Source of the DNA: a virus | DNA length: 61,990 nucleotides | Direction: 5' to 3' (one strand) | Virus genome (UHGV): UHGV-0106586 | Shown here: in pieces, positions 1 to 61,990 of the stretch | How positions within the stretch are numbered: the first letter of the stretch is position 1 | Layout: the number at the start of each line of letters is the position of its first letter | Notes under the pieces: generated by a model | What the model was told of the DNA's origin: nothing | What the model saw: the letters and a program-made list of their open reading frames with translations, nothing else | Databases searched by the model: none | Position numbers and translations under genes: made by a program

Positions 1-45
1 TTTTTGAATCTCCAATTTAGGATTTAGTGGTAAAGCTCTTTATCT

Positions 46-74
46 GGGGCTTACTTTATCGAACTATAAGCCCC
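46..74. terminator. GC-rich hairpin (ggggctta / taagcccc) just beyond the 3' end of minus-strand gene 87..470
   Basis: 8-bp inverted repeat seen in sequence; no clean U-run, so weak as an intrinsic terminator. Confidence 0.3.
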
Positions 75-86
75 TTGTAAAGTACT

Positions 87-470
87 TTATTTGTTAATTT
101 TGAAGATAGTTACATAACCATCGCTGCCGATGATTTGTGATGCTCCAGCTTTTTCTACTTGATAGCCCATATTTTCAAGATGGTAAACAGCATCATCATA
201 ACCATATGCGCCGCCCTGATAACGTCTCTTATCACATCTTACTAATACCTTTCCACGTCCTGCCAGTGCATTTAGTACGGCTTTTTCACTTGAAAGTGTA
301 CCATCTAACATGGTTGCCGTGTAATGGTTGATTCTATTCCCGTTTACATCATACTTAAAATTGAATGCGTGAACAACAATCAATTTGCCGTTAAATTTTT
401 CATCAAGTGACTTCTCCAGTGCGTTGCGAAAGTTGTCTTTATTGATGAATTTAGGTGCACGATAAGCCAT
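87..470 (-). CDS. hypothetical protein (127 aa)
   Basis: ORF with ATG start preceded by AGGAGA RBS (471-483 on minus strand); no motif recognised. Confidence 0.5.
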   Translation of the reverse strand: MAYRAPKFINKDNFRNALEKSLDEKFNGKLIVVHAFNFKYDVNGNRINHYTATMLDGTLSSEKAVLNALAGRGKVLVRCDKRRYQGGAYGYDDAVYHLENMGYQVEKAGASQIIGSDGYVTIFKINK

Positions 471-535
471 TTTTGAATCTCCTAGTTTAAGGACTTTACT
501 TAGTGGGGAAGGCCATTCCCTCCCTGTTGATGCAA

Positions 536-564
536 ATATTAGATAACCCTAGCCAGAGAGTCAA
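536..564 (-). promoter_or_regulatory. sigma70-like promoter for gene 87..470 (-35 TTGACT, 17-bp spacer, -10 TAATAT, read on minus strand)
   Basis: Hexamers and spacing read directly from the reverse complement of 536-564. Confidence 0.4.
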
Positions 565-740
565 GAAAAATTTTAAAAATATTTTTGCAAAAACTGTAAT
601 GAAACGGGCGCACGCGAATACCACAAAACAGAACTATAATCAAGAATTATTTTTCAATCCGCTACAAATTTTTCTGTTGACTTTTATTTCCAGATGTGGT
701 AGCCTTGTGAGAAATGGCGACATCCCCACCTGCACCCACC

Positions 741-919
741 TACCTGCACAATTCTAAAATGATTTTTCTTGCCCGACCTGAGCGGGGTCTGCACGTTTTG
801 AAAATGAAAAAGCTCTTTGGAGATTACCTGCACAGTTTGAAAATGAATTTTCTCTTTGGAGTTCAAAATTTTCTCTACAGATTTCTCTACAGAACTCTAC
901 CTGCACAATCCTGAAATGA
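741..919. repeat. Three copies of a 22-bp direct repeat (tacctgcaca-N-aaatga) at 741-762, 825-846, 898-919, plus tandem ttctctacag at 871-892
   Basis: Repeats seen directly in the intergenic sequence. Confidence 0.6.
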
Positions 920-992
920 AAAAGCCCCCCTTACCTGAAAAATTTACCAGATAAGAAAGGCTTAGTCTATTGTGAATATTCTACAGAGTTTC

Positions 993-1778
993 TTAGTTCT
1001 TTGCGTCTAAGAAGGTAACTTCCGGTGAAGAGAAGACCGTCTCGATATCCTCATCAGTTCTTGCATAGATATATGTATCTGCATCACTGCCAAATGTTAC
1101 TGCAATTCTGTGATTGCTCTTTGACAGGTGGGTAACTAGAGCGTTACTTAGAGACATCTTCTCAACCGGAGGGTTACTTTGATGTATCTTACCTTTTCTT
1201 CGTCTGAAGAGGGTAACTGTATCATCTGTGAACATTACTACACCTGCAAAGTATTCTGGTTCACAGTAGTTATTCCAACCTGAGCGTAACTTGTGGTACA
1301 TCTCTCCTTCGTAGACATACAGATAAACATCTACACTCTTCATCACCTGATTAATGATAACTGTGACGGCTTGAGGGTCTAGTCCACCGATACCTGCGCC
1401 AATCATAGGTAACCCGACTTTCTTCAACTGATTGACTTCACAGTATCTGTTAAGCTGTTTCAAAGATGACTCTAAAGCACTGTATCGGGCATCTTTACCA
1501 GTCTTAAGCTGAGTGTAAAGGTTAGCTATACGGCCTTGTTCTAAACGTGCTACAGAGAAATTGCCTAGTAAATTTTCACAGGGTTTGTGACCTATACCAC
1601 CTGCATACAGATAGACTTCTGTATCAGTCTCATATGCTTTTGGGTAAAGTTTAGAAATCTTGTCAGCGATACCTGCACCCATTAAATTCATACAGTTGCA
1701 ACCGTGACCAATAATATCAAACTTACCTTTATCAAATGCTGAGAAGATATCCCCATTGATGATTTTTACAATACCCAT
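993..1778 (-). CDS. macro-domain (ADP-ribose binding/processing-like) protein with ~130-aa C-terminal extension of unknown function
   Basis: N-terminal IIGHGCNCMNLMGAGIA and later LPMIGAGIGG resemble macro-domain glycine-rich ADP-ribose pocket motifs; recalled by eye, not searched. Confidence 0.5.
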   Translation of the reverse strand: MGIVKIINGDIFSAFDKGKFDIIGHGCNCMNLMGAGIADKISKLYPKAYETDTEVYLYAGGIGHKPCENLLGNFSVARLEQGRIANLYTQLKTGKDARYSALESSLKQLNRYCEVNQLKKVGLPMIGAGIGGLDPQAVTVIINQVMKSVDVYLYVYEGEMYHKLRSGWNNYCEPEYFAGVVMFTDDTVTLFRRRKGKIHQSNPPVEKMSLSNALVTHLSKSNHRIAVTFGSDADTYIYARTDEDIETVFSSPEVTFLDAKN

Positions 1779-1979
1779 TTAGCATCTCTCCCAAGATTCT
1801 TTATCTTCTGAAGGTTTTACACGTTGTCCTTCGTGGTCTACCCAGATACATCCACAACCTTCACAGATTACTGGCATTGCATAACCAGCTTTAAAGTCAT
1901 CTTCAGTGATAAGACCTTTTAAGTCACCTGTATCACGTCCAAACATTTCGATAGCACAATCTTTGCAGAAATCAGCCAT
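1779..1979 (-). CDS. small Cys-rich hypothetical protein (start taken at ATG 1979; track start 2015 is a non-ATG codon)
   Basis: ORF in track; CxxC...CEGCGC pattern; start uncertain. Confidence 0.35.
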   Translation of the reverse strand: MADFCKDCAIEMFGRDTGDLKGLITEDDFKAGYAMPVICEGCGCIWVDHEGQRVKPSEDKESWERC

Positions 1980-2205
1980 GAATAATTGCCTCTTGAATGA
2001 TGATGCCTTCGCCACAGCGACTTTTGAAATCTTCTAATGGTTCAGAGATGAAGCCACGTAAACGGTCACTGAATTTACGTTTTAAACCCTTCTTATAAGT
2101 TAGCACATCTTCCCCTGCAAACGGGACGACTTCATCTCTCCCTATGAATACTGCTGAACGTACAATCTTACGGGTCTTTTTATCTCTGGCTAGTATTACT
2201 CTCAT
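1972..2205 (-). CDS. hypothetical protein (77 aa)
   Basis: ORF with ATG start, same strand as neighbours. Confidence 0.35.
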   Translation of the reverse strand: MRVILARDKKTRKIVRSAVFIGRDEVVPFAGEDVLTYKKGLKRKFSDRLRGFISEPLEDFKSRCGEGIIIQEAIIHG

Positions 2206-2506
2206 AGTTTACCTTCTCAGTTAGTTCATATAAATCAACATGCTCAATACTATCAATGTTGATACCAATCTTTTTGAAGCGTTCTATCACTTCGTTGTCA
2301 GTCATCCATATCAGACACCAATGATTGTGTATGGATTCTTCAAGAAGGTCAACACAATCTTTAAAAGTTTTTGTATCACTTCTTGTCCCGACTACTGCAA
2401 TTGTTCCATATAACCACTTACCATTGCCGTAAGTTACTTGTGCTACACCAACTTCTTTATCGTTCTCATAGTAAACGGCTACAAAGTCTCTTCCATTAAT
2501 CTGCAT
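2180..2506 (-). CDS. hypothetical protein (108 aa)
   Basis: ORF in track, tight packing with neighbours. Confidence 0.4.
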   Translation of the reverse strand: MQINGRDFVAVYYENDKEVGVAQVTYGNGKWLYGTIAVVGTRSDTKTFKDCVDLLEESIHNHWCLIWMTDNEVIERFKKIGINIDSIEHVDLYELTEKVNYESNTSQR

Positions 2507-2508
2507 AG

Positions 2509-2778
2509 TTACTTCCTCGTTTTAAGAACTGCTAAGATTTCTTTAGAGTCTGGTAAGAACCATGTGTAGTGATTCTCTTTGATTTCTGGATGAGTGTCAA
2601 CCTTTATTTTGCAATCTTTACCAACATGCTTAAGCTGTGCTGTGACACCTTGCATAAAGATATGACACATCACGTTATCCATAATGGTTGGTATGAAGTC
2701 AATTCGCATATAAGTTTCTTTTGGTCGTGGTAACAGTAAGTACCCTTCTACGTAAAAAGTATCTTCATTCTCTGTCAT
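2509..2778 (-). CDS. hypothetical protein (89 aa)
   Basis: ORF in track; stop overlaps next start. Confidence 0.4.
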   Translation of the reverse strand: MTENEDTFYVEGYLLLPRPKETYMRIDFIPTIMDNVMCHIFMQGVTAQLKHVGKDCKIKVDTHPEIKENHYTWFLPDSKEILAVLKTRK

Positions 2779-3044
2779 TGCTGTTTATTTCCTAATAAAA
2801 TCATATCAATAAGGTTATTAGCTTTGATTGTACATTGGTAGAATCCATCACGATAAAACTCAAGGGCTGCTGCCACATCACTACCAGTATTACCTTTGAC
2901 AGTGAATCTTGACTCTTCTTGAGTGTACTTGTCACCCTCACTTACTTGGGAGTTTTTGAATGTACTGTTCACTTTGTTCGTTGAACACCCTGACATAATT
3001 ATCAGTAACACAAACATTATAAAACTCTGGCTTAGTCTTTTCAT
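2775..3044 (-). CDS. putative o-spanin (outer-membrane lipoprotein, Rz1-like), out of frame and overlapping the 3' end of the i-spanin gene
   Basis: N-terminal signal with lipobox IIMSGC; ATG with GAGG RBS; overlaps 2938-3044 of the i-spanin ORF in another frame. Confidence 0.5.
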   Translation of the reverse strand: MKRLSQSFIMFVLLIIMSGCSTNKVNSTFKNSQVSEGDKYTQEESRFTVKGNTGSDVAAALEFYRDGFYQCTIKANNLIDMILLGNKQQ

Positions 3045-3285
3045 ATGTTATTACCTCTTTTGTGTGCTTATTCTTAGCAAGCACATCTTTCAAATCATTT
3101 TTGTAATTGGTGCTGAGTGTGGCTAAACCCTCCTGATAAGCATCTTTAGCAACACTTATTAGTTTCTCATTATTTAGCTCAGTTTCAGCAACTTGGTAGT
3201 CTCTGTAAGAGTATCCTCCCCAGACACCTGCTCCAACTAAGAAAACAATTATGAAAGTAGCTTGGCAGAACTCTTTAAATGTCAT
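2938..3285 (-). CDS. putative i-spanin (Rz-like: N-terminal TM helix plus coiled-coil periplasmic domain)
   Basis: Hydrophobic FIIVFLVGAGVWGG segment followed by charged helical region; AGGAGA RBS; classic overlapped Rz/Rz1 arrangement. Confidence 0.5.
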   Translation of the reverse strand: MTFKEFCQATFIIVFLVGAGVWGGYSYRDYQVAETELNNEKLISVAKDAYQEGLATLSTNYKNDLKDVLAKNKHTKEVITYEKTKPEFYNVCVTDNYVRVFNEQSEQYIQKLPSK

Positions 3286-3304
3286 TTAACAATCTCCTGA
3301 AATG

Positions 3305-3330
3305 AAAAAGGCTCCCGAAGGAGCCTGTAT
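3305..3330 (-). terminator. rho-independent terminator (ggctcc-cgaa-ggagcc hairpin followed by U-run on minus strand)
   Basis: Perfect 6-bp stem with tetraloop at 3310-3325, A-run on plus strand at 3305-3309. Confidence 0.55.
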
Positions 3331-3337
3331 CTTAACC

Positions 3338-3802
3338 TTAACTGAGGACTTTAGCAAGGATATTCGCAGCCATCGAAGAAGCTTTTGCAGCAGCAACTAC
3401 GCCAGCTTTGACAGTGCCATCCTTAATAGCAGATACCGTTGCAGCATCAGTAAAGAGGTAAGTGATTGTTTTAGAACCACTTGTAAAGGAAAGCATAAGA
3501 GTAGTTTCCAGATTGAAAGAGCGATACGGAGCACCTTCTTTAACGATACCTTCAGCACCTAACTCTGAAGCCTTACCCATATCATAAATAGTCATCAGGT
3601 TTTCTTTGTGTGCAGTCGTTGAACCAGCACCTTTTACGTGCTTTTTAACATTCAACAATGCACGATATTCACGAATGCTGCCATCAGCTTTTACATTAAC
3701 AGCACGAAAAATTTTACCTTCAAAGTTACCTTGAATCAATTTACGAACTACTACAGATTTGTTTGTCGTATCGTCCAGTGCTACCGTAATGATATTGTTC
3801 AT
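3338..3802 (-). CDS. hypothetical protein (154 aa)
   Basis: ORF in track; no motif recognised. Confidence 0.45.
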   Translation of the reverse strand: MNNIITVALDDTTNKSVVVRKLIQGNFEGKIFRAVNVKADGSIREYRALLNVKKHVKGAGSTTAHKENLMTIYDMGKASELGAEGIVKEGAPYRSFNLETTLMLSFTSGSKTITYLFTDAATVSAIKDGTVKAGVVAAAKASSMAANILAKVLS

Positions 3803-3812
3803 AAGTTTTCTC

Positions 3813-4508
3813 TCAATGTTTAACTAACATGGTTTTAATGTGTGGAAGGATTCTATTTACCTTCTGAACATTCTTCTCTGTATCTTCTATAAAGCATACT
3901 ATATTAAAGTAAGGAAGAATGCAAGACTGAATCATCCTAACTTTTAAACTTTCTGCACTTATAGAGTTAGTTCCAAAACCACGCATAAAAAGCAAGTAAC
4001 CATGCTCTATATTGTGCCTTAAAAACATCTCAGTAGGTATTCTCTGAGATTCACCTCTTGCTGTCAAGAGTCCAACTGCTGCATGATTTGCAATTGCATC
4101 AATAATGTTGAAAACATATGTTGGCTTTGCTCTTACAGAATCAAGAAGATTAGTGTACTGTGAGAATGACCCATCAGTCAATTCCGTTGAACAATCTTCG
4201 TGATTAAAATTTGTGAGAACCCCATCAATATCTGCTAAGATGAGATTCCCTTTTTCTACAAGGTCTTTATTGACTATGACTAAGCTATCACGACTTACGC
4301 CTATAGATTGTCCAGTCTCTTTGTCCACAACGTTCACAATTGGTTCTGATGTGTGGAACTCTTCAAGTGAACATACAACTTCTCTTGCAGTGTCTTCAAA
4401 ATCCCTGCACTGTTCTGGAGTCCATACACAGGAATCAAGACCTAACTCATGAGGATGCGAGTCATAAGCATGGCACAGTACTTCATCAGACTTTCTTAAT
4501 TTTTTCAT
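3813..4508 (-). CDS. HAD-superfamily phosphatase, possible 5'(3')-deoxyribonucleotidase
   Basis: LILADIDGVLTNF matches HAD motif I (DxDGx); phage nucleotidase context. Confidence 0.5.
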   Translation of the reverse strand: MKKLRKSDEVLCHAYDSHPHELGLDSCVWTPEQCRDFEDTAREVVCSLEEFHTSEPIVNVVDKETGQSIGVSRDSLVIVNKDLVEKGNLILADIDGVLTNFNHEDCSTELTDGSFSQYTNLLDSVRAKPTYVFNIIDAIANHAAVGLLTARGESQRIPTEMFLRHNIEHGYLLFMRGFGTNSISAESLKVRMIQSCILPYFNIVCFIEDTEKNVQKVNRILPHIKTMLVKH

Positions 4509-5034
4509 GATTTACCTTAGAAATGTTTGTTGCAAATTCACATTGAGCGATAACTTTCATATTGTTATAGACATCTTGAGAGTATTTCTTAGCTTTAGGG
4601 ATTTTGTACGAATACCCAGCATTATATGATGCTAAAACTTTTTGTAAAGTCTTCTTTGATTTTGGCTGACCATGTACCTTTGTCCAAAACTCAAGCTCTT
4701 TATGTGTTTCTTTTGCGGCATAATCAAAATCCTTTAAGAGTTTCTTTTTAGCCACATTAGGACTGATTTTGTTACGCTTTACAACAGTCTTCAAGTGATT
4801 CTGGAAAATACCATAGTCATGGGTCTTTTTATTCTCTACCTTCAGACCTAACTCTGACTCTTGTAAGGCTATAGCTGCTAGAGTGATACCCCAACCTTTG
4901 CCCATATTATCCTCACCATACTGGTAAGCTTTTAACATGTTTACTTTTTGGCTAATTGATAGCTCTGGGCAGTCAACTGCATAAGATAAGTGTGCTGTAA
5001 ACATTAAGCACAAACCTAGAATCAACTTCTTCAT
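4486..5034 (-). CDS. secreted lytic transglycosylase-like protein (SLT family) with N-terminal signal peptide
   Basis: Signal MKKLILGLCLMFTAHLSYA; ALQESELG...YGIFQ and YNAG motifs resemble the SLT catalytic region. Confidence 0.5.
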   Translation of the reverse strand: MKKLILGLCLMFTAHLSYAVDCPELSISQKVNMLKAYQYGEDNMGKGWGITLAAIALQESELGLKVENKKTHDYGIFQNHLKTVVKRNKISPNVAKKKLLKDFDYAAKETHKELEFWTKVHGQPKSKKTLQKVLASYNAGYSYKIPKAKKYSQDVYNNMKVIAQCEFATNISKVNHEKIKKV

Positions 5035-5097
5035 TGGTTCTCCTGTTTAGTTTATCGTGACAACAATTATACAGCACTCTGCACAAAATACAAATAA

Positions 5098-5122
5098 AAA
5101 AGGCCGCCGAAGCAGCCTTTTA
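5098..5122 (-). terminator. hairpin terminator downstream of rIIB
   Basis: aggccgc-cgaa-gcagcct stem-loop with flanking A/T runs. Confidence 0.45.
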
Positions 5123-5134
5123 AGAAATTACTTA

Positions 5135-6244
5135 TTAGATTTCACGTTTACGCTGAGAGATGAGTTCCCCAGCAGTGCCAACGATGACATGCAAAGCTTC
5201 AGTCTTGCCATCCCATGCTTTCAGCACTTTACGTTGATTGTCAACGATTGCTGCAACTTCATAACGTGATGAACGCATCTTCATATCGTTGTAATCAGTT
5301 GGAACAGATACAACATCTCGTGGATGGACACGAACCTTCAGAATTGTATCACCTGAGAAGCAACGAACATAATCCCAAGCACCAACGTGAAGACCTTGAG
5401 AGCAAGTCACGTTACGGTTATTATCAACCATCCAACGTGGCATTTCTACAATGTTACCCAAATCATTAGGTACTCTGTAGGTACGGGAATCAACTAGCTT
5501 GCCTTCATGAGTAGAGACTTTCTTCCATCCAATGATGTAACCTTCTTCATCAATTTCAACATCAAGGTGTGATACGAATCCCCAAAGTTGTTCTACAGAG
5601 TCTTTAGATGGGTTTTCCATCAGTTTTTCGAAGAACATTACAAGTCGTTCAAAACCTTTATCACCAGTCTTCATCATGTGAAGAATACGGTCAACCAGAG
5701 TAGAACGCATCTCAACAGCACCGTAGAATAACTTGTCACCTTTGATTGTGATAGCACCCTGAGTGAAGTTTTCGATAGACTTACGAATATTCATCAGTTC
5801 AAAGGCTTTCTTAAACTCACCTTTCACAACATGAACTACAATCTCTTGATAGTTCGGATGAGTAGACTCAACAATTTCAGATTCTGAACCGTAAGTCATA
5901 ATTACAGAGTCGCCAGTAATCATGTACTCAATCTTGTCATCTTTCTGCATAGCTTCATGCAGTTTATTTACCGGAGCTTTCTGTACAGACTCTTTAACGA
6001 CCTTTTCAACTGGTTTGTCAGCTTTCTTTTTAAAGGTCTTAGCAACTTGCTTCAAAGTCTTCTTAGCTGGTGTAGAAGTCGCCTTCTTATTTCCTTTTAA
6101 GGTTGCTTCATGACGCTCTACAGCACGACCAACTGAACGGGTTGAAGTATTAAATTTCTGTGCAATAGCTGTTTTAGTCAGCTTGCCCTCTTTAACCAGT
6201 TTGTAAATTTCTGCGTCAATCTGTGCTTTAGTTTTAGTAGTCAT
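5135..6244 (-). CDS. rIIB: rIIB-like protein
   Basis: C-terminal region ...VHPRDVVSVPTDYNDMKMRSSRYEV and GAITIKGDKLFYGAVEMRSTLVDRIL align with T4 rIIB as recalled. Confidence 0.8.
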   Translation of the reverse strand: MTTKTKAQIDAEIYKLVKEGKLTKTAIAQKFNTSTRSVGRAVERHEATLKGNKKATSTPAKKTLKQVAKTFKKKADKPVEKVVKESVQKAPVNKLHEAMQKDDKIEYMITGDSVIMTYGSESEIVESTHPNYQEIVVHVVKGEFKKAFELMNIRKSIENFTQGAITIKGDKLFYGAVEMRSTLVDRILHMMKTGDKGFERLVMFFEKLMENPSKDSVEQLWGFVSHLDVEIDEEGYIIGWKKVSTHEGKLVDSRTYRVPNDLGNIVEMPRWMVDNNRNVTCSQGLHVGAWDYVRCFSGDTILKVRVHPRDVVSVPTDYNDMKMRSSRYEVAAIVDNQRKVLKAWDGKTEALHVIVGTAGELISQRKREI

Positions 6245-6292
6245 CTTATTACTCTCTCTTGTTAGTTAATAAATCATTTTGTGAGTCTATTC

Positions 6293-6313
6293 TAAGGGGC
6301 TTCAAAGCCCCTT
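6293..6313 (-). terminator. small hairpin between rIIA and rIIB
   Basis: agggg-loop-cccct seen in sequence. Confidence 0.3.
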
Positions 6314-6323
6314 GTCAAACACT

Positions 6324-8690
6324 TTAATCGTAAATTGTAGTCCCTTCTGGAACACACTTCACATCAAAGCCCAAGAACTTACTCACTTCGATGGGTGACA
6401 CTTTATTCCAATCTAAATGAGAAAGCAAGAAGTTTTCTTGTTTTCTTTTTGAGAAGTAGTTTGTCACCTTAATAAACATACGGTCACCAGCTTTCTTAAT
6501 TTTCTTGTAAAGCTTTGTATCCTTACCAAGACACCTTTTCAAATCTTGCAATACACTAATAGTGTAAGTGTATGCAAATTGTGCAGCAACGTATTGGATT
6601 TTACCGAACATTGCCTCAACAGCATCTTCATTACCTTCTAGGAAGATAGTTTTGTTTGTGTCCCGTGAATAGCAATAACCATCAGAAATCTTCCTGTTAT
6701 TGAACGTAAAGTTTCTGGTAATAATCCAACAGCTTGTAAGGTTAAGGACACCACGCATACAGATGCGTGTCATATACCTGTTATGATTAATCCAATGAAC
6801 ATCAGTTAAGCTGTCGTTCAAGAGCTTCTCATCTACTTCAATCCAGTCTTCTGGTATCTTTTTCCAATTTGCTTTTCGGAAAACATAGACTGTCTTCCCT
6901 ATAACATTAGCAACTGACTTAGCTACATCTTCTGGAGATGAGCAAAAACATTTGCCATCAACTGTGTCACCAACTGCCTTAATGTAAAGCTGAGGTTCTT
7001 CAATTGTGTCTAAGTCTTCTGATACCTCTTTGTAGGAGGCTACACCTTCTGCTGGAACAGCTTTCCAGAGTTTTACAACACCTCTTACAGCTTCTTTACG
7101 CTGATAGTGATGTTCCTTATCAGACATCTTCACAATCTTTAACAAGCTTTTATCAAGTTTGTGTAGGTTGATTAAGTCATCTAGCTCTTTTTCAGTCGAG
7201 AATACAAACACAATACCATTATATCTGTGAAACAGACTTGACTCGTTGGCGTAGTCTCGACATGCACCACGCAAGATTTGATTGCGTCCTACAGTCTTTT
7301 CAGTTCCATTTTTATTGCGACGGTCATTAATCACGAACAAAAACTGTTCAATTTGGCTTTTACGCATTGCACCAAAGATATTGAACATACTTGCCTCTTG
7401 AGTGTAGGAAAGTGCTGTTGCACGAATCTTACTCTCTAAAGAGTTGAACTTGACATAAGCAACTGGATTATAAAGATAATCCACTTTAGGGATATTGTTC
7501 CCGTTCCTATCAACCTTGATATTACCTTTACCGTCACGTTCATAAATGACTGAGCCGTCTTCTGCGTAGATAATCCCACGACGGATGTTTAGTAATTCTA
7601 CTTCCAGAGAATCAAGCTTAACGCCTCCCCACTCTAGCTTTGGACACACAACATTAAACATCTCTCGTGAGTTCAAACGTAACTCAGCATAAGCCTGTGC
7701 AGCATCCATGAGTGTAGGTTGACTATTAACTTTCTTGATAACATCCTTTGTAATTGCTTCAGTTATCTTTTTAGTAGCCTCAATGATAACATTTTTTGTC
7801 GTGTCATTCATCTGCAATGCTTCACGAGAAGCTGCAATAGCAACTGAACCAATAGGCATGTAGATGTTTACAAGGTCTACGCTCCTACGGAAAAACTCTG
7901 GCAAGACTTTGAAGAAATCATCACCAAGTAATGCTTCCATGTTAACTGGATAGGCGATATTACCCATCACCACATTAAACTCTGTCCTGTTACCACTAGA
8001 ACGCCAGCTTTGCTTATGAATCATGGCATCATAAACACCCTCTTCACGGGCAATGACGTTCATATCTGCTAATACATCGTCATACTCGATATTACTTTCT
8101 GGTTTTACAGCAAAGTATGAATATACATTACCAGCCTCTTCAAAGAACTTTGAGATACGATGGTCAGCAACTGCTACACGTACAGCTAAACCATTAGGTT
8201 CTTTTGTTGGGTTAGTGGTTAGCTTAGTTACTTGAGGGATACCATTCTCAAGATAAACAGAGTACTTATTAACAACACCGTCAACATAGCTAGACACTGT
8301 GAATGACTGAGCAATTGCAAATGGTGATTTTGAGCCGATACCCATTGCACCAATGTAGTCATTAGAGTCATTCTTCGTAGAAGCCCCATAGTTTAGGTAC
8401 AAACTCATAACTTTATCATGAGTTAATCCAGTTCCAAAATCACGAACTTCAAAGTAAGGCTCAAAACGAGTAGGTAAATGCACATGGAACGGGATGTTCT
8501 CTTTTCCAGCCTCTTTCTGAGCATCTACTGCGTTACATGACAGTTCACGAATCACTGCCCTTTCTTTAAAGGTATATACACCAGAACTCAAAAGGCTGAA
8601 CATTTCAGGTGTCATTGTAATCTGTGCTTGAGACGTCTCTAAAGAAGTTGAACTCTTAATCACTTCTGCGTGGTCGTTTACCATGCGCAT
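6324..8690 (-). CDS. rIIA: rIIA-like protein (GHKL ATPase-like N-terminus)
   Basis: KERAVIRELSCNAVDAQ, RDFGTGL and NDYIGAMGIGSKSPF match T4 rIIA N-terminal motifs as recalled. Confidence 0.85.
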   Translation of the reverse strand: MRMVNDHAEVIKSSTSLETSQAQITMTPEMFSLLSSGVYTFKERAVIRELSCNAVDAQKEAGKENIPFHVHLPTRFEPYFEVRDFGTGLTHDKVMSLYLNYGASTKNDSNDYIGAMGIGSKSPFAIAQSFTVSSYVDGVVNKYSVYLENGIPQVTKLTTNPTKEPNGLAVRVAVADHRISKFFEEAGNVYSYFAVKPESNIEYDDVLADMNVIAREEGVYDAMIHKQSWRSSGNRTEFNVVMGNIAYPVNMEALLGDDFFKVLPEFFRRSVDLVNIYMPIGSVAIAASREALQMNDTTKNVIIEATKKITEAITKDVIKKVNSQPTLMDAAQAYAELRLNSREMFNVVCPKLEWGGVKLDSLEVELLNIRRGIIYAEDGSVIYERDGKGNIKVDRNGNNIPKVDYLYNPVAYVKFNSLESKIRATALSYTQEASMFNIFGAMRKSQIEQFLFVINDRRNKNGTEKTVGRNQILRGACRDYANESSLFHRYNGIVFVFSTEKELDDLINLHKLDKSLLKIVKMSDKEHHYQRKEAVRGVVKLWKAVPAEGVASYKEVSEDLDTIEEPQLYIKAVGDTVDGKCFCSSPEDVAKSVANVIGKTVYVFRKANWKKIPEDWIEVDEKLLNDSLTDVHWINHNRYMTRICMRGVLNLTSCWIITRNFTFNNRKISDGYCYSRDTNKTIFLEGNEDAVEAMFGKIQYVAAQFAYTYTISVLQDLKRCLGKDTKLYKKIKKAGDRMFIKVTNYFSKRKQENFLLSHLDWNKVSPIEVSKFLGFDVKCVPEGTTIYD

Positions 8691-8718
8691 AATACTTTCC
8701 TCTTAGTTTACTGTTAAA

Positions 8719-8895
8719 TTACTTATTAAACATTTTACCAGAACCACCACACATAGGGCAACAACCTGCTCTTGTATAGCCTTCTCCATTACAGTAGTCA
8801 CATTTTTTGTGTTCTGCAAAGTACTTACAAAGAAGATAAACAAGGACTGCTACACTACCAAGTGACAGCAAAATTTCTATCCAATATGCTTGCAT
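8719..8895 (-). CDS. small TM plus Cys-rich (CxxC...CxxC) protein, 58 aa, below the ORF-track length cutoff
   Basis: Translated by hand: MQAYWIEILLSLGSVAVLVYLLCKYFAEHKKCDYCNGEGYTRAGCCPMCGGSGKMFNK. Confidence 0.25.
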   Translation of the reverse strand: MQAYWIEILLSLGSVAVLVYLLCKYFAEHKKCDYCNGEGYTRAGCCPMCGGSGKMFNK

Positions 8896-9212
8896 GACTC
8901 ACCTCTCATATTCTTGTAAAGGATAAAGCTTCTGTCATGGACGATACTTGTAGATACTGCAAAGTTACTTTCAAGCATCTGTTTGTTTGGATTGTAGAAG
9001 CTTTCTTTAAACTCGTCAAGTGCAAATTGGTGATTGTCTGGAAGACCTTTTACACAGACCTTTATTGTGATTGCTGCTGCAATCTTACCAGTCAGTTCTT
9101 CTTTAGCTGCTACTAAAATTTTGTTAAGGAACTTACGACCATTTTCAGGTTTCTTGATGTTCTCCCAACGTTCTTCTAAGACGATGTTGATGTTCATCTC
9201 TTTGATTTTCAT
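8877..9212 (-). CDS. hypothetical protein (111 aa)
   Basis: ORF in track. Confidence 0.4.
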   Translation of the reverse strand: MKIKEMNINIVLEERWENIKKPENGRKFLNKILVAAKEELTGKIAAAITIKVCVKGLPDNHQFALDEFKESFYNPNKQMLESNFAVSTSIVHDRSFILYKNMRGESCKHIG

Positions 9213-9229
9213 AATCTTCTCCAGAAATT

Positions 9230-9252
9230 AAAAAGGCTCCCGTAGGAGCCTC
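9230..9252 (-). terminator. rho-independent terminator (ggctcc-cgta-ggagcc)
   Basis: Hairpin 9235-9250 with A-run upstream on plus strand. Confidence 0.5.
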
Positions 9253-9265
9253 TTATCATATACTT

Positions 9266-11047
9266 TTAAAGCTGCTTGTCAATATTATTTCGAATATCAC
9301 CAAGAGTTGTGTAGCCGAACTGCTCAGAGTCGCTAAAGACTAGACGTAAAGCACAAGCTGGATGTTCAAGTGCATCTGCAAAGCTCTGGAACCCATAGCC
9401 ATCTACAGCTTTCAGGTTTTCACCATCCCACATAGGTGCTACACCACCAAAAGCAGACTTCTTAACACCACTATCTGTTTTAGGGTCTTTTGCAAGCATA
9501 ATCTCTTTACCACCAATGCTTGCAAGAGTTGCTTTGACAGCAAATGCAAAGGTGTCACGAGTCATGTACTGGTAAGTGTAAGAACCTACACCAAACACTA
9601 CGTTAGAGCTTGCAAAACCCATTTCATACAAACGCTTCAGTATTTCGTTTGCACGTTCCAACGTGATAGAATCACCATAGATAAGGCCAATGTGCTCATC
9701 CAGTACCTTAAAACCTTTAGAGTTGATAGTCCCTCCAAAGATGTTATACAGGGTCTTAATAGCCCCATCAATCTCTGCTACAGGACGTGTTACAACGTTT
9801 GCAGAACCAACCATATAAGCATTTTTCAACATCACTGTATCAGCAACTTCAAAGTCTTCTCTGTCAACAACCATCTCGTAGCCTTCTGACAGTAGCCATC
9901 CAGCAATACCATAATTGATGTTTTCAAGCTTCATGTTCAGAACAGCATTCAACATTGTGTCGCTGGCTTCCAGCTTGCTTAAGTGTTCGTAATAAGCCTT
10001 TTTAGCACACTCTAAATGGATTGCTTTGTATCCTGTGACAATATGTACAGGGTCTCCAGAATCAGGACGAATTACCAGTTTGCCATCACGTCCCATAATC
10101 TCTTTACGGAGTTCTGGCAATATGACTGATACAGTTCTCCAGAAGTTATAAGTATCTGAAACAACACTTGCAATACCAGTTGGGTAAGTTTCTGTTAAGA
10201 AGCGACGGAAGGTTTGTAACTCACCTTTAAAACGTCTTTCATCTTCAATCAATTCATTACCACCTTCCCAAGCAATGTTTGCACACATTACAGAGTGTTC
10301 AGTGGCTGGTACAGAACTACCAATATCAGAGATTGGGTAGGACTGTCCATAGATGCGTTTAGCTGTATATACAGCAGGGAAGCTATCAGTCCCTTTAAAG
10401 CTGGTTAAGTGACCTACAGCATTAAATGCGTCATCAGTAAAGCCAGACATACCACGCATAGCAAAGTCATGGCACTGATAAGGTAAATGTAAGTCGTTGT
10501 CACAAGTAAGGTCAGCCCATTTCTTACAGATACGTTTGTAGTGCAATGCGATAGTTGCAATGGTACAAGCCTTCCAAATCTCAGCAGAGAAAGCATCTTC
10601 CAGATACCCCGCTACCCAATGGAAACCTGAAACAGTGTTCTGGAAGACAATCATTGGTACACGCATAGGGACAACTGTGCCTTCTTCTACAGCGTATACT
10701 TCAACTGGCAGATAACCTAAGTCGTGAAGTGCTTCCCAATGCTCTCGACCAATAGCATCTTTACCCAGAACACCGTTCATGACTTCTAAGATTTCATCAA
10801 TTGCTTCTTTTTTGTCACGTTCGAAGAAGGTGGCGTTCCAGTGGTCTATCAGGTAATCTTTAACAAAACGTTGAATACCAAAAGCCACTACACCGTCAAT
10901 TGCTAAGGGGCTGTTAAACCATTTGTCACTACGTGGTGTTAGGTTGAACATCAAGTACTCTGTTGCGCTAGGATACTGGTAGATGTGACCAGATTTGTAA
11001 GCATCTGCATTTAAACCTGCTGGTACTGCATAAAGTGATTTAGTCAT
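9266..11047 (-). CDS. nadV: nicotinamide phosphoribosyltransferase (NAMPT)-like enzyme, 593 aa, longer than typical ~470-500 aa NAMPT
   Basis: Full-length NAMPT-type fold judged from translation; adjacent to a PRPP-synthetase-like gene; exact substrate (PRPP vs ADPR-PP) not decidable by eye. Confidence 0.8.
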   Translation of the reverse strand: MTKSLYAVPAGLNADAYKSGHIYQYPSATEYLMFNLTPRSDKWFNSPLAIDGVVAFGIQRFVKDYLIDHWNATFFERDKKEAIDEILEVMNGVLGKDAIGREHWEALHDLGYLPVEVYAVEEGTVVPMRVPMIVFQNTVSGFHWVAGYLEDAFSAEIWKACTIATIALHYKRICKKWADLTCDNDLHLPYQCHDFAMRGMSGFTDDAFNAVGHLTSFKGTDSFPAVYTAKRIYGQSYPISDIGSSVPATEHSVMCANIAWEGGNELIEDERRFKGELQTFRRFLTETYPTGIASVVSDTYNFWRTVSVILPELRKEIMGRDGKLVIRPDSGDPVHIVTGYKAIHLECAKKAYYEHLSKLEASDTMLNAVLNMKLENINYGIAGWLLSEGYEMVVDREDFEVADTVMLKNAYMVGSANVVTRPVAEIDGAIKTLYNIFGGTINSKGFKVLDEHIGLIYGDSITLERANEILKRLYEMGFASSNVVFGVGSYTYQYMTRDTFAFAVKATLASIGGKEIMLAKDPKTDSGVKKSAFGGVAPMWDGENLKAVDGYGFQSFADALEHPACALRLVFSDSEQFGYTTLGDIRNNIDKQL

Positions 11048-11065
11048 CTTTTAATCTCTCTCGAA

Positions 11066-11085
11066 ATGGGGCTTGTAAGCCCCTA
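11066..11085 (-). terminator. hairpin between NAMPT-like and PRPP-synthetase-like genes
   Basis: ggggctt-gt-aagcccc inverted repeat. Confidence 0.3.
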
Positions 11086-11092
11086 TAAAGTT

Positions 11093-11974
11093 TTAATCAA
11101 GGTTTGCTACAGTAACTTGACCATAATGTGTTAAACCACGTTCTTTAGCTTCCCCTAAAGAGTTTGTAGTGTAGATGTGGTCAATGCCATTGTCAAGAAG
11201 GTTTTCAACACCTTTGGAAAAGATACCATGTGTTACATAGAGTTCTACACGTTTTGCACCTGCTTCACGAAGATGTTTAGCTGCTTCTATGAAGGTTCGA
11301 CCACCATCACAGATATCATCAAGAATCATAACAGTTTTATCTGTCAAATCAACATCATCAAGGATTCGCATACCAGTAATTTCACCAGTCTTAAGGTTAC
11401 GTACTTTAGACATTGTGATGTATGGCTTATCCACCTCTTTAGCAGTCTCTGCAATCTTCTTAGCAGCACCTGCATCTGGGGCTACTAAGTAATCAATCAG
11501 TGGGTCATTTGCATAGTGGACTGCAATTTCCTTTTGAGGAATACTCTGGAAGCAGTTAAACAGGTTATCTGGTACATAGCTGTGAGGGTCAACTGCACAG
11601 ACTGCATCAAAACCCATTGCATTAACCTGTTGTGCAAACACTTTCAAAGCTGCTGCATCACCTTTAAACATGTGACGGTCATAACGTGCATTTGGCAAAT
11701 AGTAAAAGATAATGGTCTTCATAGCAAACTTATGAGGTACTAAATCATCAATTGCCTCTTTAGCAAGTGCCACAGCAAACAATGTGTCTTTATCATAACC
11801 TTTTACAATCATAATCACATTGTTGATGGATGATGCTGCATAAGCAGTAAAATCAACAAACTCTGGCGAAAAGTGCCCACCAATCTCACCAGAAGGAAAT
11901 TGGATGATGTTAAACTCTTCTTCATGAGTTCCTTTAGTCGGTGAATGAACTGTAACACGGATAGATGTTTTCAT
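11093..11974 (-). CDS. ribose-phosphate pyrophosphokinase (PRPP synthetase)-like enzyme; start taken at ATG 11974
   Basis: YLPNARYDR (cf ARQDR), DPH (cf DLH), VAPDAGAAKK and VMILDDICDGGRT (PRPP/phosphoribosyl-binding loop) match the Prs family as recalled. Confidence 0.75.
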   Translation of the reverse strand: MKTSIRVTVHSPTKGTHEEEFNIIQFPSGEIGGHFSPEFVDFTAYAASSINNVIMIVKGYDKDTLFAVALAKEAIDDLVPHKFAMKTIIFYYLPNARYDRHMFKGDAAALKVFAQQVNAMGFDAVCAVDPHSYVPDNLFNCFQSIPQKEIAVHYANDPLIDYLVAPDAGAAKKIAETAKEVDKPYITMSKVRNLKTGEITGMRILDDVDLTDKTVMILDDICDGGRTFIEAAKHLREAGAKRVELYVTHGIFSKGVENLLDNGIDHIYTTNSLGEAKERGLTHYGQVTVANLD

Positions 11975-11984
11975 AGTTTCTCTC

Positions 11985-12290
11985 TTAGTCAAAAGTTACG
12001 TTTGTTACTGCCATTGCAGATTTGCATTTTGCAGGGTCTACAACGTGATAAAGTACACTACAGTTACCTGTGCTGTCTGGTACAGGCTTTACCCATTGAT
12101 GCTCTATAGTTGGCTCTCCTAAGTCTTTGTAAGAACCATCTGTAAAGTTGTTTACCATCTCAAGTGCAATTGGTTCTGGAACATGACCACGTATCATGTA
12201 CATCTCACAACCATTACCACCTTCACTGACTAAGGGTAAAATCTCCCACTTTTCTTTAGCCATTGTAAGTTGCCCTATAAACTGTCTCAA
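11985..12290 (-). CDS. hypothetical protein (101 aa)
   Basis: ORF in track. Confidence 0.4.
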   Translation of the reverse strand: MRQFIGQLTMAKEKWEILPLVSEGGNGCEMYMIRGHVPEPIALEMVNNFTDGSYKDLGEPTIEHQWVKPVPDSTGNCSVLYHVVDPAKCKSAMAVTNVTFD

Positions 12291-12771
12291 ACTTCAACAG
12301 GAGAGATATTGCCAAATCTGTATAGTTGTTATCAAGCACATCTGGCATATTATTTTTGATATATTTCTCTTGCTCTTCATAGGTCATCTTAGGGGTGCTT
12401 AAAAGATTATCCCTTTGCTTCTGGTTATCAAGTTTAGTCTGGATAAACCAGTTTGTGCAGTGGTGCTCACCACCCTTTGTAACAGGTTTGTGGTGACCTA
12501 ATGTGAAGGATTGACTACCTGTGTATCTGCAAAGTTTATTGAGAACTGTAATGGTGTTCTTCACAACAAAACATTCATACAAGTTATCTATAGTGTAGTG
12601 TGGGTAATAGCGGAATAGTGCTCTTTCACGAGTACTCTCACGATTCCAGAGAATCATGTGGTTTGAGTTAGAAGGGTCGTATTGGTGGGAGTCAATGAAC
12701 TCTTGACGTTCCTCAAAGCTGAGCCTTAACACTGACATTGCAGCCGAACGTTTCAGGTTTGACAGGTACAT
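12256..12771 (-). CDS. hypothetical protein (171 aa)
   Basis: ORF in track. Confidence 0.4.
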   Translation of the reverse strand: MYLSNLKRSAAMSVLRLSFEERQEFIDSHQYDPSNSNHMILWNRESTRERALFRYYPHYTIDNLYECFVVKNTITVLNKLCRYTGSQSFTLGHHKPVTKGGEHHCTNWFIQTKLDNQKQRDNLLSTPKMTYEEQEKYIKNNMPDVLDNNYTDLAISLLLKFETVYRATYNG

Positions 12772-12787
12772 ATTATCTCCAAAATAA

Positions 12788-12812
12788 AAAAGGGAACCTT
12801 TACAGTTCCCTA
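12788..12812 (-). terminator. hairpin terminator (gggaac...gttccc)
   Basis: Inverted repeat flanked by A/T runs. Confidence 0.4.
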
Positions 12813-12823
12813 ATCATATAGTC

Positions 12824-13135
12824 TTACTGTGAGATTTTCAACACTTTGAGGAAGCCTTCTTCACCAATGTTGCTTATAATGTAATTTGTAGGTTTAATAG
12901 AATGGTTTAGACATACAATCTTCTTGTCTTTCTTGTTGTAAGTTAGTTTAAGCTGTTCTAGCTCTTTACTACCATCAAGAGATTCATTGTACATCTTCAC
13001 AGCTTTCTTAAATGGGATGTGTTCACCACCAAAGGTTAGAAATCCCGTACCACAATAATGTGCGTTATGTTGCTCAACCATAAACTGACACAGAACTGCA
13101 ATCTGAATCTTACGAGTGTTATAAATCTTTTTCAT
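12824..13135 (-). CDS. hypothetical protein (103 aa)
   Basis: ORF in track. Confidence 0.4.
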   Translation of the reverse strand: MKKIYNTRKIQIAVLCQFMVEQHNAHYCGTGFLTFGGEHIPFKKAVKMYNESLDGSKELEQLKLTYNKKDKKIVCLNHSIKPTNYIISNIGEEGFLKVLKISQ

Positions 13136-13146
13136 GTTAACTACCC

Positions 13147-13404
13147 TTATTTGTTACGTTTACGGTTACGAGCTTTCTTAGCTGCACGTTTAATTGCTGC
13201 TGCACCAGTTGGTCGATGTGCTTGTTTTTTACCACCTTTTCCACGTCCGACGTGGATGTAAGGCTGCTTTTCAATTTGGCTTGCAAGAACTTGTGCAACT
13301 GCTGAAGCATCTACACCAACCTGCTTTCCAGTCATAGAAATGATTGCTGCTGCTTTTGCCAGTGCCTTCAAGAAGCCAGCCTTCATATTACCTAAAATTC
13401 CCAT
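13147..13404 (-). CDS. hypothetical protein with highly basic C-terminal tail
   Basis: ORF in track; C-terminus ...IKRAAKKARNRKRNK. Confidence 0.4.
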   Translation of the reverse strand: MGILGNMKAGFLKALAKAAAIISMTGKQVGVDASAVAQVLASQIEKQPYIHVGRGKGGKKQAHRPTGAAAIKRAAKKARNRKRNK

Positions 13405-13419
13405 TTTTATTCTCTCTTA

Positions 13420-13776
13420 TTAAAGTTTAATACAGAACTTATGAAGTTCTTCTTCAGTGATTCCTATTGGAGTTACACCTTCTCTGATGTTTTGAATCCT
13501 GTAGAAGTCTCCAAATTTGTCTGATTCATGGATGACAAATGTAACGTTCTTCACCATCGTTGCAAGGGCACATAATGAACGTTCGCCAAACTTTTCTCTT
13601 GTGTAAATCATCCAAGCATCTAACTTGTTAATGTCGTAAGTCCACTTACCAGAATAATCATTCTGCTCGCCATTGACAATCACCTTGCCATCCATACTCT
13701 TTTCTCCAGATGTTTTGGTTATCAGAACCACGATATGGTTTAACTGTTGGTTTAGAAGAATCATACTTACCATCAA
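13420..13776 (-). CDS. hypothetical protein; start uncertain (track start overlaps nrdG by 119 nt; internal starts at ~13695 or ~13611 possible)
   Basis: ORF in track; overlap with nrdG noted. Confidence 0.3.
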   Translation of the reverse strand: MMVSMILLNQQLNHIVVLITKTSGEKSMDGKVIVNGEQNDYSGKWTYDINKLDAWMIYTREKFGERSLCALATMVKNVTFVIHESDKFGDFYRIQNIREGVTPIGITEEELHKFCIKL

Positions 13777-14143
13777 TCACCACGTCAACATATTTCATCA
13801 CATCTAAGTGGATTTTTTCGTGCAGTTGAAAACCTGTCCAAAGCCATATAGACTTTTCTGGATAAACAGTTTTAATACGCTTGCATATGTTGGTGACCTC
13901 TCGAATGTTTCTGTCATCCAGAGGCTCCCCACCAAGTATTGACAGCCCACTGATAGCCTTATCATTCATTAACTTAATGATGCCGTAGAGGTTTGCATAA
14001 GTAAACTCTTTACCAGCATTAAACTTCCAAGACTCCCTGTTAAAGCAACCTTCACAGTGATGTTTACAGCCAGCTACGAAGAGGCTTACACGAACCCCTT
14101 CACCATTAGCTGTGTCAAATGGTCTAATCTCCATGTAATTCAT
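13658..14143 (-). CDS. nrdG: anaerobic ribonucleotide reductase activating protein (radical SAM)
   Basis: FVAGCKHHCEGCFN is the CxxxCxxC radical-SAM cluster motif; size ~160 aa typical of NrdG. Confidence 0.8.
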   Translation of the reverse strand: MNYMEIRPFDTANGEGVRVSLFVAGCKHHCEGCFNRESWKFNAGKEFTYANLYGIIKLMNDKAISGLSILGGEPLDDRNIREVTNICKRIKTVYPEKSIWLWTGFQLHEKIHLDVMKYVDVVIDGKYDSSKPTVKPYRGSDNQNIWRKEYGWQGDCQWRAE

Positions 14144-14178
14144 CTAGTTACCTCACCAATATTATTTAAGCCTTTTAC

Positions 14179-14574
14179 TCATTCAAATACCACCTGACAA
14201 GGAACTTGTTTAGTAATAAATTCTTCACAGTGTTCTTTAATGAAGTTTTGTAATGGCACACAGTCTTGTGCACACGTCATTAGCATAATGTACTCTGGAT
14301 TCATAATATTTTCAATGGTGTAGAAGACAACATTGTCAAATAATTCATGACCGTCTTCTTCAGACCAAGTTCCAGTGACTATAGCTAATTTGTCAAGCAA
14401 TTCATTAGGCAACGCTACACCATCTTCTGCGGAATCACTTAGAACGTTGTCACCTATGTACAATGTGAAGACCGTATGAAATGTTGAGTATCTTACGTGA
14501 TTCTTTTCGCAAGAGCCACACTCTGAGGCGTAATCTTTAATCCACTCTAACTGTTTTTTGTTTAACTTAATCAT
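14179..14574 (-). CDS. hypothetical protein (131 aa)
   Basis: ORF in track. Confidence 0.4.
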   Translation of the reverse strand: MIKLNKKQLEWIKDYASECGSCEKNHVRYSTFHTVFTLYIGDNVLSDSAEDGVALPNELLDKLAIVTGTWSEEDGHELFDNVVFYTIENIMNPEYIMLMTCAQDCVPLQNFIKEHCEEFITKQVPCQVVFE

Positions 14575-14771
14575 AATTTCACCTTAGCTGGCAATGCACT
14601 GAATGCTATAGCTAACCCTAAAAATGGTTTGAAGCATGACCATAAATCCATCTGACCATGATATGTGAAACTCCATTGTGGGTCTGAAAAACCCCATACC
14701 ATAACGCTAACTCCAAAGAAGAAGATTAGAATGTGAAGTATGTATATCAACGTTTTTGATATTTTAAACAT
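14571..14771 (-). CDS. small hydrophobic protein (66 aa)
   Basis: ORF in track; hydrophobic ILHILIFFFGVSVMVWGF segment. Confidence 0.3.
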   Translation of the reverse strand: MFKISKTLIYILHILIFFFGVSVMVWGFSDPQWSFTYHGQMDLWSCFKPFLGLAIAFSALPAKVKL

Positions 14772-14924
14772 TTTAACTTATCTCTCAACTCACAATAAGA
14801 GAGTCCTAAAAAGAACCCCAGTAAGACAGAACCTATGAACAGGCCAATGATGCTCTCTGCCATATCTAACATCCAATAAAAAGGTGATGTAAGCCTATCA
14901 AGACTCACACCACCTTGTCAAGTT

Positions 14925-15872
14925 TTACATAGAAATCCTGTCACGAATCTCAGCAATTTTTGCATCATTCATTCGGGATTCACCTTTAATCTTAGTCCAC
15001 CCAAGATACCCACACACTCTGTTAATCACAGAGATGTCATGTGAATGGCAAACCTCACATTCTTCAACATCAGCCTTTGGTCTGTTGCCACAATGTTCGC
15101 AGATTGCTAAGTCAAAGTTAAGTCCCTGATAGAAACCTTTCAACATCCCTCTTGTAATACAACTTTTAAGTGCTGTTAAGTTTTCTGGGTTAGCTACCCT
15201 TACATACTGGATTCTGCCGCCTCTACAGATATGGAAGAATGGTTCTTCTAAGTCCTGCTTCTCAAATGGTGAAATATCTGCTGCAACATTCATATGGAAA
15301 CTGTTTGTAAAGTATTCCTTATCAGAAACACCTTTGATAACGCCAAACATATCTCTGAACTGTTTTAGTTGAGTCCCACAAAGTGATTCTGCTGGAGTAC
15401 CATAGACGGCATATAAGAAGCCATCTTCATTCTTAAACTCTTCAGTTTTCATGTTAATGTATGCCAGAACATCGTATGCAAAACTATAGCTTCCAACTTC
15501 ATGAAGTCGTTTACCCTCAGCAAGAACAGACAACTCATCAAGAGCAGTAACCCCAAAAGAAGCTGTGAAGGACTTCACGATATCCCAACCAACCTTGTCA
15601 GTAGGTTTCTTAGTCCCTTTGTACAGACCACCTTGTGTGAATGCAAGAGGGTTAGAACTTGCTGGCATATTAGCAATCATTTCGTAGCGTTTCTTGTGGA
15701 AGCTGCGAATCATCTCTAGGTACTTATCAAGCTCTTTCCAGAAATCTAAACCATTCTCTTTAGAATACTGGTAAATCATTGGCAAGTTCAAAGATACAGC
15801 ACCAATGTTAGCACGACCTACATAAAACTCTTCACCATCTTCGTTATGATATGGTGATAAAAACGCTCTACA
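14925..15872 (-). CDS. nrdD: anaerobic ribonucleoside-triphosphate reductase, C-terminal exon (inferred exon 2)
   Basis: RVCGYLG glycyl-radical motif and CEHCG...C zinc-ribbon near C-terminus; open frame extends upstream of any start codon to 15893. Confidence 0.7.
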   Translation of the reverse strand, partial: CRAFLSPYHNEDGEEFYVGRANIGAVSLNLPMIYQYSKENGLDFWKELDKYLEMIRSFHKKRYEMIANMPASSNPLAFTQGGLYKGTKKPTDKVGWDIVKSFTASFGVTALDELSVLAEGKRLHEVGSYSFAYDVLAYINMKTEEFKNEDGFLYAVYGTPAESLCGTQLKQFRDMFGVIKGVSDKEYFTNSFHMNVAADISPFEKQDLEEPFFHICRGGRIQYVRVANPENLTALKSCITRGMLKGFYQGLNFDLAICEHCGNRPKADVEECEVCHSHDISVINRVCGYLGWTKIKGESRMNDAKIAEIRDRISM

Positions 15873-16614
15873 CTTATTGTTCAGGTAAGTTCGCTACGCT
15901 TACCCCGCTTTATTCAAGCTGCTTACTGTCACCAGTAAGTCCAGACTATATCTTCTACTTATTTCTAAGTAGCGTACCATTTCGAGTCGCTTGACCCTAC
16001 ACCGCTACATTCATCACGGTTAGTCGTTCGGCATTTAAATGTACTCAAAATCATGTTCAAAGTTATTATACTCTTTTACACCCTTCAATATTGAAGAGAT
16101 AGTCTTGCGATTATACCCAAGTACATTAGATAACTCTCGTATTGACTTAGCAACAATAACTTCTTTTGTCACTTTATGTGTAGCCTTCACAGCATATGAA
16201 CGCTTACAAAACTTGTAGCAACCATTTTCATAACCCTCTTTAACATTCTCAGAATGAGTTCCCCATTCTAAGTTAGAAGCATGGTTGTTCAGTTTGTTAT
16301 CATCTTTGTGTTTTACAATTGGAAGATTGTTAGGGTTAGGTACATACTTTTCAGCAACTAACCTATGGACATACATGTCACGATTCTTCCTTCCATAAAA
16401 CCTTACTTTCATATAACCAGTGTTGGATTTCCACTGCGTAAGTTCTACACCATTTTTCCTAAAGACTCTTCCGTCCTCAGTAACATGATAATTTGGCATG
16501 TAATACTCCTATTTTATATAGTTTCTTACATCGTACATCATTTAGCACAGGATTGTCTACACCTGTAGAGTTTCCCTGTTTAGGCACGTTTTAGATGAGC
16601 TATAGAGCTTGTTA
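15873..16614 (-). mobile_element. probable group I intron interrupting nrdD (boundaries inferred), carrying an HNH homing endonuclease ORF
   Basis: nrdD frame broken by stop right after ...ISPMG and resumes at CRAFLSP...; inferred intron ends in G; possible P1 guide GCUCAU near its 5' end; 7-bp stem with GTGA tetraloop in 3' part. Confidence 0.5.
16035..16499 (-). CDS. HNH homing endonuclease (intron-encoded)
   Basis: VHRLVAEKY...VKHKDDNKLNNHASNLEWGTHSEN is a classic HNH motif. Confidence 0.75.
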   Translation of the reverse strand: MPNYHVTEDGRVFRKNGVELTQWKSNTGYMKVRFYGRKNRDMYVHRLVAEKYVPNPNNLPIVKHKDDNKLNNHASNLEWGTHSENVKEGYENGCYKFCKRSYAVKATHKVTKEVIVAKSIRELSNVLGYNRKTISSILKGVKEYNNFEHDFEYI

Positions 16615-17811
16615 ACCCATCGGTGAAATTACCTTGCCAGAACGCTCAAAAGCTTCTGCTACAGCACCATGACCAGATACACTTAAGAAATCTGGATACA
16701 TTGCTTTAGAGCAACACTCAATAGCTTTACTGTACAGGTGTCCTTGACAGATATTTTCATCATGTCTCTTCTGGTCATAAATATAAACCAGTTTAGGAAA
16801 TACAACAGGTTTTTTGCTCTTACCTTGTCCATTCATACGAACATCTAGGAGAGTGCTTGCAATCATGTACTGTAGTCGGTTATCTTCATTAGACATGTCT
16901 GAGTCAAGTAAACCAAATGTTAAAGTTGTGAATGCAAAATCACCACGGCTACAGGGTACTGTATTTAGTTTCATCTCTAGTGACTGGAAGCCTTGAGTTA
17001 ATTCAATCTGTAGCTGCTCCATGACATAATTATGGTAATGTTCTTTAGGAATACCGTAAGATGCTGCTTTCTCAGCATGATAGCGTAGAGACTTCTTAGC
17101 ATACGGTACAAGCACCTTATCAATCTCCGCTAAAGTAAATCCACCAAATTGCTGTGCAGTTGCTGAAAGAACTACATCACCGATAACTTGTAAGGCTGAC
17201 AGTACAGACTTCGGTTCACAGTATTCGATGCCAGACATTTCAAAGCCACCTTTCAGTACTTTACCAATGTCAAACAGGCAACAGTTGATACCACCAAAAA
17301 TTAGGTCTCTTAAGTCATGGATGTAGATAAACCCTTTTTCAATGGCTTCGAGTTCCTCTGGTGTTAAATGGTACTGCTTAAAGATTTCTTTAGTCAGATA
17401 ACCACGAATAATTGAACCTTTTGTAGAAATTAAACTGCTGTCAAAGTTAGCGTTTTCACGGTCGCCTAAGAAGAGTGTATCTTTGGTCTTCTGGTATAGT
17501 TCATCCCAATTTTGAGCAACTTCTTTACGGTAATTTCTATATGTTGAGTAAGACTCATAAATCTCGTGATTGACTTCTGCCAAAGCACCCTCAACAATAC
17601 TGTGAATATCGTTTACAGAAATTAGCAAATTATTCTGCTTAGTGGACTTTACCAGAATCCTCATAAATGCTGACTCAAGAGCTTGAGTAACATCTGGTGG
17701 AAGCTCTTTATAACCAACTCTGTTAGCTGACTTTGTGACGGCTGCTAAAACTTTTTTGATATCGGGTTCTTCAAGTGAGCCGTTCTTTTTAATAATCTGT
17801 ACTTTGTTCAT
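16615..17811 (-). CDS. nrdD: anaerobic ribonucleoside-triphosphate reductase, N-terminal exon (inferred exon 1)
   Basis: N-terminal ATP-cone-like region (IIKKNGSLEEPDIKKV), class III RNR-like body; frame ends ...KVISPMG then stop. Confidence 0.75.
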
Positions 17812-17830
17812 TATTGCCCCTTTACATACT

Positions 17831-17856
17831 AAAAAGGTCTCCGAAGAGACCCTTTC
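17831..17856 (-). terminator. rho-independent terminator (ggtctc-cgaa-gagacc)
   Basis: Hairpin 17836-17851 with flanking A-run. Confidence 0.5.
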
Positions 17857-17859
17857 ATT

Positions 17860-18066
17860 TTAAATCTTTTTAGAAAACTTCGCAAAGAGTTCTCTTAGTT
17901 TTTCAGTTATACCTAACTGTATCTCTAATATTTCGAAGATAACCCATAGTAACATGGCTCCAAACAATGAACCTTGCTCAAAGTCAGTAAATAGGTTAAC
18001 AATAAGCATACCAATCACAATAGCTGGTGCATCAACAACCAAACCTTCCCAAATGCGTTTAAGCAT
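17860..18066 (-). CDS. small membrane protein (68 aa)
   Basis: ORF in track; hydrophobic VVDAPAIVIGMLIVNLF segment. Confidence 0.35.
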   Translation of the reverse strand: MLKRIWEGLVVDAPAIVIGMLIVNLFTDFEQGSLFGAMLLWVIFEILEIQLGITEKLRELFAKFSKKI

Positions 18067-18301
18067 TATTCACCTCTGCCATAAAATTCTGTAGCGTCCC
18101 AACAGGTTTTAGGTTTTGTCCATCAGTTTTCATGATGAACGGCATCTGACGAACTGGCATCTGTGCAATATCCGTCAGGTCTGATAGTTCATAGTCCTGC
18201 CCTAACATTCTCACAATATGGTCAATACCACGAGCTTTTGCAAAATTCTTTGCAGTCTCACATTGAGGGCATCCAGTTTTGGAGTAAATTACATAAGTCA
18301 T
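18059..18301 (-). CDS. glutaredoxin/NrdH-like redoxin
   Basis: CPQC active-site motif near N-terminus; ~80 aa; sits beside nrdB. Confidence 0.6.
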   Translation of the reverse strand: MTYVIYSKTGCPQCETAKNFAKARGIDHIVRMLGQDYELSDLTDIAQMPVRQMPFIMKTDGQNLKPVGTLQNFMAEVNNA

Positions 18302-19374
18302 TAAGGAACCTCTAAAAATCCACTATTCAAATCATCTACAACAGTATTCAACAGGTACGCACCGTTCTGTTGCTCCTGATTAGCATTCTGCTCTTTATCA
18401 ATTTCCATCTTCTTAATCATGTACTTCAAAGGTGGTTCTTTAGGAGCTACAAAATCTCTGGGAATGCCAAACATATCATACAGTGGGGCAGCATTATAGT
18501 AAACCCACTCATGAAGAAGCTTTGTATTTAATCCAACTACAGCACGTCCTTCGGAGAAGATATAATACGACCATTTCTCTTCACTTTCAACTACTTCATC
18601 TAAGATTACTTTAATCTCTGGAAGAATTTGTTGAAAAGCTTTCTGCCACTCATCATCTCTTAAAGTTTCTTTTAAAACTTCAATATCAATTTTAGTGTGA
18701 AGGATTTCGTCAAGCATAATTTTCTGTACCGCTTGAGCAATACCCTGAAATTTATCTTGAGCATCAAGTGCAAAAGTACATGCAAAGGATGCCATAAAAG
18801 ATATACCTTCAAGTGCAGTCACTGCAAACAGCCCTTTCAGAATCACTTTATGGAAGTGTAAAGGGTCTTTGTCCAGAAGTGAGTCGCGCACATAACTCAG
18901 GCGATAGTTTATACCTTCATCCAGTAATTCTTCAAGAACACGATTCACAGTTTTTAATCGGTCTTGTACAGCAACATTCTGGTTAATCTCATCTAAGATT
19001 GTTTCAGGGTTTTTAATACATTGCCTTACAATCTCTGAGTAAGTAAGAGCATGTAGGTTTTCAATCTCAGACTGCTTCATAATTGCAGTTGCATAGATGT
19101 CATCAGAGATAAATGGTGCAAAGGCAAATGCCAAACTCTTAGCAACTTGAGTATCTGCTTCCCACTGCCACTTAAGAATCTCAAGCATTACACCTGACAT
19201 TGATGCTGGAACACTCTCAAAATCAAGACGTGATTGTTCAAAAGGGAACTCATCTTCTGACCAATCTTGTGCTTTTTGTTGTTTATAAAGCTCAAAGATT
19301 TTTGGGTAGTGTTTATTAAGTGAGTCAAAAGTTTTTCTCTCACCACCTAAAAAGATTGGGTGCTGGTTAATCAT
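18301..19374 (-). CDS. nrdB: ribonucleotide reductase class Ia small subunit; start taken at ATG 19374, which overlaps the upstream stop (ATGA)
   Basis: N-terminus aligns with E. coli NrdB as recalled; size ~357 aa; adjacent to nrdA. Confidence 0.8.
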   Translation of the reverse strand: MINQHPIFLGGERKTFDSLNKHYPKIFELYKQQKAQDWSEDEFPFEQSRLDFESVPASMSGVMLEILKWQWEADTQVAKSLAFAFAPFISDDIYATAIMKQSEIENLHALTYSEIVRQCIKNPETILDEINQNVAVQDRLKTVNRVLEELLDEGINYRLSYVRDSLLDKDPLHFHKVILKGLFAVTALEGISFMASFACTFALDAQDKFQGIAQAVQKIMLDEILHTKIDIEVLKETLRDDEWQKAFQQILPEIKVILDEVVESEEKWSYYIFSEGRAVVGLNTKLLHEWVYYNAAPLYDMFGIPRDFVAPKEPPLKYMIKKMEIDKEQNANQEQQNGAYLLNTVVDDLNSGFLEVP

Positions 19375-19628
19375 AGCGTGATTTCTCCTTTCTTTATCAT
19401 TTCTAAGGCTTGTTTTCTGTCTAAAACTTCCCAATTTTCTTTGTTGAACATCTCATAAGGTCTTGCGTAGATTTTACCATCTGCTGTAGAGATGTAAGAG
19501 ATACCAGCAACCCATGAGTCATCCTTTTGTTTTATCATCATATCTGTGCTACTCACATAGTACATCGTTTTCCGAGGCTTGTGGAGCAAGTATATAGGTC
19601 GCTCATGTTTTTCTATTAAATCTTTCAT
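19371..19628 (-). CDS. hypothetical protein (86 aa from ATG 19628) between nrdA and nrdB
   Basis: ATG with GGAGAGA RBS; stop overlaps nrdB start. Confidence 0.4.
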   Translation of the reverse strand: MKDLIEKHERPIYLLHKPRKTMYYVSSTDMMIKQKDDSWVAGISYISTADGKIYARPYEMFNKENWEVLDRKQALEMIKKGEITL

Positions 19629-19650
19629 GGTCTCTCCAAAGTTAATTTTA

Positions 19651-19670
19651 GAGGGTCTTTTACGACCCTC
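19651..19670 (-). terminator. hairpin (gagggtc-tttta-cgaccctc)
   Basis: Inverted repeat seen directly. Confidence 0.4.
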
Positions 19671-19683
19671 ATAGTTATTAAAA

Positions 19684-21918
19684 CTAAACACCACAACCCT
19701 CGCAATAAGCATCTTGCAGTGCAGATTTACCTACACCAATGCGACTGTTAAGGTAGTACATGGTTTTCATACCTACTGAGTTGGCATAAATCATGTACTT
19801 CAAAGCTTGAGACAATGATACCTTCTTAGCTTTTGCATAGTCAACATAGAAATCTGAAGAGATAGCTTGACCAGTGAACTTTTGAACAATTGCATAACAA
19901 TCAATCAGGTCAAAGGTGTCAATATCCCAAGCAATTTCGTATACATACTTCAACTCTTCATAATCTGGAACAATAAACAGTACGTTACCAGTTGCAGACT
20001 TTTTAGTTAAAATAAAGTCACGAATTGGATACAAGCCATTTGTCGTATTAGTTGCCAGTGAAGAACTCTCATTAGGCATGTAAGCTTCTAATACAGAGTT
20101 ACGGATTCCACCATTTTCTTTAATACGTTGTGCTAAGTCATCCCAATCATATCTTAGTTTTGCATCATGCTTCTCATCAATCTTCTTGTTAGCTGTCTTC
20201 GGAGGAACCCAACCTTCAGGATACTTAGTGAACTTCATGTATTCAGGTACACCGCGCTCTTTAGCAAGTCTTAGAGAAGCTTCATGCAGATAGTAAGAGT
20301 GCATCTCTGCAAGTTCGTGAAGCTTTGTCTTGCCTGCTCTTGAAGAGTAGTTCACGTAGTTTTTCGCAAGGTAATGAGCCACATTTGTAAGGCCAATCCC
20401 AACAGAACGACGCTTCTGAACATGGTTGCGCATCGACGGATACGGATAATCCATAAGGTCAATAACGGAGTCAACCATTGCAAGAGCATAATAAGCAACG
20501 TCAGCGTATTCATCTTCTGAAATTCTCCCTGCAACCAAACTAGCTAGGAAGCAAAGAGCTACCTCACCATCCTCTTTCACAGCATCATCTCTGTAAAGGT
20601 CTGTCTCTTTCTCAAAGCCGTACACTGGCAACACAATTTCCATACAAAGATTTGACATCTTCAAAGGCTCTTTAAATGGCGTATGTGTGTTTGCATTATT
20701 TGTGAAGAATGGATACACACGGCCTGTTGCATAACGCTGCTGGATAAACAGTTTAGCAATTTCACGAGCCTTTACTCGTCTGTGCTTAACACCTGAATGT
20801 ACTGCATGACCAACTGCCATAGCAAACTCATCAGCAGATGCTGTGTAGAACATGTCATAGAGCTTTGGTGCATCCTTGTAAGAGAATAGCAACCAATCTG
20901 TATCATACTGAACACACTGCCAGAAATAATCATTTGTACCAAATGAGTAGTCCATCTCGTTAATACGTTTAGAAGGAACCGTTGTAGGGTGCTTCAAACG
21001 TAGTAAATCTTCAATCTGCGGGTCTAGAGCAGTGTAGAAGTTGTTAGCTGAACCACCACGACTCTTCTGTTTATTTGCCTCTACAGATGAACGTACAAGC
21101 TTGTAATAAGGTAGTTTACCCATGTGCTCAATAGTATTTTGACGGATACCATCACCAATAGTACGAGTCTCCATCAGCATCCCAATACCAGCTTGCTTTG
21201 TGGTCATGTCATAGGCAACCTTTGCAGCAATACCTAGAGATTCAGCAGTATCATTCGCCTTAATCAAACAGCATGACGCATAACCTGATTTAGTAGCTCT
21301 TAAACCATTCAGATAAGGCGTAGGGGCGTTAATCTTCAGGTCAGATAAGTAAGTGTACAGCTTGATAACATCTTGCAGTCTACGGTGCTTTGGTTGCTTC
21401 TCAAAGGCTTTCATAGCCATACCCATAAACATAAACTGTGGTGACTCAAAAAGTCTTCCCGTTTTAATATCACGGATACCATACTTGTCTCTGAACTGTT
21501 TCAGGACTGCATAACCATAAGAGATATCTTTTGAGTGCACAATGTACCCTTGCAGGTATTCAAGCTCTTCCTGAGAATAGTCCATCTTCTCCCAAAGTCC
21601 TGCTCTCTCCATATTTTTAACGAAGGTAACTAGCGTAGGAACCTTAGTAAAGCCTCCAAAAGCTTCTTTGTAGATAATTCCTAGAAGTAGCCGTCCAGCC
21701 ATATCTGAGTACTCTTGAGTTTGTTTATCAACACAAACATCAATCATGGCTTGGTGCATCTCTTTTGTAGTGCAACCCTCATAGACACGCTTCATGGCTT
21801 CCATAGTGACTTCTGACCAGATAATTCCACGCTTATCTGCCCATGATGCCCACTTATTCAGTCTTTCTGGGTCAAAGCTTACTACTGTACCGTTTGATTT
21901 TTTAATTGTCTTAATCAT
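19684..21918 (-). CDS. nrdA: ribonucleotide reductase class Ia large subunit
   Basis: 744 aa with N-terminal ATP cone; ends ...CEGCGV, typical of the NrdA C-terminal Cys pair. Confidence 0.85.
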   Translation of the reverse strand: MIKTIKKSNGTVVSFDPERLNKWASWADKRGIIWSEVTMEAMKRVYEGCTTKEMHQAMIDVCVDKQTQEYSDMAGRLLLGIIYKEAFGGFTKVPTLVTFVKNMERAGLWEKMDYSQEELEYLQGYIVHSKDISYGYAVLKQFRDKYGIRDIKTGRLFESPQFMFMGMAMKAFEKQPKHRRLQDVIKLYTYLSDLKINAPTPYLNGLRATKSGYASCCLIKANDTAESLGIAAKVAYDMTTKQAGIGMLMETRTIGDGIRQNTIEHMGKLPYYKLVRSSVEANKQKSRGGSANNFYTALDPQIEDLLRLKHPTTVPSKRINEMDYSFGTNDYFWQCVQYDTDWLLFSYKDAPKLYDMFYTASADEFAMAVGHAVHSGVKHRRVKAREIAKLFIQQRYATGRVYPFFTNNANTHTPFKEPLKMSNLCMEIVLPVYGFEKETDLYRDDAVKEDGEVALCFLASLVAGRISEDEYADVAYYALAMVDSVIDLMDYPYPSMRNHVQKRRSVGIGLTNVAHYLAKNYVNYSSRAGKTKLHELAEMHSYYLHEASLRLAKERGVPEYMKFTKYPEGWVPPKTANKKIDEKHDAKLRYDWDDLAQRIKENGGIRNSVLEAYMPNESSSLATNTTNGLYPIRDFILTKKSATGNVLFIVPDYEELKYVYEIAWDIDTFDLIDCYAIVQKFTGQAISSDFYVDYAKAKKVSLSQALKYMIYANSVGMKTMYYLNSRIGVGKSALQDAYCEGCGV

Positions 21919-21933
21919 TTTGAATCCTACAGA

Positions 21934-21960
21934 TGAAAAGAGCCTCCGAAGAGGCTCCCT
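21934..21960 (-). terminator. rho-independent terminator (gagcctc-cgaa-gaggctc)
   Basis: Hairpin 21940-21957 with A-run. Confidence 0.5.
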
Positions 21961-21963
21961 AGT

Positions 21964-22305
21964 TTAAATCTTGAAAATTTGCTCATTCTGCCACATATCG
22001 TAAAACTTATCACTTACTTTTGTGACTGAAGAAGTGTGCATACAATTCAGGAAGAACCATGATGATGGTGTATTATCATCCATAAGTGTTTCAAGTTTTT
22101 GTGTAACGTTCACATCCATGTCTGCAACAACGTAATTACCTCGCATCTTGCAAACAACTCTTCCAAACAAGATTGCACTTCTGCCTCTTCGGTCGTCACA
22201 GTACATAACTGTGTCCCCGTGCTTAACATCTTGTCCGATACTATCAACACCTAATTTAGCACCTGAGATAATGTCATCATAAGACAGCTTTTTTGCTTTA
22301 GACAC
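21964..22305 (-). CDS. hypothetical protein (113 aa)
   Basis: ORF in track. Confidence 0.4.
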   Translation of the reverse strand: MSKAKKLSYDDIISGAKLGVDSIGQDVKHGDTVMYCDDRRGRSAILFGRVVCKMRGNYVVADMDVNVTQKLETLMDDNTPSSWFFLNCMHTSSVTKVSDKFYDMWQNEQIFKI

Positions 22306-22630
22306 GGTATTTCTCCAAGTTTCTTTTTAGATATAACCAACCATAGTCAGTTCTTTCTACACCCATGAAGAGTGGAGCCATTACAACTTTACCAAAAGTA
22401 TTCCTGTGTTGACAGATTTCAAAAGAATACTCTTTCTCAATATCAATCCCATATTTGTACAGGACTGCTTTTAAAACTTGTTCATTATCCAGAAGTGTAT
22501 CTGGAGTCTCACCATACTTCTCAAGTAACGGGTCATTCATAAACACCGTCATAGAGATATTGTAGTTTGAGAAGTGGCTCTTCTGAGCCACACCTTCTTT
22601 ATTAATGTTCTGTGAATCCATTATAACCAA
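22298..22630 (-). CDS. hypothetical protein (110 aa)
   Basis: ORF in track. Confidence 0.4.
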   Translation of the reverse strand: MVIMDSQNINKEGVAQKSHFSNYNISMTVFMNDPLLEKYGETPDTLLDNEQVLKAVLYKYGIDIEKEYSFEICQHRNTFGKVVMAPLFMGVERTDYGWLYLKRNLEKYRV

Positions 22631-23357
22631 CCCCTTTTAACCAGCACTTCAGGTTATTAGCATCATAATTCAGTTTCGGGTATGAGGTTACATGGAACTG
22701 CTCACCATCGTAGTAGACAATATCTGCAATCCATAGTCCATTCTCTTTACAGAAATCTTTATCTGCTTTAGAGGTAATTGGATTAACTTCTACAAAACCA
22801 TCTACACCCAAATCCTTTAAGCTACCTACAATACCTTTGCAGATAACGCATGTCTCAGATACTACCACAAAAAGTTCTTGGCTTTCAAGTTCTACAATGT
22901 ATTCACCAAGTTGTACTTTAGGGAGATTTGATTGCTTCATAATCTTCCCATCGGCTGCACGGACAATCGCATACCACTCTTTACCATCAACCACTGACAT
23001 TCTGATGATACACTCTTGACCAGTACGCTTCTCAATATCTGCAAGACGTTTTAAAGCTTCTTCATAGTCATCTGTGTACTTCAGGTCATTATTATGGCAA
23101 ACAGCTTTCATAGCACCGTTATGGTCATGTTGTGACAGATAAATCAGACCATCAAGAACATATTGCAAATCTGCCTGAGCATCCAGTGTCTCAATGGGGT
23201 CTTTTTCTTCAATTGCTTTTACAAGCTCTTTTGCTTCTTCAAGCATACACAGAGACTGGGATTTTAAAGATTCCCAATACTCATCACTGTAAGGTTGCTT
23301 TTGAGTGTTTCCACAACGAAGATTCCAGTTTTTTACTGCTTCTCTTGAGTTAAACAT
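22602..23357 (-). CDS. MazG-like nucleoside triphosphate pyrophosphohydrolase N-terminal domain fused to unknown C-terminal domain
   Basis: LEEAKELVKAIEEKD...DAQADLQYVL resembles the MazG EExxE metal-binding motif. Confidence 0.45.
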   Translation of the reverse strand: MFNSREAVKNWNLRCGNTQKQPYSDEYWESLKSQSLCMLEEAKELVKAIEEKDPIETLDAQADLQYVLDGLIYLSQHDHNGAMKAVCHNNDLKYTDDYEEALKRLADIEKRTGQECIIRMSVVDGKEWYAIVRAADGKIMKQSNLPKVQLGEYIVELESQELFVVVSETCVICKGIVGSLKDLGVDGFVEVNPITSKADKDFCKENGLWIADIVYYDGEQFHVTSYPKLNYDANNLKCWLKGVGYNGFTEH

Positions 23358-23595
23358 TTGGACTCCTTAAAAATCTGTTAACCTTTAGCTCTCGTGTTTC
23401 AATATATTCCAGATGCTCACGTAGCTTTTGACGTTTAAGCATTAGGTGCTGCATTTGAGGCTCAACAGCTCCAACTTCTTTAATTATTGACTCTCTGGCA
23501 TTTGCAAGAATGCGCTCAAGTTCTTCAATCTTGCTGTCAACCCTTGCTACGTGACTCACAGCTTTACTTTTGTTAAACATTTTATTCTCTCTCAA
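23350..23595 (-). CDS. hypothetical coiled-coil protein (81 aa)
   Basis: ORF in track; charged heptad-like composition. Confidence 0.4.
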   Translation of the reverse strand: MRENKMFNKSKAVSHVARVDSKIEELERILANARESIIKEVGAVEPQMQHLMLKRQKLREHLEYIETRELKVNRFLRSPNV

Positions 23596-23601
23596 TAGTT
23601 A

Positions 23602-24102
23602 TCAAGCACAGTTTGCTTTCATTACCTTATGGATTCTTTTTTCAGCATCTTCATAAGTTTCTTTAGTGATAAACTTAATTGCTGCAATATTGGCATTGTA
23701 GAAGAGTCTGAGTTTAGAGTCAATCCTTTTTGTCATTACATCGAACTTATGTTGAAGGTTTGCTTCACCATAAACTAGACCACCTTTCGTGTAGTAGGTT
23801 TGGATAATGTAAAAGTCAAAAAATTCTTTTCCAAAGCTCTCGATATCTTTTTTAATATACTCAGAAGAAGTCTCATAAGTCATCCAATCACTCTCCTTAG
23901 TAACTACCTTCTTCCGAGTCTTACCAGCAACTTTTCTTTTGGTCACACTATTAAGCTGTTTTTTACCCAAATAGTACTGTCCAGTCTTTTTACAGTACAC
24001 TAGGTAGACAAAACCAAAGTGCTTTGCTGGGTCAACTTCACCACATAGTGAAATCCAGTGACCATAAGTGGGGCAACTCCCAAAACCTTTAACTTTAATC
24101 AT
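23602..24102 (-). CDS. hypothetical protein, possibly GIY-YIG-like nuclease
   Basis: FGFVYLVYCKKTGQYYLGKK loosely resembles GIY-YIG; weak. Confidence 0.3.
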   Translation of the reverse strand: MIKVKGFGSCPTYGHWISLCGEVDPAKHFGFVYLVYCKKTGQYYLGKKQLNSVTKRKVAGKTRKKVVTKESDWMTYETSSEYIKKDIESFGKEFFDFYIIQTYYTKGGLVYGEANLQHKFDVMTKRIDSKLRLFYNANIAAIKFITKETYEDAEKRIHKVMKANCA

Positions 24103-24614
24103 TCATAAGCTTCTCCGTGATTTGTAAACTCTCTATGGAGTTCTTCTCTTTTCTTTTTGACAACTGCTTCAGCCTCAGCAACAGAGTCAAATAGACCTAG
24201 ATGGTAGCAAACTTTATTATGCTTAATTTGTGCAGCCCATCTACCTCTTTGCTTGTGGTAATATACACCCTTCACGCCAGACTTATTATCTCTTCTTTTG
24301 ACTGCATTACAGTTGTTGTCTGACCTGCTGCACTCTCTCAAATTGTCGAACCAGTTATCGCATCTGATACAATTCTTATGGTCAACAAATTTTGGGAGGT
24401 ATCCTTTCATATACAAGAATGCCAGCCTGTGTGCTGCATATCTTTTTCCGAAAAGTTTTATATAGATATAACCGCTATGGTGTTTCAAACCTGCTACTGA
24501 GCCAGCTTTGGCCTTACCTTTTCTATCAACTAACCAAGTAAAGACCCCTGTTTCGGGGTCATAGTGTAGGTATTCTTTAAGAGTTTGTTGAGTTAACATT
24601 TGGTGTCCACCCAT
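24099..24614 (-). CDS. HNH endonuclease with C-terminal AP2 DNA-binding domain (free-standing homing endonuclease)
   Basis: HNH region ...AHRLAFLYMKGYLP...VDHKNCIRCDNWFDNLRE plus AP2-like SGVKGVYYHKQRGRWAAQI...GLFDSVAEAEA; start ATG 24614 or 24599. Confidence 0.75.
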   Translation of the reverse strand: MGGHQMLTQQTLKEYLHYDPETGVFTWLVDRKGKAKAGSVAGLKHHSGYIYIKLFGKRYAAHRLAFLYMKGYLPKFVDHKNCIRCDNWFDNLRECSRSDNNCNAVKRRDNKSGVKGVYYHKQRGRWAAQIKHNKVCYHLGLFDSVAEAEAVVKKKREELHREFTNHGEAYE

Positions 24615-25623
24615 ACTTATCAAAAGTAAAATCGTCTTTCTTATTTCTTTCCTGGTAAGCTAAGAAAAAGTGTTGCTGCATTAACTCTAAGGGTGTTCTG
24701 GTAATTGTTTGACCATCCCACGAGACATAAGTGTATGACTCTTTCTTAGCATAAAGCTCATAAATTGCATCAAGACACTCTTTGTAAGTAGTTTTACCTT
24801 CAAGGGCTTTCATTACAGCAACCTTACCAACGCCCTTTAAACCAAAATAGTTATCTGCATTATCACCAGCCACAGCTTGGTAACAAAGAAATTTAAAACC
24901 TACCCCAACTGTCTTCTTAGCTTTTGGTGTCGATTTTATTGGACAATCCCAAATTTCACCAACGTTGTTATCAGCAATGAAAATCAAAGGTGACTTCTCA
25001 TAGGTCATATCAATGCAGTAAGTCCCTTCAGCTTGGCGAAGGTCTTTATCAATACTCATTAAGGCAGCCTTTTTTCCCATCTTTTCAGCTTTAGCAATAA
25101 CGATAGAGTCAGCTTCAAATCCATCAAGAATCAATTTGAACTCTGGTCTGGATAAAAGATATTCACGACAAGCAACTAAGTGTGTTGGTGTGACAGCATC
25201 TTTACGGTTACCTTGATATTGGTGCTCAAGACCTTTAATGTCTTTATGCTTATGCACACCTTTCTCTGTTAAATAACCTACCCAAGTTCTTTCTTTACCA
25301 ACAACTTTAAGCCATTCCTGAAGAACCTGCTGAGTAGCCATGATAGCTTCTTTTTCACTCTTAGCTTCTTTCCAAGTCTGTCTTTCCCATTCATCTTCAT
25401 CAAATGTTAGTCCAAGCTCTTCTACAAGGATTCTCTGGTCTGCTAACCATCTTGCAGCGTCTTTTGCATTATCAAATGGTTCAGACTCTTCTGCTGTGAG
25501 TTTATTGACATACTTATATTTTGCTTTCTCAACTACACAAGCACCTTTATAGGCAATACTGTCAGAGTCAATAAAGACATGTGTAACTGAATCGGGAAGT
25601 TTTTTTAATGTGTACTTCTCCAT
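24577..25623 (-). CDS. 5'-3' exonuclease / flap endonuclease (T4 RNase H / T5 D15-like)
   Basis: N-terminal VFIDSDSIAY and H3TH-type GDNADNYFGLKGVGKVAV motif. Confidence 0.7.
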   Translation of the reverse strand: MEKYTLKKLPDSVTHVFIDSDSIAYKGACVVEKAKYKYVNKLTAEESEPFDNAKDAARWLADQRILVEELGLTFDEDEWERQTWKEAKSEKEAIMATQQVLQEWLKVVGKERTWVGYLTEKGVHKHKDIKGLEHQYQGNRKDAVTPTHLVACREYLLSRPEFKLILDGFEADSIVIAKAEKMGKKAALMSIDKDLRQAEGTYCIDMTYEKSPLIFIADNNVGEIWDCPIKSTPKAKKTVGVGFKFLCYQAVAGDNADNYFGLKGVGKVAVMKALEGKTTYKECLDAIYELYAKKESYTYVSWDGQTITRTPLELMQQHFFLAYQERNKKDDFTFDKYGWTPNVNSTNS

Positions 25624-25685
25624 TGTGACTCTCCATATGAAAAAGCCCCATACTAAGTACAGGGCTTTAAAGTAGCTTTTAGAGA

Positions 25686-26543
25686 TTAGTCTTCTGTATC
25701 GAAGTCTTCATCTTCTTCGTCATCTGGGTCTGGCAAGTCTTCATCGTCACCATCATCAGAAGCATTCGAAGGTTTGTGGTCTGTTGCATCTTCTTCAGTG
25801 ATTTCACCGTTATCTTCAACACCATCAAGACCAAGCATAGCCAGTTCATCTTCATCCAGTTCAGGTTCGCCGTTAGCACCGTTACCACCAGTGTAAGGTA
25901 CAAGAGTATCAATGATAAACTGTTCCTGAATAGGTTTTGTCAGAACATTGTTCTCAAAAGTGTAGAAGTGAGTAGAAAGAATCACACTACCAAAAGAACC
26001 GTTACCAACTGCAATATCTGGATGAATTACATCATAGTTCTTGTCATCTTCATGTTTGTCAGATGCTTGAGCTTTGATTTTCTTCATCGGCTGTTTAACA
26101 GCTACACGCTTACCATTTACTTCTTCAATCAGCATTACAGGGAATGACTGTTTAGCTGTCCACACAGCACCATCTTTATAAGCTGCTGCACGACTTACTT
26201 TCAAGATGTAGTAAGTGTCTGCTTCAAATGGTGGTTTGCAACCAAACTTCTCTTCGAAGTCATCTGCATCAACTGCTTCAGTAGTAACTTTATCCCAACC
26301 TTCTGGATTTTTCTTAGACTTAGTAAACTCTTTAAACAGCTTGTTACCATCTTCTGCCAGAATTGAAACACTGTAGTTACAGTCTTTGCCTGGGAATTTC
26401 TTATCAATGGATTTACCTTTTCCCGGACGTGGTGAAGTGTTCAGGTAATAAAACCAGACATCTTTCAGAAGGTAACGCAGAGTTTGACGTTCAGTACCAT
26501 TATACTTCTCTACCGGAGCTTTCATTTTAACAACTTTAGACAT
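25686..26543 (-). CDS. single-stranded DNA-binding protein with acidic C-terminal tail (T7 gp2.5-like)
   Basis: Highly acidic C-terminus ...DDEDLPDPDDEEDEDFDTED; position within the replication module. Confidence 0.55.
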   Translation of the reverse strand: MSKVVKMKAPVEKYNGTERQTLRYLLKDVWFYYLNTSPRPGKGKSIDKKFPGKDCNYSVSILAEDGNKLFKEFTKSKKNPEGWDKVTTEAVDADDFEEKFGCKPPFEADTYYILKVSRAAAYKDGAVWTAKQSFPVMLIEEVNGKRVAVKQPMKKIKAQASDKHEDDKNYDVIHPDIAVGNGSFGSVILSTHFYTFENNVLTKPIQEQFIIDTLVPYTGGNGANGEPELDEDELAMLGLDGVEDNGEITEEDATDHKPSNASDDGDDEDLPDPDDEEDEDFDTED

Positions 26544-26616
26544 TATTTAAACCTCTATCTCAATTTATGAAGAGTACCAATTCTAATTTGTTGATACTCT
26601 ATTGTCAAACATTAAT

Positions 26617-26766
26617 TACTGGAAGTTGTGCTTATCTTTAGAAGCTGCTTTACGTGCAGTTTTTCCAGTTCTTACACGCTTCTCTTCATAGTATTTTGCT
26701 GGTTTTCCAGCAGTGGCTTTTAAGGAATCCCCAAAAACTTGTTCAAATGCTTTAGAGTGTTTCATG
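26617..26766 (-). CDS. small basic protein (49 aa), below the ORF-track cutoff
   Basis: Hand-translated MKHSKAFEQVFGDSLKATAGKPAKYYEEKRVRTGKTARKAASKDKHNFQ. Confidence 0.25.
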
Positions 26767-27055
26767 ATATTCTCCGATATACTTGATATTCAAACACATC
26801 TTCTTTAATTATAAACAGCCAACCAATATTATGTCGAGGTATAGTAATAGTGACTGTTATCATACTGTGATGGAACTTTTCTTCTACCTCAACGCCTCCA
26901 TCACATTTCATGTAGAGCATTCTATAGAACCTATCAACCTTTGTCAAACACTCTTCCTGAAATTCATTTAAACTTTTTTCTTCAAAGAAGGGTATGAACC
27001 CATCTCTTTTATAACTATCACTCAGTTTCAAACGGGCAGTCATCTGCATCCTCAC
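26762..27055 (-). CDS. hypothetical protein (97 aa)
   Basis: ORF in track. Confidence 0.4.
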   Translation of the reverse strand: MRMQMTARLKLSDSYKRDGFIPFFEEKSLNEFQEECLTKVDRFYRMLYMKCDGGVEVEEKFHHSMITVTITIPRHNIGWLFIIKEDVFEYQVYRRIS

Positions 27056-29003
27056 TTAATACAGGTGGAATCGTTGAGCTTTGACGCTGTTCTTCAGTAT
27101 AGACTTCACCAGTCTCACGGTCAAACACTTCATCTTCATAATGAGGTAAAGAGTCGTCATAATGGTCTTCAGCTTCACCAATACCAAACTGTTGACGAAT
27201 ATTTTCTGCTGCACCATCAATATCAACACCACATCCAGAAGCTTTGATAAGACGTCCTGTATCTGGATTGTACCAAGTATGACCAGCAATACCTGTTGAC
27301 TTACCATGACGACGACACTTGGTTAACTTGATTTTTGTCAAGTTTTTCTTAACAGGGTCTGGGTCAACCTTGTTACGCATTAACAGAATGTTATTCATAG
27401 AAATCTGGAAATATGCACCAGAACCCTTAATGTCCTCTTCAGAGATATCTCCACCTTCAGAGTTAGCTTTCTGACCACCTGCACTCTTACGAACGTGACA
27501 TACGTTTACCTGCGCATACTGGTAGCGTTTGCAACGACGCAATAGCTCAGACAAAACTTCTTCTTCATCCGTATCAGAACGTGACAGGGCTAACGTGATA
27601 GGGTCAAGAATGATAATCTTACAGTCTAAACTGTTAACAAGATAGTCAACAAACTCTAGCAGGTTATCTTGGTCAATTGCCCCTTGATGGTCAACGATAT
27701 GGATACGACGGCCTTTAGATAGTTCTGCGTGTGCTCCTTTTAACTCATCCCAATCCCGTTCATCATAAGGAATCTCAGAAATCTGCTTGCTCAGGTGAAT
27801 TGCACAGAGCATCTCCATCAACTCTTCATAGGTATCTTCTACAGGAATTACACCGATATTATAATCAGTTTCTTTCCAAGCTGAATAAATCATCTCGCGA
27901 GTGTAAGCTGACTTACCTACTGAAGATGGTGCTGCAATAGTTGTAATCTCACCTAAACCATAACCACCATAAGTCAACCTGTTCAAATCTCCGAAAGACT
28001 CTGGGAAAGGAATCAATGGAATCTGACCACGATTCTTCATTGCCTCAAAACCATCTGCGAAGTTCTTGATACCAGCAGGGCAGTAACGAGGTGCGTTGTA
28101 GATACGCTGCTTAAATCCTTCCAGAACTGTATCTTTCTCTTTATAGAACTTTGTCCACCACTCGTTAAGGTCTTTTACACCTTCTGGATACTGGAATAAA
28201 CGAACCTTCTCAATAGGGAGGATACCAGCAGCCTCTTTAGTGGCTTTAGCGCCTGCTTCATCGTTATCAAAGCACAAGTAAATCTCATCAAATGATGTGA
28301 TGTACTGATAGTTGTCTTTGATAGACTTAATGTTTGCACCTGATGGAACAGATACGTGACAGTAATTCTTACGACGAGACTTATCTTTAATCGCCAAAGA
28401 AGTCATGTAGATTGCTGTAGCGCATTCCATCTCACCTTCCCAGATGAATAAACGGTTACCACCTTCTGGAGCAATCCATGAACCAAACATCGCCAGTTCA
28501 CCTTTAATGTCTCCAACACCACCTGAGAAGTCTTTTAGCTTACCACGTAGGTGTTCTTTTGGGTGGTCTTCTGGGTAACGGTGACGAACACGGTAGCCAA
28601 CATGCTCTAGCTTGCCATCTTCATTGCGTTTGTAAGTTGGGTAGAAATGCGCATCAATTTCACCATCACTGTCAATATCAACCTTAATACCCAAACGCTC
28701 AAGAACTTTTGCAGGAATCTTCCTGTCTTTCAAGTCCATTGCTTCAAGGTTTTCTTTCACATCGTCTAAATCCATTCCACGGAAAGTACGGTTTTTATTG
28801 TCTGAACCAGTAGAATAAGTGCTCACGATTTGTCCTTTATCAAAATCCCACTCTGGGAAACCTTTGTTACAACTAAAGCAAGTCATTGAATAAGAATCAT
28901 CGTCATGATGATAGATTGAACCAGCATCTGATGAACCACAACGTGGACATGCACAATGACCAACAAACTGACCAGCCTCTTTCAATTTACGACCTTTAGA
29001 CAT
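27018..29003 (-). CDS. bifunctional DNA primase/helicase (T7 gp4-like: zinc ribbon, TOPRIM primase, DnaB-family helicase); start taken at ATG 29003
   Basis: N-terminal CxxC...CxxC zinc ribbon; Walker A AAPSSVGKSAYT in C-terminal half; size ~660 aa. Confidence 0.85.
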   Translation of the reverse strand: MSKGRKLKEAGQFVGHCACPRCGSSDAGSIYHHDDDSYSMTCFSCNKGFPEWDFDKGQIVSTYSTGSDNKNRTFRGMDLDDVKENLEAMDLKDRKIPAKVLERLGIKVDIDSDGEIDAHFYPTYKRNEDGKLEHVGYRVRHRYPEDHPKEHLRGKLKDFSGGVGDIKGELAMFGSWIAPEGGNRLFIWEGEMECATAIYMTSLAIKDKSRRKNYCHVSVPSGANIKSIKDNYQYITSFDEIYLCFDNDEAGAKATKEAAGILPIEKVRLFQYPEGVKDLNEWWTKFYKEKDTVLEGFKQRIYNAPRYCPAGIKNFADGFEAMKNRGQIPLIPFPESFGDLNRLTYGGYGLGEITTIAAPSSVGKSAYTREMIYSAWKETDYNIGVIPVEDTYEELMEMLCAIHLSKQISEIPYDERDWDELKGAHAELSKGRRIHIVDHQGAIDQDNLLEFVDYLVNSLDCKIIILDPITLALSRSDTDEEEVLSELLRRCKRYQYAQVNVCHVRKSAGGQKANSEGGDISEEDIKGSGAYFQISMNNILLMRNKVDPDPVKKNLTKIKLTKCRRHGKSTGIAGHTWYNPDTGRLIKASGCGVDIDGAAENIRQQFGIGEAEDHYDDSLPHYEDEVFDRETGEVYTEEQRQSSTIPPVLSEDADDCPFETE

Positions 29004-29196
29004 TAGCACCTCTTCGTTGTAGTTCTGCCTTCAATCCATTTTCAATCTTGTCCAGTTCATGAATTTCATCTGCAATCTCTTTCCTTCGTGATTCAACTCT
29101 CTTAAGACGTTCAATCATTACCTCATTGGAAAGAGATGAGAGTTCCACTAAGCGGTGGTCAATAACTTTAAAATTGTCTTTTACTCTCATCTTCAT
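28996..29196 (-). CDS. hypothetical coiled-coil protein (66 aa)
   Basis: ORF in track. Confidence 0.35.
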   Translation of the reverse strand: MKMRVKDNFKVIDHRLVELSSLSNEVMIERLKRVESRRKEIADEIHELDKIENGLKAELQRRGANV

Positions 29197-29204
29197 TCTC
29201 TCTT

Positions 29205-29948
29205 TTAAACTTTAATGATGGCTCTTAGCTTGTTCTCAAGGTCTGCAAGAGTACCATTATTATGAATAATGTCACGCTCATATTTTGTAGAAATCCCATT
29301 TTCTGAAACATGTGATGAAACTTTGTCCACATTGTCTCTTTTTACTTCAATAGTTTGGTGTGCAAATCTACTCAGCCATTCAGCTTCAGAGTCAAATCTT
29401 AAATCACTGATTAAGACAAAACCATATTGATTTCTAAGTGAGCACATTTCATGGAATCTAACCATTCTTTTTTCAAGGTCTTTAGACCAGAACTTGTCGC
29501 CCATTACCTTACGGACAACTTCAGTACCCCAAATTTGTTGAATTTGTCTTGATGAGAATTTATACTTTTTACTAAATCCCAGACGTGTTAGTATGGTAGG
29601 TTTAGCAACCTTCTTAAGCTCCATGATTAATCGTCCGGTTAACTCTGACATAAGCTTGAAGTCCATATGATAACGTTCATCTCTGAAGGTGAACTCCATA
29701 GCTTCCGTAACTTTAAACATCAGTTCATGATATGATAAGTCAAATACCTGTGGAGTCTCTTTAGTTTCACCATACAGGTCATTCCAAGTCAGGTCAAATA
29801 TCTTTGATGCAGACATTTTAAGGTTGTCTGCAAAGGCCATTACAGCAACATTGTAGCCGTACTCATCCTCTAAGATGTTCTTCACAATAGAACATGAGGT
29901 GTCTTTTCCAGAGCGTGCCTTTCCAGTAAATGCGATAATATTACTCAT
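29205..29948 (-). CDS. deoxynucleoside monophosphate kinase (T4 gp1-like)
   Basis: P-loop IIAFTGKARSGKDT closely resembles the T4 dNMP kinase N-terminus as recalled. Confidence 0.65.
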   Translation of the reverse strand: MSNIIAFTGKARSGKDTSCSIVKNILEDEYGYNVAVMAFADNLKMSASKIFDLTWNDLYGETKETPQVFDLSYHELMFKVTEAMEFTFRDERYHMDFKLMSELTGRLIMELKKVAKPTILTRLGFSKKYKFSSRQIQQIWGTEVVRKVMGDKFWSKDLEKRMVRFHEMCSLRNQYGFVLISDLRFDSEAEWLSRFAHQTIEVKRDNVDKVSSHVSENGISTKYERDIIHNNGTLADLENKLRAIIKV

Positions 29949-29999
29949 TTTATCTCCCTTAATTACTAAAAAGCCCCCAACTAAGGAGGCTTGTAAGAT

Positions 30000-30821
30000 T
30001 TATAAAGACTTAGTGCAGTTGGTCACTGGTAATCTGTGAGTGCTCTTTTCAGCCATAGCTGAGACTTGCTTCACAAAATCATCACCGAAGTTAATACGCA
30101 GCTTCTCTTCAATGATTGAAGCCCCAATGTTTACCAAAACATCATTGATTGCTTGCATACTGACACCACCAGTCATCTCCTCAACGAACTCAATGGTTAC
30201 CCCCAACATCTGAGAAAGTTGGATTAGTGCAAAGATATTCATCATTGTAGAGATAGCTGGAATCATCAGAGCAACCTTCACCTGTAGTGGCTCTACATCA
30301 GCTACAGAGTCATCTTTCACAGCTTCTGCTAAAGAGTCTTTAGTTTGCTGGATAATCTCTTTGATTCGTGGGTTTAATTCTTCTACGCCCCAATCAAGTT
30401 TTTCATATCGTGAAAGTTTCTCTTCCATACGCTTCTCAAGAACAGCCATAACAGCACTCGTTGATGAGATAAGCGTATCAATAATGAAATCAGTGTCCTT
30501 AGTCAGCAACAGTTCCTTATCTTCGTCTGACATTCTGATATAGTCATTCTTTTGTATTTCATAAAAAATGAACTCTGCAAGAGCATCAACACCTACAACA
30601 ATAGATGCTAAGGCAAGCTTTTTGTCACACAGCATCATGTTAACCTGTTCTGCAAAAGCACCGTTATCAGACTTGTCTTCAGGCAAGTTATAGCTTGCAG
30701 GCATAAACTGTTCTGTGTAGTTGTTACCACGAAGAATCATAGCCATGCTTTCTACGGCATTGATTAAGAATGCTTCATCAACACCTTTCTCTTCAAGCAT
30801 CTTTTCTACATCGATATTCAT
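30000..30821 (-). CDS. hypothetical protein (273 aa)
   Basis: ORF in track. Confidence 0.45.
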   Translation of the reverse strand: MNIDVEKMLEEKGVDEAFLINAVESMAMILRGNNYTEQFMPASYNLPEDKSDNGAFAEQVNMMLCDKKLALASIVVGVDALAEFIFYEIQKNDYIRMSDEDKELLLTKDTDFIIDTLISSTSAVMAVLEKRMEEKLSRYEKLDWGVEELNPRIKEIIQQTKDSLAEAVKDDSVADVEPLQVKVALMIPAISTMMNIFALIQLSQMLGVTIEFVEEMTGGVSMQAINDVLVNIGASIIEEKLRINFGDDFVKQVSAMAEKSTHRLPVTNCTKSL

Positions 30822-30822
30822 A

Positions 30823-31245
30823 TTATTTCTCTCTCAGTTGGTTAAGTTTCTTTCTAGAACATTTTAAGTTTTCAGATGAAGAAAAGTCAAGTGTCTTTTC
30901 AGAACGTGGATAGTAATGCCTATCCCAAGAAGTTTCAACATCGTTAATCAGTGACGCTAGATTACACAGGTCTGTACCACTTTGCAACCTCTTTTTAAGA
31001 GAATCAAGTAAAGCAACTGTGTCTTTAGCTTTACGTCTCGCTGTAGCAACATCTTTCATATGCTCAAATACAGAGCATTTTAAGTCATCTTCATAGTTTT
31101 CAGACAACTCTATTTCATGTTGTATATCAACCATTCTCCTGTGATGGTGAGCATATTCCCGTTGAGCAGCAATGTCAAGTTCTTCCAACTTCTGCAAAGC
31201 TCTAACAAAGTCAGCTATGTCTGGGTGAACAAACATTTTCTGCAT
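30823..31245 (-). CDS. hypothetical protein (140 aa)
   Basis: ORF in track. Confidence 0.45.
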   Translation of the reverse strand: MQKMFVHPDIADFVRALQKLEELDIAAQREYAHHHRRMVDIQHEIELSENYEDDLKCSVFEHMKDVATARRKAKDTVALLDSLKKRLQSGTDLCNLASLINDVETSWDRHYYPRSEKTLDFSSSENLKCSRKKLNQLREK

Positions 31246-31502
31246 GTAAGCCTCTTTTAAGTAACTATTAAGTTTTAATCTTTTATCTTAACGTATTCTA
31301 TACGTTATACTTTAAAGCTTTTTAAAAGCTATTAAATAATCTTTTAAGAGTTTTAAAGTATCTGTATAGTTAAACTGTTAAGTAACCTTTTAAGTAAAAA
31401 CCCACTTCGCAAAGATTAACACCTTGTCAAGTGCATTGTCAACTTGCTTTTTATAATTTTTTGCAGTAATGTATGAGGTTAATGATTTTAGAGGGAGTAA
31501 AA
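31246..31502. promoter_or_regulatory. AT-rich divergent control region between minus-strand and plus-strand gene blocks; palindromes (ctttaaag, gctttttaaaagc); candidate promoters and/or replication origin
   Basis: Strand switch at this point; TTGTCA and TATAAT hexamers present but spacing imperfect; palindromes seen directly. Confidence 0.4.
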
Positions 31503-34202
31503 ATGGAAAACGTAGATTTTAAAAACTTACATTTAGTTGGTGATACAGAAACTGATGGTTTACTCCTTGAGTTTACTAAAGTGCACGTAATGGCTTTCGC
31601 AGACTATAAATCTGACGATGAAGAGCCACCTGTATGGGTCTTTACAGATGAACCTATCCTCGGTCACAAGTATACCAAGTACATTAAGGGTGGTTTACGT
31701 GAAGGTGTTGAATTTGCGTTAAAGGCAAAACGTCTTTGCATCCATAACGGTCTCGGTTATGACTGGTGGGTTTTCAATCACATTGCACCCGATTTGTGGA
31801 ACTTTGATAATCCAAAGTGTAAGCCGTGGAGTAATTTCTTTCAGGATTCTCTTATCCAGTCTCGTGTTCAGTGGATGGATAGACCAACTCCAAAGGGCTA
31901 TAAAGGTGCTCATGGCTTGGCAGCATGGGGTGCTCGTGTGGGTGTCCGTAAACCAGAGATTGAACATTGGGGTGTGTGGAATGCAGAAATCTTCACTCGT
32001 GTTGTGGAAGATATCCGTATTAACGCCAAAACTAAACGTGCATTGGATAATGAATATCTGAAGCTTAAGAAGTGTGGTATAGACACTTATGAAACCTACA
32101 TGCGAGCTAAAGAGACATCTTTCTGGATGAGTCAACAGGCTATCAATGGTTGGAAAGCTGATAAAGAGCTTATGGAGTTCCATGTAAAGGAACTTGACAA
32201 GTTGACTAATGAGCTTGCTTCAGAAGTTGAACCACATCTTCCTCCAACTATTAAAACCAAAGGTAAAGTCACTGGAGAAGAATTTGCAAAAGCTTGGAAT
32301 GAGTATGTTGAAGCGTTTGGTCATGCAGATGGTCTGAAGAGAATTACCAAGTACCCTAAGACAAAGTATCGTCAACAGGTACGCAACGGTGAGATGCAGA
32401 CATATGAAATCAAGCCATTTGGTAAGCCAACTACAAAGATTTTTAACATTGAAAAGCGGAATTGCTATACACCAACCAACTCTGTAACTGGCGAAGAGTA
32501 CAAGGAAGGCTTTGTAGCAATGAAGGATGCTCGTGCAATTTGCAATGAGTTGAATGCAAAGATTGGTAAGAAGTGCAAAGACTGGAAGCCAGTAAAAACA
32601 GTTAAAACTGTGAAGTACTATAACAGCCATGTTGTTAACCACTTTAAGCTTGAGTCAAGTCGCTACACAGGTTTGATTGATGCACCATATACACCAATTG
32701 AGTTCGAAGTTTCTCGTATGACTCAGGTAGCAGTTGTTAAAGACTACTTGAAATCAGTTGGTTGGATTCCAGATGACTGGAACTATAAGAAAGACTCTGA
32801 TGGTCGTCCTGTTAAGGTTTGTCGCTTCAAAGACAACAAAAAGATGATTACAAAACATCCTAAGTGGGATGAGATGGTGGAACGGTGTGGTTTGAGTTAT
32901 GTTGAACATGAAGGTGTCCAGTACATTGAACATAACTGGTCTGTGAAGAAGTACACAGATTTGCTTGAGCCTTGCTTAATCCGTACTTCACCAAAACTTA
33001 CTGAATCATCTTATGATACGATTGAAGGTGAGCTTGGACAGAAGATTGCTAAGTACTATACTTTGATGCACCGACGCAGAACTATTGAGAACTCAAAGGA
33101 TGATGAAAAAGGTTGGTTGAACCAGATTCGTCCAGATGGTCGCCTTAGTGCTGGTGCAATGGTATTTGGTACTTCAACTGGACGTATGACACAATATGGT
33201 ATTGTAAACGTACCGTCTGGTGCTGCTGTCTATGGAGCACCTATGCGGGAAGTTTGGACTTGTGAAGAAGGTACAGATATCATCTCTGTAGACCAAAACT
33301 CAGCACAGCTAGTTCTTCTTTGTAACTTTATGGGTGATGAAGAGTTCACTAAAGCGGTAACTGAAGGTAAAGAGTCAGTAGAATTTACCAAGCAAGAGGA
33401 TGGGAGATACTATTGCAAGCATCTTGATAAGTACCTCAATCCAGAAACTGATAAGTATCTTCGTTATGATGCTGAGAATGACCTCTACGAAGTCTACACA
33501 GGTACTGATGCACATACACTGAATAGTATTTACTTTGGTCTGAACAAGGAAGAAGATATTGTTCGTTGTAGGGAAACACAGGATGAGGAACTTCTCCACG
33601 AGATTACAAAAGGTCGTAAGAAGGCCAAGAATGGCATCTACGCCCTGTTATTTGGAGCCGGAGACGAGAAGTTTGCAAAAACTATCAAGGCATCATCTAC
33701 GGAAGAAGGTGCATTGACTAAACAAACTTACTTTGTGCGTCTACCTAAGATTAAAAAGCTGCTTGACAGGTTAGAGGAAGACTTCAAAGCAACTAAGAAG
33801 GCACTTGAAGAGGTTTTTGGAAAAACTTCTGCAATTGCCAAAGGTGGTTATATCAAAGTCGCTGGAGCGTGGTTATGGTGTAAATCTCCACATAAGTTAT
33901 TGAATTTCACACTCATGGGTAGTGAGGCGCAGGTACAGAATGAGGGGATTAACTTGGCTAATAGAGAGTTAACAGAGCGAAAACTTACAGTTCTAAATGG
34001 TAGGAAACCAGCTATTGGTGCTAGATGGGTCTGTAGTTACCACGACGAAGTTTCTTTAGAGGTTCCAACAAAAGCTGTACCAGATGTTAAGGAGATTATT
34101 GATAGAATGTATGGTCAAGCATCAAAAAATCTTGGATTAAAGAGTAAGACGCTTGTTACAGGCACTGGTAAGGTAGGTAAGACATGGTACGCCGTACACT
34201 AA
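31503..34202 (+). CDS. DNA polymerase, family A (T7 gp5-like) with 3'-5' exonuclease domain
   Basis: N-terminal LVGDTETDG exo I motif; C-terminus ...YAVH as in Pol I family; ATG 31503 preferred (GAGGGAG RBS) over track start 31473. Confidence 0.85.
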   Translation: MENVDFKNLHLVGDTETDGLLLEFTKVHVMAFADYKSDDEEPPVWVFTDEPILGHKYTKYIKGGLREGVEFALKAKRLCIHNGLGYDWWVFNHIAPDLWNFDNPKCKPWSNFFQDSLIQSRVQWMDRPTPKGYKGAHGLAAWGARVGVRKPEIEHWGVWNAEIFTRVVEDIRINAKTKRALDNEYLKLKKCGIDTYETYMRAKETSFWMSQQAINGWKADKELMEFHVKELDKLTNELASEVEPHLPPTIKTKGKVTGEEFAKAWNEYVEAFGHADGLKRITKYPKTKYRQQVRNGEMQTYEIKPFGKPTTKIFNIEKRNCYTPTNSVTGEEYKEGFVAMKDARAICNELNAKIGKKCKDWKPVKTVKTVKYYNSHVVNHFKLESSRYTGLIDAPYTPIEFEVSRMTQVAVVKDYLKSVGWIPDDWNYKKDSDGRPVKVCRFKDNKKMITKHPKWDEMVERCGLSYVEHEGVQYIEHNWSVKKYTDLLEPCLIRTSPKLTESSYDTIEGELGQKIAKYYTLMHRRRTIENSKDDEKGWLNQIRPDGRLSAGAMVFGTSTGRMTQYGIVNVPSGAAVYGAPMREVWTCEEGTDIISVDQNSAQLVLLCNFMGDEEFTKAVTEGKESVEFTKQEDGRYYCKHLDKYLNPETDKYLRYDAENDLYEVYTGTDAHTLNSIYFGLNKEEDIVRCRETQDEELLHEITKGRKKAKNGIYALLFGAGDEKFAKTIKASSTEEGALTKQTYFVRLPKIKKLLDRLEEDFKATKKALEEVFGKTSAIAKGGYIKVAGAWLWCKSPHKLLNFTLMGSEAQVQNEGINLANRELTERKLTVLNGRKPAIGARWVCSYHDEVSLEVPTKAVPDVKEIIDRMYGQASKNLGLKSKTLVTGTGKVGKTWYAVH

Positions 34203-34687
34203 CACTTCAAGACTACAAGGATAATTTTATTTATGACCCCGACAAAGGGGTCTTCTACAACAAGTATGACAGGAATAGGCAAGCTAAAGCTGGGCAGATT
34301 GCAGGAGGAAGTGATGCTTATGGTTACAAAGTACTTAAATTCAAAGATGTCGTAATAAAAGTTCATCACCTCGTTTGGTGGTTCGAGCATGGTTACAAGC
34401 CCACTAAGATGATAGACCACATTGATGGTAACAGAAGTAATAATCATATCTCTAATCTTAGGGAGACTGATAAGTATGGAAACGCCCAAAACAGAGTTAA
34501 GCAGACAGCTAACAAGTCAGGTTACAAGGGTGTGCATTATTTTAAAGACTGCAATAAATGGAGGGCTGCTATAACATGCAGAGGTAAAAGGACATCACTT
34601 GGCTTATTTGACACACCAGAAGAAGCCCATAAAGCTTACTGTGAAGCTGCTATTAAACTCCACGGAGAGTTTGCAAAACTAAGTTGA
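34184..34687 (+). CDS. HNH endonuclease with AP2 domain (free-standing, overlapping the 3' end of the polymerase gene)
   Basis: KVHHLVWWFEHGYKP...IDHIDGNRSNNHISNLRE plus AP2-like SGYKGVHYFKDCNKWRAAI...GLFDTPEEAHKAY. Confidence 0.75.
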   Translation: MVRRTLTLQDYKDNFIYDPDKGVFYNKYDRNRQAKAGQIAGGSDAYGYKVLKFKDVVIKVHHLVWWFEHGYKPTKMIDHIDGNRSNNHISNLRETDKYGNAQNRVKQTANKSGYKGVHYFKDCNKWRAAITCRGKRTSLGLFDTPEEAHKAYCEAAIKLHGEFAKLS

Positions 34688-34738
34688 CAAGGTGCTCAGG
34701 GAAGAGTACCTTATACAATATCTTATATAGGAGGGCTT

Positions 34739-34948
34739 ATGAGCCACCGTGGAAGAACCCATGCAGCGATGATGAAAGGTGCTTCAAAGGAGACTATCAA
34801 AAATCGTAAGCAGAAGTTGTTTGAGAGAATGAACAGGTTAATTGACAATTCATCTCTTTCAGGTTCTGAGAAGGTTTTCTTGAAAGGTAATCTGAAAAGC
34901 GTTGCACAAGAACTTATTGACATTGAGTATTGGAGACATCAAAAATGA
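34739..34948 (+). CDS. hypothetical protein (69 aa)
   Basis: ATG with AGGAGGG RBS. Confidence 0.4.
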   Translation: MSHRGRTHAAMMKGASKETIKNRKQKLFERMNRLIDNSSLSGSEKVFLKGNLKSVAQELIDIEYWRHQK

Positions 34949-35157
34949 CACTTGCAGACGTTATTCAGCAACTTCACGACAATTGCTATACTCCAGAGTT
35001 GATTCAGGAGATGTCTATTGTGGTAATGCCTTGTAAGTTCGTAAAAGCTTTTAATGGCGAATCTTTAAGGTCTGCACATATCCTTATTGTTGACGGTAAG
35101 ATTGCAAGGGACCGTACAGGAGTCCTTAAGGGTGAACGTATTAGCATTGACATCTGA
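34945..35157 (+). CDS. hypothetical protein (70 aa from ATG 34945)
   Basis: ATG with GGAGA RBS; track start is a TTG. Confidence 0.4.
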   Translation: MTLADVIQQLHDNCYTPELIQEMSIVVMPCKFVKAFNGESLRSAHILIVDGKIARDRTGVLKGERISIDI

Positions 35158-35174
35158 GTATTGGAGATACCAAA

Positions 35175-35330
35175 ATGAAACGCAAAGTAAAATTCTTTAG
35201 TTTGTATGGAAGAGTCGGTAAAGGTTTTGATTGGCAACTTCTACGTTCAGATGTTAAAAGCAACGAGTTAGCACAGCTTATTATAAACTATCGACGAACG
35301 TACAGAGAAGTAGAACATCGTGAACAGTAA
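35175..35330 (+). CDS. small hypothetical protein (51 aa), below track cutoff
   Basis: Hand-translated MKRKVKFFSLYGRVGKGFDWQLLRSDVKSNELAQLIINYRRTYREVEHREQ; GGAGA RBS. Confidence 0.3.
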   Translation: MKRKVKFFSLYGRVGKGFDWQLLRSDVKSNELAQLIINYRRTYREVEHREQ

Positions 35331-35343
35331 TAGGAGAAGTATT

Positions 35344-35580
35344 ATGTGGAAAGCAGTAATTGTGCTTAGTGTTATCCTTCTATCTGGCTGTAATCCCTCT
35401 TACGAGGACAAAAATGCTTCTTATAGCCTCCCACCAGAGATGCAAGATTGCAAAGTCTATAAGTTACATGGTGATGCCATAAGCAGAGATATTGTTGTTG
35501 TCAGATGTCCAAACTCTCAAACAACAACATCTTATAGCTATGGAAAAAATGGTCAATCACACACTACTGTTATTGAGTGA
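35344..35580 (+). CDS. small lipoprotein (78 aa), early region
   Basis: Signal MWKAVIVLSVILLSGC with lipobox LSGC; ATG with AGGAGA RBS. Confidence 0.5.
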   Translation: MWKAVIVLSVILLSGCNPSYEDKNASYSLPPEMQDCKVYKLHGDAISRDIVVVRCPNSQTTTSYSYGKNGQSHTTVIE

Positions 35581-35590
35581 GGTGTTCAAG

Positions 35591-35797
35591 ATGGAAGTCC
35601 TAGTAAACTATATCTACTGTTATGATGTTGTTCACTCCACTACAACCGTAGCTCAACGTAACCCAATCGTCCCACGAGAAGGTGAGTTGGTTCGAATCGA
35701 GGGTTGGACTTACACTGTGGAAAGCATCATTCATAAGTTTGATGTTGCTGGTGATGTTCAAGTTATTGATGTAGAGATTGGTGGTAAGAGAAAATGA
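35591..35797 (+). CDS. hypothetical protein (68 aa from ATG 35591)
   Basis: ATG with GAGG RBS. Confidence 0.4.
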   Translation: MEVLVNYIYCYDVVHSTTTVAQRNPIVPREGELVRIEGWTYTVESIIHKFDVAGDVQVIDVEIGGKRK

Positions 35798-35979
35798 AAA
35801 CAGAACCTGTAAAAACTGAAGACGGAAACATTGAGACATTCTCAATCACAGTCGCTGGTGATGAGTTCTCTTGCAAATGTGGGTGTAACTGCTTTCATAA
35901 ACCAGATAAAACAAAACTTGGTCTTTATGAATGTAATAGCTGTGGGTTGAGGTTCTTAGACAAAAGCAAGGATATGTGA
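35794..35979 (+). CDS. small zinc-ribbon protein, paralog A
   Basis: FSCKCGCNCFHKPDK...YECNSCG; paralogous to ORF 36307..36498. Confidence 0.45.
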   Translation: MKTEPVKTEDGNIETFSITVAGDEFSCKCGCNCFHKPDKTKLGLYECNSCGLRFLDKSKDM

Positions 35980-36227
35980 TGAAGATAACTCAAGAAATGA
36001 AGAAGTTGTATGAGAGAAGTGTGAAGATTCCACCAAGAACTGATGCAAAGAAATTACTATTCAACTCTTGGATGAATGATTGCACGTATGAGCAATACTA
36101 CTTTAAAGTAATAGCATCAGGCGAAAGACCAGAATCACCTGAATTTTATGATATTTACATAAAGGAGCAAGATGAAAAATGTTTAGATTTCTACGAAAAA
36201 TACATGGAAGTTATAAATTCAATTTAA
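35976..36227 (+). CDS. hypothetical protein (83 aa)
   Basis: ORF in track. Confidence 0.4.
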   Translation: MMKITQEMKKLYERSVKIPPRTDAKKLLFNSWMNDCTYEQYYFKVIASGERPESPEFYDIYIKEQDEKCLDFYEKYMEVINSI

Positions 36228-36306
36228 TTATCAAAGAAGACTTTGGTGGACATGCTTGGCACTCCTTCTACTCAAAAGGCTCCATAGATTGTGAGGCAAG
36301 AGATAA

Positions 36307-36498
36307 ATGAACAAAGAAGATAAGCATAAAAATGCTGTACGTACTCCTGATGGAAAGGTTCAATCCTTCATCCTGACAGTTGGTGGAAAGACGTTTCGTT
36401 GCCACTGCGGAGCAAACTGTTTTCATAAACCAGATAAAAATGACCTAGAGCTTTACGCATGTAATGCTTGCAATACTTGGTATCACTCAGAGGAATAA
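36307..36498 (+). CDS. small zinc-ribbon protein, paralog B
   Basis: FRCHCGANCFHKPDK...YACNACN; paralogous to ORF 35794..35979. Confidence 0.45.
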   Translation: MNKEDKHKNAVRTPDGKVQSFILTVGGKTFRCHCGANCFHKPDKNDLELYACNACNTWYHSEE

Positions 36499-36499
36499 A

Positions 36500-37600
36500 A
36501 TGACAATTCTATACAAACAAAATAAAGATGGCTCTTTTAACGTCTGGTCATGCGTTGCTGTAGGCGACAAAGTTATTACAACCTACGGTAAAGAAAATGG
36601 CAAGATGATGTTTGAAGAGTATACAGCAGAACCTAAAAACATCGGTAAAAAGAATGAGCGTAACGCTGAACAGCAAGCTCTCTTTGAAGTTGCTGCTAAG
36701 TATAAAAAGCAAGTTGACCGTAAAGGTTATGCTTACACAAAAGAGTCTGCACAGAATACTGAGAAGGTAGGTGTACAACTTGCTCATGATGCTGCAAAGG
36801 TTAGTCATGCAAAGTATTTGATATTCCCTGCTGATGCTCAACCAAAACTTGATGGTGTTCGTTGTAGAATTTCAAGAGATGCTGATTCAGTTAGCTTCAC
36901 GGCCTATTCTCGTGAGAATACTGTTTACAACGTCCCAGCAGAACTAATCCCAGATTTACTTTTGTTGCTTAAATTGCATCCACAAGTCGAAGACTTTGAT
37001 GGTGAGATTTATGCTCACGGTTGGGACTTAGAAGATATTGTGTCTATGATTAAGAATGCTGACAATCCAGAACGCCACCTTCTTAAATTCTACTGGTATG
37101 ATATCTGTGACAATTCAAAAACTTGGCCTGAGCGTCGTGAAGTTATTGATAACTCACCCATTATTGAGCTTGGTGATACCTGTAGAGTTGTTCCTGTACA
37201 GACTATCCGTGTTAACTCTTGGGAAGAGTTTGATGAAGCTCATGATAAGTGGGTTGAAGCTAAGTTTGAAGGTGCAATGTACCGTTCAATCTCTGAAGAC
37301 TCCTTCTATGAGTGTTGTCACCGTTCATACTTCTTGATTAAGCACAAGAAGATGCACACTGAAGAGTTTAAAGTGACTGGTGTAAAGACTGATAAGCGTG
37401 GTCATGGCAAGTTCGTTGTAGAGACTCTTCCTAACGTCTTTGTAGATGTCTCATGGAAGACTACTCATGAGAAGAAACAGTATCTTGCTGAGCATCCTGA
37501 AGAGTTTATCGGGAAACCTTTAACGGTTCAGTTCCAGAAGATGACTCGTAAGGGGTCTTTACAGTTTCCTGTTGGTTTAGTTATTCGAGATTACGAATAA
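36500..37600 (+). CDS. ATP-dependent DNA ligase
   Basis: KLDGVRC adenylation motif I (KxDG); size ~366 aa; ATG 36500 with AGGA RBS. Confidence 0.75.
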   Translation: MTILYKQNKDGSFNVWSCVAVGDKVITTYGKENGKMMFEEYTAEPKNIGKKNERNAEQQALFEVAAKYKKQVDRKGYAYTKESAQNTEKVGVQLAHDAAKVSHAKYLIFPADAQPKLDGVRCRISRDADSVSFTAYSRENTVYNVPAELIPDLLLLLKLHPQVEDFDGEIYAHGWDLEDIVSMIKNADNPERHLLKFYWYDICDNSKTWPERREVIDNSPIIELGDTCRVVPVQTIRVNSWEEFDEAHDKWVEAKFEGAMYRSISEDSFYECCHRSYFLIKHKKMHTEEFKVTGVKTDKRGHGKFVVETLPNVFVDVSWKTTHEKKQYLAEHPEEFIGKPLTVQFQKMTRKGSLQFPVGLVIRDYE

Positions 37601-37606
37601 AAGTTG

Positions 37607-37634
37607 TTGACATAGATAATTTGGTGAGTATACT
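37607..37634 (+). promoter_or_regulatory. sigma70-like promoter (-35 TTGACA 37607-37612, 16-bp spacer, -10 TATACT 37629-37634) overlapped by an 8-bp inverted repeat (37623-37630 / 37655-37662)
   Basis: Hexamers and dyad read directly. Confidence 0.5.
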
Positions 37635-37804
37635 GAGCATCATAAACCGACGGGTACTCACCAGCATCACTTAAGAGTCTTCTAAGAGGGTTTTTAAGTA
37701 ATGTTCGGTCGGGTTTGGTAGGGTAAGGTCGGGTAAGGTAAGGTAATGTATGGAAGGATGGCAGTAACCTTATAAAAAATCTGCCAAATAAGCTATAAAG
37801 TCTG

Positions 37805-37839
37805 TTGACAAGTCAGGTGTTATAGCTTATTTTTATACT
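37805..37839 (+). promoter_or_regulatory. second promoter-like element (TTGACA 37805-37810; -10 either TATTTT or TATACT) embedded in the inverted repeat agctataa / ttatagct
   Basis: Seen directly; -10 assignment ambiguous. Confidence 0.3.
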
Positions 37840-37877
37840 CAACGTAATACAAAATTTAATATAACTTTGAGGTCATT

Positions 37878-38261
37878 ATGAAAAAGATTTTATTAGCTGC
37901 TGCAATGGTTATGGCAATGAATTTACCAGTCAATGCAACAGAACTCCCCAATGTGGACTTATCAGGTGTTCCAGAAGACACTTGTCAGATTGTTAAAGGT
38001 GTTGCTTTGGCTAATGGTGAGTTACTTAAACCAATCTCTGAAGAGTCTTTAACAGAGATGACTGATAAGGTGACTGACTATCAGTATCGTGTTCTTGCAG
38101 AGTATTTCCTGCAATCTGCAAACATTAAAGAGAAGCACCATGAAGATATTGATGTACAGGCTATGCTCAATCATCGTATTCAGTTTAAAGAAGACTTGAT
38201 GCAAAAAGCTATGTATGGTGTTGAGTATTTCTTAGAAAACAGAAGCTGCACAGGTATTTGA
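37878..38261 (+). CDS. secreted/periplasmic hypothetical protein with signal peptide
   Basis: N-terminal MKKILLAAAMVMAMNLPVNA signal-like sequence. Confidence 0.5.
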   Translation: MKKILLAAAMVMAMNLPVNATELPNVDLSGVPEDTCQIVKGVALANGELLKPISEESLTEMTDKVTDYQYRVLAEYFLQSANIKEKHHEDIDVQAMLNHRIQFKEDLMQKAMYGVEYFLENRSCTGI

Positions 38262-38262
38262 T

Positions 38263-38475
38263 ATGGCTCTTAAAAAGTTACATCCCAGAAGCGGTTATGG
38301 TAAGATAATTGACGATACAGACGGCTTTACAGTCTTTACAGTTATCTGTCAAGATGATTCACAGATTGAAAAGGCTCTTGATGATTATCTTAACGATGAA
38401 CGTGAAAAGGTTAGGGCTACAAACATAGATTCATTGATTGACACTTCACGCAAACGGAAGAAGAAAGATGAATGA
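38263..38475 (+). CDS. hypothetical protein (70 aa)
   Basis: ORF in track. Confidence 0.35.
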   Translation: MALKKLHPRSGYGKIIDDTDGFTVFTVICQDDSQIEKALDDYLNDEREKVRATNIDSLIDTSRKRKKKDE

Positions 38476-38767
38476 GATTTTTGACCCTTATGCTCCACAA
38501 GATGATTGGGAGGCTGACAGAGAGGCTGAAATGGAGAGTTATATTTGTCCAATGGATGTAGACGAAATGAGAGACTTCGTTGCACATCGTTTTAAGAGAG
38601 AGATTAAATCCAGAGGTCTTTCTCAAGAGCAAGTTGCTAAAATTTGTGGTATCTCTCAGGCTCGTGTATCCAACATAATCAATCTCACTGGTAATGTCTC
38701 CCTTGAGTTTATGTTGGAAGTATGTGAAAAATTTGGTGTTAACTTTAATTTAAGGCTGGCAGATTAA
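38468..38767 (+). CDS. helix-turn-helix DNA-binding protein (XRE-like), probable transcriptional regulator
   Basis: LSQEQVAKICGISQARVSNI resembles an HTH; ATG 38468. Confidence 0.5.
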   Translation: MNEIFDPYAPQDDWEADREAEMESYICPMDVDEMRDFVAHRFKREIKSRGLSQEQVAKICGISQARVSNIINLTGNVSLEFMLEVCEKFGVNFNLRLAD

Positions 38768-38768
38768 T

Positions 38769-39128
38769 ATGAAACGTGAAAACATTATCCACTCTGAAAA
38801 CTTCGCATTAGGCTTTTATGGTGTGCCTACTCACCTTGAAAAGTATTATGGTGTAAAGATTCTCTCCAATCTCATTATGGCTTACAAAGATGGTAAGATT
38901 AAACATACTGAGAAGAAACGTGTCATGGGTTATATGGCTGTAGGTTCAGCAATCTCAAACATTAAGCTGGAAACAACTAGTAGCCAGATTGTGAAAGACC
39001 ACTTCATCAAAGAGCTTTACCACAATCTTGATGGTGTAGATGTTCAGGCTGTTTGGCTGGATGTTGATGGTCACAACTACACAAGTTTCGTTTTCAAAAA
39101 TGATGACATCAAGTGTCTGTTCCCATAA
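38769..39128 (+). CDS. hypothetical protein (119 aa)
   Basis: ORF in track. Confidence 0.45.
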   Translation: MKRENIIHSENFALGFYGVPTHLEKYYGVKILSNLIMAYKDGKIKHTEKKRVMGYMAVGSAISNIKLETTSSQIVKDHFIKELYHNLDGVDVQAVWLDVDGHNYTSFVFKNDDIKCLFP

Positions 39129-39141
39129 TAGGTGATTAACT

Positions 39142-39657
39142 ATGATTGATATCTACTTACAAGATGCTCATGCAGATTTCCTTAAGGAAATGCTTAAAAA
39201 GTTTATGGCTTCACAGTATGAGAATGAAGCATCTTTTAAAATAGTCACATGTGGCGACGAAGCTGGTTTTGTTGAGATTGAGCATGAAGGTACTGGAAAG
39301 ACTGTTTGTAAGTTACCTGATAGCATGTTCTCTAGCACATTCTTAGCAAAGACTATCATAAATGTTAAGCTTGTACCTCAGATTGAAACATACTCTGGTA
39401 CAGATTACCCTAAAGGTTTTAAGTCACTGATGAAGTACTTCTTAGATGACTTTGTGAGCAATCTTCTGCGAGAGGTAAAAGAAAGTCGTACAGTGTTGAC
39501 TGTAGAGAATATGGGAGGCACTATTAGGGTTACTTCTGACTGCTTTGTTATGAACCTCTTCGACTTCGTTCCTAAGAACTTTGATGGTATTCTGGATGAA
39601 GAGGATGACTGTGTAGACTTTATATTGGTTCTTGAACCAGTTTTTGAGGTTAAATAA
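39142..39657 (+). CDS. hypothetical protein (171 aa)
   Basis: ORF in track. Confidence 0.45.
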   Translation: MIDIYLQDAHADFLKEMLKKFMASQYENEASFKIVTCGDEAGFVEIEHEGTGKTVCKLPDSMFSSTFLAKTIINVKLVPQIETYSGTDYPKGFKSLMKYFLDDFVSNLLREVKESRTVLTVENMGGTIRVTSDCFVMNLFDFVPKNFDGILDEEDDCVDFILVLEPVFEVK

Positions 39658-39921
39658 ATGAAAATTGAACACTGCTATGAGTCTGATGGAACACCTATCC
39701 GATGTCCACATTGTGGGTGTACAGACTTACAAGGCGAGGTAAGTGAAATAGTCAACGGTCATATTGCTGAAGAGAGTACAAGGTGTACAGGATGTAATGA
39801 AATCATTGCTTTCTGGGCTTATGGTTTATACCAGCCTACACCACACTTAATCTACCATAGCAATAAAGCTGTGAAGAATGTTATTAACTGGTTCATTAAG
39901 AAAGGATTTACAAATGATTAA
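39658..39921 (+). CDS. small zinc-ribbon-like protein (CPHCGC...CTGCN)
   Basis: Two CxxC pairs. Confidence 0.4.
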   Translation: MKIEHCYESDGTPIRCPHCGCTDLQGEVSEIVNGHIAEESTRCTGCNEIIAFWAYGLYQPTPHLIYHSNKAVKNVINWFIKKGFTND

Positions 39922-40459
39922 ATTAATCTTTGCAAGTGGTGAAAATGGGGAGTTTGGTACTCCAACTGGTATGCCGTGGCCTCGACATAAACAGGACATG
40001 CAAGAGTTTAAGAGACTCACTAAAAATAACTTAGTAGTGATGGGTAATGAAACTTTCAAGACTCTGGGAAGTAAACCTTTACCAGAACGTGCAAACCTCA
40101 TCTTAACAAACTCTGTACCATATTTAGGCATAGATTTTGGCAAAGATGATGTAATGTATGCTAAGGCCAGCAAAGAATCCTTTGGAGCATTTTTGAACTA
40201 TCTTGATAGCTCTATTGATGAAGATGTATTTGTAATTGGTGGTGCAGGTGTCCTTGTCAATGCTTTACCGTATGCTGGTGTAGTTTTCCATACAGTTTTC
40301 CATAAAGTTACTGAAGAGGCCACTGTGCATTTACCTTTTGAAAACTTCTTTGAGAAGCTGTATGATAACCGTGTATTTACAAAGGTACAGTCAAAACCAT
40401 CAGAGGATGGTAAAGCAACCTTTGAAATTTATGTTCCACAAGTAAAAGGACACTTTTGA
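39914..40459 (+). CDS. folA: dihydrofolate reductase
   Basis: MIKLIFASGENGEFG...MPW...VVMGNETFKTLG...PLPERANLILT follows the DHFR N-terminal pattern; directly upstream of thymidylate synthase. Confidence 0.75.
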   Translation: MIKLIFASGENGEFGTPTGMPWPRHKQDMQEFKRLTKNNLVVMGNETFKTLGSKPLPERANLILTNSVPYLGIDFGKDDVMYAKASKESFGAFLNYLDSSIDEDVFVIGGAGVLVNALPYAGVVFHTVFHKVTEEATVHLPFENFFEKLYDNRVFTKVQSKPSEDGKATFEIYVPQVKGHF

Positions 40460-40460
40460 T

Positions 40461-41360
40461 ATGTCACAAGCAGATACAAGTTACAAAAATATCCTGAACC
40501 ATGTTTTATCAGTCGGTGAACTGCGTACTACACGAACTGGAGATGTTATCTCTGCATTTGCTCCACCACAATTTCGTTTTGATATGAGAACTGGTTTCCC
40601 ACTATTAACATCTAAACAGGTGTTTACACGGCAAGTTATTGGGGAAGCTTTATGGTTCCTGAACGGTGAGAATAAACTGGGTGAACTCCGTTACCGTACT
40701 TGGGGTGAAAATGACGGAGAACGTTGGACAATCTGGTCAGATGATTTCAAACGCTGGTTAAGCTCTAATTATTCTTCTGAACAAGATTGGTTAGAAGATG
40801 CAGGTGGGAGAATCTACGGAGTTCAGTGGAGAAACTTTGAAGGTCATAATGGTTGTGTTGTAGACCAGTTAGATACCTTAGTAACGAAGATGAAGGGTGA
40901 TATCACAGACCGTTACATGCTTGTTAATGCTTGGAATGCAGCAGATATTGCAGCTAACTCAATGGCTTTAGCACCTTGTCATGTTCTGTTTCAGATTTAT
41001 ATCACTAACGAGGGTGAAGTTGACTTACAATGGTATCAGCGTTCTGTAGACACCTTTTTAGGACTTCCCTTTAACATTGCATCTTATGGCTTTATTCTGG
41101 AAGTTCTTTGTAAGATGACTGGATACACTCCACGGTACTTGATAGGTGTTTTTGGAGATACCCAGATTTATCAGAACCATATGAAGCAGGTTTATGAACT
41201 GATGAACAATGAAGAGTTCCATGCACCAACTTTTGAGATTGGTATCCCACTTAACACTTTAAGTGACTTAAAACATCTCACTGCAAGTGACTTTATTGGT
41301 GGTATTAACAATTACCAACATGCAGGAAAGATTGAAGCACCTTTGTCAGTAGGTAAATAA
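40461..41360 (+). CDS. thyA: thymidylate synthase (ThyA family; a dUMP-modifying hydroxymethylase variant cannot be excluded by eye)
   Basis: MALAPCH (catalytic Cys), QRSVDTFLGLPFNIASY, GDTQIYQNH and C-terminal ...APLSVGK align with E. coli ThyA as recalled. Confidence 0.8.
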   Translation: MSQADTSYKNILNHVLSVGELRTTRTGDVISAFAPPQFRFDMRTGFPLLTSKQVFTRQVIGEALWFLNGENKLGELRYRTWGENDGERWTIWSDDFKRWLSSNYSSEQDWLEDAGGRIYGVQWRNFEGHNGCVVDQLDTLVTKMKGDITDRYMLVNAWNAADIAANSMALAPCHVLFQIYITNEGEVDLQWYQRSVDTFLGLPFNIASYGFILEVLCKMTGYTPRYLIGVFGDTQIYQNHMKQVYELMNNEEFHAPTFEIGIPLNTLSDLKHLTASDFIGGINNYQHAGKIEAPLSVGK

Positions 41361-41364
41361 AACA

Positions 41365-41392
41365 AAAAAGGCTCCCGTAAAAAGGAGCCTTA
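41365..41392. terminator. bidirectional hairpin terminator between convergent genes (ggctcc-cgtaaaaa-ggagcc)
   Basis: Stem 41370-41375 / 41384-41389 with A/T runs on both sides. Confidence 0.55.
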
Positions 41393-41396
41393 AACT

Positions 41397-41768
41397 TCAC
41401 TTTTCAGTATTCTTTGTGTTCTTTTCAGTAATAGCTTGGAGGGCTGATACTGATTGAGCCAGATTATTCACACTATCAGAGAATTTATCAAGAGTCTTAG
41501 TAAGTTTTGCGTTCTCACCCTTAACATTCTCTAACTGGACTTTCTGGTTCTCCATCCCTAGCTGAAGCAACCTCATATCAGACTGTAAATCACGGATAGC
41601 TGAATAATTACTTTTGGAATAATTATCCAACTGCTGTAACTTTGTTGTGATAGACACTTCTTGTTTACCATCCGAAACTTGCATGGTGGTATACATCCCA
41701 ATAACACTAAAAATACCAACTACAATTGCACCAATATTATTTTTAAAAGCTTCATCTAGCCACTTCAT
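41397..41768 (-). CDS. membrane-anchored coiled-coil protein (123 aa)
   Basis: N-terminal hydrophobic IGAIVVGIFSVIGMY followed by Q/L-rich helical region. Confidence 0.4.
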   Translation of the reverse strand: MKWLDEAFKNNIGAIVVGIFSVIGMYTTMQVSDGKQEVSITTKLQQLDNYSKSNYSAIRDLQSDMRLLQLGMENQKVQLENVKGENAKLTKTLDKFSDSVNNLAQSVSALQAITEKNTKNTEK

Positions 41769-41962
41769 TTATTCTCCCCCTTAAAAGCTTTTTCTAAGTT
41801 ATCTACGAACTCATCATCAATAGGTGTGTCTGTTTTACTCGCAAGGTATCTTGCAAGCTTAAAGAACACTTTCTCAATCATGTATTCACTTAGAAGGGAT
41901 AAAATGAGTTTCCAGAAGAAGCTACCTAGATTTTTTAGAAGAATTGCTAGGATTGTAGGCAT
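41765..41962 (-). CDS. small hydrophobic protein (65 aa)
   Basis: ORF in track; hydrophobic N-terminal region. Confidence 0.35.
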   Translation of the reverse strand: MPTILAILLKNLGSFFWKLILSLLSEYMIEKVFFKLARYLASKTDTPIDDEFVDNLEKAFKGENK

Positions 41963-42041
41963 TTAATCACCTCATCAGCCAAGATGGTGAGAATACCCAT
42001 AAAGAATATTAACACCATCTTAACAATCAGTCAACAAGGGA

Positions 42042-44387
42042 TTAAGCAGTTCTTACCCAAGCCATTAACTTGTAGAACTGGTTAGTAACACTAAATGCTG
42101 AACCAGAACCTGTACCACCAGTGTTACCGCTAACTGTGTGGCTATGAGCACCAATACCTACTGAGTGAGCATGTCCCCCAGCAGATGCAGCAGAACCACT
42201 TACAGAGTGAGTGTGAACACCATCACTTTCTGTACAACCAACGTGCGTTTGAGCAGAGTTTGATGAAGCAACACGACCAGATGGTACGTTAGCGTTATCA
42301 CCTTGTGAGATTCTATGTGCGTGCCCACCACCAGAGTTAGCAGTACCACTTACAGAGTGGGTGTGAGCACCAGTGTTGTTAGTGTTCTTTGTACCATAAT
42401 CAAAAGATGAAGTGGTAGCAGAGAAACTATGGGTATGTGATGGTAAGTTACCAACAGCTAACGTCACAGAATCTGAACCACCAGTTGTAGCAACATCTGA
42501 ACCGTTTGCTGCTGCGATTCTGATAGTTCTACCAATACCATTGTTCAGGTACGTCCAAGTTAACCCAGGAAGTGCTGTATTAGGGTCAACATTACTATTA
42601 AACCACGTTACAATACCTACTGGGTAGATTTTATTCAGGTCTGTAGAGTCACTAATTGCTGTTGCAATCTTCTGGTCAGTCTCTGCTTTAGTATATGCAC
42701 CAATATCTGAAGGAGATGGTTTAAATGCCGTTGAATACAACTGCGCCTCTCCAACATATGCTCCATCTGCTCCATAAGCATATGTGAAGACATCAAGACC
42801 TTTGGACCCGTATGTAAAACCAATACCTCTGGCATGAGCAATACCAGCAGCATGTGCTACATGGATGGCTAAATCTTTCAGACCCTGCTCAATACCGTTA
42901 TTTCTTACAAACCCTGAATAATCTTTGTTGAATGATGCTGAGTCATCCAATCTATTAGTTGTCCTTGTCATTAAAGATTGGTTTAACAGTTTTGTTTTTA
43001 AGAAATATCTAGCATCCAAGTTAGACCAATCAGAAGGTTGAACTTGACCAGTGATTCTTACTGTTTTGTTCAGTAAGAAGTCATCCTTCATGTAAATGGT
43101 AGTAGCAGTCCTGTCATTGTGGATAGTGAACCTTTCTGGGTTGCTTGGTTCCCCATTACCAATATACCACCTTCTAACACCATCAGCATTAAAACCAGCA
43201 AAGTATAACCCATTGTCTTGTGCAGTATTCCTTAGTTGTAACAATAAGCCATTTTGATTAATAATCTGTGCAGACCTGAAATTGTTTACATCACTCAGTT
43301 TAGCAAGATTACTCAAAGTTCCTGCTGGAATATATCTAGAGTCAATGTTAGTCCAATCAGAAGGTTGTACTTGACCATCAATTTGAACTGTTTTGTTCAT
43401 GGCAATAGTGTTACCTAGTGAGACTTGTGTTTTTGTTAGGTAGTTATAGATTTTTAAAATGTTCTCATCACCGTCATTACCAATGTACCACTTATAATTC
43501 CCATCTGACTTTCTTGCTCGAATATATAAAGAGGGAGCAGTGTCCACATTTTGCAGAGTGATGGCTTCAGCATTCTTCTTAGCGATAAAATTAGCGAAAA
43601 TGTTAGTACCAGTAAAAGTATTATTAGCGGTTAACTGTGCAAATCTCTGATTAGCCACTGTCTGAGTGAAGTATCTAGCATCTAAGTTAGCCCAATCAGA
43701 AGGCTGAACTTGACCAGTAATCTGGATAGATTTGTTCACAGAAATTAGGTTATCCAGAAGAGCTAAATACGCACCGGATTTGACATTTTTGATAACAAGA
43801 TTATCTGCACCTCTATTATCATTACCTAGATACCACCTGTTAGTGCCATCTACATCTTGACCACGAATATATAGCGGCATTCCTTGTGTAATGTTCTTAA
43901 CAATAAGAGCTTCATTATCAGAGAGGATAGCTTGAGTACCTCTAAATGTGTTATTTACAGCTAATCTTGCATATCTTGCATCATTCTCTTCATTAGTTCT
44001 CATCCCAAGTTCATTAGGGCTTGGCTTATTCAGAGTATGATAAACAGTTGCCGACCTTGAAGCATCTGCAATAGTTAGTTTAAGGCCATTTGCGTTAATT
44101 TTAAAAGTCTTTAAAACATCCCCAATATTAATCTCAGAAGAGCCTGTTGGGTCAAACACTACCTTACCACCATAAAGTAACTTAACAATCCCTAAGTCAC
44201 CTGTCATAGTACTACCAGCAATCTGAACAAATCTTTCAAGTTTAAAAGATGCTAAGAAATCTCGATAGGTCATTCGACGGTCTTCATCACCCAGCATTTC
44301 AGGTCTCTTTTTAACTCTGACATGAAGAAGGTCGTCTGAACGGATTGTGTCGATTGAGTTTAATTCACTCAACTTGTAATCTGCCAT
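42042..44387 (-). CDS. tail fibre protein with tandem ~100-aa internal repeats and His-x-His-rich C-terminal region
   Basis: Repeated WY(I/L)GN and GQVQPSDW-N-D-RYF modules; C-terminal HTHS/HAHR/HSHT motifs; ends ...AWVRTA. Confidence 0.7.
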   Translation of the reverse strand: MADYKLSELNSIDTIRSDDLLHVRVKKRPEMLGDEDRRMTYRDFLASFKLERFVQIAGSTMTGDLGIVKLLYGGKVVFDPTGSSEINIGDVLKTFKINANGLKLTIADASRSATVYHTLNKPSPNELGMRTNEENDARYARLAVNNTFRGTQAILSDNEALIVKNITQGMPLYIRGQDVDGTNRWYLGNDNRGADNLVIKNVKSGAYLALLDNLISVNKSIQITGQVQPSDWANLDARYFTQTVANQRFAQLTANNTFTGTNIFANFIAKKNAEAITLQNVDTAPSLYIRARKSDGNYKWYIGNDGDENILKIYNYLTKTQVSLGNTIAMNKTVQIDGQVQPSDWTNIDSRYIPAGTLSNLAKLSDVNNFRSAQIINQNGLLLQLRNTAQDNGLYFAGFNADGVRRWYIGNGEPSNPERFTIHNDRTATTIYMKDDFLLNKTVRITGQVQPSDWSNLDARYFLKTKLLNQSLMTRTTNRLDDSASFNKDYSGFVRNNGIEQGLKDLAIHVAHAAGIAHARGIGFTYGSKGLDVFTYAYGADGAYVGEAQLYSTAFKPSPSDIGAYTKAETDQKIATAISDSTDLNKIYPVGIVTWFNSNVDPNTALPGLTWTYLNNGIGRTIRIAAANGSDVATTGGSDSVTLAVGNLPSHTHSFSATTSSFDYGTKNTNNTGAHTHSVSGTANSGGGHAHRISQGDNANVPSGRVASSNSAQTHVGCTESDGVHTHSVSGSAASAGGHAHSVGIGAHSHTVSGNTGGTGSGSAFSVTNQFYKLMAWVRTA

Positions 44388-44433
44388 TATAAATTTTCCT
44401 CTTAAAAGGGGCTATAAAGCCCCTGTAAAGAAA

Positions 44434-45621
44434 TTAAGCTGTTCTCTGCCATACATACAGCACGAAGGATGGCTGTTCAATGTTGAAAGCTTGCCCACCA
44501 CCAACACTGTTCGTGTTTCCACTATGCGTATGCTCAGAAGAAGAAACTGTCACAGTACCATTGTGCGTATGTGAACCAATACCAACTGTGTGACTGTGAG
44601 CACCAATACCCACCGTATGGTTGTGGTCACCAGTTGTGTTAGTGGTAACACTGAAAGAGTGGGTGTGCTCACCAGCGACTTCACAGACAGCATCTGCTGA
44701 GTACCATGATTGGTCATTCCTTGTAGACCAAACCATTGCAGGTCTTTCCGATAGACCACCACCTGCTTCATAGGTCAATCTGTGGTTGTGAGCACCAGCA
44801 GCACTTGTTGACCCACTGCCAACGTGATTATGGTTACCAGTTGTGTTGGTGGTCTTTGTCCCATAGTCAAAAGAGTTGGTAGTCTTAGTCCCATAATCAA
44901 AAGCTGAAATTGACACAGTTGCATTATGAGTGTGACCACCACCACTAAGAGACACAGAGTGAGAGTGTTGAGGCATGTTATTAACTGACAAAGTGACAGT
45001 CGAAGCACCAAATACAGAACCTGCTGGCCTTGTATCAGAGTCATAACCAACCAATGCCCTACCTTTTGAAACCAACTCCCAAGTACCTCCACAAATTAAG
45101 TATGTAGAAGGGTTTGCAGAGTTCATAGAAAGATGGATAGTACCTACTGGATAAGAAGCCTGAACAGCCTTGTACAAGTTATTTACTGCTCTTGCTGTAG
45201 CATACTTATCTGCATCTTCATTATACAGGTTAGATGTTGTCCAGTTCTGAACATTACTTAAACCAACCTGTGCCTTAGTTGTATTGTGTGGGTTACTCTT
45301 GTCCTTGATATGTTGTTGGACAAGATTATTAACCTCTTCTGAAGACATAATCTGTAGATTTGCTCTTGCCTCAGCTACATTAACAATATCTGATAAGTTA
45401 TTTGCAGCAACTAACTGAAGAGCATTAATAACATTATCTAAACCAATCTGTGTCTTAGTAACACCATGAGGGTTATTTCTTAGGCTTGAGTGTGGAGCAA
45501 GTAATTGCTCAAGAGTACACCTCTTATCCTCAATACCCTGCTTAAGATGGAAGATATCACTAAGGTCAATTGGTAAGGCTGCTTGAGGCAAGGCACTAAT
45601 TTGAATTTCACCTACTGCCAT
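44434..45621 (-). CDS. second tail fibre / receptor-binding protein with fibre repeats and His-x-His-rich C-terminus
   Basis: NPHGVTKTQIGLDNV and NPHNTTKAQVGLSNV fibre-repeat motifs; YPVGTIHL... collar-like region; HxH motifs; ends ...VWQRTA. Confidence 0.7.
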   Translation of the reverse strand: MAVGEIQISALPQAALPIDLSDIFHLKQGIEDKRCTLEQLLAPHSSLRNNPHGVTKTQIGLDNVINALQLVAANNLSDIVNVAEARANLQIMSSEEVNNLVQQHIKDKSNPHNTTKAQVGLSNVQNWTTSNLYNEDADKYATARAVNNLYKAVQASYPVGTIHLSMNSANPSTYLICGGTWELVSKGRALVGYDSDTRPAGSVFGASTVTLSVNNMPQHSHSVSLSGGGHTHNATVSISAFDYGTKTTNSFDYGTKTTNTTGNHNHVGSGSTSAAGAHNHRLTYEAGGGLSERPAMVWSTRNDQSWYSADAVCEVAGEHTHSFSVTTNTTGDHNHTVGIGAHSHTVGIGSHTHNGTVTVSSSEHTHSGNTNSVGGGQAFNIEQPSFVLYVWQRTA

Positions 45622-45623
45622 TA

Positions 45624-51445
<5,822 letters not shown>

Positions 51446-51486
51446 TCATTTTTAACCAAGCCTTTGATATATAAGTATTTTCTCTG

Positions 51487-51556
51487 TTAAGCGTGAGCTA
51501 CGTAAAAAATAATTTTTGGTGGGTATATCTGTTCAGAAGATTTCACGTAGCATTCG
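51487..51556 (-). promoter_or_regulatory. conserved ~70-bp element upstream of gene 50615..51406 (copy 1 of 2)
   Basis: Shares blocks ttaagcgtg, tacgtaaa, gtgggtat, atttcacgtagca with 53631-53700. Confidence 0.4.
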
Positions 51557-51563
51557 ACTATTA

Positions 51564-53612
51564 TCAATCATCTTCTGGGAATGATGAACTTAATAGCGTA
51601 GCTTCTGCGTATTGGTCGTAGATATTACTGCTAAAGGTCATAAAGCTGGTTTCATCTGGTTTAATGGCAACTTCACCACCAAGTGAAACTTTCACAGGCT
51701 CCTGAATACGTTTGCTCAAAGCACTAATTTCATCTCTCAGGCTTTGGATATCCGTATTCGTTAATGCCGCATCTTGTCTCATGGTGATTAATTCTGGATG
51801 CTGGAAGTTAGCAAGATTCATAGCTGCACTATTAAACCAACCTTTCACATCGTCCATTGTAAATACTGGCTTAAGTCCAGACTCTTTAGCCAGCTCTGGT
51901 AATTTAGCTTGTGCTTCCATTCGTTCAGGTGTAGAGGCTAATCTTTCATAACCTGCATAGATAGCACTACCAGCTAATAGCATATTCCCAAGATTAAACC
52001 TTGATGGTTTCCCGTTCTTTCTATTCACGTTATCCGCTGTAGTATCAGCGACCTGACCTAATCTTGTGATAGCAGTCATAAGCCCGTAAATACTTCTGGT
52101 TACACCAACAACTTTATTTACAGCAATAACACCAGCCAAGACTTTTAAACTATTAATCAAGCCAGAACCTAAAGCATCAACAACTTTCTTTTGTTCATCG
52201 GTTAAACCACGATAAGCCAATGTCACCTCATCAAAGAACGCCCTTACCCTGTAACTAATATCAGTCAGGTTATCGACACCGTGTGACATAGAAGTCATGA
52301 GATTACCAAGACTTTCACCTAATGTTTTACCACTCCCACCAAGACTATTTAAAAGCGTTGTTAAGCTTCTTGTGAAATCTTGAAGACCATTTTCAGAACC
52401 TCTGAAGATATCCGTTAGTGAGTTGTTCCAAGTATTCTTTAAGTTCCCTAACATCGTCTGCGTAGAGTCCTGAATAGCTTTCCAGCCACCTCTGGAATTA
52501 ATCTGTGAACCAAGTTCTTTAGCAAACTTAGGGAGTGCATCAGAGGCTTTAACATCACCATTTTTCATCTTATCGAAAAGCTGTTTTTCAGTCAGACCTA
52601 AAGCCTTTGCAAATGCCTGAGTAGCACCCGGTAAAGCTTCAGATAGTTGCCCCTTAAGCTCTTCAGCCATCACCTGACCCTTAGAAGCCATCTGCGATAC
52701 TGCGGTTAATGCTCTTTGAATCTGCTCATCTGAACGACCCATTAAACGGGCATATCCAGTTAAGTTTTTAAATAATTCCTCTGAGCCTTCAAGACCCATC
52801 GTATTTTTTGCAGATGCACCAAATGAAGCAAACTGTGCTTGTGTTTCGGTTGTGTCCATACCAGTAATTTGAGTTAAATCTTGAATGAACTTTTTGACCT
52901 GTGTACTTTGGTCACCGAATACGAAATCAATACTTCTTTCCGATGATGCACGTTGAAGGCCAACTTCCATAATCTTCTGATAAGCGGATAGTACAGCCTG
53001 AAAGCTGATAAATGCACCTGCTGTTTTAACTGCTGCTGAACTCAAACTATCAAGACTATTAGCTGCTCTGTCACCGTTAATGCTGGTGGATGTATGACCT
53101 TTAGCTTTAGCAATTGCTTCTCTGACTGAAGCATTTAACTGAGCCAGCTTCTCATTGAATTTTGAATTATCCATCTGACCAGCTTTAGCAGATAGCCCGT
53201 AAAACTGAGATTTGATGTATTTCTGCAAAACAGGGTCAAAGCCCTTTAACTTGCTCATATTCGCTGAGTAAGCTGCTGTGATTGCTCTGTTTCCGCTAAT
53301 TCGTGGCTGTCTTGGTTGTTTTGGAGGATTAATAGCGTCATTAACCTGACTTGTGAAACGGAAAGCTTTTGTGCTTCTTGCTCTCTGTTCAATCTTGTCA
53401 AAAGCCTTATTAAACTTCCTTTCAAGTTGCCCTAAAGAACTTGTCAAATTACTATCAAGCTGTTTTGTATTAATCCTGAAACCTTTATTTAGGTTCTTTT
53501 CAATTCTTTGTGCTGACTGCAAAGCTGCCTTTTCAACTCTTTGCAAGCCTTTAACAACGTTTTCACTGAAGCCTAATTCAACGATAAAACTATCAACTGT
53601 AAATTTGCTCAT
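51564..53612 (-). CDS. tail tape measure protein
   Basis: 682 aa, alpha-helical low-complexity composition, TMP-like core QVMAEELKGQLSEALPGA, position upstream of baseplate genes. Confidence 0.7.
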   Translation of the reverse strand: MSKFTVDSFIVELGFSENVVKGLQRVEKAALQSAQRIEKNLNKGFRINTKQLDSNLTSSLGQLERKFNKAFDKIEQRARSTKAFRFTSQVNDAINPPKQPRQPRISGNRAITAAYSANMSKLKGFDPVLQKYIKSQFYGLSAKAGQMDNSKFNEKLAQLNASVREAIAKAKGHTSTSINGDRAANSLDSLSSAAVKTAGAFISFQAVLSAYQKIMEVGLQRASSERSIDFVFGDQSTQVKKFIQDLTQITGMDTTETQAQFASFGASAKNTMGLEGSEELFKNLTGYARLMGRSDEQIQRALTAVSQMASKGQVMAEELKGQLSEALPGATQAFAKALGLTEKQLFDKMKNGDVKASDALPKFAKELGSQINSRGGWKAIQDSTQTMLGNLKNTWNNSLTDIFRGSENGLQDFTRSLTTLLNSLGGSGKTLGESLGNLMTSMSHGVDNLTDISYRVRAFFDEVTLAYRGLTDEQKKVVDALGSGLINSLKVLAGVIAVNKVVGVTRSIYGLMTAITRLGQVADTTADNVNRKNGKPSRFNLGNMLLAGSAIYAGYERLASTPERMEAQAKLPELAKESGLKPVFTMDDVKGWFNSAAMNLANFQHPELITMRQDAALTNTDIQSLRDEISALSKRIQEPVKVSLGGEVAIKPDETSFMTFSSNIYDQYAEATLLSSSFPEDD

Positions 53613-53630
53613 TGTTCATATTTCACCTCT

Positions 53631-53700
53631 TTAAGCGTGTTGTACGTAAATTCTATTTTTCAGTGTGGGTATTAGCTTTACAGATTTCACGTAGCACACA
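53631..53700 (-). promoter_or_regulatory. conserved ~70-bp element upstream of the tape measure gene (copy 2 of 2)
   Basis: Same conserved blocks as 51487-51556 in the same order and spacing. Confidence 0.4.
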
Positions 53701-53770
53701 TACAAAAAAGGGAGAAACTACCGATGTCACTCGATAATCTCTCCCGTAGATTTTTACCCAACCAATCTTT

Positions 53771-53974
53771 TTACCCAACCAGATAATAATTGCCATCTTC
53801 ACCAACAATCTGACAATCACTTGGTAATTTATCAAGACACCATTTAGCGATTCTTCTGATTCTGTTATTTTGCTTAGAGGTGGATGATTTGATTCGTTTT
53901 GGTTTGTTGGGTTGTTCTTTCAGTCGTTCACTAATTGCCTTGATGAGTTCATAGCGTTCTGTTAAATCAATCAT
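53771..53974 (-). CDS. hypothetical protein (67 aa), N-terminus paralogous to the next ORF
   Basis: MIDLTERYELIK vs MNDLTERDKRIK. Confidence 0.3.
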   Translation of the reverse strand: MIDLTERYELIKAISERLKEQPNKPKRIKSSTSKQNNRIRRIAKWCLDKLPSDCQIVGEDGNYYLVG

Positions 53975-53999
53975 TCACCACCTCCTTTTTAATTCGATT

Positions 54000-54308
54000 T
54001 TAATCTAAGTAGTGTATACACTCGACACCGCGTTCATTCTTTTGAATTTCATAACGTAGTGAAAGACCAGTTTGATAATACACAGTATCAAGCTTATTTA
54101 TCTTATCCTTGAGTTCGATAAGAAGTCGCGTTAAATCATCCCGACCATCACACTTTAGTTCGGCAAGAGGCTTTTCGTCCATACGACCAATAAGATATTC
54201 AGTGACCTCCTGAATATCACCAAGAGTCGTTTTAATTTCATTGAACCTATCTTCAAAAGGTTCCATCACCCCTTTAATTCTTTTATCACGTTCTGTTAAA
54301 TCATTCAT
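54000..54308 (-). CDS. hypothetical protein (102 aa)
   Basis: ORF in track. Confidence 0.4.
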   Translation of the reverse strand: MNDLTERDKRIKGVMEPFEDRFNEIKTTLGDIQEVTEYLIGRMDEKPLAELKCDGRDDLTRLLIELKDKINKLDTVYYQTGLSLRYEIQKNERGVECIHYLD

Positions 54309-54316
54309 TAATCACC

Positions 54317-55027
54317 TCAAATAGCCTTTGCATATTTCTGAGAAATCTTCATTAACTGCTCAATATCGGCTTGCATAGCAATCTTCTTCTGTGATTCATA
54401 TTCACTAACAAGTTCTTTCATAGCCTGAAGCTCTCTTGAGAGATACAACTTAACATTTTCAAGTTGCTTGTTACGTGATGCCAAGATGTTCTGTCTAGCA
54501 AGTTCACAGAGTTCTTCATCGCTCTTATTAGTCATATAAATAAATTGACCAGCACCCCTTGAAGCTTTAACCATCTTCACAATTCGATATCCGTCAGGAA
54601 GATTATTAATCACGTCTGGGATATTCTCAGGAAAAGTACCAAAACCATCATTATCTTCGTATTGGTAATAGACAAATGGTTTCTGTGACAATTCATCCTG
54701 AATCTCAAATTCTGACGGCTCAATAGCTGATTGCATCAGGGTAACTTTGCTGTAAGCGTCATCAAGTTTAATACGCTGTGCTTTTAACTGTGGGTAATAT
54801 TCACGCTCAAGATTAAATAGTGCTTCACTTTTGCAGATATCTGGCATTTCTTGAGGCTCAGGAGACACAAAGGTAATTTCCTTTGGTGACATCTTTAACG
54901 ATTGCTCAAGCTTAATTCTTTCATCGTGTTCTTTACGCTGAATAGTGATAGCTGGATGTTCAGTCTGTGGCGACCAGTCACCGAAGCTATCAACCTTTCT
55001 GCCATTAATGTAAATATCATTTGTCAT
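54317..55027 (-). CDS. hypothetical protein (236 aa)
   Basis: ORF with ATG and GAGGAAAT RBS. Confidence 0.45.
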   Translation of the reverse strand: MTNDIYINGRKVDSFGDWSPQTEHPAITIQRKEHDERIKLEQSLKMSPKEITFVSPEPQEMPDICKSEALFNLEREYYPQLKAQRIKLDDAYSKVTLMQSAIEPSEFEIQDELSQKPFVYYQYEDNDGFGTFPENIPDVINNLPDGYRIVKMVKASRGAGQFIYMTNKSDEELCELARQNILASRNKQLENVKLYLSRELQAMKELVSEYESQKKIAMQADIEQLMKISQKYAKAI

Positions 55028-55553
55028 TATAATTTCCTCTAAGTGTGATTATTTCTTAATAGAGCACCTTCAACGCCAATACACTTAGAAGATGACTTAA
55101 CGATTTATTAAAGATGCTCTATAAAGAAAAGCCCTAAACATAGGTTCATCCTCATCTGTGAAGGGCTTTGGAGGTTTGCTTTAACGTTAACGAAGTTTCA
55201 GGAAAAAGTTCTGTTTGAAAACTCTTAAAGAAACGCCCTAACTCATGATTAGGGCAAAGCTGTAAAGGGTTCAATGAATGAATGATTAAGCACTTTTTGA
55301 GATAGCCTATCTAGTGTGGGCTAAATAGGCCATGACGAAAAGCATTGCACCTTTCCAACTCAGAATATAGTTATCATCGATGTAGAGACGATTAATATTT
55401 TAATTCAAGGAGAATTGCTCTCCCTATATATACAATTATGTCATGCTCAAGGTTATTTGTCAACAGCTTTTTAACAGATTGGTAACATTTATACTTTAAT
55501 AGATGCACCTGCAATCATACCAATCAATACAAAACAGATAATCACCAATTCCA

Positions 55554-55877
55554 TTAATGCACCACCTTCGAATCCGTCACCAAAATATTGTCAGCGTACA
55601 AAATTGCTATAGCTGCCTTGAGATATCTTTCAGGGCTAATACTGTATTTGTTCGTTTGCTCGATAACCAATCTTTTCATGTTGCTGTCTATAATTGGTAG
55701 CATCATTCGAGGCTCGTTAAACTCCACCGACTGAATAAAGTCTTCAATTACTTCTGAGTTATCAGCCATTAGCCTTAACAGCCTGTCAAAGTCAATGCTA
55801 ACACCTACATCAGTGAAAGCCTGAATCATCATAGCGGTGTCGTTATCAACGAAAATCTGTAATGGGTAATTGTTCAT
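55554..55877 (-). CDS. hypothetical protein (107 aa from ATG 55877)
   Basis: ATG with AAAGGAGA RBS. Confidence 0.45.
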   Translation of the reverse strand: MNNYPLQIFVDNDTAMMIQAFTDVGVSIDFDRLLRLMADNSEVIEDFIQSVEFNEPRMMLPIIDSNMKRLVIEQTNKYSISPERYLKAAIAILYADNILVTDSKVVH

Positions 55878-56032
55878 TTTTAAAATCTCCTTTTTACCAG
55901 ACCTCCTCAATCGCTCTGTAACGAGCTAAACAGTCTTTTTCAGGGGTAGCCTGTACAGTGGTATTACCCACCCTAAAATAAGATAGTTTTTTGCGTTAGA
56001 ATGCGATTGAGAGCGCCTGAGAAGCTATTTTT

Positions 56033-56320
56033 CTAATTTCTCTTAAAGTCTCGGACTTGCATAAGATTTTTTGGTCTGGTATCGGCTCTGTTACCATTTC
56101 GATGGATAATTTGCTTGTTGGATTGATAGCCATGATAAAGGAACCAGACAACATATTTCACGTAGAAAGTATATCGGCCTATATTAAATGTTTTGTTGCC
56201 GTAGTCGTCGGTATTTATCGTGACTGACTCTCCATCAGACCAGCACAGGGAATCACTGGATTCATCATAGATAAGGTGTTCTGTAAAATATCGTCTAACA
56301 TCTTCATGCCAAGGTTTCAT
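56033..56320 (-). CDS. truncated/degenerate HNH-like protein (N-terminal HNH region only, no AP2 domain)
   Basis: LIYDESSDSLCW...FYVKYVVWFLYHGYQ...IIHRNGNRADTRPKNL parallels the N-terminal halves of the intact HNH-AP2 proteins but with substituted catalytic positions. Confidence 0.4.
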   Translation of the reverse strand: MKPWHEDVRRYFTEHLIYDESSDSLCWSDGESVTINTDDYGNKTFNIGRYTFYVKYVVWFLYHGYQSNKQIIHRNGNRADTRPKNLMQVRDFKRN

Positions 56321-56532
56321 AAAACCTCCTCACCCCAATAACCTAATTCAATCTTGTGACGCTCAAACCATTCCGGTTTAACTGCTGTTTTCAGTACTTC
56401 ATTTGGGCCAATGGCTTTAATGAAAATATCTTTTGAGTTATGGATGTCACCGAATCCGTTTCCCTTAATCAGGAGGTCGGAGATGTGGCGAATCATTTTA
56501 TCCGTGTGGTATTCAAAGGTAACGCATAGCAT
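56317..56532 (-). CDS. hypothetical protein (71 aa)
   Basis: ORF in track. Confidence 0.35.
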   Translation of the reverse strand: MLCVTFEYHTDKMIRHISDLLIKGNGFGDIHNSKDIFIKAIGPNEVLKTAVKPEWFERHKIELGYWGEEVL

Positions 56533-56810
56533 TAAACCTCCATCGCTAACTTGTGAATCTTAAGACTCAATAGACGGGCAATATCAATCTTAAAGCCGTT
56601 AAGTGCCTTCAAAGTATCTAAAGCGTCCTGAGTAATTCGGATGTGCTTACGACCTTTAGAGACTGGATATTTAAGTAAATCCGACTCAGTGACCTCTTTA
56701 GCAATTGCAAGCTGCATTACAGTTTGATGAGGCAAGTTAGTAGCTCGTTTAATTCTGGTAAGCTCGTTAAAAGCTTCCTCTGAAATACGGGTTAATGTGT
56801 GTTTATTCAT
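56532..56810 (-). CDS. hypothetical protein (92 aa)
   Basis: ORF in track. Confidence 0.4.
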   Translation of the reverse strand: MNKHTLTRISEEAFNELTRIKRATNLPHQTVMQLAIAKEVTESDLLKYPVSKGRKHIRITQDALDTLKALNGFKIDIARLLSLKIHKLAMEV

Positions 56811-57368
56811 TTAAAATTCCTCTGTAACTAAATACGGGTCAAACTCGAAATCTGGTTGCTCGTTTTCCATTGGCTCAATATTCCCAACGGCAATATGATG
56901 TTCAACAATACCAATTAGCTTTGCACACATTACAGCAAGCAAAGCGCAATATTTATCGCTTGGTAATTCATGGCTAAGTCTGGTTGCTTGTCTTTGAAGA
57001 TAATTTGTCACGCTGGCTGCGTTAATTTCGTCAAGATTCTTTAGAAGATAAAATAGTTTTTTGTTGTATTTCGGGTGGCCTTCACTTCTACAGAATCCAA
57101 TGAAAATATCATCAAGCTTACTTGGTAGTTGCTCGTAAGAATCAAAGTTAGCCAGATAATTTTTAATAGTGTTCTGGGTGCTCTTTCTGGTTGGCATAAA
57201 TCTGTCTCGTGGCGTAATGCTACGAATTACTTCGTCAATGCCTTTGCGTTCTTTCTTGGTGAGCTTGGGTAGTTCGTAGCTGGTTGGGTTGTTTGTGTAA
57301 GCGTAGGAGTTGTGCTTGTTACGTTGTCTCGATGCCTGAAGCATCGCTCTAAATTCTGCGTCTCTCAT
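56811..57368 (-). CDS. hypothetical protein (185 aa)
   Basis: ORF in track; first gene of a minus-strand operon. Confidence 0.45.
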   Translation of the reverse strand: MRDAEFRAMLQASRQRNKHNSYAYTNNPTSYELPKLTKKERKGIDEVIRSITPRDRFMPTRKSTQNTIKNYLANFDSYEQLPSKLDDIFIGFCRSEGHPKYNKKLFYLLKNLDEINAASVTNYLQRQATRLSHELPSDKYCALLAVMCAKLIGIVEHHIAVGNIEPMENEQPDFEFDPYLVTEEF

Positions 57369-57419
57369 TCATGTTCCGACCCTCATAAGATGTTATTATT
57401 CTGTTAACTTATATATACA

Positions 57420-57448
57420 ATACTAGCATTTTCAAAGACTAATGTCAA
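57420..57448 (-). promoter_or_regulatory. sigma70-like promoter for minus-strand operon 57368..55554 (-35 TTGACA, 17-bp spacer, -10 TAGTAT)
   Basis: Read from reverse complement of 57420-57448. Confidence 0.35.
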
Positions 57449-57473
57449 GTATTTTTTAACATTTTATTAACAT

Positions 57474-57486
57474 CTGTGGTATAATG
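57474..57486 (+). promoter_or_regulatory. extended -10 promoter-like element (TGGTATAAT), plus strand
   Basis: TGnTATAAT seen at 57478-57486; no good -35. Confidence 0.35.
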
Positions 57487-57612
57487 GTTCTATGGGGAGA
57501 GTAAAATATAAAGGCGTGGCTATGAGGTTTATTCGATAGGGGTTGGTACAAGCCCAACTAACCGAATCAACTATGTATGTCACATGGTATTGCATTGCAC
57601 ACAGGAAATTTA

Positions 57613-57789
57613 ATGGTAAATCTCCCTCCTGAACTGGGGTCACCTGATGTATGGGCTGGTGGAGGTATCGGGCTGATTGCAGGTCTGTTACTCCGCTACG
57701 TCCTCGTCAGAGTGCTTGTTGTCTTTAAACTGTTCGGTCGTACATGGACGCTTGACCTTAAGGATAATGACCACACGGACCCCCGTTAA
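57613..57789 (+). CDS. small single-pass membrane protein candidate (58 aa), more GC-rich than surroundings
   Basis: AGGAAA RBS then ATG; GGGIGLIAGLLLRYVLVRVLVVF hydrophobic helix. Confidence 0.3.
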   Translation: MVNLPPELGSPDVWAGGGIGLIAGLLLRYVLVRVLVVFKLFGRTWTLDLKDNDHTDPR

Positions 57790-58840
57790 ACCCCCTTCAA
57801 AACCCCTATACCATCTCGTACAGGGGTATCTTTAGCATTTTGTGCTATCTATTAAAAAATAGCTTGACAGAACCAGAAAGCTGTATCTATCAAGTATTCA
57901 CCTCTCTGACAGTGATTTCTAAAAGTTCTTATTTTTCAATAAGTTGTAATTAGCCATATATAGTAGCTGTTCAGCACCTTCACAGATGACTTCAAGCCTT
58001 CTTAGCTATCCACTAAGCGGGAGAAGAGCGATAACCCCAGAGAGGGAAGCTCCCTTCTAATTGGTATTGTTATGAGGATGCTTCATCCGAATCATCTACC
58101 AATCCCTAAACCGACTTTCTTAACCAGCCCTTTACGTTATTCGTTCACAGTGTTGATAAGTGGTTTTGCCCTCTGTTTCTGTTATCATCGGGCTTACCTT
58201 ATCAGGGCTTTGAAATGCCCTGTAACTCCCCTCTTAACGGGAGAGAAAGAACATAGTGACCCCAAGCGAAGCGCCCCTCTAAAAAGATTTTTTAGCTACT
58301 TTGTTTAAAAGCACATCAAACGATACATTTTATTGATTTAGGTCAAAGACAAAAGCATTGACAAAATGGTAAGATTGTTCACATGACCTTACTTAACAGA
58401 TTCTTAAGAGCTTTGAAACAGCCTGTCTAACAAGGTCACTACCTCTGGTCTTATCGTTCCCTCTCTTCTTGGTAGTTCTGTTAAGTATTTTTCAGTTTTA
58501 TTCTTAAGATAATTGTTAAGATAGAACCTACCTTCGGTTTCATGGTTCTCTTCCTCCCGTTAAACAATTCTTCCTAACTATCTACATAATCACTACCAAG
58601 AATCTTACAAGGTAATATCCAGACCTCTTATAGTTGACCTGATACAGAAACATTACAGACATGCTCTCTAGGTTCTGTGTAGTTCCCTTGTTGGGAATAG
58701 ATGCTCCTACAATAAGAGCATCATTAATCTATATACTCCTCTTCCGAGAACTTAATGTTTTTTTAATGTATATCAATCATTATCCAAAATATGATATGAA
58801 GTTTCTTGGTAGTATTACATCAACAAGTTAATTGAAATAA

Positions 58841-59284
58841 GGAATATTATTTAGAAATGGTGTAAAAATCGAGGGTTCACTTGTAAATCCTAAACCAAGA
58901 CAATACCTGGCTTTTGGTTGTCGGATTAATGGTAAGTTCAGAATACTTAAGGTGCATCAGGTTATTTTCTATCTATATCATGGTAAACAAGCTAAACTAT
59001 AGATTGACCATATAGATGGTGACCCGCTAAATAATGCTATTAGCAATCTTCGCGAGGTTACCAAAGAGCAGAATCAGGCAAACATGATACCCAGAAAGAA
59101 AACAAAATCAGGTTACAAGGGGGTACACCCAAGAGTGGATAACAAGGGGTTCTGGGCTACAATACGCTGTAATGGAAAATCTCATTATCTGGGTCAGTTT
59201 AATACAGCAGAAGAAGCTGCAAAAGCCTATGATGCTGCATCACTGGAATTGCATGGTGAATATGGACACAGGAATTTTAGCTGA
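58841..59284 (+). pseudogene. HNH-AP2 homing endonuclease pseudogene: no start codon for the N-terminal part, in-frame TAG at 59000-59002, AP2-domain remnant retained as ORF 59084..59284
   Basis: Hand translation ...VHQVIFYLYHGKQAKL*IDHIDGDPLNNAISNLRE...SGYKGVHPRVDNKGFWATIRCNGKSHYLGQFNTAEEAAKAY parallels the intact copy at 34184..34687. Confidence 0.6.
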
Positions 59285-60237
59285 TAGTTAATAAAGACCT
59301 GACATAAACTTGTCGATAGGTCTGATTAAAGTTTATACAGTGATTTTTCATCTTCTAATTTTTTTATAAAAATCGTAGTAGCCTCTCTACATTCCCCTTC
59401 ACCGATAATCTTCAAAAATATCTACACAGTTGATTCGGTAGAATCTACCTCATGATTGATGGCTGTTAAGTACCCCAGATTCACGATATAGCACCCCCTT
59501 TGCAAAAGCAGTTAAAATATCTATAACCAATTATTGACTTTCTTTATAGCATCTGTTAACTCCACATCAAGAAACCTTTATCACACTTCAAAGCATCTAT
59601 CAAGAAGATTTCACCTATCAATAGATGTAACATTTTATAGTTCTGTGAAGTCCTATCCAGTTTTCTCTGTAACAGACACAAACTTCTGTGACCTTATGTA
59701 TCAATGACTTACAAGACATGCTCTCAAGGTGCTGTATAGCCTCTTATCTTCAAATACACAAAACCCTTATAAATCAGTACTGATACGTATACAGTTCGTT
59801 TTTAACATAATAGCTGTTTTACGCACTAATCGTGTTCTACATGAAATCTGTATAGATATTAAGGTGTCTGTAAGTGATTTTTTAAGAGGAGCTACGAAGA
59901 ACTATAACCATCACCTCCTAACTTTCACATGGGAAACTGTTAAGCAGCTTGATAGTCACTTTGAGGGAATATTGATAGTGACCAACTGCATAGATAGCGT
60001 TATATAGTCCTGTATATAGCACTTTTCTAGGAGTCGAGAGAGGGACGACTAACACGATACAGTTTACCCTGAAAAGAGACTTCACAGATTCTTTATATAT
60101 TTCAATAAGTTATGCTAAAAAGGGACTATATCAATACTGCATAGAATCTGTGTAAAACTGCTTAGATAGTGCATAAATACACCGTTGAATTGCATAATCA
60201 TTCACTGATATTGTCCTGTTATTAACAGGTATGTTCT

Positions 60238-60316
60238 CATAGTTGATTCGGATGTTCTAGGAATCATCCTCATAGTTGATTCGGATGTTCTAGGAATCAT
60301 CCTCATAGTTGATTTA
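60238..60316. repeat. 33-bp tandem direct repeat (catagttgattcggatgttctaggaatcatcct), 2.4 copies, with internal dyad symmetry; ~85 bp upstream of the recombinase-like gene
   Basis: Copies at 60238-60270, 60271-60303 and a partial copy at 60304-60316; related sequence at 59429-59464. Confidence 0.7.
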
Positions 60317-60399
60317 GACCTTGATGATTTTTATTAGACACGTTTAAATACACTACCTAAAGCGATACAATCTAGGTATCAGTTTTGAGGTGGTAAACA

Positions 60400-61659
60400 A
60401 TGAAACGTGTCATTTCATACATTCGTTTCTCATCAGAGAAGCAAGCTAAAGGCGACTCACTCCGCAGACAATCTAAGATGGTCACTGATTGGCTTAAGGC
60501 TCATCCTGAGTACTACCTTGACCAAGATTTATCTTTTCGTGATTTAGGTGTGAGTGGATTCACTGGTAAGCACTTGAAAGGTGGCTTAGGTGACTTCTTA
60601 ACCGCTATCGAGAAAGGGCTTGTTAAAGCTGGTATCAAAGTTTCTAAACGTTGTCCTGCATGGCTTAAGCTTAATGATGACCGTAAAAGCTTCTCTGTGA
60701 TACCTGAGAAAGTGGAGACTGTGAAGAGGTGCTTTCAGCTACGGTTAGAGGGTAAGTCTATCTGGGAGATTGTCAGAACTCTTAATGCTGAAGGTCACCA
60801 GACGCTTAACCAGTACAAAGCAGGTAAGTTTGGTCAAACATCTGTTCAAGACCTTTTGAAGAATCGCTCTGTAATTGGTTACTTCACACCTAAAGGCTGT
60901 GAGGAGATTGCAGGTTATTACCCGTCTGTAATTGATGAAACAACATTCTACAAAGTTCAACAACTATCACATTCTCGTTACGGTAGAAAACCTGCTTCAG
61001 ATAAACCATTGAGTGTGAATCTCTTTAAAGGTGTTATCCGTTGTTCTGAATGTGGTCATGCTTTGATTATCACAGGCTTTAGCGATACAAGAAACGGGAT
61101 TTATCGTTGTCCTCTTCGTAATGAAAACCGTTGTAGTGCTAAAGGACTTTCACGTAAGCAAACCGATGGTACATTGCTTGCCCTGCTATCTCGTCTTGAC
61201 CGATTTGATAGCGATATGACGAATACCATAGACACACTGAAGCTACACCGTGAACACATCTCAAGCAATATTGAAAAGCTGGTACAGCTATCACTTGAAA
61301 TTGAAGACTTGTCCGCTATTACCAGCAAACTAAGACAACTAAAGAATGAGCTATCACAAGTTGATGCGGATATCGAGAAGGAGACACAACGCCTTAAATC
61401 TATTGATGTGGGTTGTTTGTCTGATTGTGACTTGACTACAAAGGCGGGAAGGATTGAAGCACAACTGATAATCAAAAGTGCTGTTAAAGAGGTCGTTTTA
61501 AATACTGCTAAACGTCGCTGTAAAGTAACTTTTCACAACGGTAAAGCAATCACCTTACCAATAACAGAAAACCCCTCAGACAACGTTACAGAGGCTATAC
61601 AGTCGCTTTCTGAAGTCACTGAGAGGGGTTTAATAGATGTTGATGAGGTTATCATATAG
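60400..61659 (+). CDS. serine-recombinase-like protein (resolvase-type N-terminal motifs, recombinase domain, zinc ribbon) with apparently truncated catalytic domain
   Basis: YIRFSSEKQ and DLGVSG motifs; recombinase-domain-like middle; CSECGH...YRCPLRNENRC zinc ribbon; no DRLxR-type motif found by eye. Confidence 0.6.
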   Translation: MKRVISYIRFSSEKQAKGDSLRRQSKMVTDWLKAHPEYYLDQDLSFRDLGVSGFTGKHLKGGLGDFLTAIEKGLVKAGIKVSKRCPAWLKLNDDRKSFSVIPEKVETVKRCFQLRLEGKSIWEIVRTLNAEGHQTLNQYKAGKFGQTSVQDLLKNRSVIGYFTPKGCEEIAGYYPSVIDETTFYKVQQLSHSRYGRKPASDKPLSVNLFKGVIRCSECGHALIITGFSDTRNGIYRCPLRNENRCSAKGLSRKQTDGTLLALLSRLDRFDSDMTNTIDTLKLHREHISSNIEKLVQLSLEIEDLSAITSKLRQLKNELSQVDADIEKETQRLKSIDVGCLSDCDLTTKAGRIEAQLIIKSAVKEVVLNTAKRRCKVTFHNGKAITLPITENPSDNVTEAIQSLSEVTERGLIDVDEVII

Positions 61660-61673
61660 TTGAGATTCTATCG

Positions 61674-61990
61674 TCAGTAGCGCTTGTTAGGATTCACAGA
61701 AAGCTTCTTCAAAGTACTACCTGTACCAGCATTATTAAGCACCTTTGAAGCTTGCTCATTAGCGGCATCTGAGAAGGTGCTTTTTCCGTTCTCAACTTTG
61801 ACACTTCTACCACAATTGATACGGGCTTGAAGTTGCTCATTAGTAAGTTCACTCGTAGAGCGATTATATAGCTCCTGACACATCAACATACCGTTACCTA
61901 AGCTTGTTGTAGTGTTCCCTGTATTCTTCTTAGAAGTAGCACCACCGTCATTTGTAGTAGAAGTCTTTCCAGTGGCTGCTGAAATATCAG
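61674..61990 (-). CDS. partial CDS (3' portion; 5' end lies beyond the window) paralogous to tail gene 50615..51406
   Basis: Open frame runs to the window edge; 61891-61990 is ~88% identical to 50850-50949 (last ~60 nt identical); C-terminus ...LSVNPNKRY vs ...[11 protein letters not shown]. Confidence 0.5.

Follow-up and report, generated by a model that had tools for sequence, protein, structure and literature searches.

What does the 278-bp spacer between the DNA ligase gene and the gene for a 127-aa protein specify in UHGV-0106586, the 62-kb stretch of viral DNA that was analysed here and is called the window below? A preliminary description of the sequence had interpreted the spacer as an early- or middle-type control region, in which two promoters embedded in inverted repeats accompany a G-rich repeat tract capable of forming a G-quadruplex or of being bound as a DNA array by the product of a nearby HTH gene. 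Our analysis points to a different answer: the spacer is best read as a compact gene for a vrRNA, the guide RNA of the VIPR system, of the kind found in phage SUSP1 (type II), with both the RNA and its binding by Vipr being predictions. The source phage is a Felixounavirus, the sequence of which makes up only ~51 kb of the window; satellite sequence was met at the right end, and the junction of phage and satellite may be an assembly artefact. A search for the satellite via the phage baseplate-hub gene, by distant blastn against E. coli genomes, gave no match. Neither tRNA nor tmRNA genes were found in the window, and an Rfam scan of positions 36500-39000 (E up to 10) returned no relevant family.

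VIPR, a phage system that became known only recently, silences DNA under RNA guidance; it was presented in 2026 as phage-borne, RAMP-based, older than CRISPR and reading DNA by a gapped code (bioRxiv 10.64898/2026.04.26.720920, 10.64898/2026.04.26.720927). Its vrRNAs are defined by 9-16 YNNGG repeats (bioRxiv 10.64898/2026.04.26.720920). Each repeat is bound by one protomer of the RAMP protein Vipr, such that GGY is hidden and NN is presented; the NN dinucleotides pair with double-stranded DNA, every third target base being skipped, and binding represses transcription (bioRxiv 10.64898/2026.04.26.720920, 10.64898/2026.04.26.720927). In SUSP1, the experimental VIPR model, sRNA-seq placed the vrRNAs as '1 upstream + 3 downstream' (bioRxiv 10.64898/2026.04.26.720920). 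A vrRNA of this clade is expected to be made as an RNA of ~100 nt and to co-purify with Vipr.

The G-rich tract of the spacer has the highest G-minus-C value (22) among all 50-nt windows in the 62 kb. The run of GGTAAGG and GGTCGGGT repeats noted in the preliminary description is real and non-random, but ten NN-GG(T) units with a period of 5 describe it better (Table 1). With up to one mismatch, GGTNNGGTNNGGTNNGGT has seven overlapping matches, all of them in 37702-37749, against 0.09 expected, and this was equalled in 0 of 100 shuffles. GGT is perfect in eight of the ten units, and both terminal units carry TGT instead; the NN code reads AA TC CG TT AG AA CG AA AA AA. In related arrays, which hold 9-16 units, the same pattern is seen, the logo of 589 units being N N G(.81) G(.94) T(.86)/C(.11). 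Among 86 distinct homologous arrays (~1040 units), G occupies position 4 in 97% and a pyrimidine follows at position 5 in 99%, so that GGY is conserved, while the NN positions are hypervariable and near uniform in composition. Array lengths vary almost solely in multiples of 5, from 9 to 19 units by our parse.

On its 3′ side the array is followed by a conserved tail with a predicted H-type pseudoknot, in agreement with the 3′ pseudoknot cap published for the SUSP1 vrRNA. Across four tail types, 9 of the 12 pairs are changed on both sides in a compensatory manner and 89.9% of cells are paired, versus at most 42.5% in slid controls and with 0 of 500 shuffles reaching the value, although these figures reflect few independent events and a structure that was derived from those very sequences. 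The array is preceded by a leader hairpin, 'A', the G.U-rich stem of which makes it strand-specific at the RNA level. Hairpins related to it recur ahead of nearly every vrRNA in the multi-copy arrays of relatives, and the hairpin may serve in processing or attenuation; in phage ASO1A it bears the annotation of a rho-independent terminator. The minimum free energy fold of 37641-37845 has a z-score of -4.0. A terminator-like hairpin would form the 3′ boundary of the unit. It was not picked up by a terminator scan, because its stem is AT-rich and its loop long.

Table 1. Features of the spacer between the DNA ligase gene and the 127-aa ORF (positions in the window)
Feature	Position	Strand	Details
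P1, presumed sigma70-type promoter, TTGACA-16-TATACT	37607..37634	+	-35 37607-37612, -10 37629-37634; 11/12 to consensus
8-bp inverted repeat GGTGAGTA / TACTCACC	37625..37662	.	arms 37625-37632 and 37655-37662; left arm over P1 -10
Leader hairpin 'A', ACUUAAGAGUCUUC-UAA-GAGGGUUUUUAAGU	37669..37699	+	14-bp stem, many G.U pairs
vrRNA guide region, ten NN-GGY pentamers (predicted)	37700..37749	+	AATGT TCGGT CGGGT TTGGT AGGGT AAGGT CGGGT AAGGT AAGGT AATGT
3′ tail, H-type pseudoknot (predicted)	37750..37786	+	S1 AAGG (37754-37757)/CCUU (37768-37771); S2 UGGCAG (37759-37764)/CUGCCA (37781-37786)
Hairpin AAGCUAUAA...UUAUAGCUU then AUUUUU	37790..37834	+	terminator-like 3′ boundary of vrRNA unit; P2 -35 in loop
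P2, putative promoter, TTGACA-17-TATTTT	37805..37833	+	-35 37805-37810; 10/12 to consensus; would serve the 127-aa ORF downstream (37878-38261)

All features listed in the preliminary description are in place at the positions given, and its two promoters are a reasonable interpretation, both being near-consensus and conserved. Promoter-like sites in 36500-39500 number 7 versus 8.7 expected, a count not above chance; the case for P1 and P2 lies in match quality and conservation. P1 is the sole occurrence of TTGACA-N15-18-TATACT in the 62 kb (0.08 expected), its hexamers are unchanged in 32 of 35 related loci, and in vipr+ relatives its sequence stands at the head of the whole VIPR operon; we presume that it is the vrRNA promoter and would be used as such. 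The inverted repeat that had been pointed out over its -10 (ggtgagta / tactcacc) is indeed present and may be an operator. It shows no variation among the related loci compared, so that covariation is uninformative. P2 is identical in 39 of 39 related loci and was independently annotated as a promoter by the authors of the phage ASO1A GenBank record. Its -35 lies, as had been described, inside a palindrome, the 9-bp arms of which are AAGCTATAA (37790-37798) and TTATAGCTT (37820-37828).

Comparison with SUSP1 ties these parts together. The SUSP1 locus (L025 = NC_028808.2) runs from ligase through P1, a vrRNA, vipr, vap1 and three vrRNAs to ORF127, which matches the arrangement given in the preprint, and of the ten residues that the cryo-EM preprint names, the SUSP1 ORF carries nine. 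In SUSP1-like relatives, two such RNAs flank vipr and vap1. The window is syntenic with SUSP1, its array likewise lying between ligase and the homologue of ORF127. The resemblance extends to P1 plus leader (37607-37699), 96.8% identical to the sequence that precedes vrRNA1 of SUSP1, and to the tail plus P2 stretch (37750-37839), 97.8% identical to the terminal part of the final SUSP1 vrRNA. The identification as a vrRNA gene rests on a period-5 array with conserved GGY and hypervariable NN in register and a length within the 9-16 range, on the covarying 3′ pseudoknot, and on sequence identity and synteny with the SUSP1 vrRNAs. The 127-aa ORF and the HTH gene are found in vipr+ as well as vipr-less relatives, and hence stand outside the VIPR system. 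In the GenBank records compared, these ~90-nt genes bear no label or are called 'terminator' or 'hypothetical protein'.

The window differs from SUSP1 in that it holds a single vrRNA unit and neither protein gene, as opposed to four units with vipr and vap1. In tblastn searches of the window with SUSP1 Vipr and Vap1 no match was obtained (best E 0.31), and neither protein was found in the complete genomes of phages JH2 and skuden. A complete VIPR system comprises a vipr RAMP gene, usually with vap, at the locus; being without vipr, the window carries an orphan vrRNA gene rather than a VIPR system. This condition is widespread: ~118 GenBank phage records have Vipr at ≥90% identity versus 258 with this intergenic region, so that roughly half of the Felixounavirus-type records with the region are without vipr at that identity.

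What an orphan guide might be aimed at was examined by decoding the arrays with the published 1-nt-skip rule and counting a match at ≥85% of NN positions. By this measure, 9 of 16 single-copy orphan arrays match the vipr gene of vipr+ phages, versus none of 59 arrays from vipr+ phages; the other seven single-copy orphans have no vipr target. A type II vrRNA should match a natural DNA target at ≥80% of NN positions, with the skipped base at the codon wobble position. The window guide matches nt 112-140 of vipr (numbered from the upstream GTG), corresponding to codons K33-T42 of SUSP1 Vipr, at 17 of 20 positions (85%), in frame and with the skips at wobble positions. Against the vipr-vap1 operon this score was equalled by 14 of 5000 dinucleotide-order and 2 of 5000 nucleotide shuffles (p ~0.003), while against the whole 550-kb local set 3 of 30 shuffles do as well, so that it is not significant alone. 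The guide has three mismatches to each of the 17 vipr alleles seen and still scores 17/20 against the divergent allele of vB_SflM_004 (92% identity). (The L061 vipr allele carries an indel.) The sibling guide of FGS030 scores 18/20, with wobble skips, and in other orphan lineages the matches to vipr are 22/22 (skuden), 18/18 (EC6) and 20/22 (ESCO49), all likewise with wobble skips; the ESCO49 site begins at the vipr ATG. These matches of 90-100% to the same gene lend support to that of the window guide. Some orphan guides are decaying, since an extra unit breaks the register in the sibling SP4 and the OPT-SAL01 guide seems to be chimeric, built from two guides. The predicted targets differ from those of the SUSP1 clade, 18 of 20 guides of which are directed at the satellite phage. 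In the reverse direction, guides of vipr+ phages matched the phage part of the window at 85% at best, which is noise level and shows no clear attack. A scan of IMG/VR with the exact gapped pattern of the window guide (18 specified bases) gave no match. The 20-base pattern had three matches each in the metagenome and genome collections, in unrelated MAGs including Deferribacteraceae and Christensenellaceae, at chance level and with no Vipr nearby.

Because the NN code of the window guide, as in most single-copy orphan guides, points at vipr, an anti-VIPR device is the most likely function. Building on the anatomy of the locus, its homology and synteny with SUSP1, the lack of vipr and the matches of guides to vipr that were obtained here, we propose, with the balance tilting somewhat in its favor, that the spacer is an orphan, trans-acting anti-vipr guide RNA gene. 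Transcription from P1 would start near 37641 and yield an RNA composed of leader hairpin, ten GGY/NN pentamers and 3′ pseudoknot tail. Since the phage is without vipr and vap1, this RNA could function only if a vipr+ relative infecting the same cell provided Vipr in trans; it would load onto the rival's Vipr and turn it on the vipr operon of that same rival, and we infer repression of that operon and a benefit to the phage as the outcome. It is not readily apparent what advantage a vipr-less phage would draw from silencing the vipr gene of a rival. The wider proposal, that the orphan vrRNAs of vipr-less Felixounavirus-type phages at large are RNA-only anti-VIPR weapons loaded by rival Vipr in mixed infection, is put forward more tentatively, as one that could well prove wrong.

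The main rival explanation is that the locus is a relic: recombination between repeated vrRNA modules would have recently removed the vipr-vap1 cassette, leaving a unit without a role, with P1 and P2 retained for the downstream genes. We regard this as rather unlikely, though it fits several observations. The window, JH2 and skuden are all without vipr, and vipr-less two-module loci have arrays identical or nearly so to those of vipr+ phages; the arrays of locus L003, for example, equal the first array of L027 and the last array of L029/L039. The arrays of these two-module loci still match the satellite, and the loci look like fresh deletions. The three mismatches in the window guide, the register break in SP4 and the chimera-like guide of OPT-SAL01 point the same way. 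However, a leftover anti-satellite guide should not match vipr, yet the nine single-copy orphans do so at 85-100% and in frame. Such guides would target their own genome in a vipr+ phage, so that their selection must have occurred in, or for, vipr-less genomes. Furthermore, the GGY, tail and leader of vipr-less phages show no added decay, perfect GGY standing at 72.7% in their arrays versus 75.5% in vipr+ arrays.

We consider it improbable that the RNA is a decoy or sponge that soaks up rival Vipr whatever its NN code, or the partner of a Vipr encoded in an unseen part of the genome and directed at an unsampled target. A strong promoter with intact GGY and tail would be compatible with loading, seven of the 16 single-copy orphans are without an identified target, and the window represents ~51 kb of phage sequence. 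A pure decoy would nevertheless have no need of guides that match vipr at up to 22 of 22 positions; vipr lies between ligase and ORF127 in all 17 vipr+ loci compared, and the two complete vipr-less genomes have none; and the exact gapped-pattern scans of viral, metagenome and genome collections gave only chance matches in unrelated MAGs. Least probable by far is the original interpretation of an operator-controlled promoter region with a G-quadruplex or HTH-bound DNA array, for although P1 and P2 are good, conserved matches, the inverted repeat covers the P1 -10 and the GG runs could, judged on sequence alone, allow two-tier G-quadruplexes, the tract has three GGG runs (37711-13, 37721-23, 37731-33; the rest are GG) where the G-quadruplex criterion calls for at least four runs of at least three G, the strict 5-nt register with a pyrimidine conserved at 99% after GG and free NN is the opposite of a sequence-specific array, the HTH gene is there with or without vipr, and the register, the variable unit number and the adjoining RNA pseudoknot with its compensatory changes are accounted for by a VIPR RNA, whereas a DNA-binding array does not explain them. 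For the period-5 GGT pattern itself, TRAP-like attenuation, an antisense Rho rut site, an R-loop origin, a primase-site array, Chi-like or RecA-preferred GT tracts, Shine-Dalgarno-like ribosome sponges and DGR-type A-mutagenesis were dropped, as the VIPR definition fits exactly.

Two known RNA systems invite comparison. The Bacillus trp leader carries ~11 TRAP-binding (G/U)AG-NN repeats with a 5-nt period, one triplet per protein subunit. The locus resembles it in that RNA triplets of 5-nt period are preceded by a hairpin and followed by another that is terminator-like, but its triplet is GGY rather than (G/U)AG, the number of units varies, and the NN are informational, matching DNA targets, a property without parallel in TRAP; no TRAP homologue (PF02081) is listed by name in the annotation tables of JH2 and skuden. 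Phages also carry orphan or mini CRISPR arrays and RNA anti-CRISPRs (Racrs), which are similar in that a mobile element has the RNA part only and relies on or subverts the effector proteins of others. They differ in consisting of repeat-spacer units instead of a gapped pentamer code and in using a host effector, where our proposal involves the effector of a rival phage. The proposed effect also goes beyond sequestration, in that the effector would be re-directed against its own gene.

The vrRNA is thus of a known kind, and its orphan anti-vipr form appears to be new, although the supplementary tables of the preprint might already contain orphan guides. Loci without vipr would have been missed in the discovery of VIPR because the pipeline began from the protein, and annotators should be aware that the ~90-nt vrRNA genes are currently missed or mislabelled. 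Many Felixounaviruses keep the RNA half of the system alone with its code intact, and most of the single-copy RNAs are aimed at vipr. If our proposal is true, these RNAs would stand as the first counter-measure to VIPR to be described and as a case in which an RNA-guided effector is hijacked through the supply of a self-targeting guide; the rival could moreover become open to the satellite phage, which VIPR ordinarily keeps repressed. The proposal offers a testable hypothesis of how phages may fight VIPR and of why only about half of the genus has vipr.

The window derives from a Felixounavirus (Ounavirinae): across 1-51382 it is collinear with Escherichia phage JH2, and 258 phage records match 37400-38000 with identities of 80-99%, which exceed 90% in nearly all cases. 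The region of interest is a 278-bp spacer between an ATP-dependent DNA ligase gene and a 127-aa ORF (ORF127) with a signal-peptide-like N-terminus, and its order is P1, leader, one array, last-type tail, P2. The elements recognized in the preliminary description were borne out, namely the sigma70-type promoter P1 (TTGACA-16-TATACT), which is unique within 62 kb, an 8-bp inverted repeat over its -10 element, and a second TTGACA within a palindrome, here of 9 bp, which is followed at 17 bp by TATTTT and forms P2. The G-rich tract, which that description had read as a possible G-quadruplex or protein-binding array, indeed has the largest G-over-C excess of the whole window.

Among relatives, the flanks are ~95% conserved, while the tract differs entirely in sequence and retains its composition. 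Aligned in register, 50 distinct tracts (589 units) gave the logo N-N-G(0.81)-G(0.94)-T(0.86)/C(0.11), and their lengths, 9 to 16 units, fall almost all in one residue class modulo 5; the repeat unit is thus five nucleotides long, with GGY conserved and the other two positions free. Every tract has a G.U-rich hairpin on its 5′ side and a conserved ~40-nt segment on its 3′ side, and this module occurs in two to five copies in many relatives. TRAP-like RNA binding, rut sites, R-loop origins and primase-site arrays were considered first and then set aside for the VIPR guide RNA (vrRNA). VIPR, as defined in a bioRxiv preprint of June 2026, comprises a phage-encoded RAMP protein (Vipr), an accessory protein (Vap) and vrRNAs. 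Each vrRNA has 9-16 YNNGG repeats, in which GGY is conserved and NN hypervariable, and an invariant 3′ tail, which in the clade of phage SUSP1 folds into a pseudoknot (10.64898/2026.04.26.720920). Cryo-EM shows that each repeat is bound by one Vipr protomer, which conceals GGY and exposes NN to pair with DNA, skipping every third base, and that the filament is capped by the 3′ pseudoknot (bioRxiv 10.64898/2026.04.26.720927).

Several lines of evidence, taken together, identify the window tract as the guide region of a vrRNA, as judged by sequence. Motif and unit number fit the published definition, and the tail can fold into an H-type pseudoknot in which 9 of 12 pairs changed on both sides across four tail types; 89.9% of cells were paired, versus at most 42.5% with partners slid, and none of 500 shuffles reached the observed score. 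This count is supportive and not decisive, because independent events are few and the structure was derived from the same sequences. In phiSUSP1 itself (NC_028808.2), the order is ligase, small ORF, P1, leader hairpin, vrRNA, 195/200-aa ORF, 146-aa ORF, terminator, three vrRNAs, P2 and an ORF127 homologue, in agreement with sRNA-seq, which found one vrRNA upstream and three downstream (10.64898/2026.04.26.720920). The 195-aa ORF has H17, K33, E71, M72, R138, C173, D177, W178 and R179 exactly at the positions named in the cryo-EM study, which identifies it as Vipr and the 146-aa ORF as Vap1. Finally, P1 and leader of the window are 96.8% identical to the leader of SUSP1 vrRNA1, and its tail and P2 share 97.8% identity with the terminal part of the last SUSP1 vrRNA.

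Whereas SUSP1 possesses vipr, vap1 and four vrRNAs, the window has one array and neither gene (tblastn, best E 0.31), and the P1 sequence that here precedes a single array heads the entire VIPR operon in phages that carry vipr (vipr+). The single-module, vipr-less locus is common: it was present in 12/12 GenBank phages taken at random from the match list, Vipr and Vap1 are absent throughout the complete genomes of JH2 and skuden, and Vipr occurs at ≥90% identity in ~118 phage records versus the 258 with this intergenic region. Some vipr-less phages retain two modules (loci L003, L009, L017, L024, L033 and L040, two of whose arrays still match the satellite discussed below). Because these arrays equal those of vipr+ phages completely or nearly so, deletion by inter-module recombination seems recurrent and recent, and these six loci look like very recent losses of vipr-vap1 by this route.

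The interval from the ligase stop to P1 is an insertion hotspot where small ORFs occur, of 200 aa in FGS030, 62 aa and Cys-rich in SUSP1 and NRG857CP1, and membrane-like in others. In GenBank, the vrRNA leader hairpin of ASO1A is annotated as a rho-independent terminator, and FGS030, UAB_Phi87, JLBYU28 and P219 have a 'hypothetical protein' CDS under the vrRNA-region match; such annotations probably need correcting.

Guides were decoded by the published 1-nt-skip rule (NNxNNx..., either strand), and all arrays were compared with a local sequence set of 550 kb. Single-module orphan guides matched the vipr gene of vipr+ phages, and in all tabulated matches the base passed over is at the codon wobble position, as reported for natural VIPR targets (10.64898/2026.04.26.720920). 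At ≥85%, 9 of 16 single-module orphan arrays matched vipr and none the satellite; for arrays from vipr+ phages, the counts were 0 of 59 and 10, and for two-module vipr-less arrays 0 of 10 and 2. An anti-vipr guide in a vipr+ genome would be self-targeting. Gapped matches of 18/18 and 22/22 to a gene missing from the guide's own genome are not expected by chance and suggest that the guides were selected for recognizing vipr. In the perfect matches, the constant AT and AG dinucleotides 3′ of the array are unpaired, which indicates that the guide boundaries are right.

Coordinates of the locus, the satellite and the predicted guide targets (vipr numbering starts at a GTG that precedes the ATG by 15 nt)
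Feature	Position	Remark
ATP-dependent DNA ligase	36464-37600	window
P1	37607-37634	window
Leader hairpin of ASO1A (L052)	175-223	equivalent to window 37665-37713
G-rich tract	37700-37749	window
Tail pseudoknot, S1	37754-37757 with 37768-37771	window
Tail pseudoknot, S2	37759-37764 with 37781-37786	window
127-aa ORF	37878-38261	window
Satellite	50848-61990	window
Baseplate homology at joint	50848-51382	window
attP-type junction	~60325-60331	window
vipr+ guide site in satellite	54603-54643	27/28, example
vipr+ guide site in satellite	55673-55704	example
vipr+ guide site in satellite	57401-57432	example
vipr+ guide site in satellite	52660-52703	example
vipr+ guide site in satellite	53344-53387	example
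skuden guide	vipr nt 481-512	22/22
EC6 guide	vipr nt 55-80	18/18, antisense
JH2 / ESCO49 lineage guides	vipr nt 16-47	18/20 and 20/22, antisense, start exactly at vipr ATG
FGS030 guide	vipr nt 112-140	18/20
Window guide	vipr nt 112-140	17/20
Insertion upstream of P1, L001	1709-2311
Insertion upstream of P1, L003	about 1700-1890
Insertions upstream of P1, L009, L028, L034, L069

The vipr ATG is M6 of the 200-aa reading and, by the cryo-EM residue match, the start of the 195-aa Vipr; numbered from it, the site of the window guide is nt 97-125, codons AAG TCT CTG TCC AGT AAA CGT AAA AAG ACT (K33-T42 in the preprint numbering). Against the vipr-vap1 operon, its score was equalled by 14/5000 dinucleotide-order and 2/5000 nucleotide shuffles, and against the whole local set by 3/30, which is not significant alone; what gives it weight is that it lies, in frame, in the very 600-bp gene that the other orphan lineages match. 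No better target was found in IMG/VR, a metagenome set or GTDB genomes, where only chance matches to unrelated MAGs appeared. The EC6-type site is the most polymorphic short vipr stretch that we looked at (alleles in L007-L046) and includes an Ala/Asn replacement by two non-wobble changes (GCT/GCA vs AAC), a pattern that could reflect escape from anti-vipr guides.

At its right end, the window ceases to be Felixounavirus sequence and contains a whole ~11-kb E. coli chromosomal satellite in circularly closed form, which encodes a serine recombinase, baseplate protein, tape-measure protein, HNH endonuclease and small ORFs. This satellite shares 99.3% identity with an island located within yecE (DUF72); of 5426 complete E. 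coli genomes, 481 have a match to the island. The joint with the phage lies within ~0.5 kb of shared baseplate-gene homology, so that the window probably arose in assembly by fusion of a phage with its excised satellite, both from one sample, the alternative being a real recombinant. Window 1-61990 has no tRNA genes; Felixounaviruses have ~20, as annotated in skuden, and this block falls in the part of the phage that is missing because the contig runs into the satellite. Guides of vipr+ phages, SUSP1 included, match the satellite (51452-60821) at 85-96% under the 1-nt-skip rule, with several matches clustered at 56.9-57.4 kb, adjoining a divergent promoter region. These predicted pairings independently reproduce the published claim of satellite-phage targeting by SUSP1-clade VIPR (10.64898/2026.04.26.720920).

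The simplest mechanism predicted from these matches is a guide loaded in trans: the orphan vrRNA would be produced early from the strong promoter P1, the Vipr protein of a co-infecting vipr+ relative would load it, and the loaded Vipr would be directed to the rival's vipr gene, shutting down its VIPR operon. The selective benefit is not evident, since among the arrays decoded no convincing vipr+ guide against the phage part of the window was found. The main rival explanation sees the element as a decaying remnant, either of an anti-vipr guide that once worked or of a deletion, as suggested by the three mismatches of the window guide to each of the 17 vipr alleles examined and by an additional unit that breaks the register in its sibling SP4. 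As to the arrays in general, the GGY code is no more decayed in vipr-less than in vipr+ phages (perfect GGY, 72.7% vs 75.5%; G at position 4, 96.7% vs 97.6%; Y at position 5, 99.1% vs 98.9%). Orphan guides may act against vipr in trans, and the window's own copy may have outlived its usefulness. The element type is already known from the two 2026 preprints, which report that in the Pseudomonas clade some vrRNAs are directed at other VIPR systems, and that vrRNAs are also found on satellites (10.64898/2026.04.26.720920). Because the main texts of both make no mention of Felix-type vipr-less loci or of orphan or anti-VIPR guides, what appears to be new here is an orphan vrRNA that is predicted to target the gene of its own effector type, vipr.

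What the first reader, a model, noticed from the sequence alone, without database searches (positions are those of the whole stretch)
42042..45621. Two tail fibre genes with shared His-x-His-rich C-termini and tandem ~100-aa repeats
The 781-aa fibre contains at least three tandem modules marked by WY(I/L)GN and GQVQPSDW-N-D-RYF. Both fibres end with Gly/Ser-rich stretches dense in HxH motifs (HTHS, HAHS, HSHT, HNH) and a common ...W-RTA terminus. HxH arrays are known metal-coordinating motifs in T4 fibre tips. Two fibres with related tips but different shafts suggest dual or switchable receptor recognition; the 395-aa fibre also has a local tandem duplication (FDYGTKTTN twice).
Basis: partly seen in the sequence, partly recalled or inferred. 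Interest (0 to 1): 0.45.

Follow-up and report, generated by a model that had tools for sequence, protein, structure and literature searches.

The report
Felix O1-type phage tail fibre genes
These are the short and long tail fibre genes of a Felix O1-like phage; both end in the histidine-rich, metal-binding needle tip known from phage T4, and this arrangement was already described by cryo-EM in 2025, so the finding is real but ordinary.

Summary
Two minus-strand genes (781 aa, 42042-44387; 395 aa, 44434-45621) carry 6 and 9 HxH motifs. The long one has three ~110-aa tandem modules, the short one a doubled FDYGTKTTN, and both end W-x-RTA.

The window is a Felixounavirus genome (~94-95% nt identity to isolates). 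The genes match Bas63 gp27 (LTF) and gp26 (STF), Sf14 gp53/gp52, VpaE1 gp75/gp74 and Felix O1 gp77/gp76.

Both C-termini are sequence homologues of the T4 gp37 receptor-binding tip (PDB 2XGF; E=7e-14 and 4e-27). Their HxH motifs align with the T4 iron-binding histidines. In the long fibre all 12 are at least 99% conserved in relatives; in the short one ten are at least 96% and the other eight vary. A hypervariable head loop sits between the two needle strands.

The three modules are Pfam PF20744 units. Their core resembles the T7 gp17 pyramid domain.

Cryo-EM papers on Bas63 and Sf14 (2025) already describe two coexisting fibres with gp37-like HxH tips. "Dual recognition" is a published but unproven hypothesis. 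"Switchable" has no support: the genes are tandem and co-directional, and no invertible segment was found.

My small additions are coordinated needle-length differences and cassette-like shuffling of the shaft modules.

Novelty: already known. Interest: low.

The parts
44434..45621 (-). Short tail fibre gene (STF, 395 aa), counterpart of Bas63 gp26, Sf14 gp52, VpaE1 gp74 and Felix O1 gp76
   Evidence: ORF. PHROG 2097 at E=2e-137. Pfam Gp10_C at 68.7 bits. PDB 2XGF at E=4e-27. Sits directly downstream of the LTF-platform and wedge genes.
45202..45621 (-). STF N-terminal baseplate-binding region plus helix-and-turn repeats (residues 1-140). The motif NPHxxTKxQ(I/V)GLxNV occurs twice.
   Evidence: Conserved 0.63-0.88 in 73 relatives. 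The STF profile hits PDB 9ZD7 'short tail fiber gp92' at E=2e-14 over residues 68-117. The domain role is taken from Bas63 cryo-EM (PMC12609058).
44968..45201 (-). STF collar domain (residues ~141-218)
   Evidence: Aligns with the T4 gp37 collar and the T4 gp10 C-terminal domain. It is the only confidently predicted part of the AF2 monomer, with pLDDT 77-87.
44782..44967 (-). STF ascending needle strand (residues 219-280): HxH at 219, 230, 264 and 278, plus the doubled FDYGTKTTN (44845-44904)
   Evidence: His 219, 221, 230, 232, 278 and 280 are 96-100% conserved.
44668..44781 (-). STF head loop (residues 281-318), the presumed receptor-contacting tip; hypervariable
   Evidence: Identity to relatives is 0.22-0.31 here against 0.6-0.88 elsewhere. 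Aligns with the T4 gp37 head segment between His 931 and His 966.
44437..44667 (-). STF descending needle strand and C-terminus (residues 319-395): HxH at 319, 333, 342, 351 and 364; ends YVWQRTA
   Evidence: The C-terminal W-x-R-x-(A/S) is kept in 72 of 74 relatives.
42042..44387 (-). Long tail fibre gene (LTF, 781 aa), counterpart of Bas63 gp27, Sf14 gp53, VpaE1 gp75 and Felix O1 gp77
   Evidence: ORF. PHROG 4277 full length at E=0. Pfam PF20744 three times, E=1e-51. PDB 2XGF at E=7e-14. An identical protein, P0121, is on 8 public contigs.
43998..44387 (-). LTF N-terminal region (residues 1-130): baseplate-binding domain and a first, degenerate beta module
   Evidence: 97% mean identity and a single sequence type in 115 relatives. 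The role is inferred from Bas63 (PMC12609058).
43002..43997 (-). Three tandem ~110-aa shaft modules (residues 131-240, 241-353, 354-462). Each has a variable beta core and a conserved junction NK(S/T)(I/V)xIxGQVQPSDWxNxDxRY.
   Evidence: The module HMM finds exactly three copies, 39-44% identical to each other. Pfam PF20744. The module profile hits the T7 gp17 pyramid domain (4A0T, 4A0U, 7BOZ) at E=1e-7. There are 9-12 sequence types per module, found in many combinations.
42663..43001 (-). LTF residues 463-575: a further beta-rich shaft segment. It is not detectable as a repeat by sequence and is probably the fifth beta module seen in Bas63.
   Evidence: No HMM hit. Seven sequence types. The beta-rich secondary structure comes only from a low-confidence model. 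Bas63 shows five beta-helix repeat domains (PMC12609058).
42438..42662 (-). LTF collar domain (residues 576-650)
   Evidence: 96% mean identity and a single type. Aligns with the T4 gp37 collar. Pfam Gp10_C at 24.9 bits, below the 27-bit cut-off.
42045..42437 (-). LTF needle, head and needle (residues 651-781): HxH at 651, 675 and 689; head loop 692-724 (42216-42314); HxH at 725, 739 and 748; ends AWVRTA
   Evidence: All 12 His are at least 99% conserved in 115 relatives, and the head is 0.18 identical. There are two main head types, of 33 and 45 aa, and the window has the 33-aa VpaE1/TH10 type. See also the alignment with T4.
45624..45926 (-). LTF platform protein (100 aa), the baseplate attachment point of the long fibre
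   Evidence: PDB 9NDY chain S, 'LTF platform protein (gp025)' of Bas63, E=1.2e-63 over the full length.
44404..44423 (-). GC-rich hairpin plus U-run in the 46-nt spacer between the STF stop and the LTF start. It may attenuate read-through or stabilise the RNA.
   Evidence: Sequence. Fold -16.8 kcal/mol, z = -2.0. In phage ASO1A the stem is kept and the loop differs. The simple terminator scan did not call it.

Best explanation
The region encodes the two side fibres of a Felixounavirus (Felix O1-like contractile-tailed phage). The 395-aa gene is the short fibre (STF) and the 781-aa gene is the long fibre (LTF).

Shown here:
- Both proteins end in a module homologous to the receptor-binding tip of T4 gp37. 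It consists of a collar, a needle made of an ascending and a descending strand studded with HxH motifs, and a small hypervariable head loop at the turn.
- The LTF shaft holds three sequence-detectable PF20744 modules of ~110 aa. Each has a variable beta core related to the T7 gp17 pyramid domain and a conserved junction motif.

Inferred from homology with T4 gp37 (2XGF) and from cryo-EM of Bas63 and Sf14:
- Each fibre is a homotrimer.
- Each HxH motif from the three chains forms one octahedral metal site (Fe2+ in T4) on the trimer axis. That predicts about 6 sites in the LTF and about 9 in the STF, which stiffen the six-stranded needle.
- The head loops contact LPS core sugars.
- The LTF hangs from the 100-aa platform protein on wedge protein 1, and the STF from wedge protein 2. 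Both are on the virion at the same time.

Most likely mode of action, by analogy with T4 and not demonstrated: two-step recognition, in which the longer and more loosely held LTF samples the surface first and the STF then engages.

Host range evolves by replacing the head loops and, in the LTF, by swapping whole shaft modules at the conserved junctions.
For: Identity of the phage and genes:
- 281 phage records match, nearly all Felixounavirus or relatives, the best at 93-95%.
- PHROG 4277 and 2097.
- The neighbouring genes are Bas63 LTF platform gp025 and wedge protein 1 gp024 (PDB 9NDY; E=1e-63 and 7e-182).

Tip homology:
- 2XGF at E=7e-14 for the LTF and 4e-27 for the STF, and 3e-26 with the STF profile.
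- In the three-way alignment the window's HxH motifs fall on T4 His 883, 915, 929, 966, 980, 989 and 998.
- Needle spans change together on both strands. T4 has 46 and 32 residues, the STF 59 and 45, the LTF 38 and 23. This fits a hairpin needle.

Conservation:
- All 12 HxH His in the LTF are at least 99% conserved in 115 relatives, and ten STF His are 96-100% conserved in 73 relatives. The head loops are only 0.18-0.31 identical.

Shaft modules:
- Three copies by Pfam and by my own HMM.
- T7 gp17 pyramid domain at E=1e-7.

Shuffling:
- 7-12 sequence types per segment, 48 combinations in 115 proteins, and four-gamete incompatibilities at every boundary.
- The window's own LTF combines a P0122-like shaft with a P0128-like tip.
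- STF and LTF tip types co-occur in only one of about 40 isolates.

Literature:
- Bas63 cryo-EM describes an STF of 430 A and an LTF of 630 A, both with a gp37-like collar, HxH needle and head (PMC12609058).
- Sf14 has gp52 (391 aa) and gp53 (792 aa), 'which may bind different receptors' (PMC11821841).
- VpaE1 gp74 and gp75 are both homologous to T4 gp37 (PMC4690856).
- Felix O1 gp76 and gp77 (PMC3185647).
Against: - No metal content, trimer state or receptor was measured here.
- The monomer AlphaFold2 models are poor (mean pLDDT 61.5 and 44.3). Foldseek with the STF model gave no significant PDB match. So the fold rests on sequence homology and on the published cryo-EM of relatives.
- The roles 'LTF first, STF second' are analogy only. 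The Bas63 authors could not resolve side chains in either fibre, and no published experiment that I found assigns a receptor to either fibre.
- The Bas63 paper counts 7 HxH in its STF, whereas 9 is the commonest count among relatives here (51 of 74). The number of metal sites is therefore not fixed within the family.
- T4 gp37 needs gp38 to fold. No gp38 homologue is in this window, so assembly may differ from T4.
- The shuffling evidence comes from protein types among the 120 best database hits. That sample is biased, and no formal nucleotide recombination test was run.
Confidence: 0.9

Rival explanations
1. The two genes are alternative, switchable fibres: only one is used at a time, as with the invertible G segment of phage Mu.
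For: There are two fibre genes with related tips side by side. The Sf14 paper draws the comparison with Mu, which has two fibre sets.
Against: - The genes are tandem and co-directional, separated by 46 nt.
- The longest inverted repeats around them are 14-24 nt at 71-94% complementarity, which is chance level. None brackets either gene as a pair.
- I did not search for a recombinase; the neighbouring genes I scanned are baseplate, platform and small membrane proteins.
- Cryo-EM of Bas63 and Sf14 shows both fibres on the same particle.
- Felix O1 proteomics detected gp77 at 31% coverage and gp76 at 9%, below the 25% cut-off its authors applied.
Confidence: 0.02
2. The two proteins are the proximal and distal halves of one jointed fibre, like T4 gp34 plus gp37, rather than two separate fibres.
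For: - The Bas63 authors compare the LTF shaft modules with the T4 gp34 rod and the tips with gp37.
- The gene order 'shorter then longer fibre gene' loosely recalls the T4 34-37 cluster.
Against: - Each protein has its own complete collar, needle and head tip, and its own conserved N-terminal region.
- Cryo-EM places them as separate trimers attached to different baseplate proteins.
- No gp35- or gp36-like hinge was found. Pfam gives nothing of that kind for either fibre protein or for the three genes upstream.
Confidence: 0.03
3. The short fibre is mainly a structural brace or trigger lying along the sheath, and only the long fibre recognises a receptor. There would then be one specificity determinant, not two.
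For: - In Bas63 the STF head sits between sheath domains D2 and D3 of the tenth ring, and STFs stay in place in all classes of extended tails.
- The STF is less diverse than the LTF. Hits at 99% identity exist for the STF, while the next LTF cluster after the identical one is at 87%.
Against: - The STF head loop is as hypervariable as the LTF head (0.22-0.31 identity against 0.6-0.88 for the rest of the protein). That pattern is expected for a host-contacting surface and not for a surface that docks on the phage's own conserved sheath.
- The STF tip type assorts independently of the LTF tip type among isolates.
Confidence: 0.12
4. The HxH arrays are only compositional low complexity in Gly/Ser/Thr/His-rich linkers, with no metal-binding role.
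For: The regions are rich in Ser, Gly and Thr, with 9-10% His.
Against: - The match to 2XGF is significant and in register.
- The HxH count is far above the shuffle expectation even within the His-rich region.
- The HxH His are nearly all invariant while the neighbouring residues vary.
Confidence: 0.02

Closest known systems
Bas63 (Escherichia phage JohannRWettstein) short fibre gp26 and long fibre gp27; also Sf14 gp52/gp53, VpaE1 gp74/gp75 and Felix O1 gp76/gp77
   Same: - Same genus-level genome and the same gene order: wedge 2, wedge 1, LTF platform, STF, LTF.
- Same sizes (395 and 781 aa against 391 and 792 aa in Sf14).
- Same architecture: baseplate-binding N-terminus, shaft, collar, HxH needle and head.
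- Six HxH in the LTF, as in Bas63.
   Different: - The window's LTF head is the 33-aa VpaE1/TH10 type, not the 45-aa HHxH type. The Bas63 paper describes an HHxH feature for its LTF, which points to the 45-aa type, but I did not check the Bas63 sequence directly.
- The STF here has 9 HxH, against the 7 reported for Bas63.
- This combination of shaft modules and tip is seen in only one other database protein, the identical P0121.
T4 gp37 receptor-binding tip (PDB 2XGF)
   Same: - Collar, needle and head order.
- HxH motifs in register with the seven T4 iron-binding motifs.
- The FDYGTK unit(s).
- The GIGAHSHTV 'His box'.
- The hydrophobic-x-R-x-A C-terminus (IVRLA in T4, W(V/Q)RTA here).
   Different: - 6 (LTF) or 9 (STF) motifs instead of 7, with matching length changes on both strands.
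- The head loops are unrelated in sequence.
- Here the tip sits on a single-protein fibre attached directly to the baseplate, not on the distal half of a four-protein jointed fibre.
- No gp38 homologue is nearby.
T7 gp17 pyramid domain (PDB 4A0T, 4A0U, 7BOZ) and Pfam PF20744 'gp37_trimer'
   Same: - The core of each LTF module (profile positions 25-94) aligns with gp17 residues 368-435 at E=1e-7.
- All three modules score as PF20744, 173 bits in total.
   Different: - T7 has one such domain followed by a globular tip. Here three detectable copies (five by the Bas63 structure) are strung in tandem and are followed by a gp37-type tip.
- T4 gp37 itself does not match PF20744 in my scan, so the Pfam name is misleading for this comparison.
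T4 gp34 rod region (PDB 5NXH)
   Same: The Bas63 authors report structural similarity of the LTF beta-helix repeats and the 'triple alpha helix and turn' linkers to the gp34 rod.
   Different: I found no sequence-level relation. The module HMM scores T4 gp34 at E=1.9, and the profile search of the PDB did not return 5NXH.
T4 gp10 C-terminal domain (Pfam PF21939; PDB 2FKK)
   Same: The STF collar matches at E=1e-18 in Pfam and E=1e-10 with the profile against the PDB.
   Different: Only the ~75-residue collar fold is shared. gp10 is a baseplate wedge protein without an HxH needle.

Membership tests
T4 gp37-type receptor-binding tip (collar, HxH needle, head; PDB 2XGF) | Significant sequence similarity to the solved tip across the collar and needle | tested here: met
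   LTF residues 645-760 at E=7e-14; STF residues 146-367 at E=4e-27; STF family profile at E=3e-26.
T4 gp37-type receptor-binding tip (collar, HxH needle, head; PDB 2XGF) | HxH motifs in register with the T4 iron-coordinating histidines | tested here: met
   In the three-way alignment, six of the seven T4 motifs are matched in the LTF. All seven are matched in the STF, which also has two extra motifs.
T4 gp37-type receptor-binding tip (collar, HxH needle, head; PDB 2XGF) | The histidines are conserved across relatives while the head loop between the two strands varies | tested here: met
   LTF: 12 of 12 His at least 99% conserved, head 0.18 identical. STF: core His 96-100% conserved, head 0.22-0.31 identical.
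T4 gp37-type receptor-binding tip (collar, HxH needle, head; PDB 2XGF) | Homotrimer with metal ions on the axis | not testable with these tools
   Only monomer prediction was available, and the models were poor. Trimers are seen by cryo-EM in Bas63 and Sf14.
T4 gp37-type receptor-binding tip (collar, HxH needle, head; PDB 2XGF) | Dedicated assembly factor gp38 encoded next to the fibre gene | tested here: not met
   tblastn of T4 gp38 against the window gives a best E of 0.19. The genes downstream encode 65-aa and 123-aa membrane or coiled-coil proteins. The window is only part of the genome.
Felixounavirus STF and LTF pair (Bas63 gp26 and gp27) | Position directly after the wedge 2, wedge 1 and LTF-platform genes | tested here: met
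   The 489-aa Baseplate_J protein, the 287-aa protein (9NDY_J, wedge protein 1, E=7e-182) and the 100-aa protein (9NDY_S, LTF platform, E=1e-63) lie immediately upstream.
Felixounavirus STF and LTF pair (Bas63 gp26 and gp27) | Full-length similarity to the family's fibre proteins | tested here: met
   PHROG 4277 covers 1-781 of 780 profile positions at E=0, and PHROG 2097 scores E=2e-137. Dozens of full-length relatives at 73-100% (LTF) and 39-99% (STF) identity.
Pfam PF20744 (gp37_trimer) tandem shaft module | Score above the curated cut-off | tested here: met
   173.1 bits against a 21.7-bit cut-off, in three stretches.
Pfam PF21939 (Gp10_C collar) | Score above the curated cut-off | tested here: met
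   STF 68.7 bits against 27: met. LTF 24.9 bits: just below the cut-off, so not met by Pfam's rule, although the same region aligns with the 2XGF collar.
T7 gp17 pyramid-domain fold | Interlocked trimeric beta-sheet pyramid | tested here: inconclusive
   Sequence-profile match at E=1e-7 over 65-69 residues. The fold could not be confirmed because the LTF model has pLDDT 44.
Invertible or phase-variable fibre switch (Mu G segment type) | Inverted repeats bracketing the fibre genes | tested here: not met
   Only short, chance-level inverted repeats were found. I did not search for a site-specific recombinase.

The most novel reading that the evidence does not exclude
The variable beta cores of the long-fibre shaft modules may be independently exchangeable cassettes. 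They would recombine at the conserved NKxxxIxGQVQPSDWxNxDxRY junctions and carry a second layer of specificity besides the tip. That layer could be lateral binding of surface glycans or escape from a host defence that senses the fibre. The Bas63 authors noted the unexpected variability and listed these functional possibilities. In the passages I read they do not mention cassette shuffling. My evidence for it is discrete module types, 48 combinations in 115 proteins, and four-gamete incompatibilities at every boundary. This is suggestive, not proof.
Probability: 0.25. Interest if true: 0.4.

Novelty: already known. Interest (0 to 1): 0.1.

Why it matters
It matters little as a discovery. The two fibres, their gp37-like HxH tips and the repeated shaft domains were published for Felix O1 (2010), VpaE1 (2015), and Sf14 and Bas63 (2025).

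Practical value remains in three places.
- Felixounaviruses are used for Salmonella and E. coli typing, biocontrol and therapy. Nobody has yet assigned a receptor to either fibre.
- This window gives clean domain boundaries for tip or module swaps.
- It is also a natural chimera, with the shaft of one lineage and a VpaE1/TH10-type tip, which shows that such swaps are viable.

Tried and rejected
- **AlphaFold2 monomer of the STF** with a 47-sequence alignment gave mean pLDDT 61.5, with only the collar confident. Foldseek of that model against the PDB gave nothing below E=0.24; the best matches were T4 gp10. Uninformative, as expected for an intertwined trimer.
- **AlphaFold2 monomer of the whole LTF** gave mean pLDDT 44.3. 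I did not use it for fold search. Its alternating helix and beta-block pattern is only a weak hint of five modules.
- **Module HMM against T4 gp34, gp35, gp36 and gp37** gave no significant match. T4 gp37 does not hit PF20744. So I could not confirm by sequence the gp34-rod similarity stated in the Bas63 paper.
- **HMM search for degenerate fourth and fifth module copies** in the LTF, or any copy in the STF, found none.
- **Invertible segment:** no credible inverted repeats. The switch idea is rejected.
- **T4 gp38 homologue:** none in the window. Pfam on the two small downstream genes gave only coiled-coil noise.
- **Automatic split of needle strands by the largest HxH gap** across relatives failed, because the FDYGTK spacer can be longer than the head loop. 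I use only the comparison of T4, STF and LTF from that call.
- **Breakpoint histogram** only maps the edges between conserved junctions and variable cores. It does not by itself prove recombination.
- **tRNA and Rfam scans** of the window found nothing.
- **Bartual et al. 2010** (T4 gp37 tip) is not held in the paper library. Statements about Fe2+ in T4 come from the Bas63 paper's summary and from general knowledge.

Full report
**What is there**

The region holds two adjacent minus-strand ORFs: 44434..45621 (395 aa) and 42042..44387 (781 aa), separated by 46 nt.
- WY[IL]GN at residues 185, 300 and 407 of the long protein.
- GQVQPSDWxNxDxRY at 225, 338 and 447. The middle copy ends RYI.
- FDYGTK once in the long protein and twice in the short one. 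The two 30-nt copies are 26/30 identical.
- Six HxH in the long protein and nine in the short one.
- Termini WVRTA and WQRTA.

Shuffling the residues gives means of 0.44 and 1.39 HxH. The observed count was reached 0 and 1 times in 20,000 shuffles. An HMM built from the modules finds exactly three copies, at 131-240, 241-353 and 354-462. They are 39-44% identical to each other.

**Where it comes from**

The locus matches 281 phage records, nearly all Felixounavirus or close relatives, with the best at 93-95% nucleotide identity. The first 25 kb of the window behaves the same way. The genes upstream on the same strand are:
- a Baseplate_J protein of 489 aa;
- a 287-aa protein, which is wedge protein 1 of phage Bas63 (PDB 9NDY_J, E=7e-182);
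- a 100-aa protein, which is the Bas63 'LTF platform protein gp025' (9NDY_S, E=1e-63).

By position and size the two genes are therefore the counterparts of Bas63 gp26 (short fibre, STF) and gp27 (long fibre, LTF). PHROGs agree: 4277 over the full length at E=0, and 2097 at E=2e-137.

**The tips**

Both C-termini are sequence homologues of the T4 gp37 receptor-binding tip, PDB 2XGF. The LTF (residues 645-760) scores E=7e-14 and the STF (146-367) scores E=4e-27. An STF family profile scores 3e-26. The STF collar also matches the T4 gp10 C-terminal domain.

I fetched T4 gp37 and aligned its last 242 residues with both proteins.
- The T4 HxH motifs at 883, 915, 929 | 966, 980, 989 and 998 line up with STF 219, 264, 278 | 319, 333, 342 and 351, and with LTF 651, 675, 689 | 725, 739 and 748.
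- The STF has one extra motif on each strand (230 and 364). The LTF lacks the last T4 motif and one FDYGTK-like unit.
- The spans of the ascending and descending strands change together: T4 46 and 32 residues, STF 59 and 45, LTF 38 and 23. That is what a hairpin needle requires.
- T4 also has the doubled unit (DLGTKTTSSFDYGTKGTN) and a related C-terminus (IVRLA). The 'local duplication' and the 'W-RTA' ending are therefore family features.

**Conservation**

In 115 full-length LTF relatives all 12 HxH histidines are at least 99% conserved, 118 of 120 proteins have six motifs, and all end WVRTA. The head loop 692-724 is only 0.18 identical.

In 73 STF relatives ten of the 18 HxH histidines (219, 221, 230, 232, 278, 280, 319, 321, 351, 353) are 96-100% conserved. 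The other eight are 53-82% identical, partly because of gaps. The head 281-318 is 0.22-0.31 identical. Nine motifs is the commonest count (51 of 74), with 6 to 11 in other clades.

**The shaft repeats**

The three modules are Pfam PF20744 units (173 bits, three stretches). A profile of the modules hits the T7 gp17 pyramid domain (4A0T, 4A0U, 7BOZ; gp17 residues 368-435; E=1e-7) and, weakly, the Mu fibre protein S. This agrees with the Sf14 paper's description.

I found no sequence link to T4 gp34 or gp37, and T4 gp37 does not itself match PF20744. The Bas63 paper counts five beta-helix repeat domains by structure. By sequence only three are detectable. Residues ~50-130 and 463-575 are the likely outer two, supported only by a low-confidence model.

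Protein lengths of 779-796 in 114 of 120 relatives show that the repeat number is essentially fixed, as the Bas63 authors also concluded.

**What is already published**

- Felix O1 gp76 and gp77 were linked to T4 gp37 in 2010 (PMC3185647).
- VpaE1 gp74 and gp75 were linked to it in 2015, with the note that the middle of gp75 is highly variable (PMC4690856).
- Sf14 cryo-EM (2025) showed two fibre types, gp52 (391 aa) and gp53 (792 aa), 'which may bind different receptors' (PMC11821841).
- Bas63 cryo-EM (2025) described a 430-A STF and a 630-A LTF. Both have a gp37-like collar, HxH needle and head, and the paper counts the HxH motifs, reports five shaft repeats and maps the variability (PMC12609058).

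The finding is thus already known.

**Dual or switchable?**

Both fibres are on the same virion in Bas63 and Sf14. The genes are tandem and co-directional, and only chance-level inverted repeats occur around them. A genetic switch is rejected.

Dual recognition is plausible:
- Both head loops are hypervariable.
- The two head loops are not alignable with each other.
- Tip types assort independently among isolates. The window's LTF tip type occurs in 9 isolates (TH10 at 99%; VpaE1 derivatives, ULIM3/8/9, ASO1A and EcoM2 at 89-93%). Its STF tip type occurs in 32 isolates. Only one phage is in both lists.

I found no published experiment that assigns a receptor to either fibre. The BASEL paper says the role of short fibres in this group is unexplored. 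A two-step model with the LTF first and the STF second is an analogy with T4.

**Small additions from this work**

- Needle length differs in a coordinated way on both strands.
- The LTF shaft behaves as a set of cassettes. The N-terminus (1-130) and the collar (576-650) are single-type and 96-97% conserved. The four shaft segments and the tip each fall into 7-12 discrete types at 85% identity.
- Those types occur in 48 combinations among 115 proteins, with four-gamete incompatibilities at every boundary.
- The variable cores are sharply bounded by the conserved junctions. At nucleotide level the junctions are 54-68-nt islands of 79-91% identity between modules.
- The window's own LTF is a chimera. 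Modules 1, 3 and 4 are 96-98% like P0122, and the needle is 100% like P0128.
- The sample is the biased top 120 hits, and no nucleotide recombination test was run, so this is suggestive only.

**Limits**

Only monomer structure prediction was available, and it failed (pLDDT 61.5 and 44.3). Foldseek gave nothing significant. No gp38-like assembly factor is in the window. How these tips fold is open, but the window covers only part of the genome.

**Verdict**

Novelty: already known. Interest: low.

Noticed in passing
window 44404-44423 (- strand), in the 46-nt spacer between the two fibre genes: A GC-rich hairpin (AGGGGCU-UUAU-AGCCCCU) followed by UUUU lies just before the LTF ribosome-binding site. 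The fold is -16.8 kcal/mol with z = -2.0. In phage ASO1A the stem is kept but the loop differs. It might attenuate read-through into the LTF gene or stabilise the RNA. The simple terminator scan did not call it.
   Followed up: partly
window 41963-42041 (- strand), after the LTF stop: A promoter-like TTGACT-17-TAATAT with an extended-10 TG (42034..42006) overlaps a 15-nt inverted repeat (41981-41995 and 42007-42021), upstream of the 65-aa membrane protein gene. The ASO1A record annotates a terminator at the equivalent place.
   Followed up: no
window 41368-41391: A strong hairpin terminator (9-bp stem followed by a T-run) sits between the convergent thymidylate synthase gene (+) and the 123-aa gene (-). 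ASO1A annotates it as a terminator on both strands.
   Followed up: no
window 41397-41962 (- strand): Two small genes directly follow the long fibre gene. One encodes 65 aa (PHROG 402, called 'holin' in some records). The other encodes 123 aa with what looks by eye like a hydrophobic N-terminal segment followed by coiled coil (PHROG 4038, unknown function; only coiled-coil noise in Pfam). The order fibre gene then holin-like gene recalls T4 genes 37-38-t. No T4 gp38 homologue is in the window, so what helps these gp37-like tips to fold is unknown.
   Followed up: partly
window 42234-42236 (LTF residue 718): The LTF head loop has Cys (HVGCTESDGV) where nearly all relatives with the same 33-aa head type have Trp (HVGWTE...). 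Only the window and the identical database protein P0121 carry Cys. It is a single-base change in the presumed receptor-contacting loop.
   Followed up: no
window 42042-42347 (LTF tip) and 44434-44850 (STF tip): The LTF tip type is rare among sequenced isolates: 9 records, including TH10 and derivatives of VpaE1, a phage reported to need a truncated E. coli B-type LPS core. The STF tip type is common: 32 records, including phages of O157, O145, O121, LF82 and Shigella sonnei hosts. Only VpaE1_ev78 carries both.
   Followed up: partly
window 45247-45474 (STF residues 50-65 and 110-125): The motif NPHxxTKxQ(I/V)GLxNV occurs twice in the STF shaft. The STF family profile matches PDB 9ZD7 'short tail fiber gp92' at E=2e-14 over this region. 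This is probably the 'triple alpha helix and turn' element described for Bas63.
   Followed up: no
whole window: GC skew is negative over 1-32 kb and 42-62 kb and positive over 32-40 kb, following the direction of transcription. No tRNA gene and no Rfam family was found in these 62 kb, although Felix O1-type genomes carry about 22 tRNAs, so the tRNA cluster must lie outside the window.
   Followed up: no
Pfam PF20744 against T4 gp37 (locus L002 7543-10623): The Pfam family named 'Tail fibre protein gp37 trimerization region' does not match T4 gp37 itself at E <= 0.01. T4 gp37 instead shows a weak Gp34_trimer hit at residues 491-627. The family name is misleading when used for annotation.
   Followed up: partly

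What the first reader, a model, noticed from the sequence alone, without database searches (positions are those of the whole stretch)
51487..51556. Conserved ~70-bp element present on both sides of the tape-measure gene (second copy 53631-53700)
The two copies share ordered blocks ttaagcgtg, tacgtaaa, attttt, gtgggtat and atttcacgtagca at ~75% overall identity. On the minus strand each sits directly upstream of a late tail gene (tape measure; gene 50615..51406). The element contains imperfect inverted ACGT-centred half-sites. It is a candidate late promoter or activator-binding site, or a recombination-prone repeat bracketing the tape-measure gene.
Basis: seen in the sequence. Interest (0 to 1): 0.5.

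Follow-up and report, generated by a model that had tools for sequence, protein, structure and literature searches.

The report
Hairpin repeats flanking a satellite tape-measure gene
The two ~70-base repeats are real, but they are not phage late promoters: they are copies of a widespread, apparently undescribed 53-base hairpin-forming palindrome, and they sit inside an E. coli satellite-like island that has recombined into a Felix O1-type phage genome.

Summary
Two direct copies (51487-51556 and 53631-53700) bracket a tape-measure ORF, far beyond chance.

Window 50848-61990 is a complete, circularly permuted copy of an 11.5-kb E. coli chromosomal island. It carries a large serine recombinase, an HNH gene, an AP2 gene, and its own tape-measure and Dit-like genes. 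It is joined to a Felixounavirus genome through the homologous Dit-like gene.

Each repeat has a 53-nt palindromic core (gCG-CTACGTGAAATCTG-N25-CAGATTTCACGTAG-CGc). A covariance model finds no copy in the 51 kb of phage sequence or in ordinary Felixounavirus tail modules. No sigma-70 promoter or intrinsic terminator lies within either copy. The late-promoter reading therefore fails its own refutation test.

The same palindrome occurs across Gammaproteobacteria. It also occurs once in phage P1, upstream of cra-cre, and as a motif-like palindrome with a degenerate 3' arm in T7. It lies on the 5' side of Cre/Xer-like tyrosine recombinase genes in 18 of 18 such neighbourhoods. It matches no Rfam family.

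My best reading is a cis-acting hairpin element punctuating the island's tail operon. This has low confidence. A DNA-level protein or recombinase site and a selfish mobile palindrome remain open. The two copies do exchange sequence between themselves, but no genome shows deletion of the gene between them.

The parts
51487..51556 (-). Copy A of the repeat. The 53-nt palindromic core is at 51498-51550 (5' arm CTACGTGAAAT, 3' arm TTTTTTACGTAG), followed by the 3' flank CTCACGCTTAACAGAG.
   Evidence: covariance model 45.8 bits, E 2.5e-11; RNA fold has an 11-bp stem, -13.8 kcal/mol, z -2.0
53631..53700 (-). Copy B of the repeat. The 53-nt core is at 53642-53694, followed by the 3' flank CAACACGCTTAAAGAGG, which runs into the RBS of the tape-measure ORF.
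   Evidence: covariance model 27.5 bits, E 6.7e-6; RNA fold -15.8 kcal/mol, z -1.8
51564..53612 (-). Island-borne tape-measure protein gene (TMP', 682 aa), bracketed by the two copies.
   Evidence: Pfam TMP_3 9e-18; 31% identical to the Felixounavirus TMP, with a near-identical N-terminal ~30 aa; annotated 'tape measure protein' in E. coli RefSeq
50615..51406 (-). Dit-like baseplate gene downstream of copy A. It is a hybrid: its 5' end is island-like (middle uninformative) and its 3' third is phage-like.
   Evidence: 80% identical to L009 8062..8856, which hits Pfam Dit_like 2.8e-20; block identities
53710..53745 (-). Terminator-like hairpin (15 pairs followed by TTTTTT) immediately upstream of copy B.
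53771..54308 (-). Two small paralogous ORFs (67 and 102 aa). They occupy the position of the tail assembly chaperones in ordinary Felixounaviruses.
   Evidence: synteny with L001; repeat D16. The chaperone role is inferred from position only.
59831..59892 (+). Possible degenerate third copy (5' arm CTACATGAAATCTG, poor 3' arm) in the island's non-coding DNA, about 0.5 kb upstream of the recombinase gene.
   Evidence: covariance model 12.3 bits, E 0.2; the same site is conserved in E. coli L159 at 19640-19701
50848..61990 (.). The inserted E. coli island, circularly permuted. It contains both repeat copies.
   Evidence: collinear with L159 10460->20135 joined to 8632->10561 at 95-99% identity; precise attP at about 60314-60340

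Best explanation
The two repeats are copies of a ~53-nt hairpin-forming palindromic element. The element belongs to a family that is widespread in Gammaproteobacteria and their phages. Here it is embedded in a ~75-nt unit that has been duplicated or converted between the two boundaries of the island's tape-measure cistron.

I propose the following mechanism. Both copies are transcribed as part of the island's minus-strand tail operon (chaperone-like genes, terminator, copy B, TMP', copy A, Dit-like gene). Each folds into a 10-13-bp clamp stem that includes a G.U pair possible only on this strand. The hairpins act as intercistronic punctuation. They would serve as structural barriers or processing points that uncouple the amount or stability of the TMP' message from its neighbours, much as REP-type palindromes or phage intercistronic hairpins do. 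Under this reading they are not promoters.

Shown:
- family membership;
- hairpin potential;
- strong conservation relative to neighbouring sequence;
- absence of promoter or terminator consensus;
- absence from the phage's own genes;
- sequence exchange between the copies.

Inferred:
- that they act in RNA;
- what they do there.
For: - Family: the same arms at the same 53-nt length, with unrelated interiors, occur in more than 120 genome loci, in P1 and, with a degenerate 3' arm, in T7.
- Pairing is selected. Inner stem pairs show compensatory changes. Family-wide, 49 cells changed on both sides against 33.6 in shuffles (0 of 500 shuffles reach it), and pairing collapses when the partner is slid.
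- In 14 distinct island copies, the core wobble at stem pair 7-47 is always G.U or G-C on the sense strand and never A.C. Sense-strand folds give z about -2, against -0.3 to -0.4 for the antisense strand.
- Position: copy A starts 11 nt after a stop codon, and copy B ends ~20 nt upstream of an RBS (~28 nt before the ATG). The module 'terminator T-run, ~20 nt, motif, 25-35 nt with RBS, ATG' recurs upstream of Cre-like genes. Twenty chromosomal copies lie within 60 nt of a gene's 3' end.
- Conservation: the copy A block is 77-86% identical between islands whose adjacent TMP' 3' ends are only 40-50% identical.
- Not a promoter or terminator. No copy in phage DNA.
Against: - Fold z-scores are weak, and the ~30-nt loop is largely unstructured.
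- The arm sequence (not just the pairing) is conserved from Pseudomonas to coliphages, and the length is fixed at 53-54 nt. Both point to a sequence-specific protein partner. That is more typical of DNA sites or of ssDNA hairpins than of mRNA stem-loops.
- Orientation relative to the upstream gene is random in chromosomal contexts, 10:9.
- In P1 the annotated -10 of promoter P3cre lies inside one arm. If that promoter is real, the transcript would lack the 5' arm there.
- The only consistent gene association is with tyrosine recombinase genes, which an mRNA-stability role does not explain.
- No expression data were available.
Confidence: 0.33

Rival explanations
1. DNA-level site. The arms are binding elements for a conserved protein, most plausibly a Xer/Cre-type tyrosine recombinase or a regulator of such genes. 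They would act on duplex or extruded/folded DNA. Under this reading the two direct copies delimit the tape-measure gene as an exchangeable cassette, analogous to attC-bounded integron cassettes or pdif modules.
For: - The arm sequence is conserved, the length is fixed at 53-54 nt, and one stem position carries a recurrent mismatch.
- In 18 of 18 neighbourhoods with a tyrosine recombinase, the motif is on the 5' side of the gene. It lies 25-46 nt from Cre-like genes and 190-360 nt from an Alteromonas Xer-like family, where an SOS box lies in between.
- P1 has exactly one copy, between lox and cra-cre.
- Alteromonas-type loci carry two direct copies 0.75-1.1 kb apart next to the recombinase gene.
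- Interior types swap between positions A and B among islands.
Against: - The island encodes a serine recombinase, not a tyrosine one. Its real att core (TGATTTT) is unrelated to the motif.
- No deletion or empty-cassette junction was found in 445 E. coli genomes.
- TMP' mosaic breakpoints are not confined to the repeats.
- The arms do not match the attC R-box consensus, no full 11-6-11 Xer site is present, and the Alteromonas recombinase is far below the integron-integrase cut-off.
- Many copies have no recombinase nearby, for example downstream of gyrB and in T7.
Confidence: 0.25
2. Selfish mobile palindrome (REP/REPIN- or MITE-like). The element spread into intergenic DNA of the island, and of many other replicons, and was later copied from one side of TMP' to the other. 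It has no dedicated function for the island, and any hairpin effect is incidental.
For: - It is present in unrelated replicons and taxa in either orientation.
- It is multi-copy in Pseudomonas and Azotobacter, where it sits at the centre of a ~190-bp nested palindrome with its own terminal inverted repeats and variable flanks.
- It lies preferentially just after stop codons, between convergent genes or after terminators.
- The A/B unit includes a flank of local origin, which shows copying within the island.
Against: - Copy number appears low (one or two) in most loci examined. P1 has one copy and the window has two.
- No target-site duplication or empty site was identified, and no candidate transposase co-occurs consistently.
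- Both copies are retained at the same two positions in islands whose TMP' has diverged to ~50%. This argues for selection.
Confidence: 0.22
3. Promoter or activator-binding site. The element would drive helper-dependent (late) transcription of TMP' and of the Dit-like gene.
For: - Copy B follows a strong terminator-like hairpin, so TMP' needs either read-through or a new start within about 90 nt. That stretch is essentially the element itself.
- In P1, one arm (TAAAAT) is annotated as the -10 of P3cre.
- Both copies lie upstream of a gene.
Against: - There is no sigma-70-like -35/-10 pair in either copy, and no conserved -35 at fixed spacing across family members.
- No copy precedes any other structural gene of the phage, in the window or in other Felixounaviruses.
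- The same element occurs at 3' ends of housekeeping genes and inside MITE-like repeats.
- Arm variants in the window (TGAAAT on the coding strand) lack the critical A at position 2 of the -10 hexamer.
Confidence: 0.1

Closest known systems
REP/BIME-type repetitive extragenic palindromes (and REPIN doublets) of Enterobacteria and Pseudomonas
   Same: Both are short imperfect palindromes with a conserved stem sequence. Both lie in intergenic DNA just after stop codons or between convergent genes, in either orientation. Both are co-transcribed and can form mRNA hairpins. Both can be multi-copy in some genomes.
   Different: The sequence is different and the length (53 nt) is fixed, with a variable ~25-nt centre. 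Copy number appears low in most genomes. No RAYT transposase association was seen; the association is with tyrosine recombinase genes instead. The element also occurs in virulent and temperate phages.
Integron attC sites (and, by analogy, pdif-flanked modules of Acinetobacter plasmids)
   Same: Both have conserved inverted ends around a variable centre, with a recurrent non-Watson-Crick position in the stem. Both occur as direct copies bracketing a single gene. Both lie next to tyrosine recombinase genes, with an SOS box in the Alteromonas loci.
   Different: The arms do not match RYYYAAC/GTTRRRY, and the length is fixed rather than 57-141 nt. There is no integron integrase (NCBIfam 20.6 bits against a cut-off of 265). 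There is no evidence of cassette excision, and this island's recombinase is a serine enzyme.
PeSL (promoter-early stem-loop) cassettes of T4-type phages
   Same: Both are short repeated regulatory-looking units at gene boundaries. Both flank individual genes and are associated with modular shuffling.
   Different: PeSLs contain a recognisable early promoter plus a terminator-like stem-loop. Neither is present here. This comparison rests on my recollection of Arbiol et al. 2010 and was not tested.
Region between loxP and cra-cre of phage P1 (P3cre/pR1 promoter region)
   Same: It contains a bona fide member of the same palindrome family (55 bits with the model). That copy lies in the same place relative to the downstream RBS as copy B.
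   Different: In P1 the element is single-copy and upstream of a recombinase operon. One arm is annotated as a -10 hexamer. No function has been assigned to the palindrome itself in the annotation I could read.
PLE-type satellites of lytic myoviruses (Vibrio cholerae PLE/ICP1). This concerns the context, not the repeat.
   Same: Both are small chromosomal islands with a large serine recombinase and long non-coding stretches. Both show homology to parts of a virulent myovirus.
   Different: The host, helper and gene content differ. This island carries tail genes (TMP, Dit-like). Satellite behaviour is inferred, not shown.

Membership tests
Sigma-70 promoter | -35 and -10 hexamers with 16-18 nt spacing | tested here: not met
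   The consensus scan of 51300-54400 finds no site in either copy on either strand. No conserved -35 is seen across family members.
Phage late promoter (repeated upstream element of late genes) | Recurrence upstream of several late or structural genes of the same phage | tested here: not met
   The covariance model with filters off finds only the two copies, plus one marginal site, all inside the island. It finds none in window 1-50847 and none in L001-L003.
Intrinsic (Rho-independent) terminator | G+C-rich stem-loop followed directly by a T-run | tested here: not met
   Neither copy is reported as a terminator. Only 5 of 130 orientation-instances of the family meet the criteria.
Any Rfam family | Covariance-model match | tested here: not met
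   There is no relevant hit at E<=10 in window 51300-53900 or L103 6900-7120, and no gathering-score hit in 18 loci totalling 144 kb.
Integron attC | R''/R' core sites RYYYAAC ... GTTRRRY | tested here: not met
   The arms are CTACGTGAAAT ... ATTTCACGTAG.
Integron attC | Associated integron integrase (IntI) | tested here: not met
   The window has only a serine recombinase. The neighbouring Alteromonas recombinase scores 20.6 bits against a cut-off of 265 for TIGR02249.
Integron attC | Recombination of the folded bottom strand; cassette excision | not testable with these tools
   The only indirect test was a search for a TMP' deletion junction, and none was found in 445 E. coli genomes.
REP/REPIN | High copy number per genome with an associated RAYT gene | tested here: inconclusive
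   Multi-copy is seen only in Azotobacter and Pseudomonas, as part of a 190-bp element. P1 has one copy and the window has two. Whole bacterial genomes could not be scanned. No RAYT was seen among neighbours apart from one IS200-like TnpA 1.2 kb away in L067.
Large serine recombinase att site | Site at the island junctions sharing the crossover core | tested here: not met
   attL, attR and attP share the core TGATTTT within ATTTAGACCTTGATGATTTT|TATTAGACACG, which is unrelated to the repeat.
RNase III processing site (T7 type) | About 20 bp or more of dsRNA, usually with an internal loop | tested here: inconclusive
   The stems are 11 bp (copy A) and 8+5 bp (copy B) with a large open loop. The motif-like palindrome in T7 lies downstream of the separate hairpin that I recall, from memory, as the R18.5 site. 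Cleavage is not testable here.
XerC/XerD (dif-like) site | Two 11-bp arms separated by a 6-8 bp central region | tested here: not met
   The arm CTACGTGAAAT is 8/11 identical to the XerD arm of dif (recalled from memory). No 11-6-11 arrangement is present at either end of the element, by inspection.

The most novel reading that the evidence does not exclude
The 53-nt palindrome is a folded-DNA (hairpin) recognition site for Xer/Cre-type tyrosine recombinases. That would make it a non-integron analogue of attC. It would mark exchangeable cassettes: the tape-measure gene here, and ORF-free ~1-kb segments next to SOS-controlled recombinases in Alteromonas. It would also have been conserved upstream of cre in P1. 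The two copies in the window would then be the boundaries of a tape-measure cassette that islands swap to retarget or interfere with helper-phage tails.
Probability: 0.12. Interest if true: 0.85.

Novelty: new variant of a known kind. Interest (0 to 1): 0.6.

Why it matters
The repeat belongs to a conserved element that spans classic model phages (P1, probably T7) and many Gammaproteobacteria. I could not find it in Rfam or in the searchable literature. It is tightly linked to Cre/Xer-like recombinase genes. Knowing what binds it would bear on how Cre-type recombinases are controlled or targeted.

Locally, it marks the boundaries of a tape-measure gene carried by what looks like a new E. coli satellite of Felix O1-type phages. 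That island is captured here as a phage-island cointegrate. This bears on how satellites manipulate helper tails and on how virulent phages pick up host island DNA.

Tried and rejected
1. Sigma-70 promoter and intrinsic terminator scans. Nothing was found in the elements, and the family is not terminator-like.
2. Rfam, three searches, with no family matched.
3. Literature search for the arm sequence. It returned only an unrelated T7 sgRNA. Searches on Cre-like recombinases and on Felixounavirus satellites returned nothing relevant. The P1 genome paper is not held.
4. T7 RNase III site R18.5. The T7 palindrome lies downstream of the hairpin at the cleavage position that I recall, so they are not the same thing.
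5. Deletion of TMP' by recombination between the copies. Zero of 445 E. coli genomes show the junction.
6. Repeats as the exclusive mosaic breakpoints. Rejected, because TMP' is mosaic throughout.
7. Serine-recombinase att site. Rejected, because the att core is elsewhere and unrelated.
8. Integron attC/IntI. Rejected on sequence and on the NCBIfam score.
9. Orientation bias that would prove an RNA role. None was found in 3'-end contexts.
10. Enrichment of single arms or GTGAAAT heptamers in the island. Only about 2-fold, so not convincing.
11. P1 ParB box A, DnaA box, sigma-54, LexA, IHF and XerD arm resemblances. These were compared from memory and by eye only. None fits the full site architecture.
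12. attP junction search in viral contigs. No match.

Full report
**Observation.** The two copies exist where stated. The repeat finder lists them as family D6 (51487-51552 and 53631-53696, 71% identity ungapped). The minus-strand alignment shows the ordered conserved blocks. Composite patterns that match both copies have 0.00 to 0.17 chance matches expected in shuffles. Each copy contains an inverted repeat: 5' arm CTACGTGAAAT and 3' arm TTTACGTA(G/C). The arms are the ends of a 53-nt palindrome, at 51498-51550 and 53642-53694.

On the minus strand, copy B lies between a terminator-like hairpin (53745-53710) and the RBS and ATG of a 682-aa ORF (53612..51564). That ORF hits Pfam TMP_3 at 9e-18. 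Copy A starts 11 nt after this ORF's stop codon and ends 81 nt before ORF 51406..50615.

**Context.** The window is a Felix O1-type phage (Felixounavirus) only up to about 51.4 kb.
- Window 37000-51382 is about 94% identical to many Felixounaviruses.
- Window 51383-61990 has no near match in 50,697 phage records, apart from a few short patches.
- In ordinary Felixounaviruses the chaperone, tape-measure (742 aa) and next gene abut with no spacer, and no element is present.

The divergent segment is 99.8% identical over window 51383-54400 to a chromosomal element found at 99% identity or better in 113 complete E. coli genomes. Relatives occur in 478 of 5426 genomes.

In strain AR434 this element is an 11.5-kb island inserted in yecE (DUF72). 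It encodes a 507-aa large serine recombinase, a 'phage baseplate protein' (Dit-like), the tape-measure protein, small hypothetical proteins, an HNH endonuclease and an AP2-domain protein. It also has about 2.5 kb of non-coding DNA.

Window 50848-61990 is collinear with the whole island in circularly permuted order.
- It contains a precise attP (ATTTAGACCTTGATGATTTT|TATTAGACACG), compared with attL and attR in E. coli.
- The recombinase gene carries a 251-nt internal deletion (419 versus 507 aa).

The Dit-like gene is present twice.
- The left copy has a phage-type 3' third.
- The right copy runs off the window. It has an island-type 3' third and a phage-like middle.

This is what a single homologous crossover between the excised island circle and the phage's Dit gene would produce. 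An assembler walking through the shared repeat would give the same sequence. The recombinase deletion argues, weakly, for a real cointegrate.

The 'tape measure' of the finding is therefore the island's paralogue. It is 31% identical to the phage protein, with a near-identical N-terminal ~30 residues.

**The element belongs to a large family.** Exact-pattern scans found the same arms at the same spacing in other sequences.
- Related islands have TMP' flanked by two copies (L004, L009, L010, L013, L017, L029; single sites were recovered in L008 and L034).
- Unrelated phage-like contigs carry it.
- P1-like phages carry it.
- T7-like phages carry a motif-like palindrome with a degenerate 3' arm.

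These spanned Pseudomonas, Azotobacter, Alteromonas, Grimontia, Xenorhabdus, Pantoea, Erwinia, Citrobacter, Klebsiella, Shewanella, Aeromonas and others. The length was 53 nt in 73 of 122 instances and 54 nt in 28. Some hits of other lengths are ordinary A/T-tract terminators and are probably chance matches.

The consensus is gCG-CTACGTgAAATcTg-N25-cAgATTTcACGTAG-CGc, with a G/C-rich centre. Inner stem positions show compensatory changes. Family-wide pair statistics exceed the shuffled and slid controls. Stem pair 7-47 is frequently G.T or A.C. No Rfam family matches, and the arm sequence is absent from the searchable literature.

I built a covariance model (R1) from 65 instances.
- In the window it finds only copies A and B, plus one marginal, degenerate site at 59831-59892 inside the island. 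It finds nothing in the 51 kb of phage DNA.
- It finds nothing in three ordinary Felixounavirus tail modules.
- It finds exactly one copy in the whole P1 genome, at nt 113-177 between loxP and cra-cre.

**Contexts elsewhere.**
- In all 18 neighbourhoods containing a tyrosine recombinase gene, the element lies on the 5' side of the gene.
  - It is 25-46 nt from Cre-like genes of about 300-350 aa, in Xenorhabdus, Pantoea and others.
  - It is 190-360 nt from a 370-440-aa Xer-like family in Alteromonas and relatives.
- The Alteromonas-type loci carry two direct copies 0.75-1.1 kb apart with no ORF of 50-60 aa or more in the loci inspected (L103, L146), and the one locus read (L074) has an SOS-box-like palindrome between the proximal copy and the gene.
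- In P1, the -10 annotated for promoter P3cre (TAAAAT, nt 124-129) is part of one arm.
- In T7, the arms enclose the Shine-Dalgarno sequence and AUG of gene 18.5.
- In Grimontia, the element follows gyrB by 11 nt and contains a terminator.
- In Pseudomonas and Azotobacter, it is the centre of a multi-copy ~190-bp nested palindrome.
- Twenty chromosomal copies lie within 60 nt of a gene's 3' end, with no orientation bias.
- Several Cre-like loci share with copy B the arrangement 'terminator T-run, about 20 nt, element, 25-35 nt containing the RBS, ATG'.

**Behaviour within the island family.** Both positions are occupied in every island for which both were recovered. The copy A block stays 77-86% identical where the adjoining TMP' 3' end is only 40-50% identical.

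Two interior/3'-arm sequence types occur at either position, and hybrids exist.
- The window has type 2 at B and type 1 at A.
- L009 has the reverse.
- L008 and L017 carry hybrids.
- The 5' flank, by contrast, is position-specific.

The copies therefore exchange sequence. The shared 3' flank (CACGCTTAA-AGAG) aligns at copy B with the chaperone/TMP junction of ordinary Felixounaviruses. The A/B pair thus arose by local copying of a ~75-nt unit, not by two independent insertions.

Even so, no E. coli genome shows TMP' deleted between the copies (0 of 445). TMP' is mosaic along its whole length. In all 14 distinct island copies the core wobble is G.U or G-C on the coding (minus) strand. Sense-strand RNA folds are modestly better than shuffles (z about -2), whereas antisense folds are not.

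**Interpretation.** The late-promoter reading is not supported.
- There is no promoter consensus.
- There is no conserved -35.
- No copy precedes any other structural gene.
- The same element occurs at 3' ends of housekeeping genes.

I commit, with low confidence (about one third), to a hairpin acting in cis in the island's tail transcript as intercistronic punctuation around TMP'.

The main rival, about one quarter, is a DNA-level site for a conserved protein. The conserved arm sequence, the fixed length and the recombinase association all point that way.

A selfish REP/MITE-like palindrome with no dedicated role is about as likely as that rival.

These readings are not mutually exclusive at the family level. 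None can be settled without transcript mapping, arm mutagenesis or identification of a binding factor.

**Comparison with known kinds.** The element works most like REP-type extragenic palindromes or phage intercistronic hairpins. Architecturally it resembles attC sites. It fails the defining tests for promoters, intrinsic terminators, attC/IntI, serine-recombinase att sites and Xer sites. It matches no curated RNA family. I rate it a new variant of a known kind (extragenic hairpin palindromes). The setting, a candidate Felixounavirus satellite captured inside the phage, is unusual and probably new.

Noticed in passing
window 50848-61990: This segment is a complete, circularly permuted copy of an 11.5-kb E. 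coli island. The island is integrated in yecE in strain AR434, and relatives occur in 478 of 5426 complete E. coli genomes. It is joined to the Felix O1-type phage through duplicated, hybrid Dit-like genes (50615-51406 and 61674->61990). This is either a Campbell-type homologous cointegrate or an assembly path. No such insert was found in 50,697 phage records. The island looks like an undescribed satellite of Felixounaviruses that carries its own tape-measure and Dit-like genes.
   Followed up: yes
window 60314-60340: A precise attP of the island (ATTTAGACCTTGATGATTTT|TATTAGACACG, core TGATTTT). It is reconstructed from attL and attR of the E. coli copy, which shows that the excised circle was the recombination partner.
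   Followed up: yes
window 60400-61659 (+): The large serine recombinase gene has a 251-nt internal deletion relative to chromosomal copies (419 versus 507 aa). The deletion removes most of the catalytic domain after the active-site serine, so the enzyme is probably inactive.
   Followed up: partly
window 58051-58108, 58411-58479, 59412-59527: Patches of the island's non-coding DNA are 77-98% identical to a gene-poor region of Felixounaviruses. In several phage records that region lies near the record ends. This may be mimicry of a helper cis-acting site (packaging or replication).
   Followed up: partly
window 60236-60301: A perfect 33-nt tandem repeat (CTCATAGTTGATTCGGATGTTCTAGGAATCATC, two copies plus a partial third) lies just left of attP and upstream of the recombinase gene. 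It is iteron-like, and its function is unknown.
   Followed up: no
window 53948-53984 and 54282-54318: The starts of the two small ORFs upstream of copy B are 84% identical (repeat D16). These are paralogous genes in the position of the tail assembly chaperones.
   Followed up: no
window 741-926: A cluster of 29-34-nt direct repeats (TACCTGCACAATTCTAAAATGA...) spaced 39-84 nt apart at the left end of the window. Not examined.
   Followed up: no
L074 2018-3300; L103 5878-7370; L049, L146, L047, L055, L106: Alteromonas-type loci have two direct copies of the palindrome 0.75-1.1 kb apart with no sizeable ORF in the loci checked (L103, L146). A conserved ~300-nt segment follows the distal copy, and L074, the one locus read, has an SOS-box-like palindrome (TACTGTTTAATTATACAGT) before a Xer-like tyrosine recombinase gene.
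   Followed up: partly
L051, L054, L059, L065 and other Pseudomonas/Azotobacter loci: A multi-copy ~190-bp nested palindrome with terminal inverted repeats (CTCAGAGGTTGTGAAAAAATCGA...) carries the 53-nt element at its centre. Its flanks often abut stop codons.
   Followed up: partly
L031 385-438 (T7 nt 36884-36937); L033/L160 113-177 (P1 nt 113-177): T7 gene 18.5's Shine-Dalgarno sequence and AUG lie inside a palindrome of the same family. P1 has a single copy between loxP and cra-cre, and one of its arms contains the annotated -10 of P3cre.
   Followed up: partly

What the first reader, a model, noticed from the sequence alone, without database searches (positions are those of the whole stretch)
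55028..55553. 523-bp non-coding spacer with multiple stem-loops inside a minus-strand gene block
Several inverted repeats occur here (agagcacc...gatgctct; aaagccct...agggcttt; gccctaa...ttagggc; ggagaattgctctcc). This unusually long structured spacer between co-directional genes could encode a small RNA or a processing/attenuation site rather than just a terminator-promoter pair.
Basis: seen in the sequence. Interest (0 to 1): 0.35.

Follow-up and report, generated by a model that had tools for sequence, protein, structure and literature searches.

The report
Terminator-gated RNA leader of tail operon
The "spacer" is a conserved promoter followed by a ~400-nt highly folded RNA leader with two built-in stop signals and a masked ribosome site; it probably keeps the tail genes of a small mobile island (here joined to a Felix-O1-type phage genome) switched off until something overrides it.

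Summary
All four inverted repeats exist, and the predicted transcript folds far better than shuffles (z = -7.5). The first 66 nt are not non-coding: they hold a conserved 21/25-codon hydrophobic ORF.

On the minus strand the order is promoter first, terminators second:
- a near-consensus sigma-70 promoter (TTGACA-17-TGnCATAAT);
- a 5' hairpin (P1);
- an invariant 20-mer (P2);
- a covarying hairpin (P3);
- tandem intrinsic terminators T1 and T2;
- a 21-27 bp stem (P4) whose loop is complementary to the Shine-Dalgarno region of the next gene.

About 100 homologous leaders from E. coli chromosomes, IMG/VR and metagenomes keep this architecture, with compensatory changes. Four P4/anti-SD alleles each match their own SD. 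No Rfam family matches.

The spacer lies in an ~11 kb integrative island (serine recombinase, divergent tape-measure protein, phage-like baseplate gene). The spacer sequence is found in 462 of 5,426 complete E. coli genomes. In this window the island is joined to Felixounavirus DNA.

Best reading: a default-off, antitermination-dependent leader for the island's tail-gene operon, giving ~200 and ~300 nt terminated RNAs. Transcription, the trigger and any trans role are untested.

The parts
55489..55554 (-). Small ORF of 21 codons (MELVIICFVLIGMIAGASIKV). Its ATG overlaps the stop of the upstream 108-aa gene (TAATG). It is the last gene of the island's early operon.
   Evidence: Read directly from the sequence. 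Intact as a 21- or 25-codon hydrophobic ORF in 66/66 relatives, with two allele families.
55471..55487 (-). Operator-like direct repeat TGTTACCAATCTGTTAA (TGTTA twice, 12 bp apart), immediately upstream of the -35 hexamer.
   Evidence: Nearly invariant in 39 promoter variants. The same motif sits at the same position upstream of the island's early promoter, and again inverted just downstream of that promoter's start.
55435..55463 (-). Sigma-70 promoter: TTGACA, 17 bp, TG-n-CATAAT. Predicted start at about 55427-55429.
   Evidence: Scan gives 11/12 match with TG. GCTGTTGACAAA is one of only two invariant runs of 8 nt or more in the protein-anchored set. A second -10 allele (TGaGATGAT) occurs in 14 relatives. 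Not tested experimentally.
55406..55426 (-). P1: a 5'-terminal stem-loop of the predicted transcript (AGGGAGAG-CAAUU-CUCCUU).
   Evidence: Kept in 40 sequence variants. In RNAalifold, two of its pairs switch between G-C and A-U in 4 and 11 of 24 sequences.
55336..55355 (-). P2: invariant 20-mer GAAAGGUGCAAUGCUUUUCG. It can form a 6-7 bp hairpin with a GCAAU loop, and it also contains an SD-like AAGGUG followed by an AUG.
   Evidence: Invariant in 10/10 relatives found through a protein rather than through the 20-mer itself. Unique in the window at up to 3 mismatches. Folded as its own hairpin by RNAalifold. The ORF starting at its AUG is 5-58 codons long and not conserved.
55293..55342 (-). 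P3: long hairpin with a 12-13 bp upper stem and a 5-7 bp base. The base competes with P2 for CUUUUC.
   Evidence: 31 sequence variants all fold, at -13 to -26 kcal/mol. On a model-fitted alignment, 95.1% of cells are paired against 39-50% when the partner is slid. Five pairs change on both sides. Covariation score is 0.208 against 0.123 shuffled (0/500).
55226..55256 (-). T1: intrinsic terminator, UGCCCUAAU-CAUGA-GUUAGGGCG followed by UUUCUUU. It would end an RNA of about 200 nt.
   Evidence: Terminator scan. Present in 71 of about 104 relatives in 19 variants, including a compensatory allele GCCCUC..GAGGGC. Absent in the other third.
55123..55169 (-). T2: second terminator-like hairpin, AAAGCCCUU...AGGGCUUU followed by UUUUCUUU. 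It would end an RNA of about 300 nt.
   Evidence: Inverted repeat I6. Present in essentially all relatives, in 35 variants with variable inner inserts and one inverted-core variant. The scan misses it because its loop exceeds 8 nt.
55052..55129 (-). P4: a 21-bp double-stranded stem (15 bp plus 6 bp) whose 5' arm starts in the U-tract of T2, enclosing a 34-nt loop.
   Evidence: z = -4.3. All four sequence alleles (A-D) form stems of 21-27 bp.
55081..55092 (-). Anti-Shine-Dalgarno sequence UCUUCUAAGUGU, in the loop of P4.
   Evidence: Complementary to 55035-55046 (I5, 92%). The pairing is allele-specific: each loop with its own SD region gives -14 to -18 kcal/mol, against -7 to -15.6 for other alleles and -7 to -10 for shuffled loops.
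55025..55046 (-). Shine-Dalgarno region ACACUUAGAGGA and the start codon (55027-55025) of the 236-aa first gene of the tail module.
53704..53745 (-). T3: strong intrinsic terminator (15-bp stem plus UUUUUUG) inside the same operon, between the 67-aa gene and the tape-measure gene.
   Evidence: Scan. Conserved in relatives with a compensatory stem allele.
57391..57473 (-). The island's early promoter (TTGACA-17-TAGTAT, 57448-57420). It is paralogous to the leader promoter and flanked by TGTTAA-repeat motifs (57472-57456 and, inverted, 57407-57391).
   Evidence: Conserved in 31 distinct relatives.

Best explanation
What it is. The spacer is the regulatory 5' leader of the tail-gene operon of a ~11 kb integrative island. 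The operon reads 236-aa, 102-aa, 67-aa, tape-measure protein, baseplate protein.

How I think it works:
1. Host RNA polymerase starts at a strong sigma-70 promoter (about 55428), or reads in from the island's early operon.
2. It transcribes a 5' hairpin (P1), an invariant 20-nt element (P2) and a covarying hairpin (P3).
3. By default it stops at two tandem intrinsic terminators, leaving RNAs of about 200 and 300 nt.
4. Any transcript that escapes folds a 21-bp stem (P4). The loop of P4 pairs with the ribosome-binding site of the first gene, so translation is masked too.
5. A third terminator (T3) sits before the tape-measure gene.
6. Expression therefore needs a terminator-overriding (processive antitermination) signal. 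This is most plausibly recruited at the invariant P2/P3 RNA element or at the conserved promoter, and supplied by early island proteins or by an infecting Felixounavirus.
7. The ribosome site must also be unmasked, for example by RNase III cutting P4.

Shown here: the sequence signals, their order, and their conservation and covariation.

Inferred: that the promoter fires, that T1-T3 terminate, that read-through is regulated and by what, and that P4 is cleaved.
For: - Order and strength of signals. The promoter scores 11/12 with TG, and T1 lies downstream of it. No promoter-like site lies between T2 and the ATG in any of the 76 distinct 3' domains listed (read by eye; none reported by the scan).
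- Structure. z = -7.5 for the whole leader.
- Conservation. The spacer sequence is in 462/5,426 complete E. coli genomes, always chromosomal. About 104 distinct leaders were collected.
- Covariation: P1, P3, T1 and T2.
- Allele-specific anti-SD:SD pairing.
- Strand asymmetry. Many G.U pairs, and U-tracts only on the minus strand, point to RNA rather than DNA structure.
- In relatives found through proteins, the only invariant blocks are the -35 region and the 20-mer.
- A third conserved terminator lies inside the operon, with no sigma-70 promoter after it.
- The leader promoter shares about 72 nt of architecture, including TGTTAA repeats, with the island's early promoter. This suggests common control.
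- The upstream 108-aa protein has a beta-alpha-alpha x2 pattern. Its best fold hits are chains of the F-plasmid relaxosome, consistent with a DNA-binding regulator, but the support is weak (pLDDT 60, E 0.04).
Against: - There are no expression data. Promoter and terminator calls are consensus matches only.
- No antiterminator homologue was found. Pfam, PHROGs and PADLOC return nothing relevant for the island's small proteins.
- No boxA consensus is present, and there is no clear -10-like pause element.
- Alleles of the top of P3 are not linked to alleles of the first early protein, which argues against allele-specific protein recognition of that hairpin.
- A third of relatives lack T1, so tandem termination is not obligatory.
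- T2 has a large interrupted hairpin and may terminate weakly.
- In the plain minimum-free-energy fold the SD is unpaired. The masking pairing is a pseudoknot that the folding program cannot score.
- The metagenome relatives were collected using the 20-mer itself, so its invariance among them is by construction.
Confidence: 0.55

Rival explanations
1. A free-standing small-RNA gene. The promoter-to-T1/T2 unit exists to make a stable ~200/300-nt trans-acting RNA, with a protected 5' hairpin and terminator 3' end. Its invariant 20-mer would be a seed that pairs with host or helper-phage mRNAs. The downstream genes would be transcribed by other means.
For: - The unit is compact: promoter, 5' hairpin, terminator.
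- The 20-mer is conserved in sequence, not only in structure.
- The mosaic breakpoint in several relatives falls right after the P3/T1 region (window ~55263), so the promoter-RNA unit travels with the upstream module.
- No Rfam match, so it would be a new RNA.
Against: - No complementarity beyond chance to anything else in the 62-kb window, including 51 kb of phage genome. The best hit is a 14-mer at E 0.08.
- The 20-mer and its complement are absent from 50,697 phage records.
- This reading does not explain P4, the allele-matched anti-SD, or the lack of a promoter for the downstream operon.
Confidence: 0.2
2. An ordinary operon boundary. T1/T2 simply end the island's early operon. The tail genes are transcribed only during infection, from helper-phage-specific promoters that a sigma-70 scan cannot see. 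The promoter in the spacer is incidental or only makes a short by-product.
For: - Felixounavirus late-promoter motifs are not known to me, so such promoters could escape the scan.
- A ~75-nt repeated element precedes both the tape-measure gene and the baseplate gene and could be such a signal.
- T3 shows that the genes are separated by terminators anyway.
Against: - The promoter block is one of the two most conserved stretches in the region and is paralogous to the early promoter. That does not fit an incidental site.
- The 300 nt of conserved, covarying structure between the promoter and T2, and the SD-masking pairing, are not needed for a plain terminator.
- The 75-nt element is absent from the phage part of the window.
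Confidence: 0.15
3. P4-satellite-style RNA immunity. A processed piece of the leader pairs with repeated target sequences in the same or other island transcripts and causes premature termination, keeping the island quiescent.
For: The setting is similar: an integrative helper-dependent element, a constitutive-looking promoter, and premature termination in a leader before the functional genes. The comparison with P4 CI RNA rests on my own knowledge of that system.
Against: - No match to the Rfam C4/CI antisense family or any other family, even at E up to 10.
- No seqA/seqB/seqC-type repeated complementary boxes in the leader or elsewhere in the island.
- The terminators here are self-sufficient hairpin plus U-tract signals.
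Confidence: 0.05
4. A DNA-level element (replication origin, packaging site or recombination site) whose inverted repeats act as double-stranded or cruciform DNA.
For: It is a long AT-rich gap with several inverted repeats, and an HNH endonuclease gene lies two genes upstream.
Against: - No iterons: only one 16-nt two-copy direct repeat, which is the pair of terminator halves.
- The helices rely on G.U pairs, which would be C.A mismatches on the other strand, and U-tracts follow the stems on one strand only.
- The recombinase gene, and hence presumably the attachment site, lies several kb away at 60400-61659.
Confidence: 0.05

Closest known systems
Lambdoid late-gene control: Q gene, PR' promoter, 6S RNA, tR' terminator
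   Same: A strong sigma-70 promoter is followed directly by a ~200-nt non-coding transcript that ends at an intrinsic terminator. This sits upstream of a long operon of structural genes that contains further terminators, with a small regulator gene immediately upstream of the promoter. The comparison rests on established knowledge of lambda.
   Different: - No Q homologue was detected.
- No recognisable Q-binding element or -10-like pause signal.
- Two terminators, plus a 100-nt SD-masking domain that lambda lacks.
- The element is an 11-kb island, not a complete phage.
N/nut and HK022 put processive antitermination (RNA elements in the nascent leader)
   Same: A short invariant RNA element (the P2 hairpin, with a GCAA-containing pentaloop) followed by a second hairpin. 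Both lie promoter-proximal and upstream of several terminators in one operon.
   Different: - No boxA consensus.
- The loop of P3 varies freely, and its alleles are not linked to the first early protein.
- No N-like protein identified.
- The put structure was not compared by any model. This is a resemblance, not a test.
Satellite P4 immunity leader (CI RNA / C4 antisense RNA family)
   Same: A helper-dependent integrative element that appears to keep its genes off by premature termination in a leader transcribed from a strong promoter.
   Different: No covariance-model match. No repeated complementary boxes. The terminators here are intrinsic.
RNase III processing hairpins in phage leaders (lambda N leader, T7 R sites)
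   Same: A stem of 20 bp or more lies just upstream of a ribosome-binding site. Removing it would free the SD. All four alleles keep 21-27 bp.
   Different: Cleavage was not tested. Here the loop of the stem, rather than the stem itself, masks the SD.
Phage satellites (PICI, cf-PICI, PLE, P4-like): context only
   Same: A small (~11 kb) integrative island with its own recombinase and regulators. It carries genes clearly derived from one phage group and also occurs as a circle in a metagenome.
   Different: It carries a tape-measure gene and a baseplate gene rather than capsid-size or packaging genes. No helper dependence has been shown. The papers searched did not describe it.

Membership tests
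Intrinsic (Rho-independent) terminator | G+C-rich hairpin followed directly by a U-rich tract on the transcribed strand | tested here: met
   T1 and T3 pass the scan. T2 has a GCCCU/AGGGC stem plus UUUUCUUU but a large interrupted loop, so the scan misses it.
Intrinsic (Rho-independent) terminator | Transcripts actually end there | not testable with these tools
   Needs Term-seq, Northern blots or in vitro transcription.
Sigma-70 promoter | -35 and -10 hexamers at 17 +/- 1 bp | tested here: met
   TTGACA-17-CATAAT with TG, 11/12. Conserved in 39 variants. Promoter-like sites are as frequent in shuffles of the region (11 found against 10.9 expected), so the weight lies in the score and the conservation, not in the count.
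Any curated RNA family (Rfam 15), including C4/P4-CI antisense RNA | Covariance-model score at or above the gathering threshold | tested here: not met
   No hit in the whole window at gathering thresholds. Only chance-level hits (E of 1.2 or more) at 54900-55700.
Lambda-type Q antitermination module | A Q-family protein encoded next to the promoter | tested here: not met
   The 108-aa upstream protein and the other island proteins have no Pfam or PHROG antiterminator match. The structure model has low confidence.
Lambda-type Q antitermination module | Promoter followed by a short terminated leader upstream of late structural genes | tested here: met
Lambda-type Q antitermination module | Q-binding element and sigma-dependent promoter-proximal pause | tested here: inconclusive
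   The initially transcribed TGTATATATAG is conserved and shared with the early promoter. It lacks a clear -10-like hexamer.
N/nut antitermination | boxA consensus followed by a boxB hairpin, with an arginine-rich N protein | tested here: not met
   No boxA consensus, read by eye. The P2 hairpin is boxB-like only in size. The N-terminus of the 185-aa protein is only moderately basic and is variable.
P4-type RNA immunity | Leader RNA segment complementary to repeated boxes in the same transcript | tested here: not met
RNase III substrate | About 20 bp or more of near-continuous double-stranded RNA | tested here: met
   21-27 bp in alleles A-D. Cleavage itself cannot be tested here.
Translational masking by an anti-SD sequence | A sequence complementary to the SD that covaries with it | tested here: met
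   9-12 nt of complementarity in four alleles. Each loop is more stable with its own SD region than with those of other alleles or with shuffled loops.
Type I toxin-antitoxin | A small hydrophobic peptide gene with an overlapping antisense RNA promoter | tested here: not met
   The peptide ORF is present. No plus-strand promoter-like site lies in 55400-55600. The ORF is translationally coupled to an operon rather than standing alone.

The most novel reading that the evidence does not exclude
The invariant P2/P3 element is an RNA switch that senses infection by the helper Felixounavirus, through a phage- or island-encoded factor that loads onto the nascent leader. It would convert RNA polymerase to a terminator-resistant form. 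The island's substitute tape-measure and baseplate genes would then be made only when there is a phage tail to hijack or sabotage. That would be a new antitermination system controlling phage parasitism.
Probability: 0.2. Interest if true: 0.75.

Novelty: new variant of a known kind. Interest (0 to 1): 0.5.

Why it matters
The leader is a widespread RNA element: its sequence is in 8.5% of complete E. coli genomes and in many gut metagenome contigs. It has clear covariation, is absent from Rfam, and I found no paper that describes it.

It guards the only recognisably phage-derived genes (tape measure, baseplate) of an island that I could not find described. In this window that island is joined to a virulent Felix-O1-type phage genome through a shared baseplate gene.

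If the gate opens on infection, it gives a direct experimental handle on two questions. First, how such an island detects its phage. Second, whether its tail proteins serve hitch-hiking or defence.

Even on the most ordinary reading, the leader is a compact natural example of three stacked off-switches: tandem terminators, a masked ribosome site and a downstream terminator.

Tried and rejected
- DNA searches of the spacer and its neighbours against 50,697 phage records, in near and distant modes: no match. tblastn of the 236-aa protein: no match.
- Rfam at gathering and permissive thresholds: nothing. tRNA/tmRNA scan: none.
- Pfam, PHROGs and PADLOC on the island's small proteins: only HNH, tape measure and recombinase.
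- AlphaFold model of the 108-aa protein: pLDDT 59.7, too weak to rely on. A profile search against PDB sequences returned only chance hits. The Foldseek top hits (F-plasmid relaxosome chains, E 0.04) are suggestive only.
- Leader peptide or uORF starting at the AUG in the 20-mer: rejected as a conserved coding gene, since it is 5-58 codons long with unrelated sequences.
- Trans-target search by complementarity within the window, and for the 20-mer in phage records: nothing beyond chance.
- Linkage between P3 loop alleles and the N-terminus of the first early protein: none. The first attempt also used the wrong reading frame and was redone.
- The first MAFFT alignment of P3 put the alleles out of register. 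It was replaced by a covariance-model alignment. The first such alignment was contaminated by 44 antisense hits and was redone.
- Literature searches for the island or the RNA: no description found. yecE is known as an integration site for Stx prophages, which is unrelated (PMC8112680).

Full report
**1. The observation**

Window 55028-55553 is the gap between two minus-strand ORFs, 55554..55910 and 54317..55027. Read as minus-strand RNA, the 410 nt from the predicted start to the next start codon fold at -117.4 kcal/mol. Dinucleotide shuffles give -82.7 +/- 4.6 (z = -7.5, none of 100 as good).

One correction is needed. The upstream 66 nt (55489-55554) are a 21-codon hydrophobic ORF whose ATG overlaps the preceding stop (TAATG). 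It is intact as 21 or 25 codons in all 66 relatives where it could be read. The non-coding part is therefore about 461 nt.

**2. Where the spacer sits**

The window is a composite.
- Positions 37000-51382 match E. coli Felixounavirus genomes at 92-95% DNA identity, and the homology stops at 51382. The 270-aa baseplate-type protein is 92% identical to that of phage PHB11.
- From about 51400 to the end of the window, nothing matches any of 50,697 phage records at the DNA level. The tape-measure protein there is only about 29% identical to Felixounavirus tape-measure proteins.
- This right-hand part is instead an ~11 kb island. The spacer sequence, used as a probe for the island, occurs in 462 of 5,426 complete E. 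coli genomes, always on the chromosome.
- In NZ_CP033401 the island interrupts yecE. Its gene order is: AP2-domain protein; four small proteins including an HNH endonuclease; the 108-aa protein; the spacer; 236-, 102- and 67-aa proteins; tape measure; 'phage baseplate protein'; and an oppositely oriented serine recombinase.
- Variants of the island occur in O157:H7 and at the tonB/yciI locus.
- One metagenome contig of 11,233 nt has a 55-nt terminal overlap, which indicates a circular form.

The end of the window (61868-61990) repeats part of the baseplate gene at 50827-50949 (86% identity). Identity profiles place a switch from island-like to phage-like sequence within 51440-50848. The arrangement therefore looks like a circular island joined to the phage by homologous recombination in the baseplate gene. 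I cannot tell whether this is biological or an assembly join.

**3. Anatomy on the minus strand**

In transcript order:
- **Operator-like repeat**: TGTTACCAATCTGTTAA (55487-55471).
- **Promoter**: TTGACA-17-TG-n-CATAAT (55463-55435), 11/12 match. Predicted start at about 55428.
- **P1**: a 5' hairpin (55426-55406).
- **A variable stretch** of 60-125 nt in different relatives, sometimes with a 27-nt mini-hairpin insertion.
- **P2**: the 20-mer GAAAGGUGCAAUGCUUUUCG (55355-55336), which can form a 6-7 bp hairpin.
- **P3**: a long hairpin (55342-55293) whose base competes with P2 for CUUUUC.
- **T1** (55256-55226).
- **A hairpin** that uses the U-tract of T1.
- **T2** (55169-55123).
- **P4**: a 21-bp stem whose 5' arm begins in the U-tract of T2 (55129-55052).
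- **Anti-SD**: UCUUCUAAGUGU (55092-55081), inside the loop of P4.
- **SD region**: ACACUUAGAGGA (55046-55035), followed by the ATG at 55027.

The essential point is the order. The promoter comes first and the terminators second, and no promoter-like site lies between T2 and the gene (sequences). A further strong terminator, T3 (53745-53704), separates the 67-aa gene from the tape-measure gene, again with no sigma-70 promoter after it.

**4. Comparative evidence**

*How the relatives were collected.*
- Through the flanking proteins: IMG/VR and GTDB genomes.
- Through the 20-mer: IMG/VR and metagenomes.
- From E. coli chromosomes.

After removing one unrelated chance match (L107), this gave about 104 distinct leaders.

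*What they show.*
- **Promoter block**: nearly invariant.
- **P1**: kept in 40 variants. In RNAalifold, two of its pairs switch between G-C and A-U in 4 and 11 of 24 sequences.
- **P3**: 31 variants all fold. On a covariance-model alignment of 100 hits (49 distinct rows), 95.1% of cells pair, against 39-50% when the partner column is slid by 1-3. Five pairs change on both sides. The covariation score is 0.208 against 0.123 +/- 0.007 in shuffles (0/500). That alignment is fitted to the model, which favours the structure, but the slid control is far lower.
- **T1**: present in about two thirds of relatives, in 19 variants, including a compensatory allele GCCCUC..GAGGGC.
- **T2**: present in essentially all relatives, in 35 variants, one of them with its core inverted.
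- **T3**: conserved, with a compensatory allele.

*The 3' domain.* It exists in four alleles, A-D, with quite different sequences. Each has a 21-27 bp P4 and a loop segment exactly complementary to 9-12 nt around its own SD:
- A: UCUUCUAAGUGU / ACACUUAGAGGA
- B: CCUCUUCUAAG / CUUAGAAGAGG
- C: UUCACCUCU / AGAGGUGAA
- D: UUCACCUC / GAGGUGAA (allele D read from L134).

Each loop paired with its own SD region gives -13.6 to -18.1 kcal/mol. Pairings across alleles give -6.6 to -15.6, and shuffled loops give about -7 to -10.

*RNA versus DNA.* Many of the conserved pairs are G.U, and U-tracts follow the stems on the minus strand only. This points to RNA structure rather than DNA structure.

*The most conserved blocks.* In the ten leaders found through a protein, which are unbiased with respect to the 20-mer, the only invariant runs of 8 nt or more in the whole spacer are GCTGTTGACAAA (the -35 region) and the 20-mer.

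**5. Further regulatory context**

The leader promoter is a paralogue of the island's early promoter at 57448-57420. Both share the pattern ATGTTA-N6-TGTTAAAAA-N3/4-TTGACA-17-TG-n-(-10)-TGTATATATA. The early promoter also has an inverted copy of the TGTTAA repeat just after its start, and this layout is conserved in 31 distinct relatives. Both promoters are therefore probably controlled by one DNA-binding protein.

Two small proteins of the early operon show a beta-alpha-alpha x2 pattern by eye: the 92-aa protein, and the 108-aa protein directly upstream of the spacer. The AlphaFold model of the 108-aa protein has that topology, but at pLDDT 59.7. Its ten best Foldseek hits are chains of the F-plasmid relaxosome (E of 0.04 or more). 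I read this as a weak hint of a tandem ribbon-helix-helix regulator and nothing more. Pfam and PDB sequence searches found nothing.

**6. Mechanism**

The best-supported reading is a default-off leader.
1. RNA polymerase that starts at about 55428, or arrives from the early operon, terminates at T1/T2.
2. Transcripts that escape are translationally masked by the pairing between the P4 loop and the SD.
3. T3 guards the tape-measure gene.
4. Turning the operon on therefore needs processive read-through of at least three terminators, plus unmasking of the SD.

The invariant P2 with the adjoining P3, or the conserved promoter, is the natural loading site for a read-through factor. P4 is long enough to be an RNase III substrate, and cutting it would detach the anti-SD from the mRNA.

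All of this is inference from sequence signals. Nothing here shows transcription, termination, cleavage or a trigger. No antiterminator homologue was found, and P3 alleles are not linked to alleles of the first early protein.

**7. Rivals**

- **Trans-acting sRNA.** It remains possible, and is not exclusive with a cis role. No target complementarity beyond chance was found in the window or in phage records, and it leaves P4 and the anti-SD unexplained.
- **Plain operon boundary with phage-specific promoters downstream.** It fits poorly with the conservation of the promoter and of 300 nt of structure.
- **P4-like RNA immunity.** It fails the Rfam test and the repeated-box test.
- **DNA-level origin or pac site.** It is disfavoured by the G.U pairs, the one-strand U-tracts and the lack of iterons.
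- **Conserved leader peptide from the AUG inside the 20-mer.** It is excluded as a conserved coding gene, being 5-58 codons with unrelated sequences. Ribosome loading at that site could still matter.

**8. Comparison with known systems, and novelty**

The leader works most like the lambdoid PR'-6S-tR' late-gene gate, and more loosely like nut- or put-type leaders. It adds an SD-masking, RNase-III-like domain reminiscent of the lambda N leader. It is not a member of any of these families: no Q or N homologue, no boxA, no Rfam family.

I found no paper describing the RNA or the island. I rate it a new variant of a known kind of regulatory leader. Interest is moderate. What raises it is the setting, an undescribed island that is common in E. 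coli and is joined here to a virulent phage genome.

Noticed in passing
window 50615-61990 (junction about 51440-50848; repeat 50827-50949 / 61868-61990): The window is a Felixounavirus genome (about 93% identical to E. coli Felix-O1-like phages up to 51382) joined to an ~11 kb island. That island normally sits in the E. coli chromosome (yecE or the tonB/yciI locus) with its own serine recombinase. The join lies inside a baseplate gene whose first ~580 nt are about 93% identical between island and phage, and a second partial copy of that gene lies at the end of the window. This fits a single crossover between a circular island and the phage, or else an assembly chimera.
   Followed up: partly
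L073 (metagenome contig ERZ506742.633, 11,233 nt): The contig has a 55-nt terminal direct overlap, the usual sign of a circular assembly. The island therefore also occurs as a free circle of about 11.2 kb. About a dozen other metagenome contigs carrying it are 10.6-12.2 kb long.
   Followed up: partly
window 51564-53612 (-) and 50615-51427 (-): The island carries its own tape-measure protein (682 aa), only about 29% identical to Felixounavirus tape-measure proteins. It sits next to a baseplate gene that is about 92% identical to the phage's at the protein level. This pairing suggests tail hijacking or tail sabotage.
   Followed up: partly
window about 53696-53622 (-) and about 51552-51475 (-): A ~75-nt element occurs upstream of both the tape-measure gene and the baseplate gene: TGCTACGTGAAATCT...ATACCCAC...TTTACGTA..CACGCTTAA, with an inverted repeat GCTACGTGAAA/TTTACGTAGC. 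It is absent from the phage part of the window. One 53-nt stretch is 100% identical between the window and several relatives.
   Followed up: partly
window 53704-53745 (-): A strong intrinsic terminator (15-bp stem plus TTTTTTG) lies inside the operon, just before the tape-measure gene. It is conserved in relatives with a compensatory stem allele.
   Followed up: yes
window 57391-57485: Divergent promoters lie back to back: minus strand TTGACA-17-TAGTAT, plus strand TTAACA-18-TATAAT. They overlap TGTTAA-repeat motifs, which also occur upstream of the leader promoter. The layout looks like a genetic switch.
   Followed up: partly
L005 about 1260-1290, and after T3 in L002, L005, L014 and others: A ~27-nt mini-hairpin insertion (GAGGATAGTCTTCTATCCGAAGTCTAT and close variants) is found at TGTATAT sites in two unrelated places in different island copies: just after the leader promoter, and just after T3. 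It behaves like a tiny mobile insertion.
   Followed up: no
window 55557-55880 (-) and 56532-56810 (-): The 108-aa and 92-aa proteins each show two beta-strand/helix/helix units by eye. The AlphaFold model of the 108-aa protein (pLDDT 60) has that topology, and its best fold hits are F-plasmid relaxosome chains. They may be tandem ribbon-helix-helix DNA-binding proteins.
   Followed up: partly
window 57970-57995 (-): The sequence GAAGTCATCTGTGAAGGTGCTGAAC in the unannotated 1.6-kb region upstream of the early promoter combines two 9-10-mers of the leader's P4 domain (AAGTCATCT and TGAAGGTGCT). It is also complementary to the 5' half of T2 over 13 nt (E 0.3). Its significance is unknown.
   Followed up: no
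L107 (metagenome contig SAMEA104315424__coassemble_308): The exact 20-mer also occurs in an unrelated context as the core of a perfect terminator hairpin (CTCCCGAAAGGTGCAATGCTTTTCGGGAG plus TTTTTT). About one chance match is expected for a 20-mer in a collection of this size.
   Followed up: no
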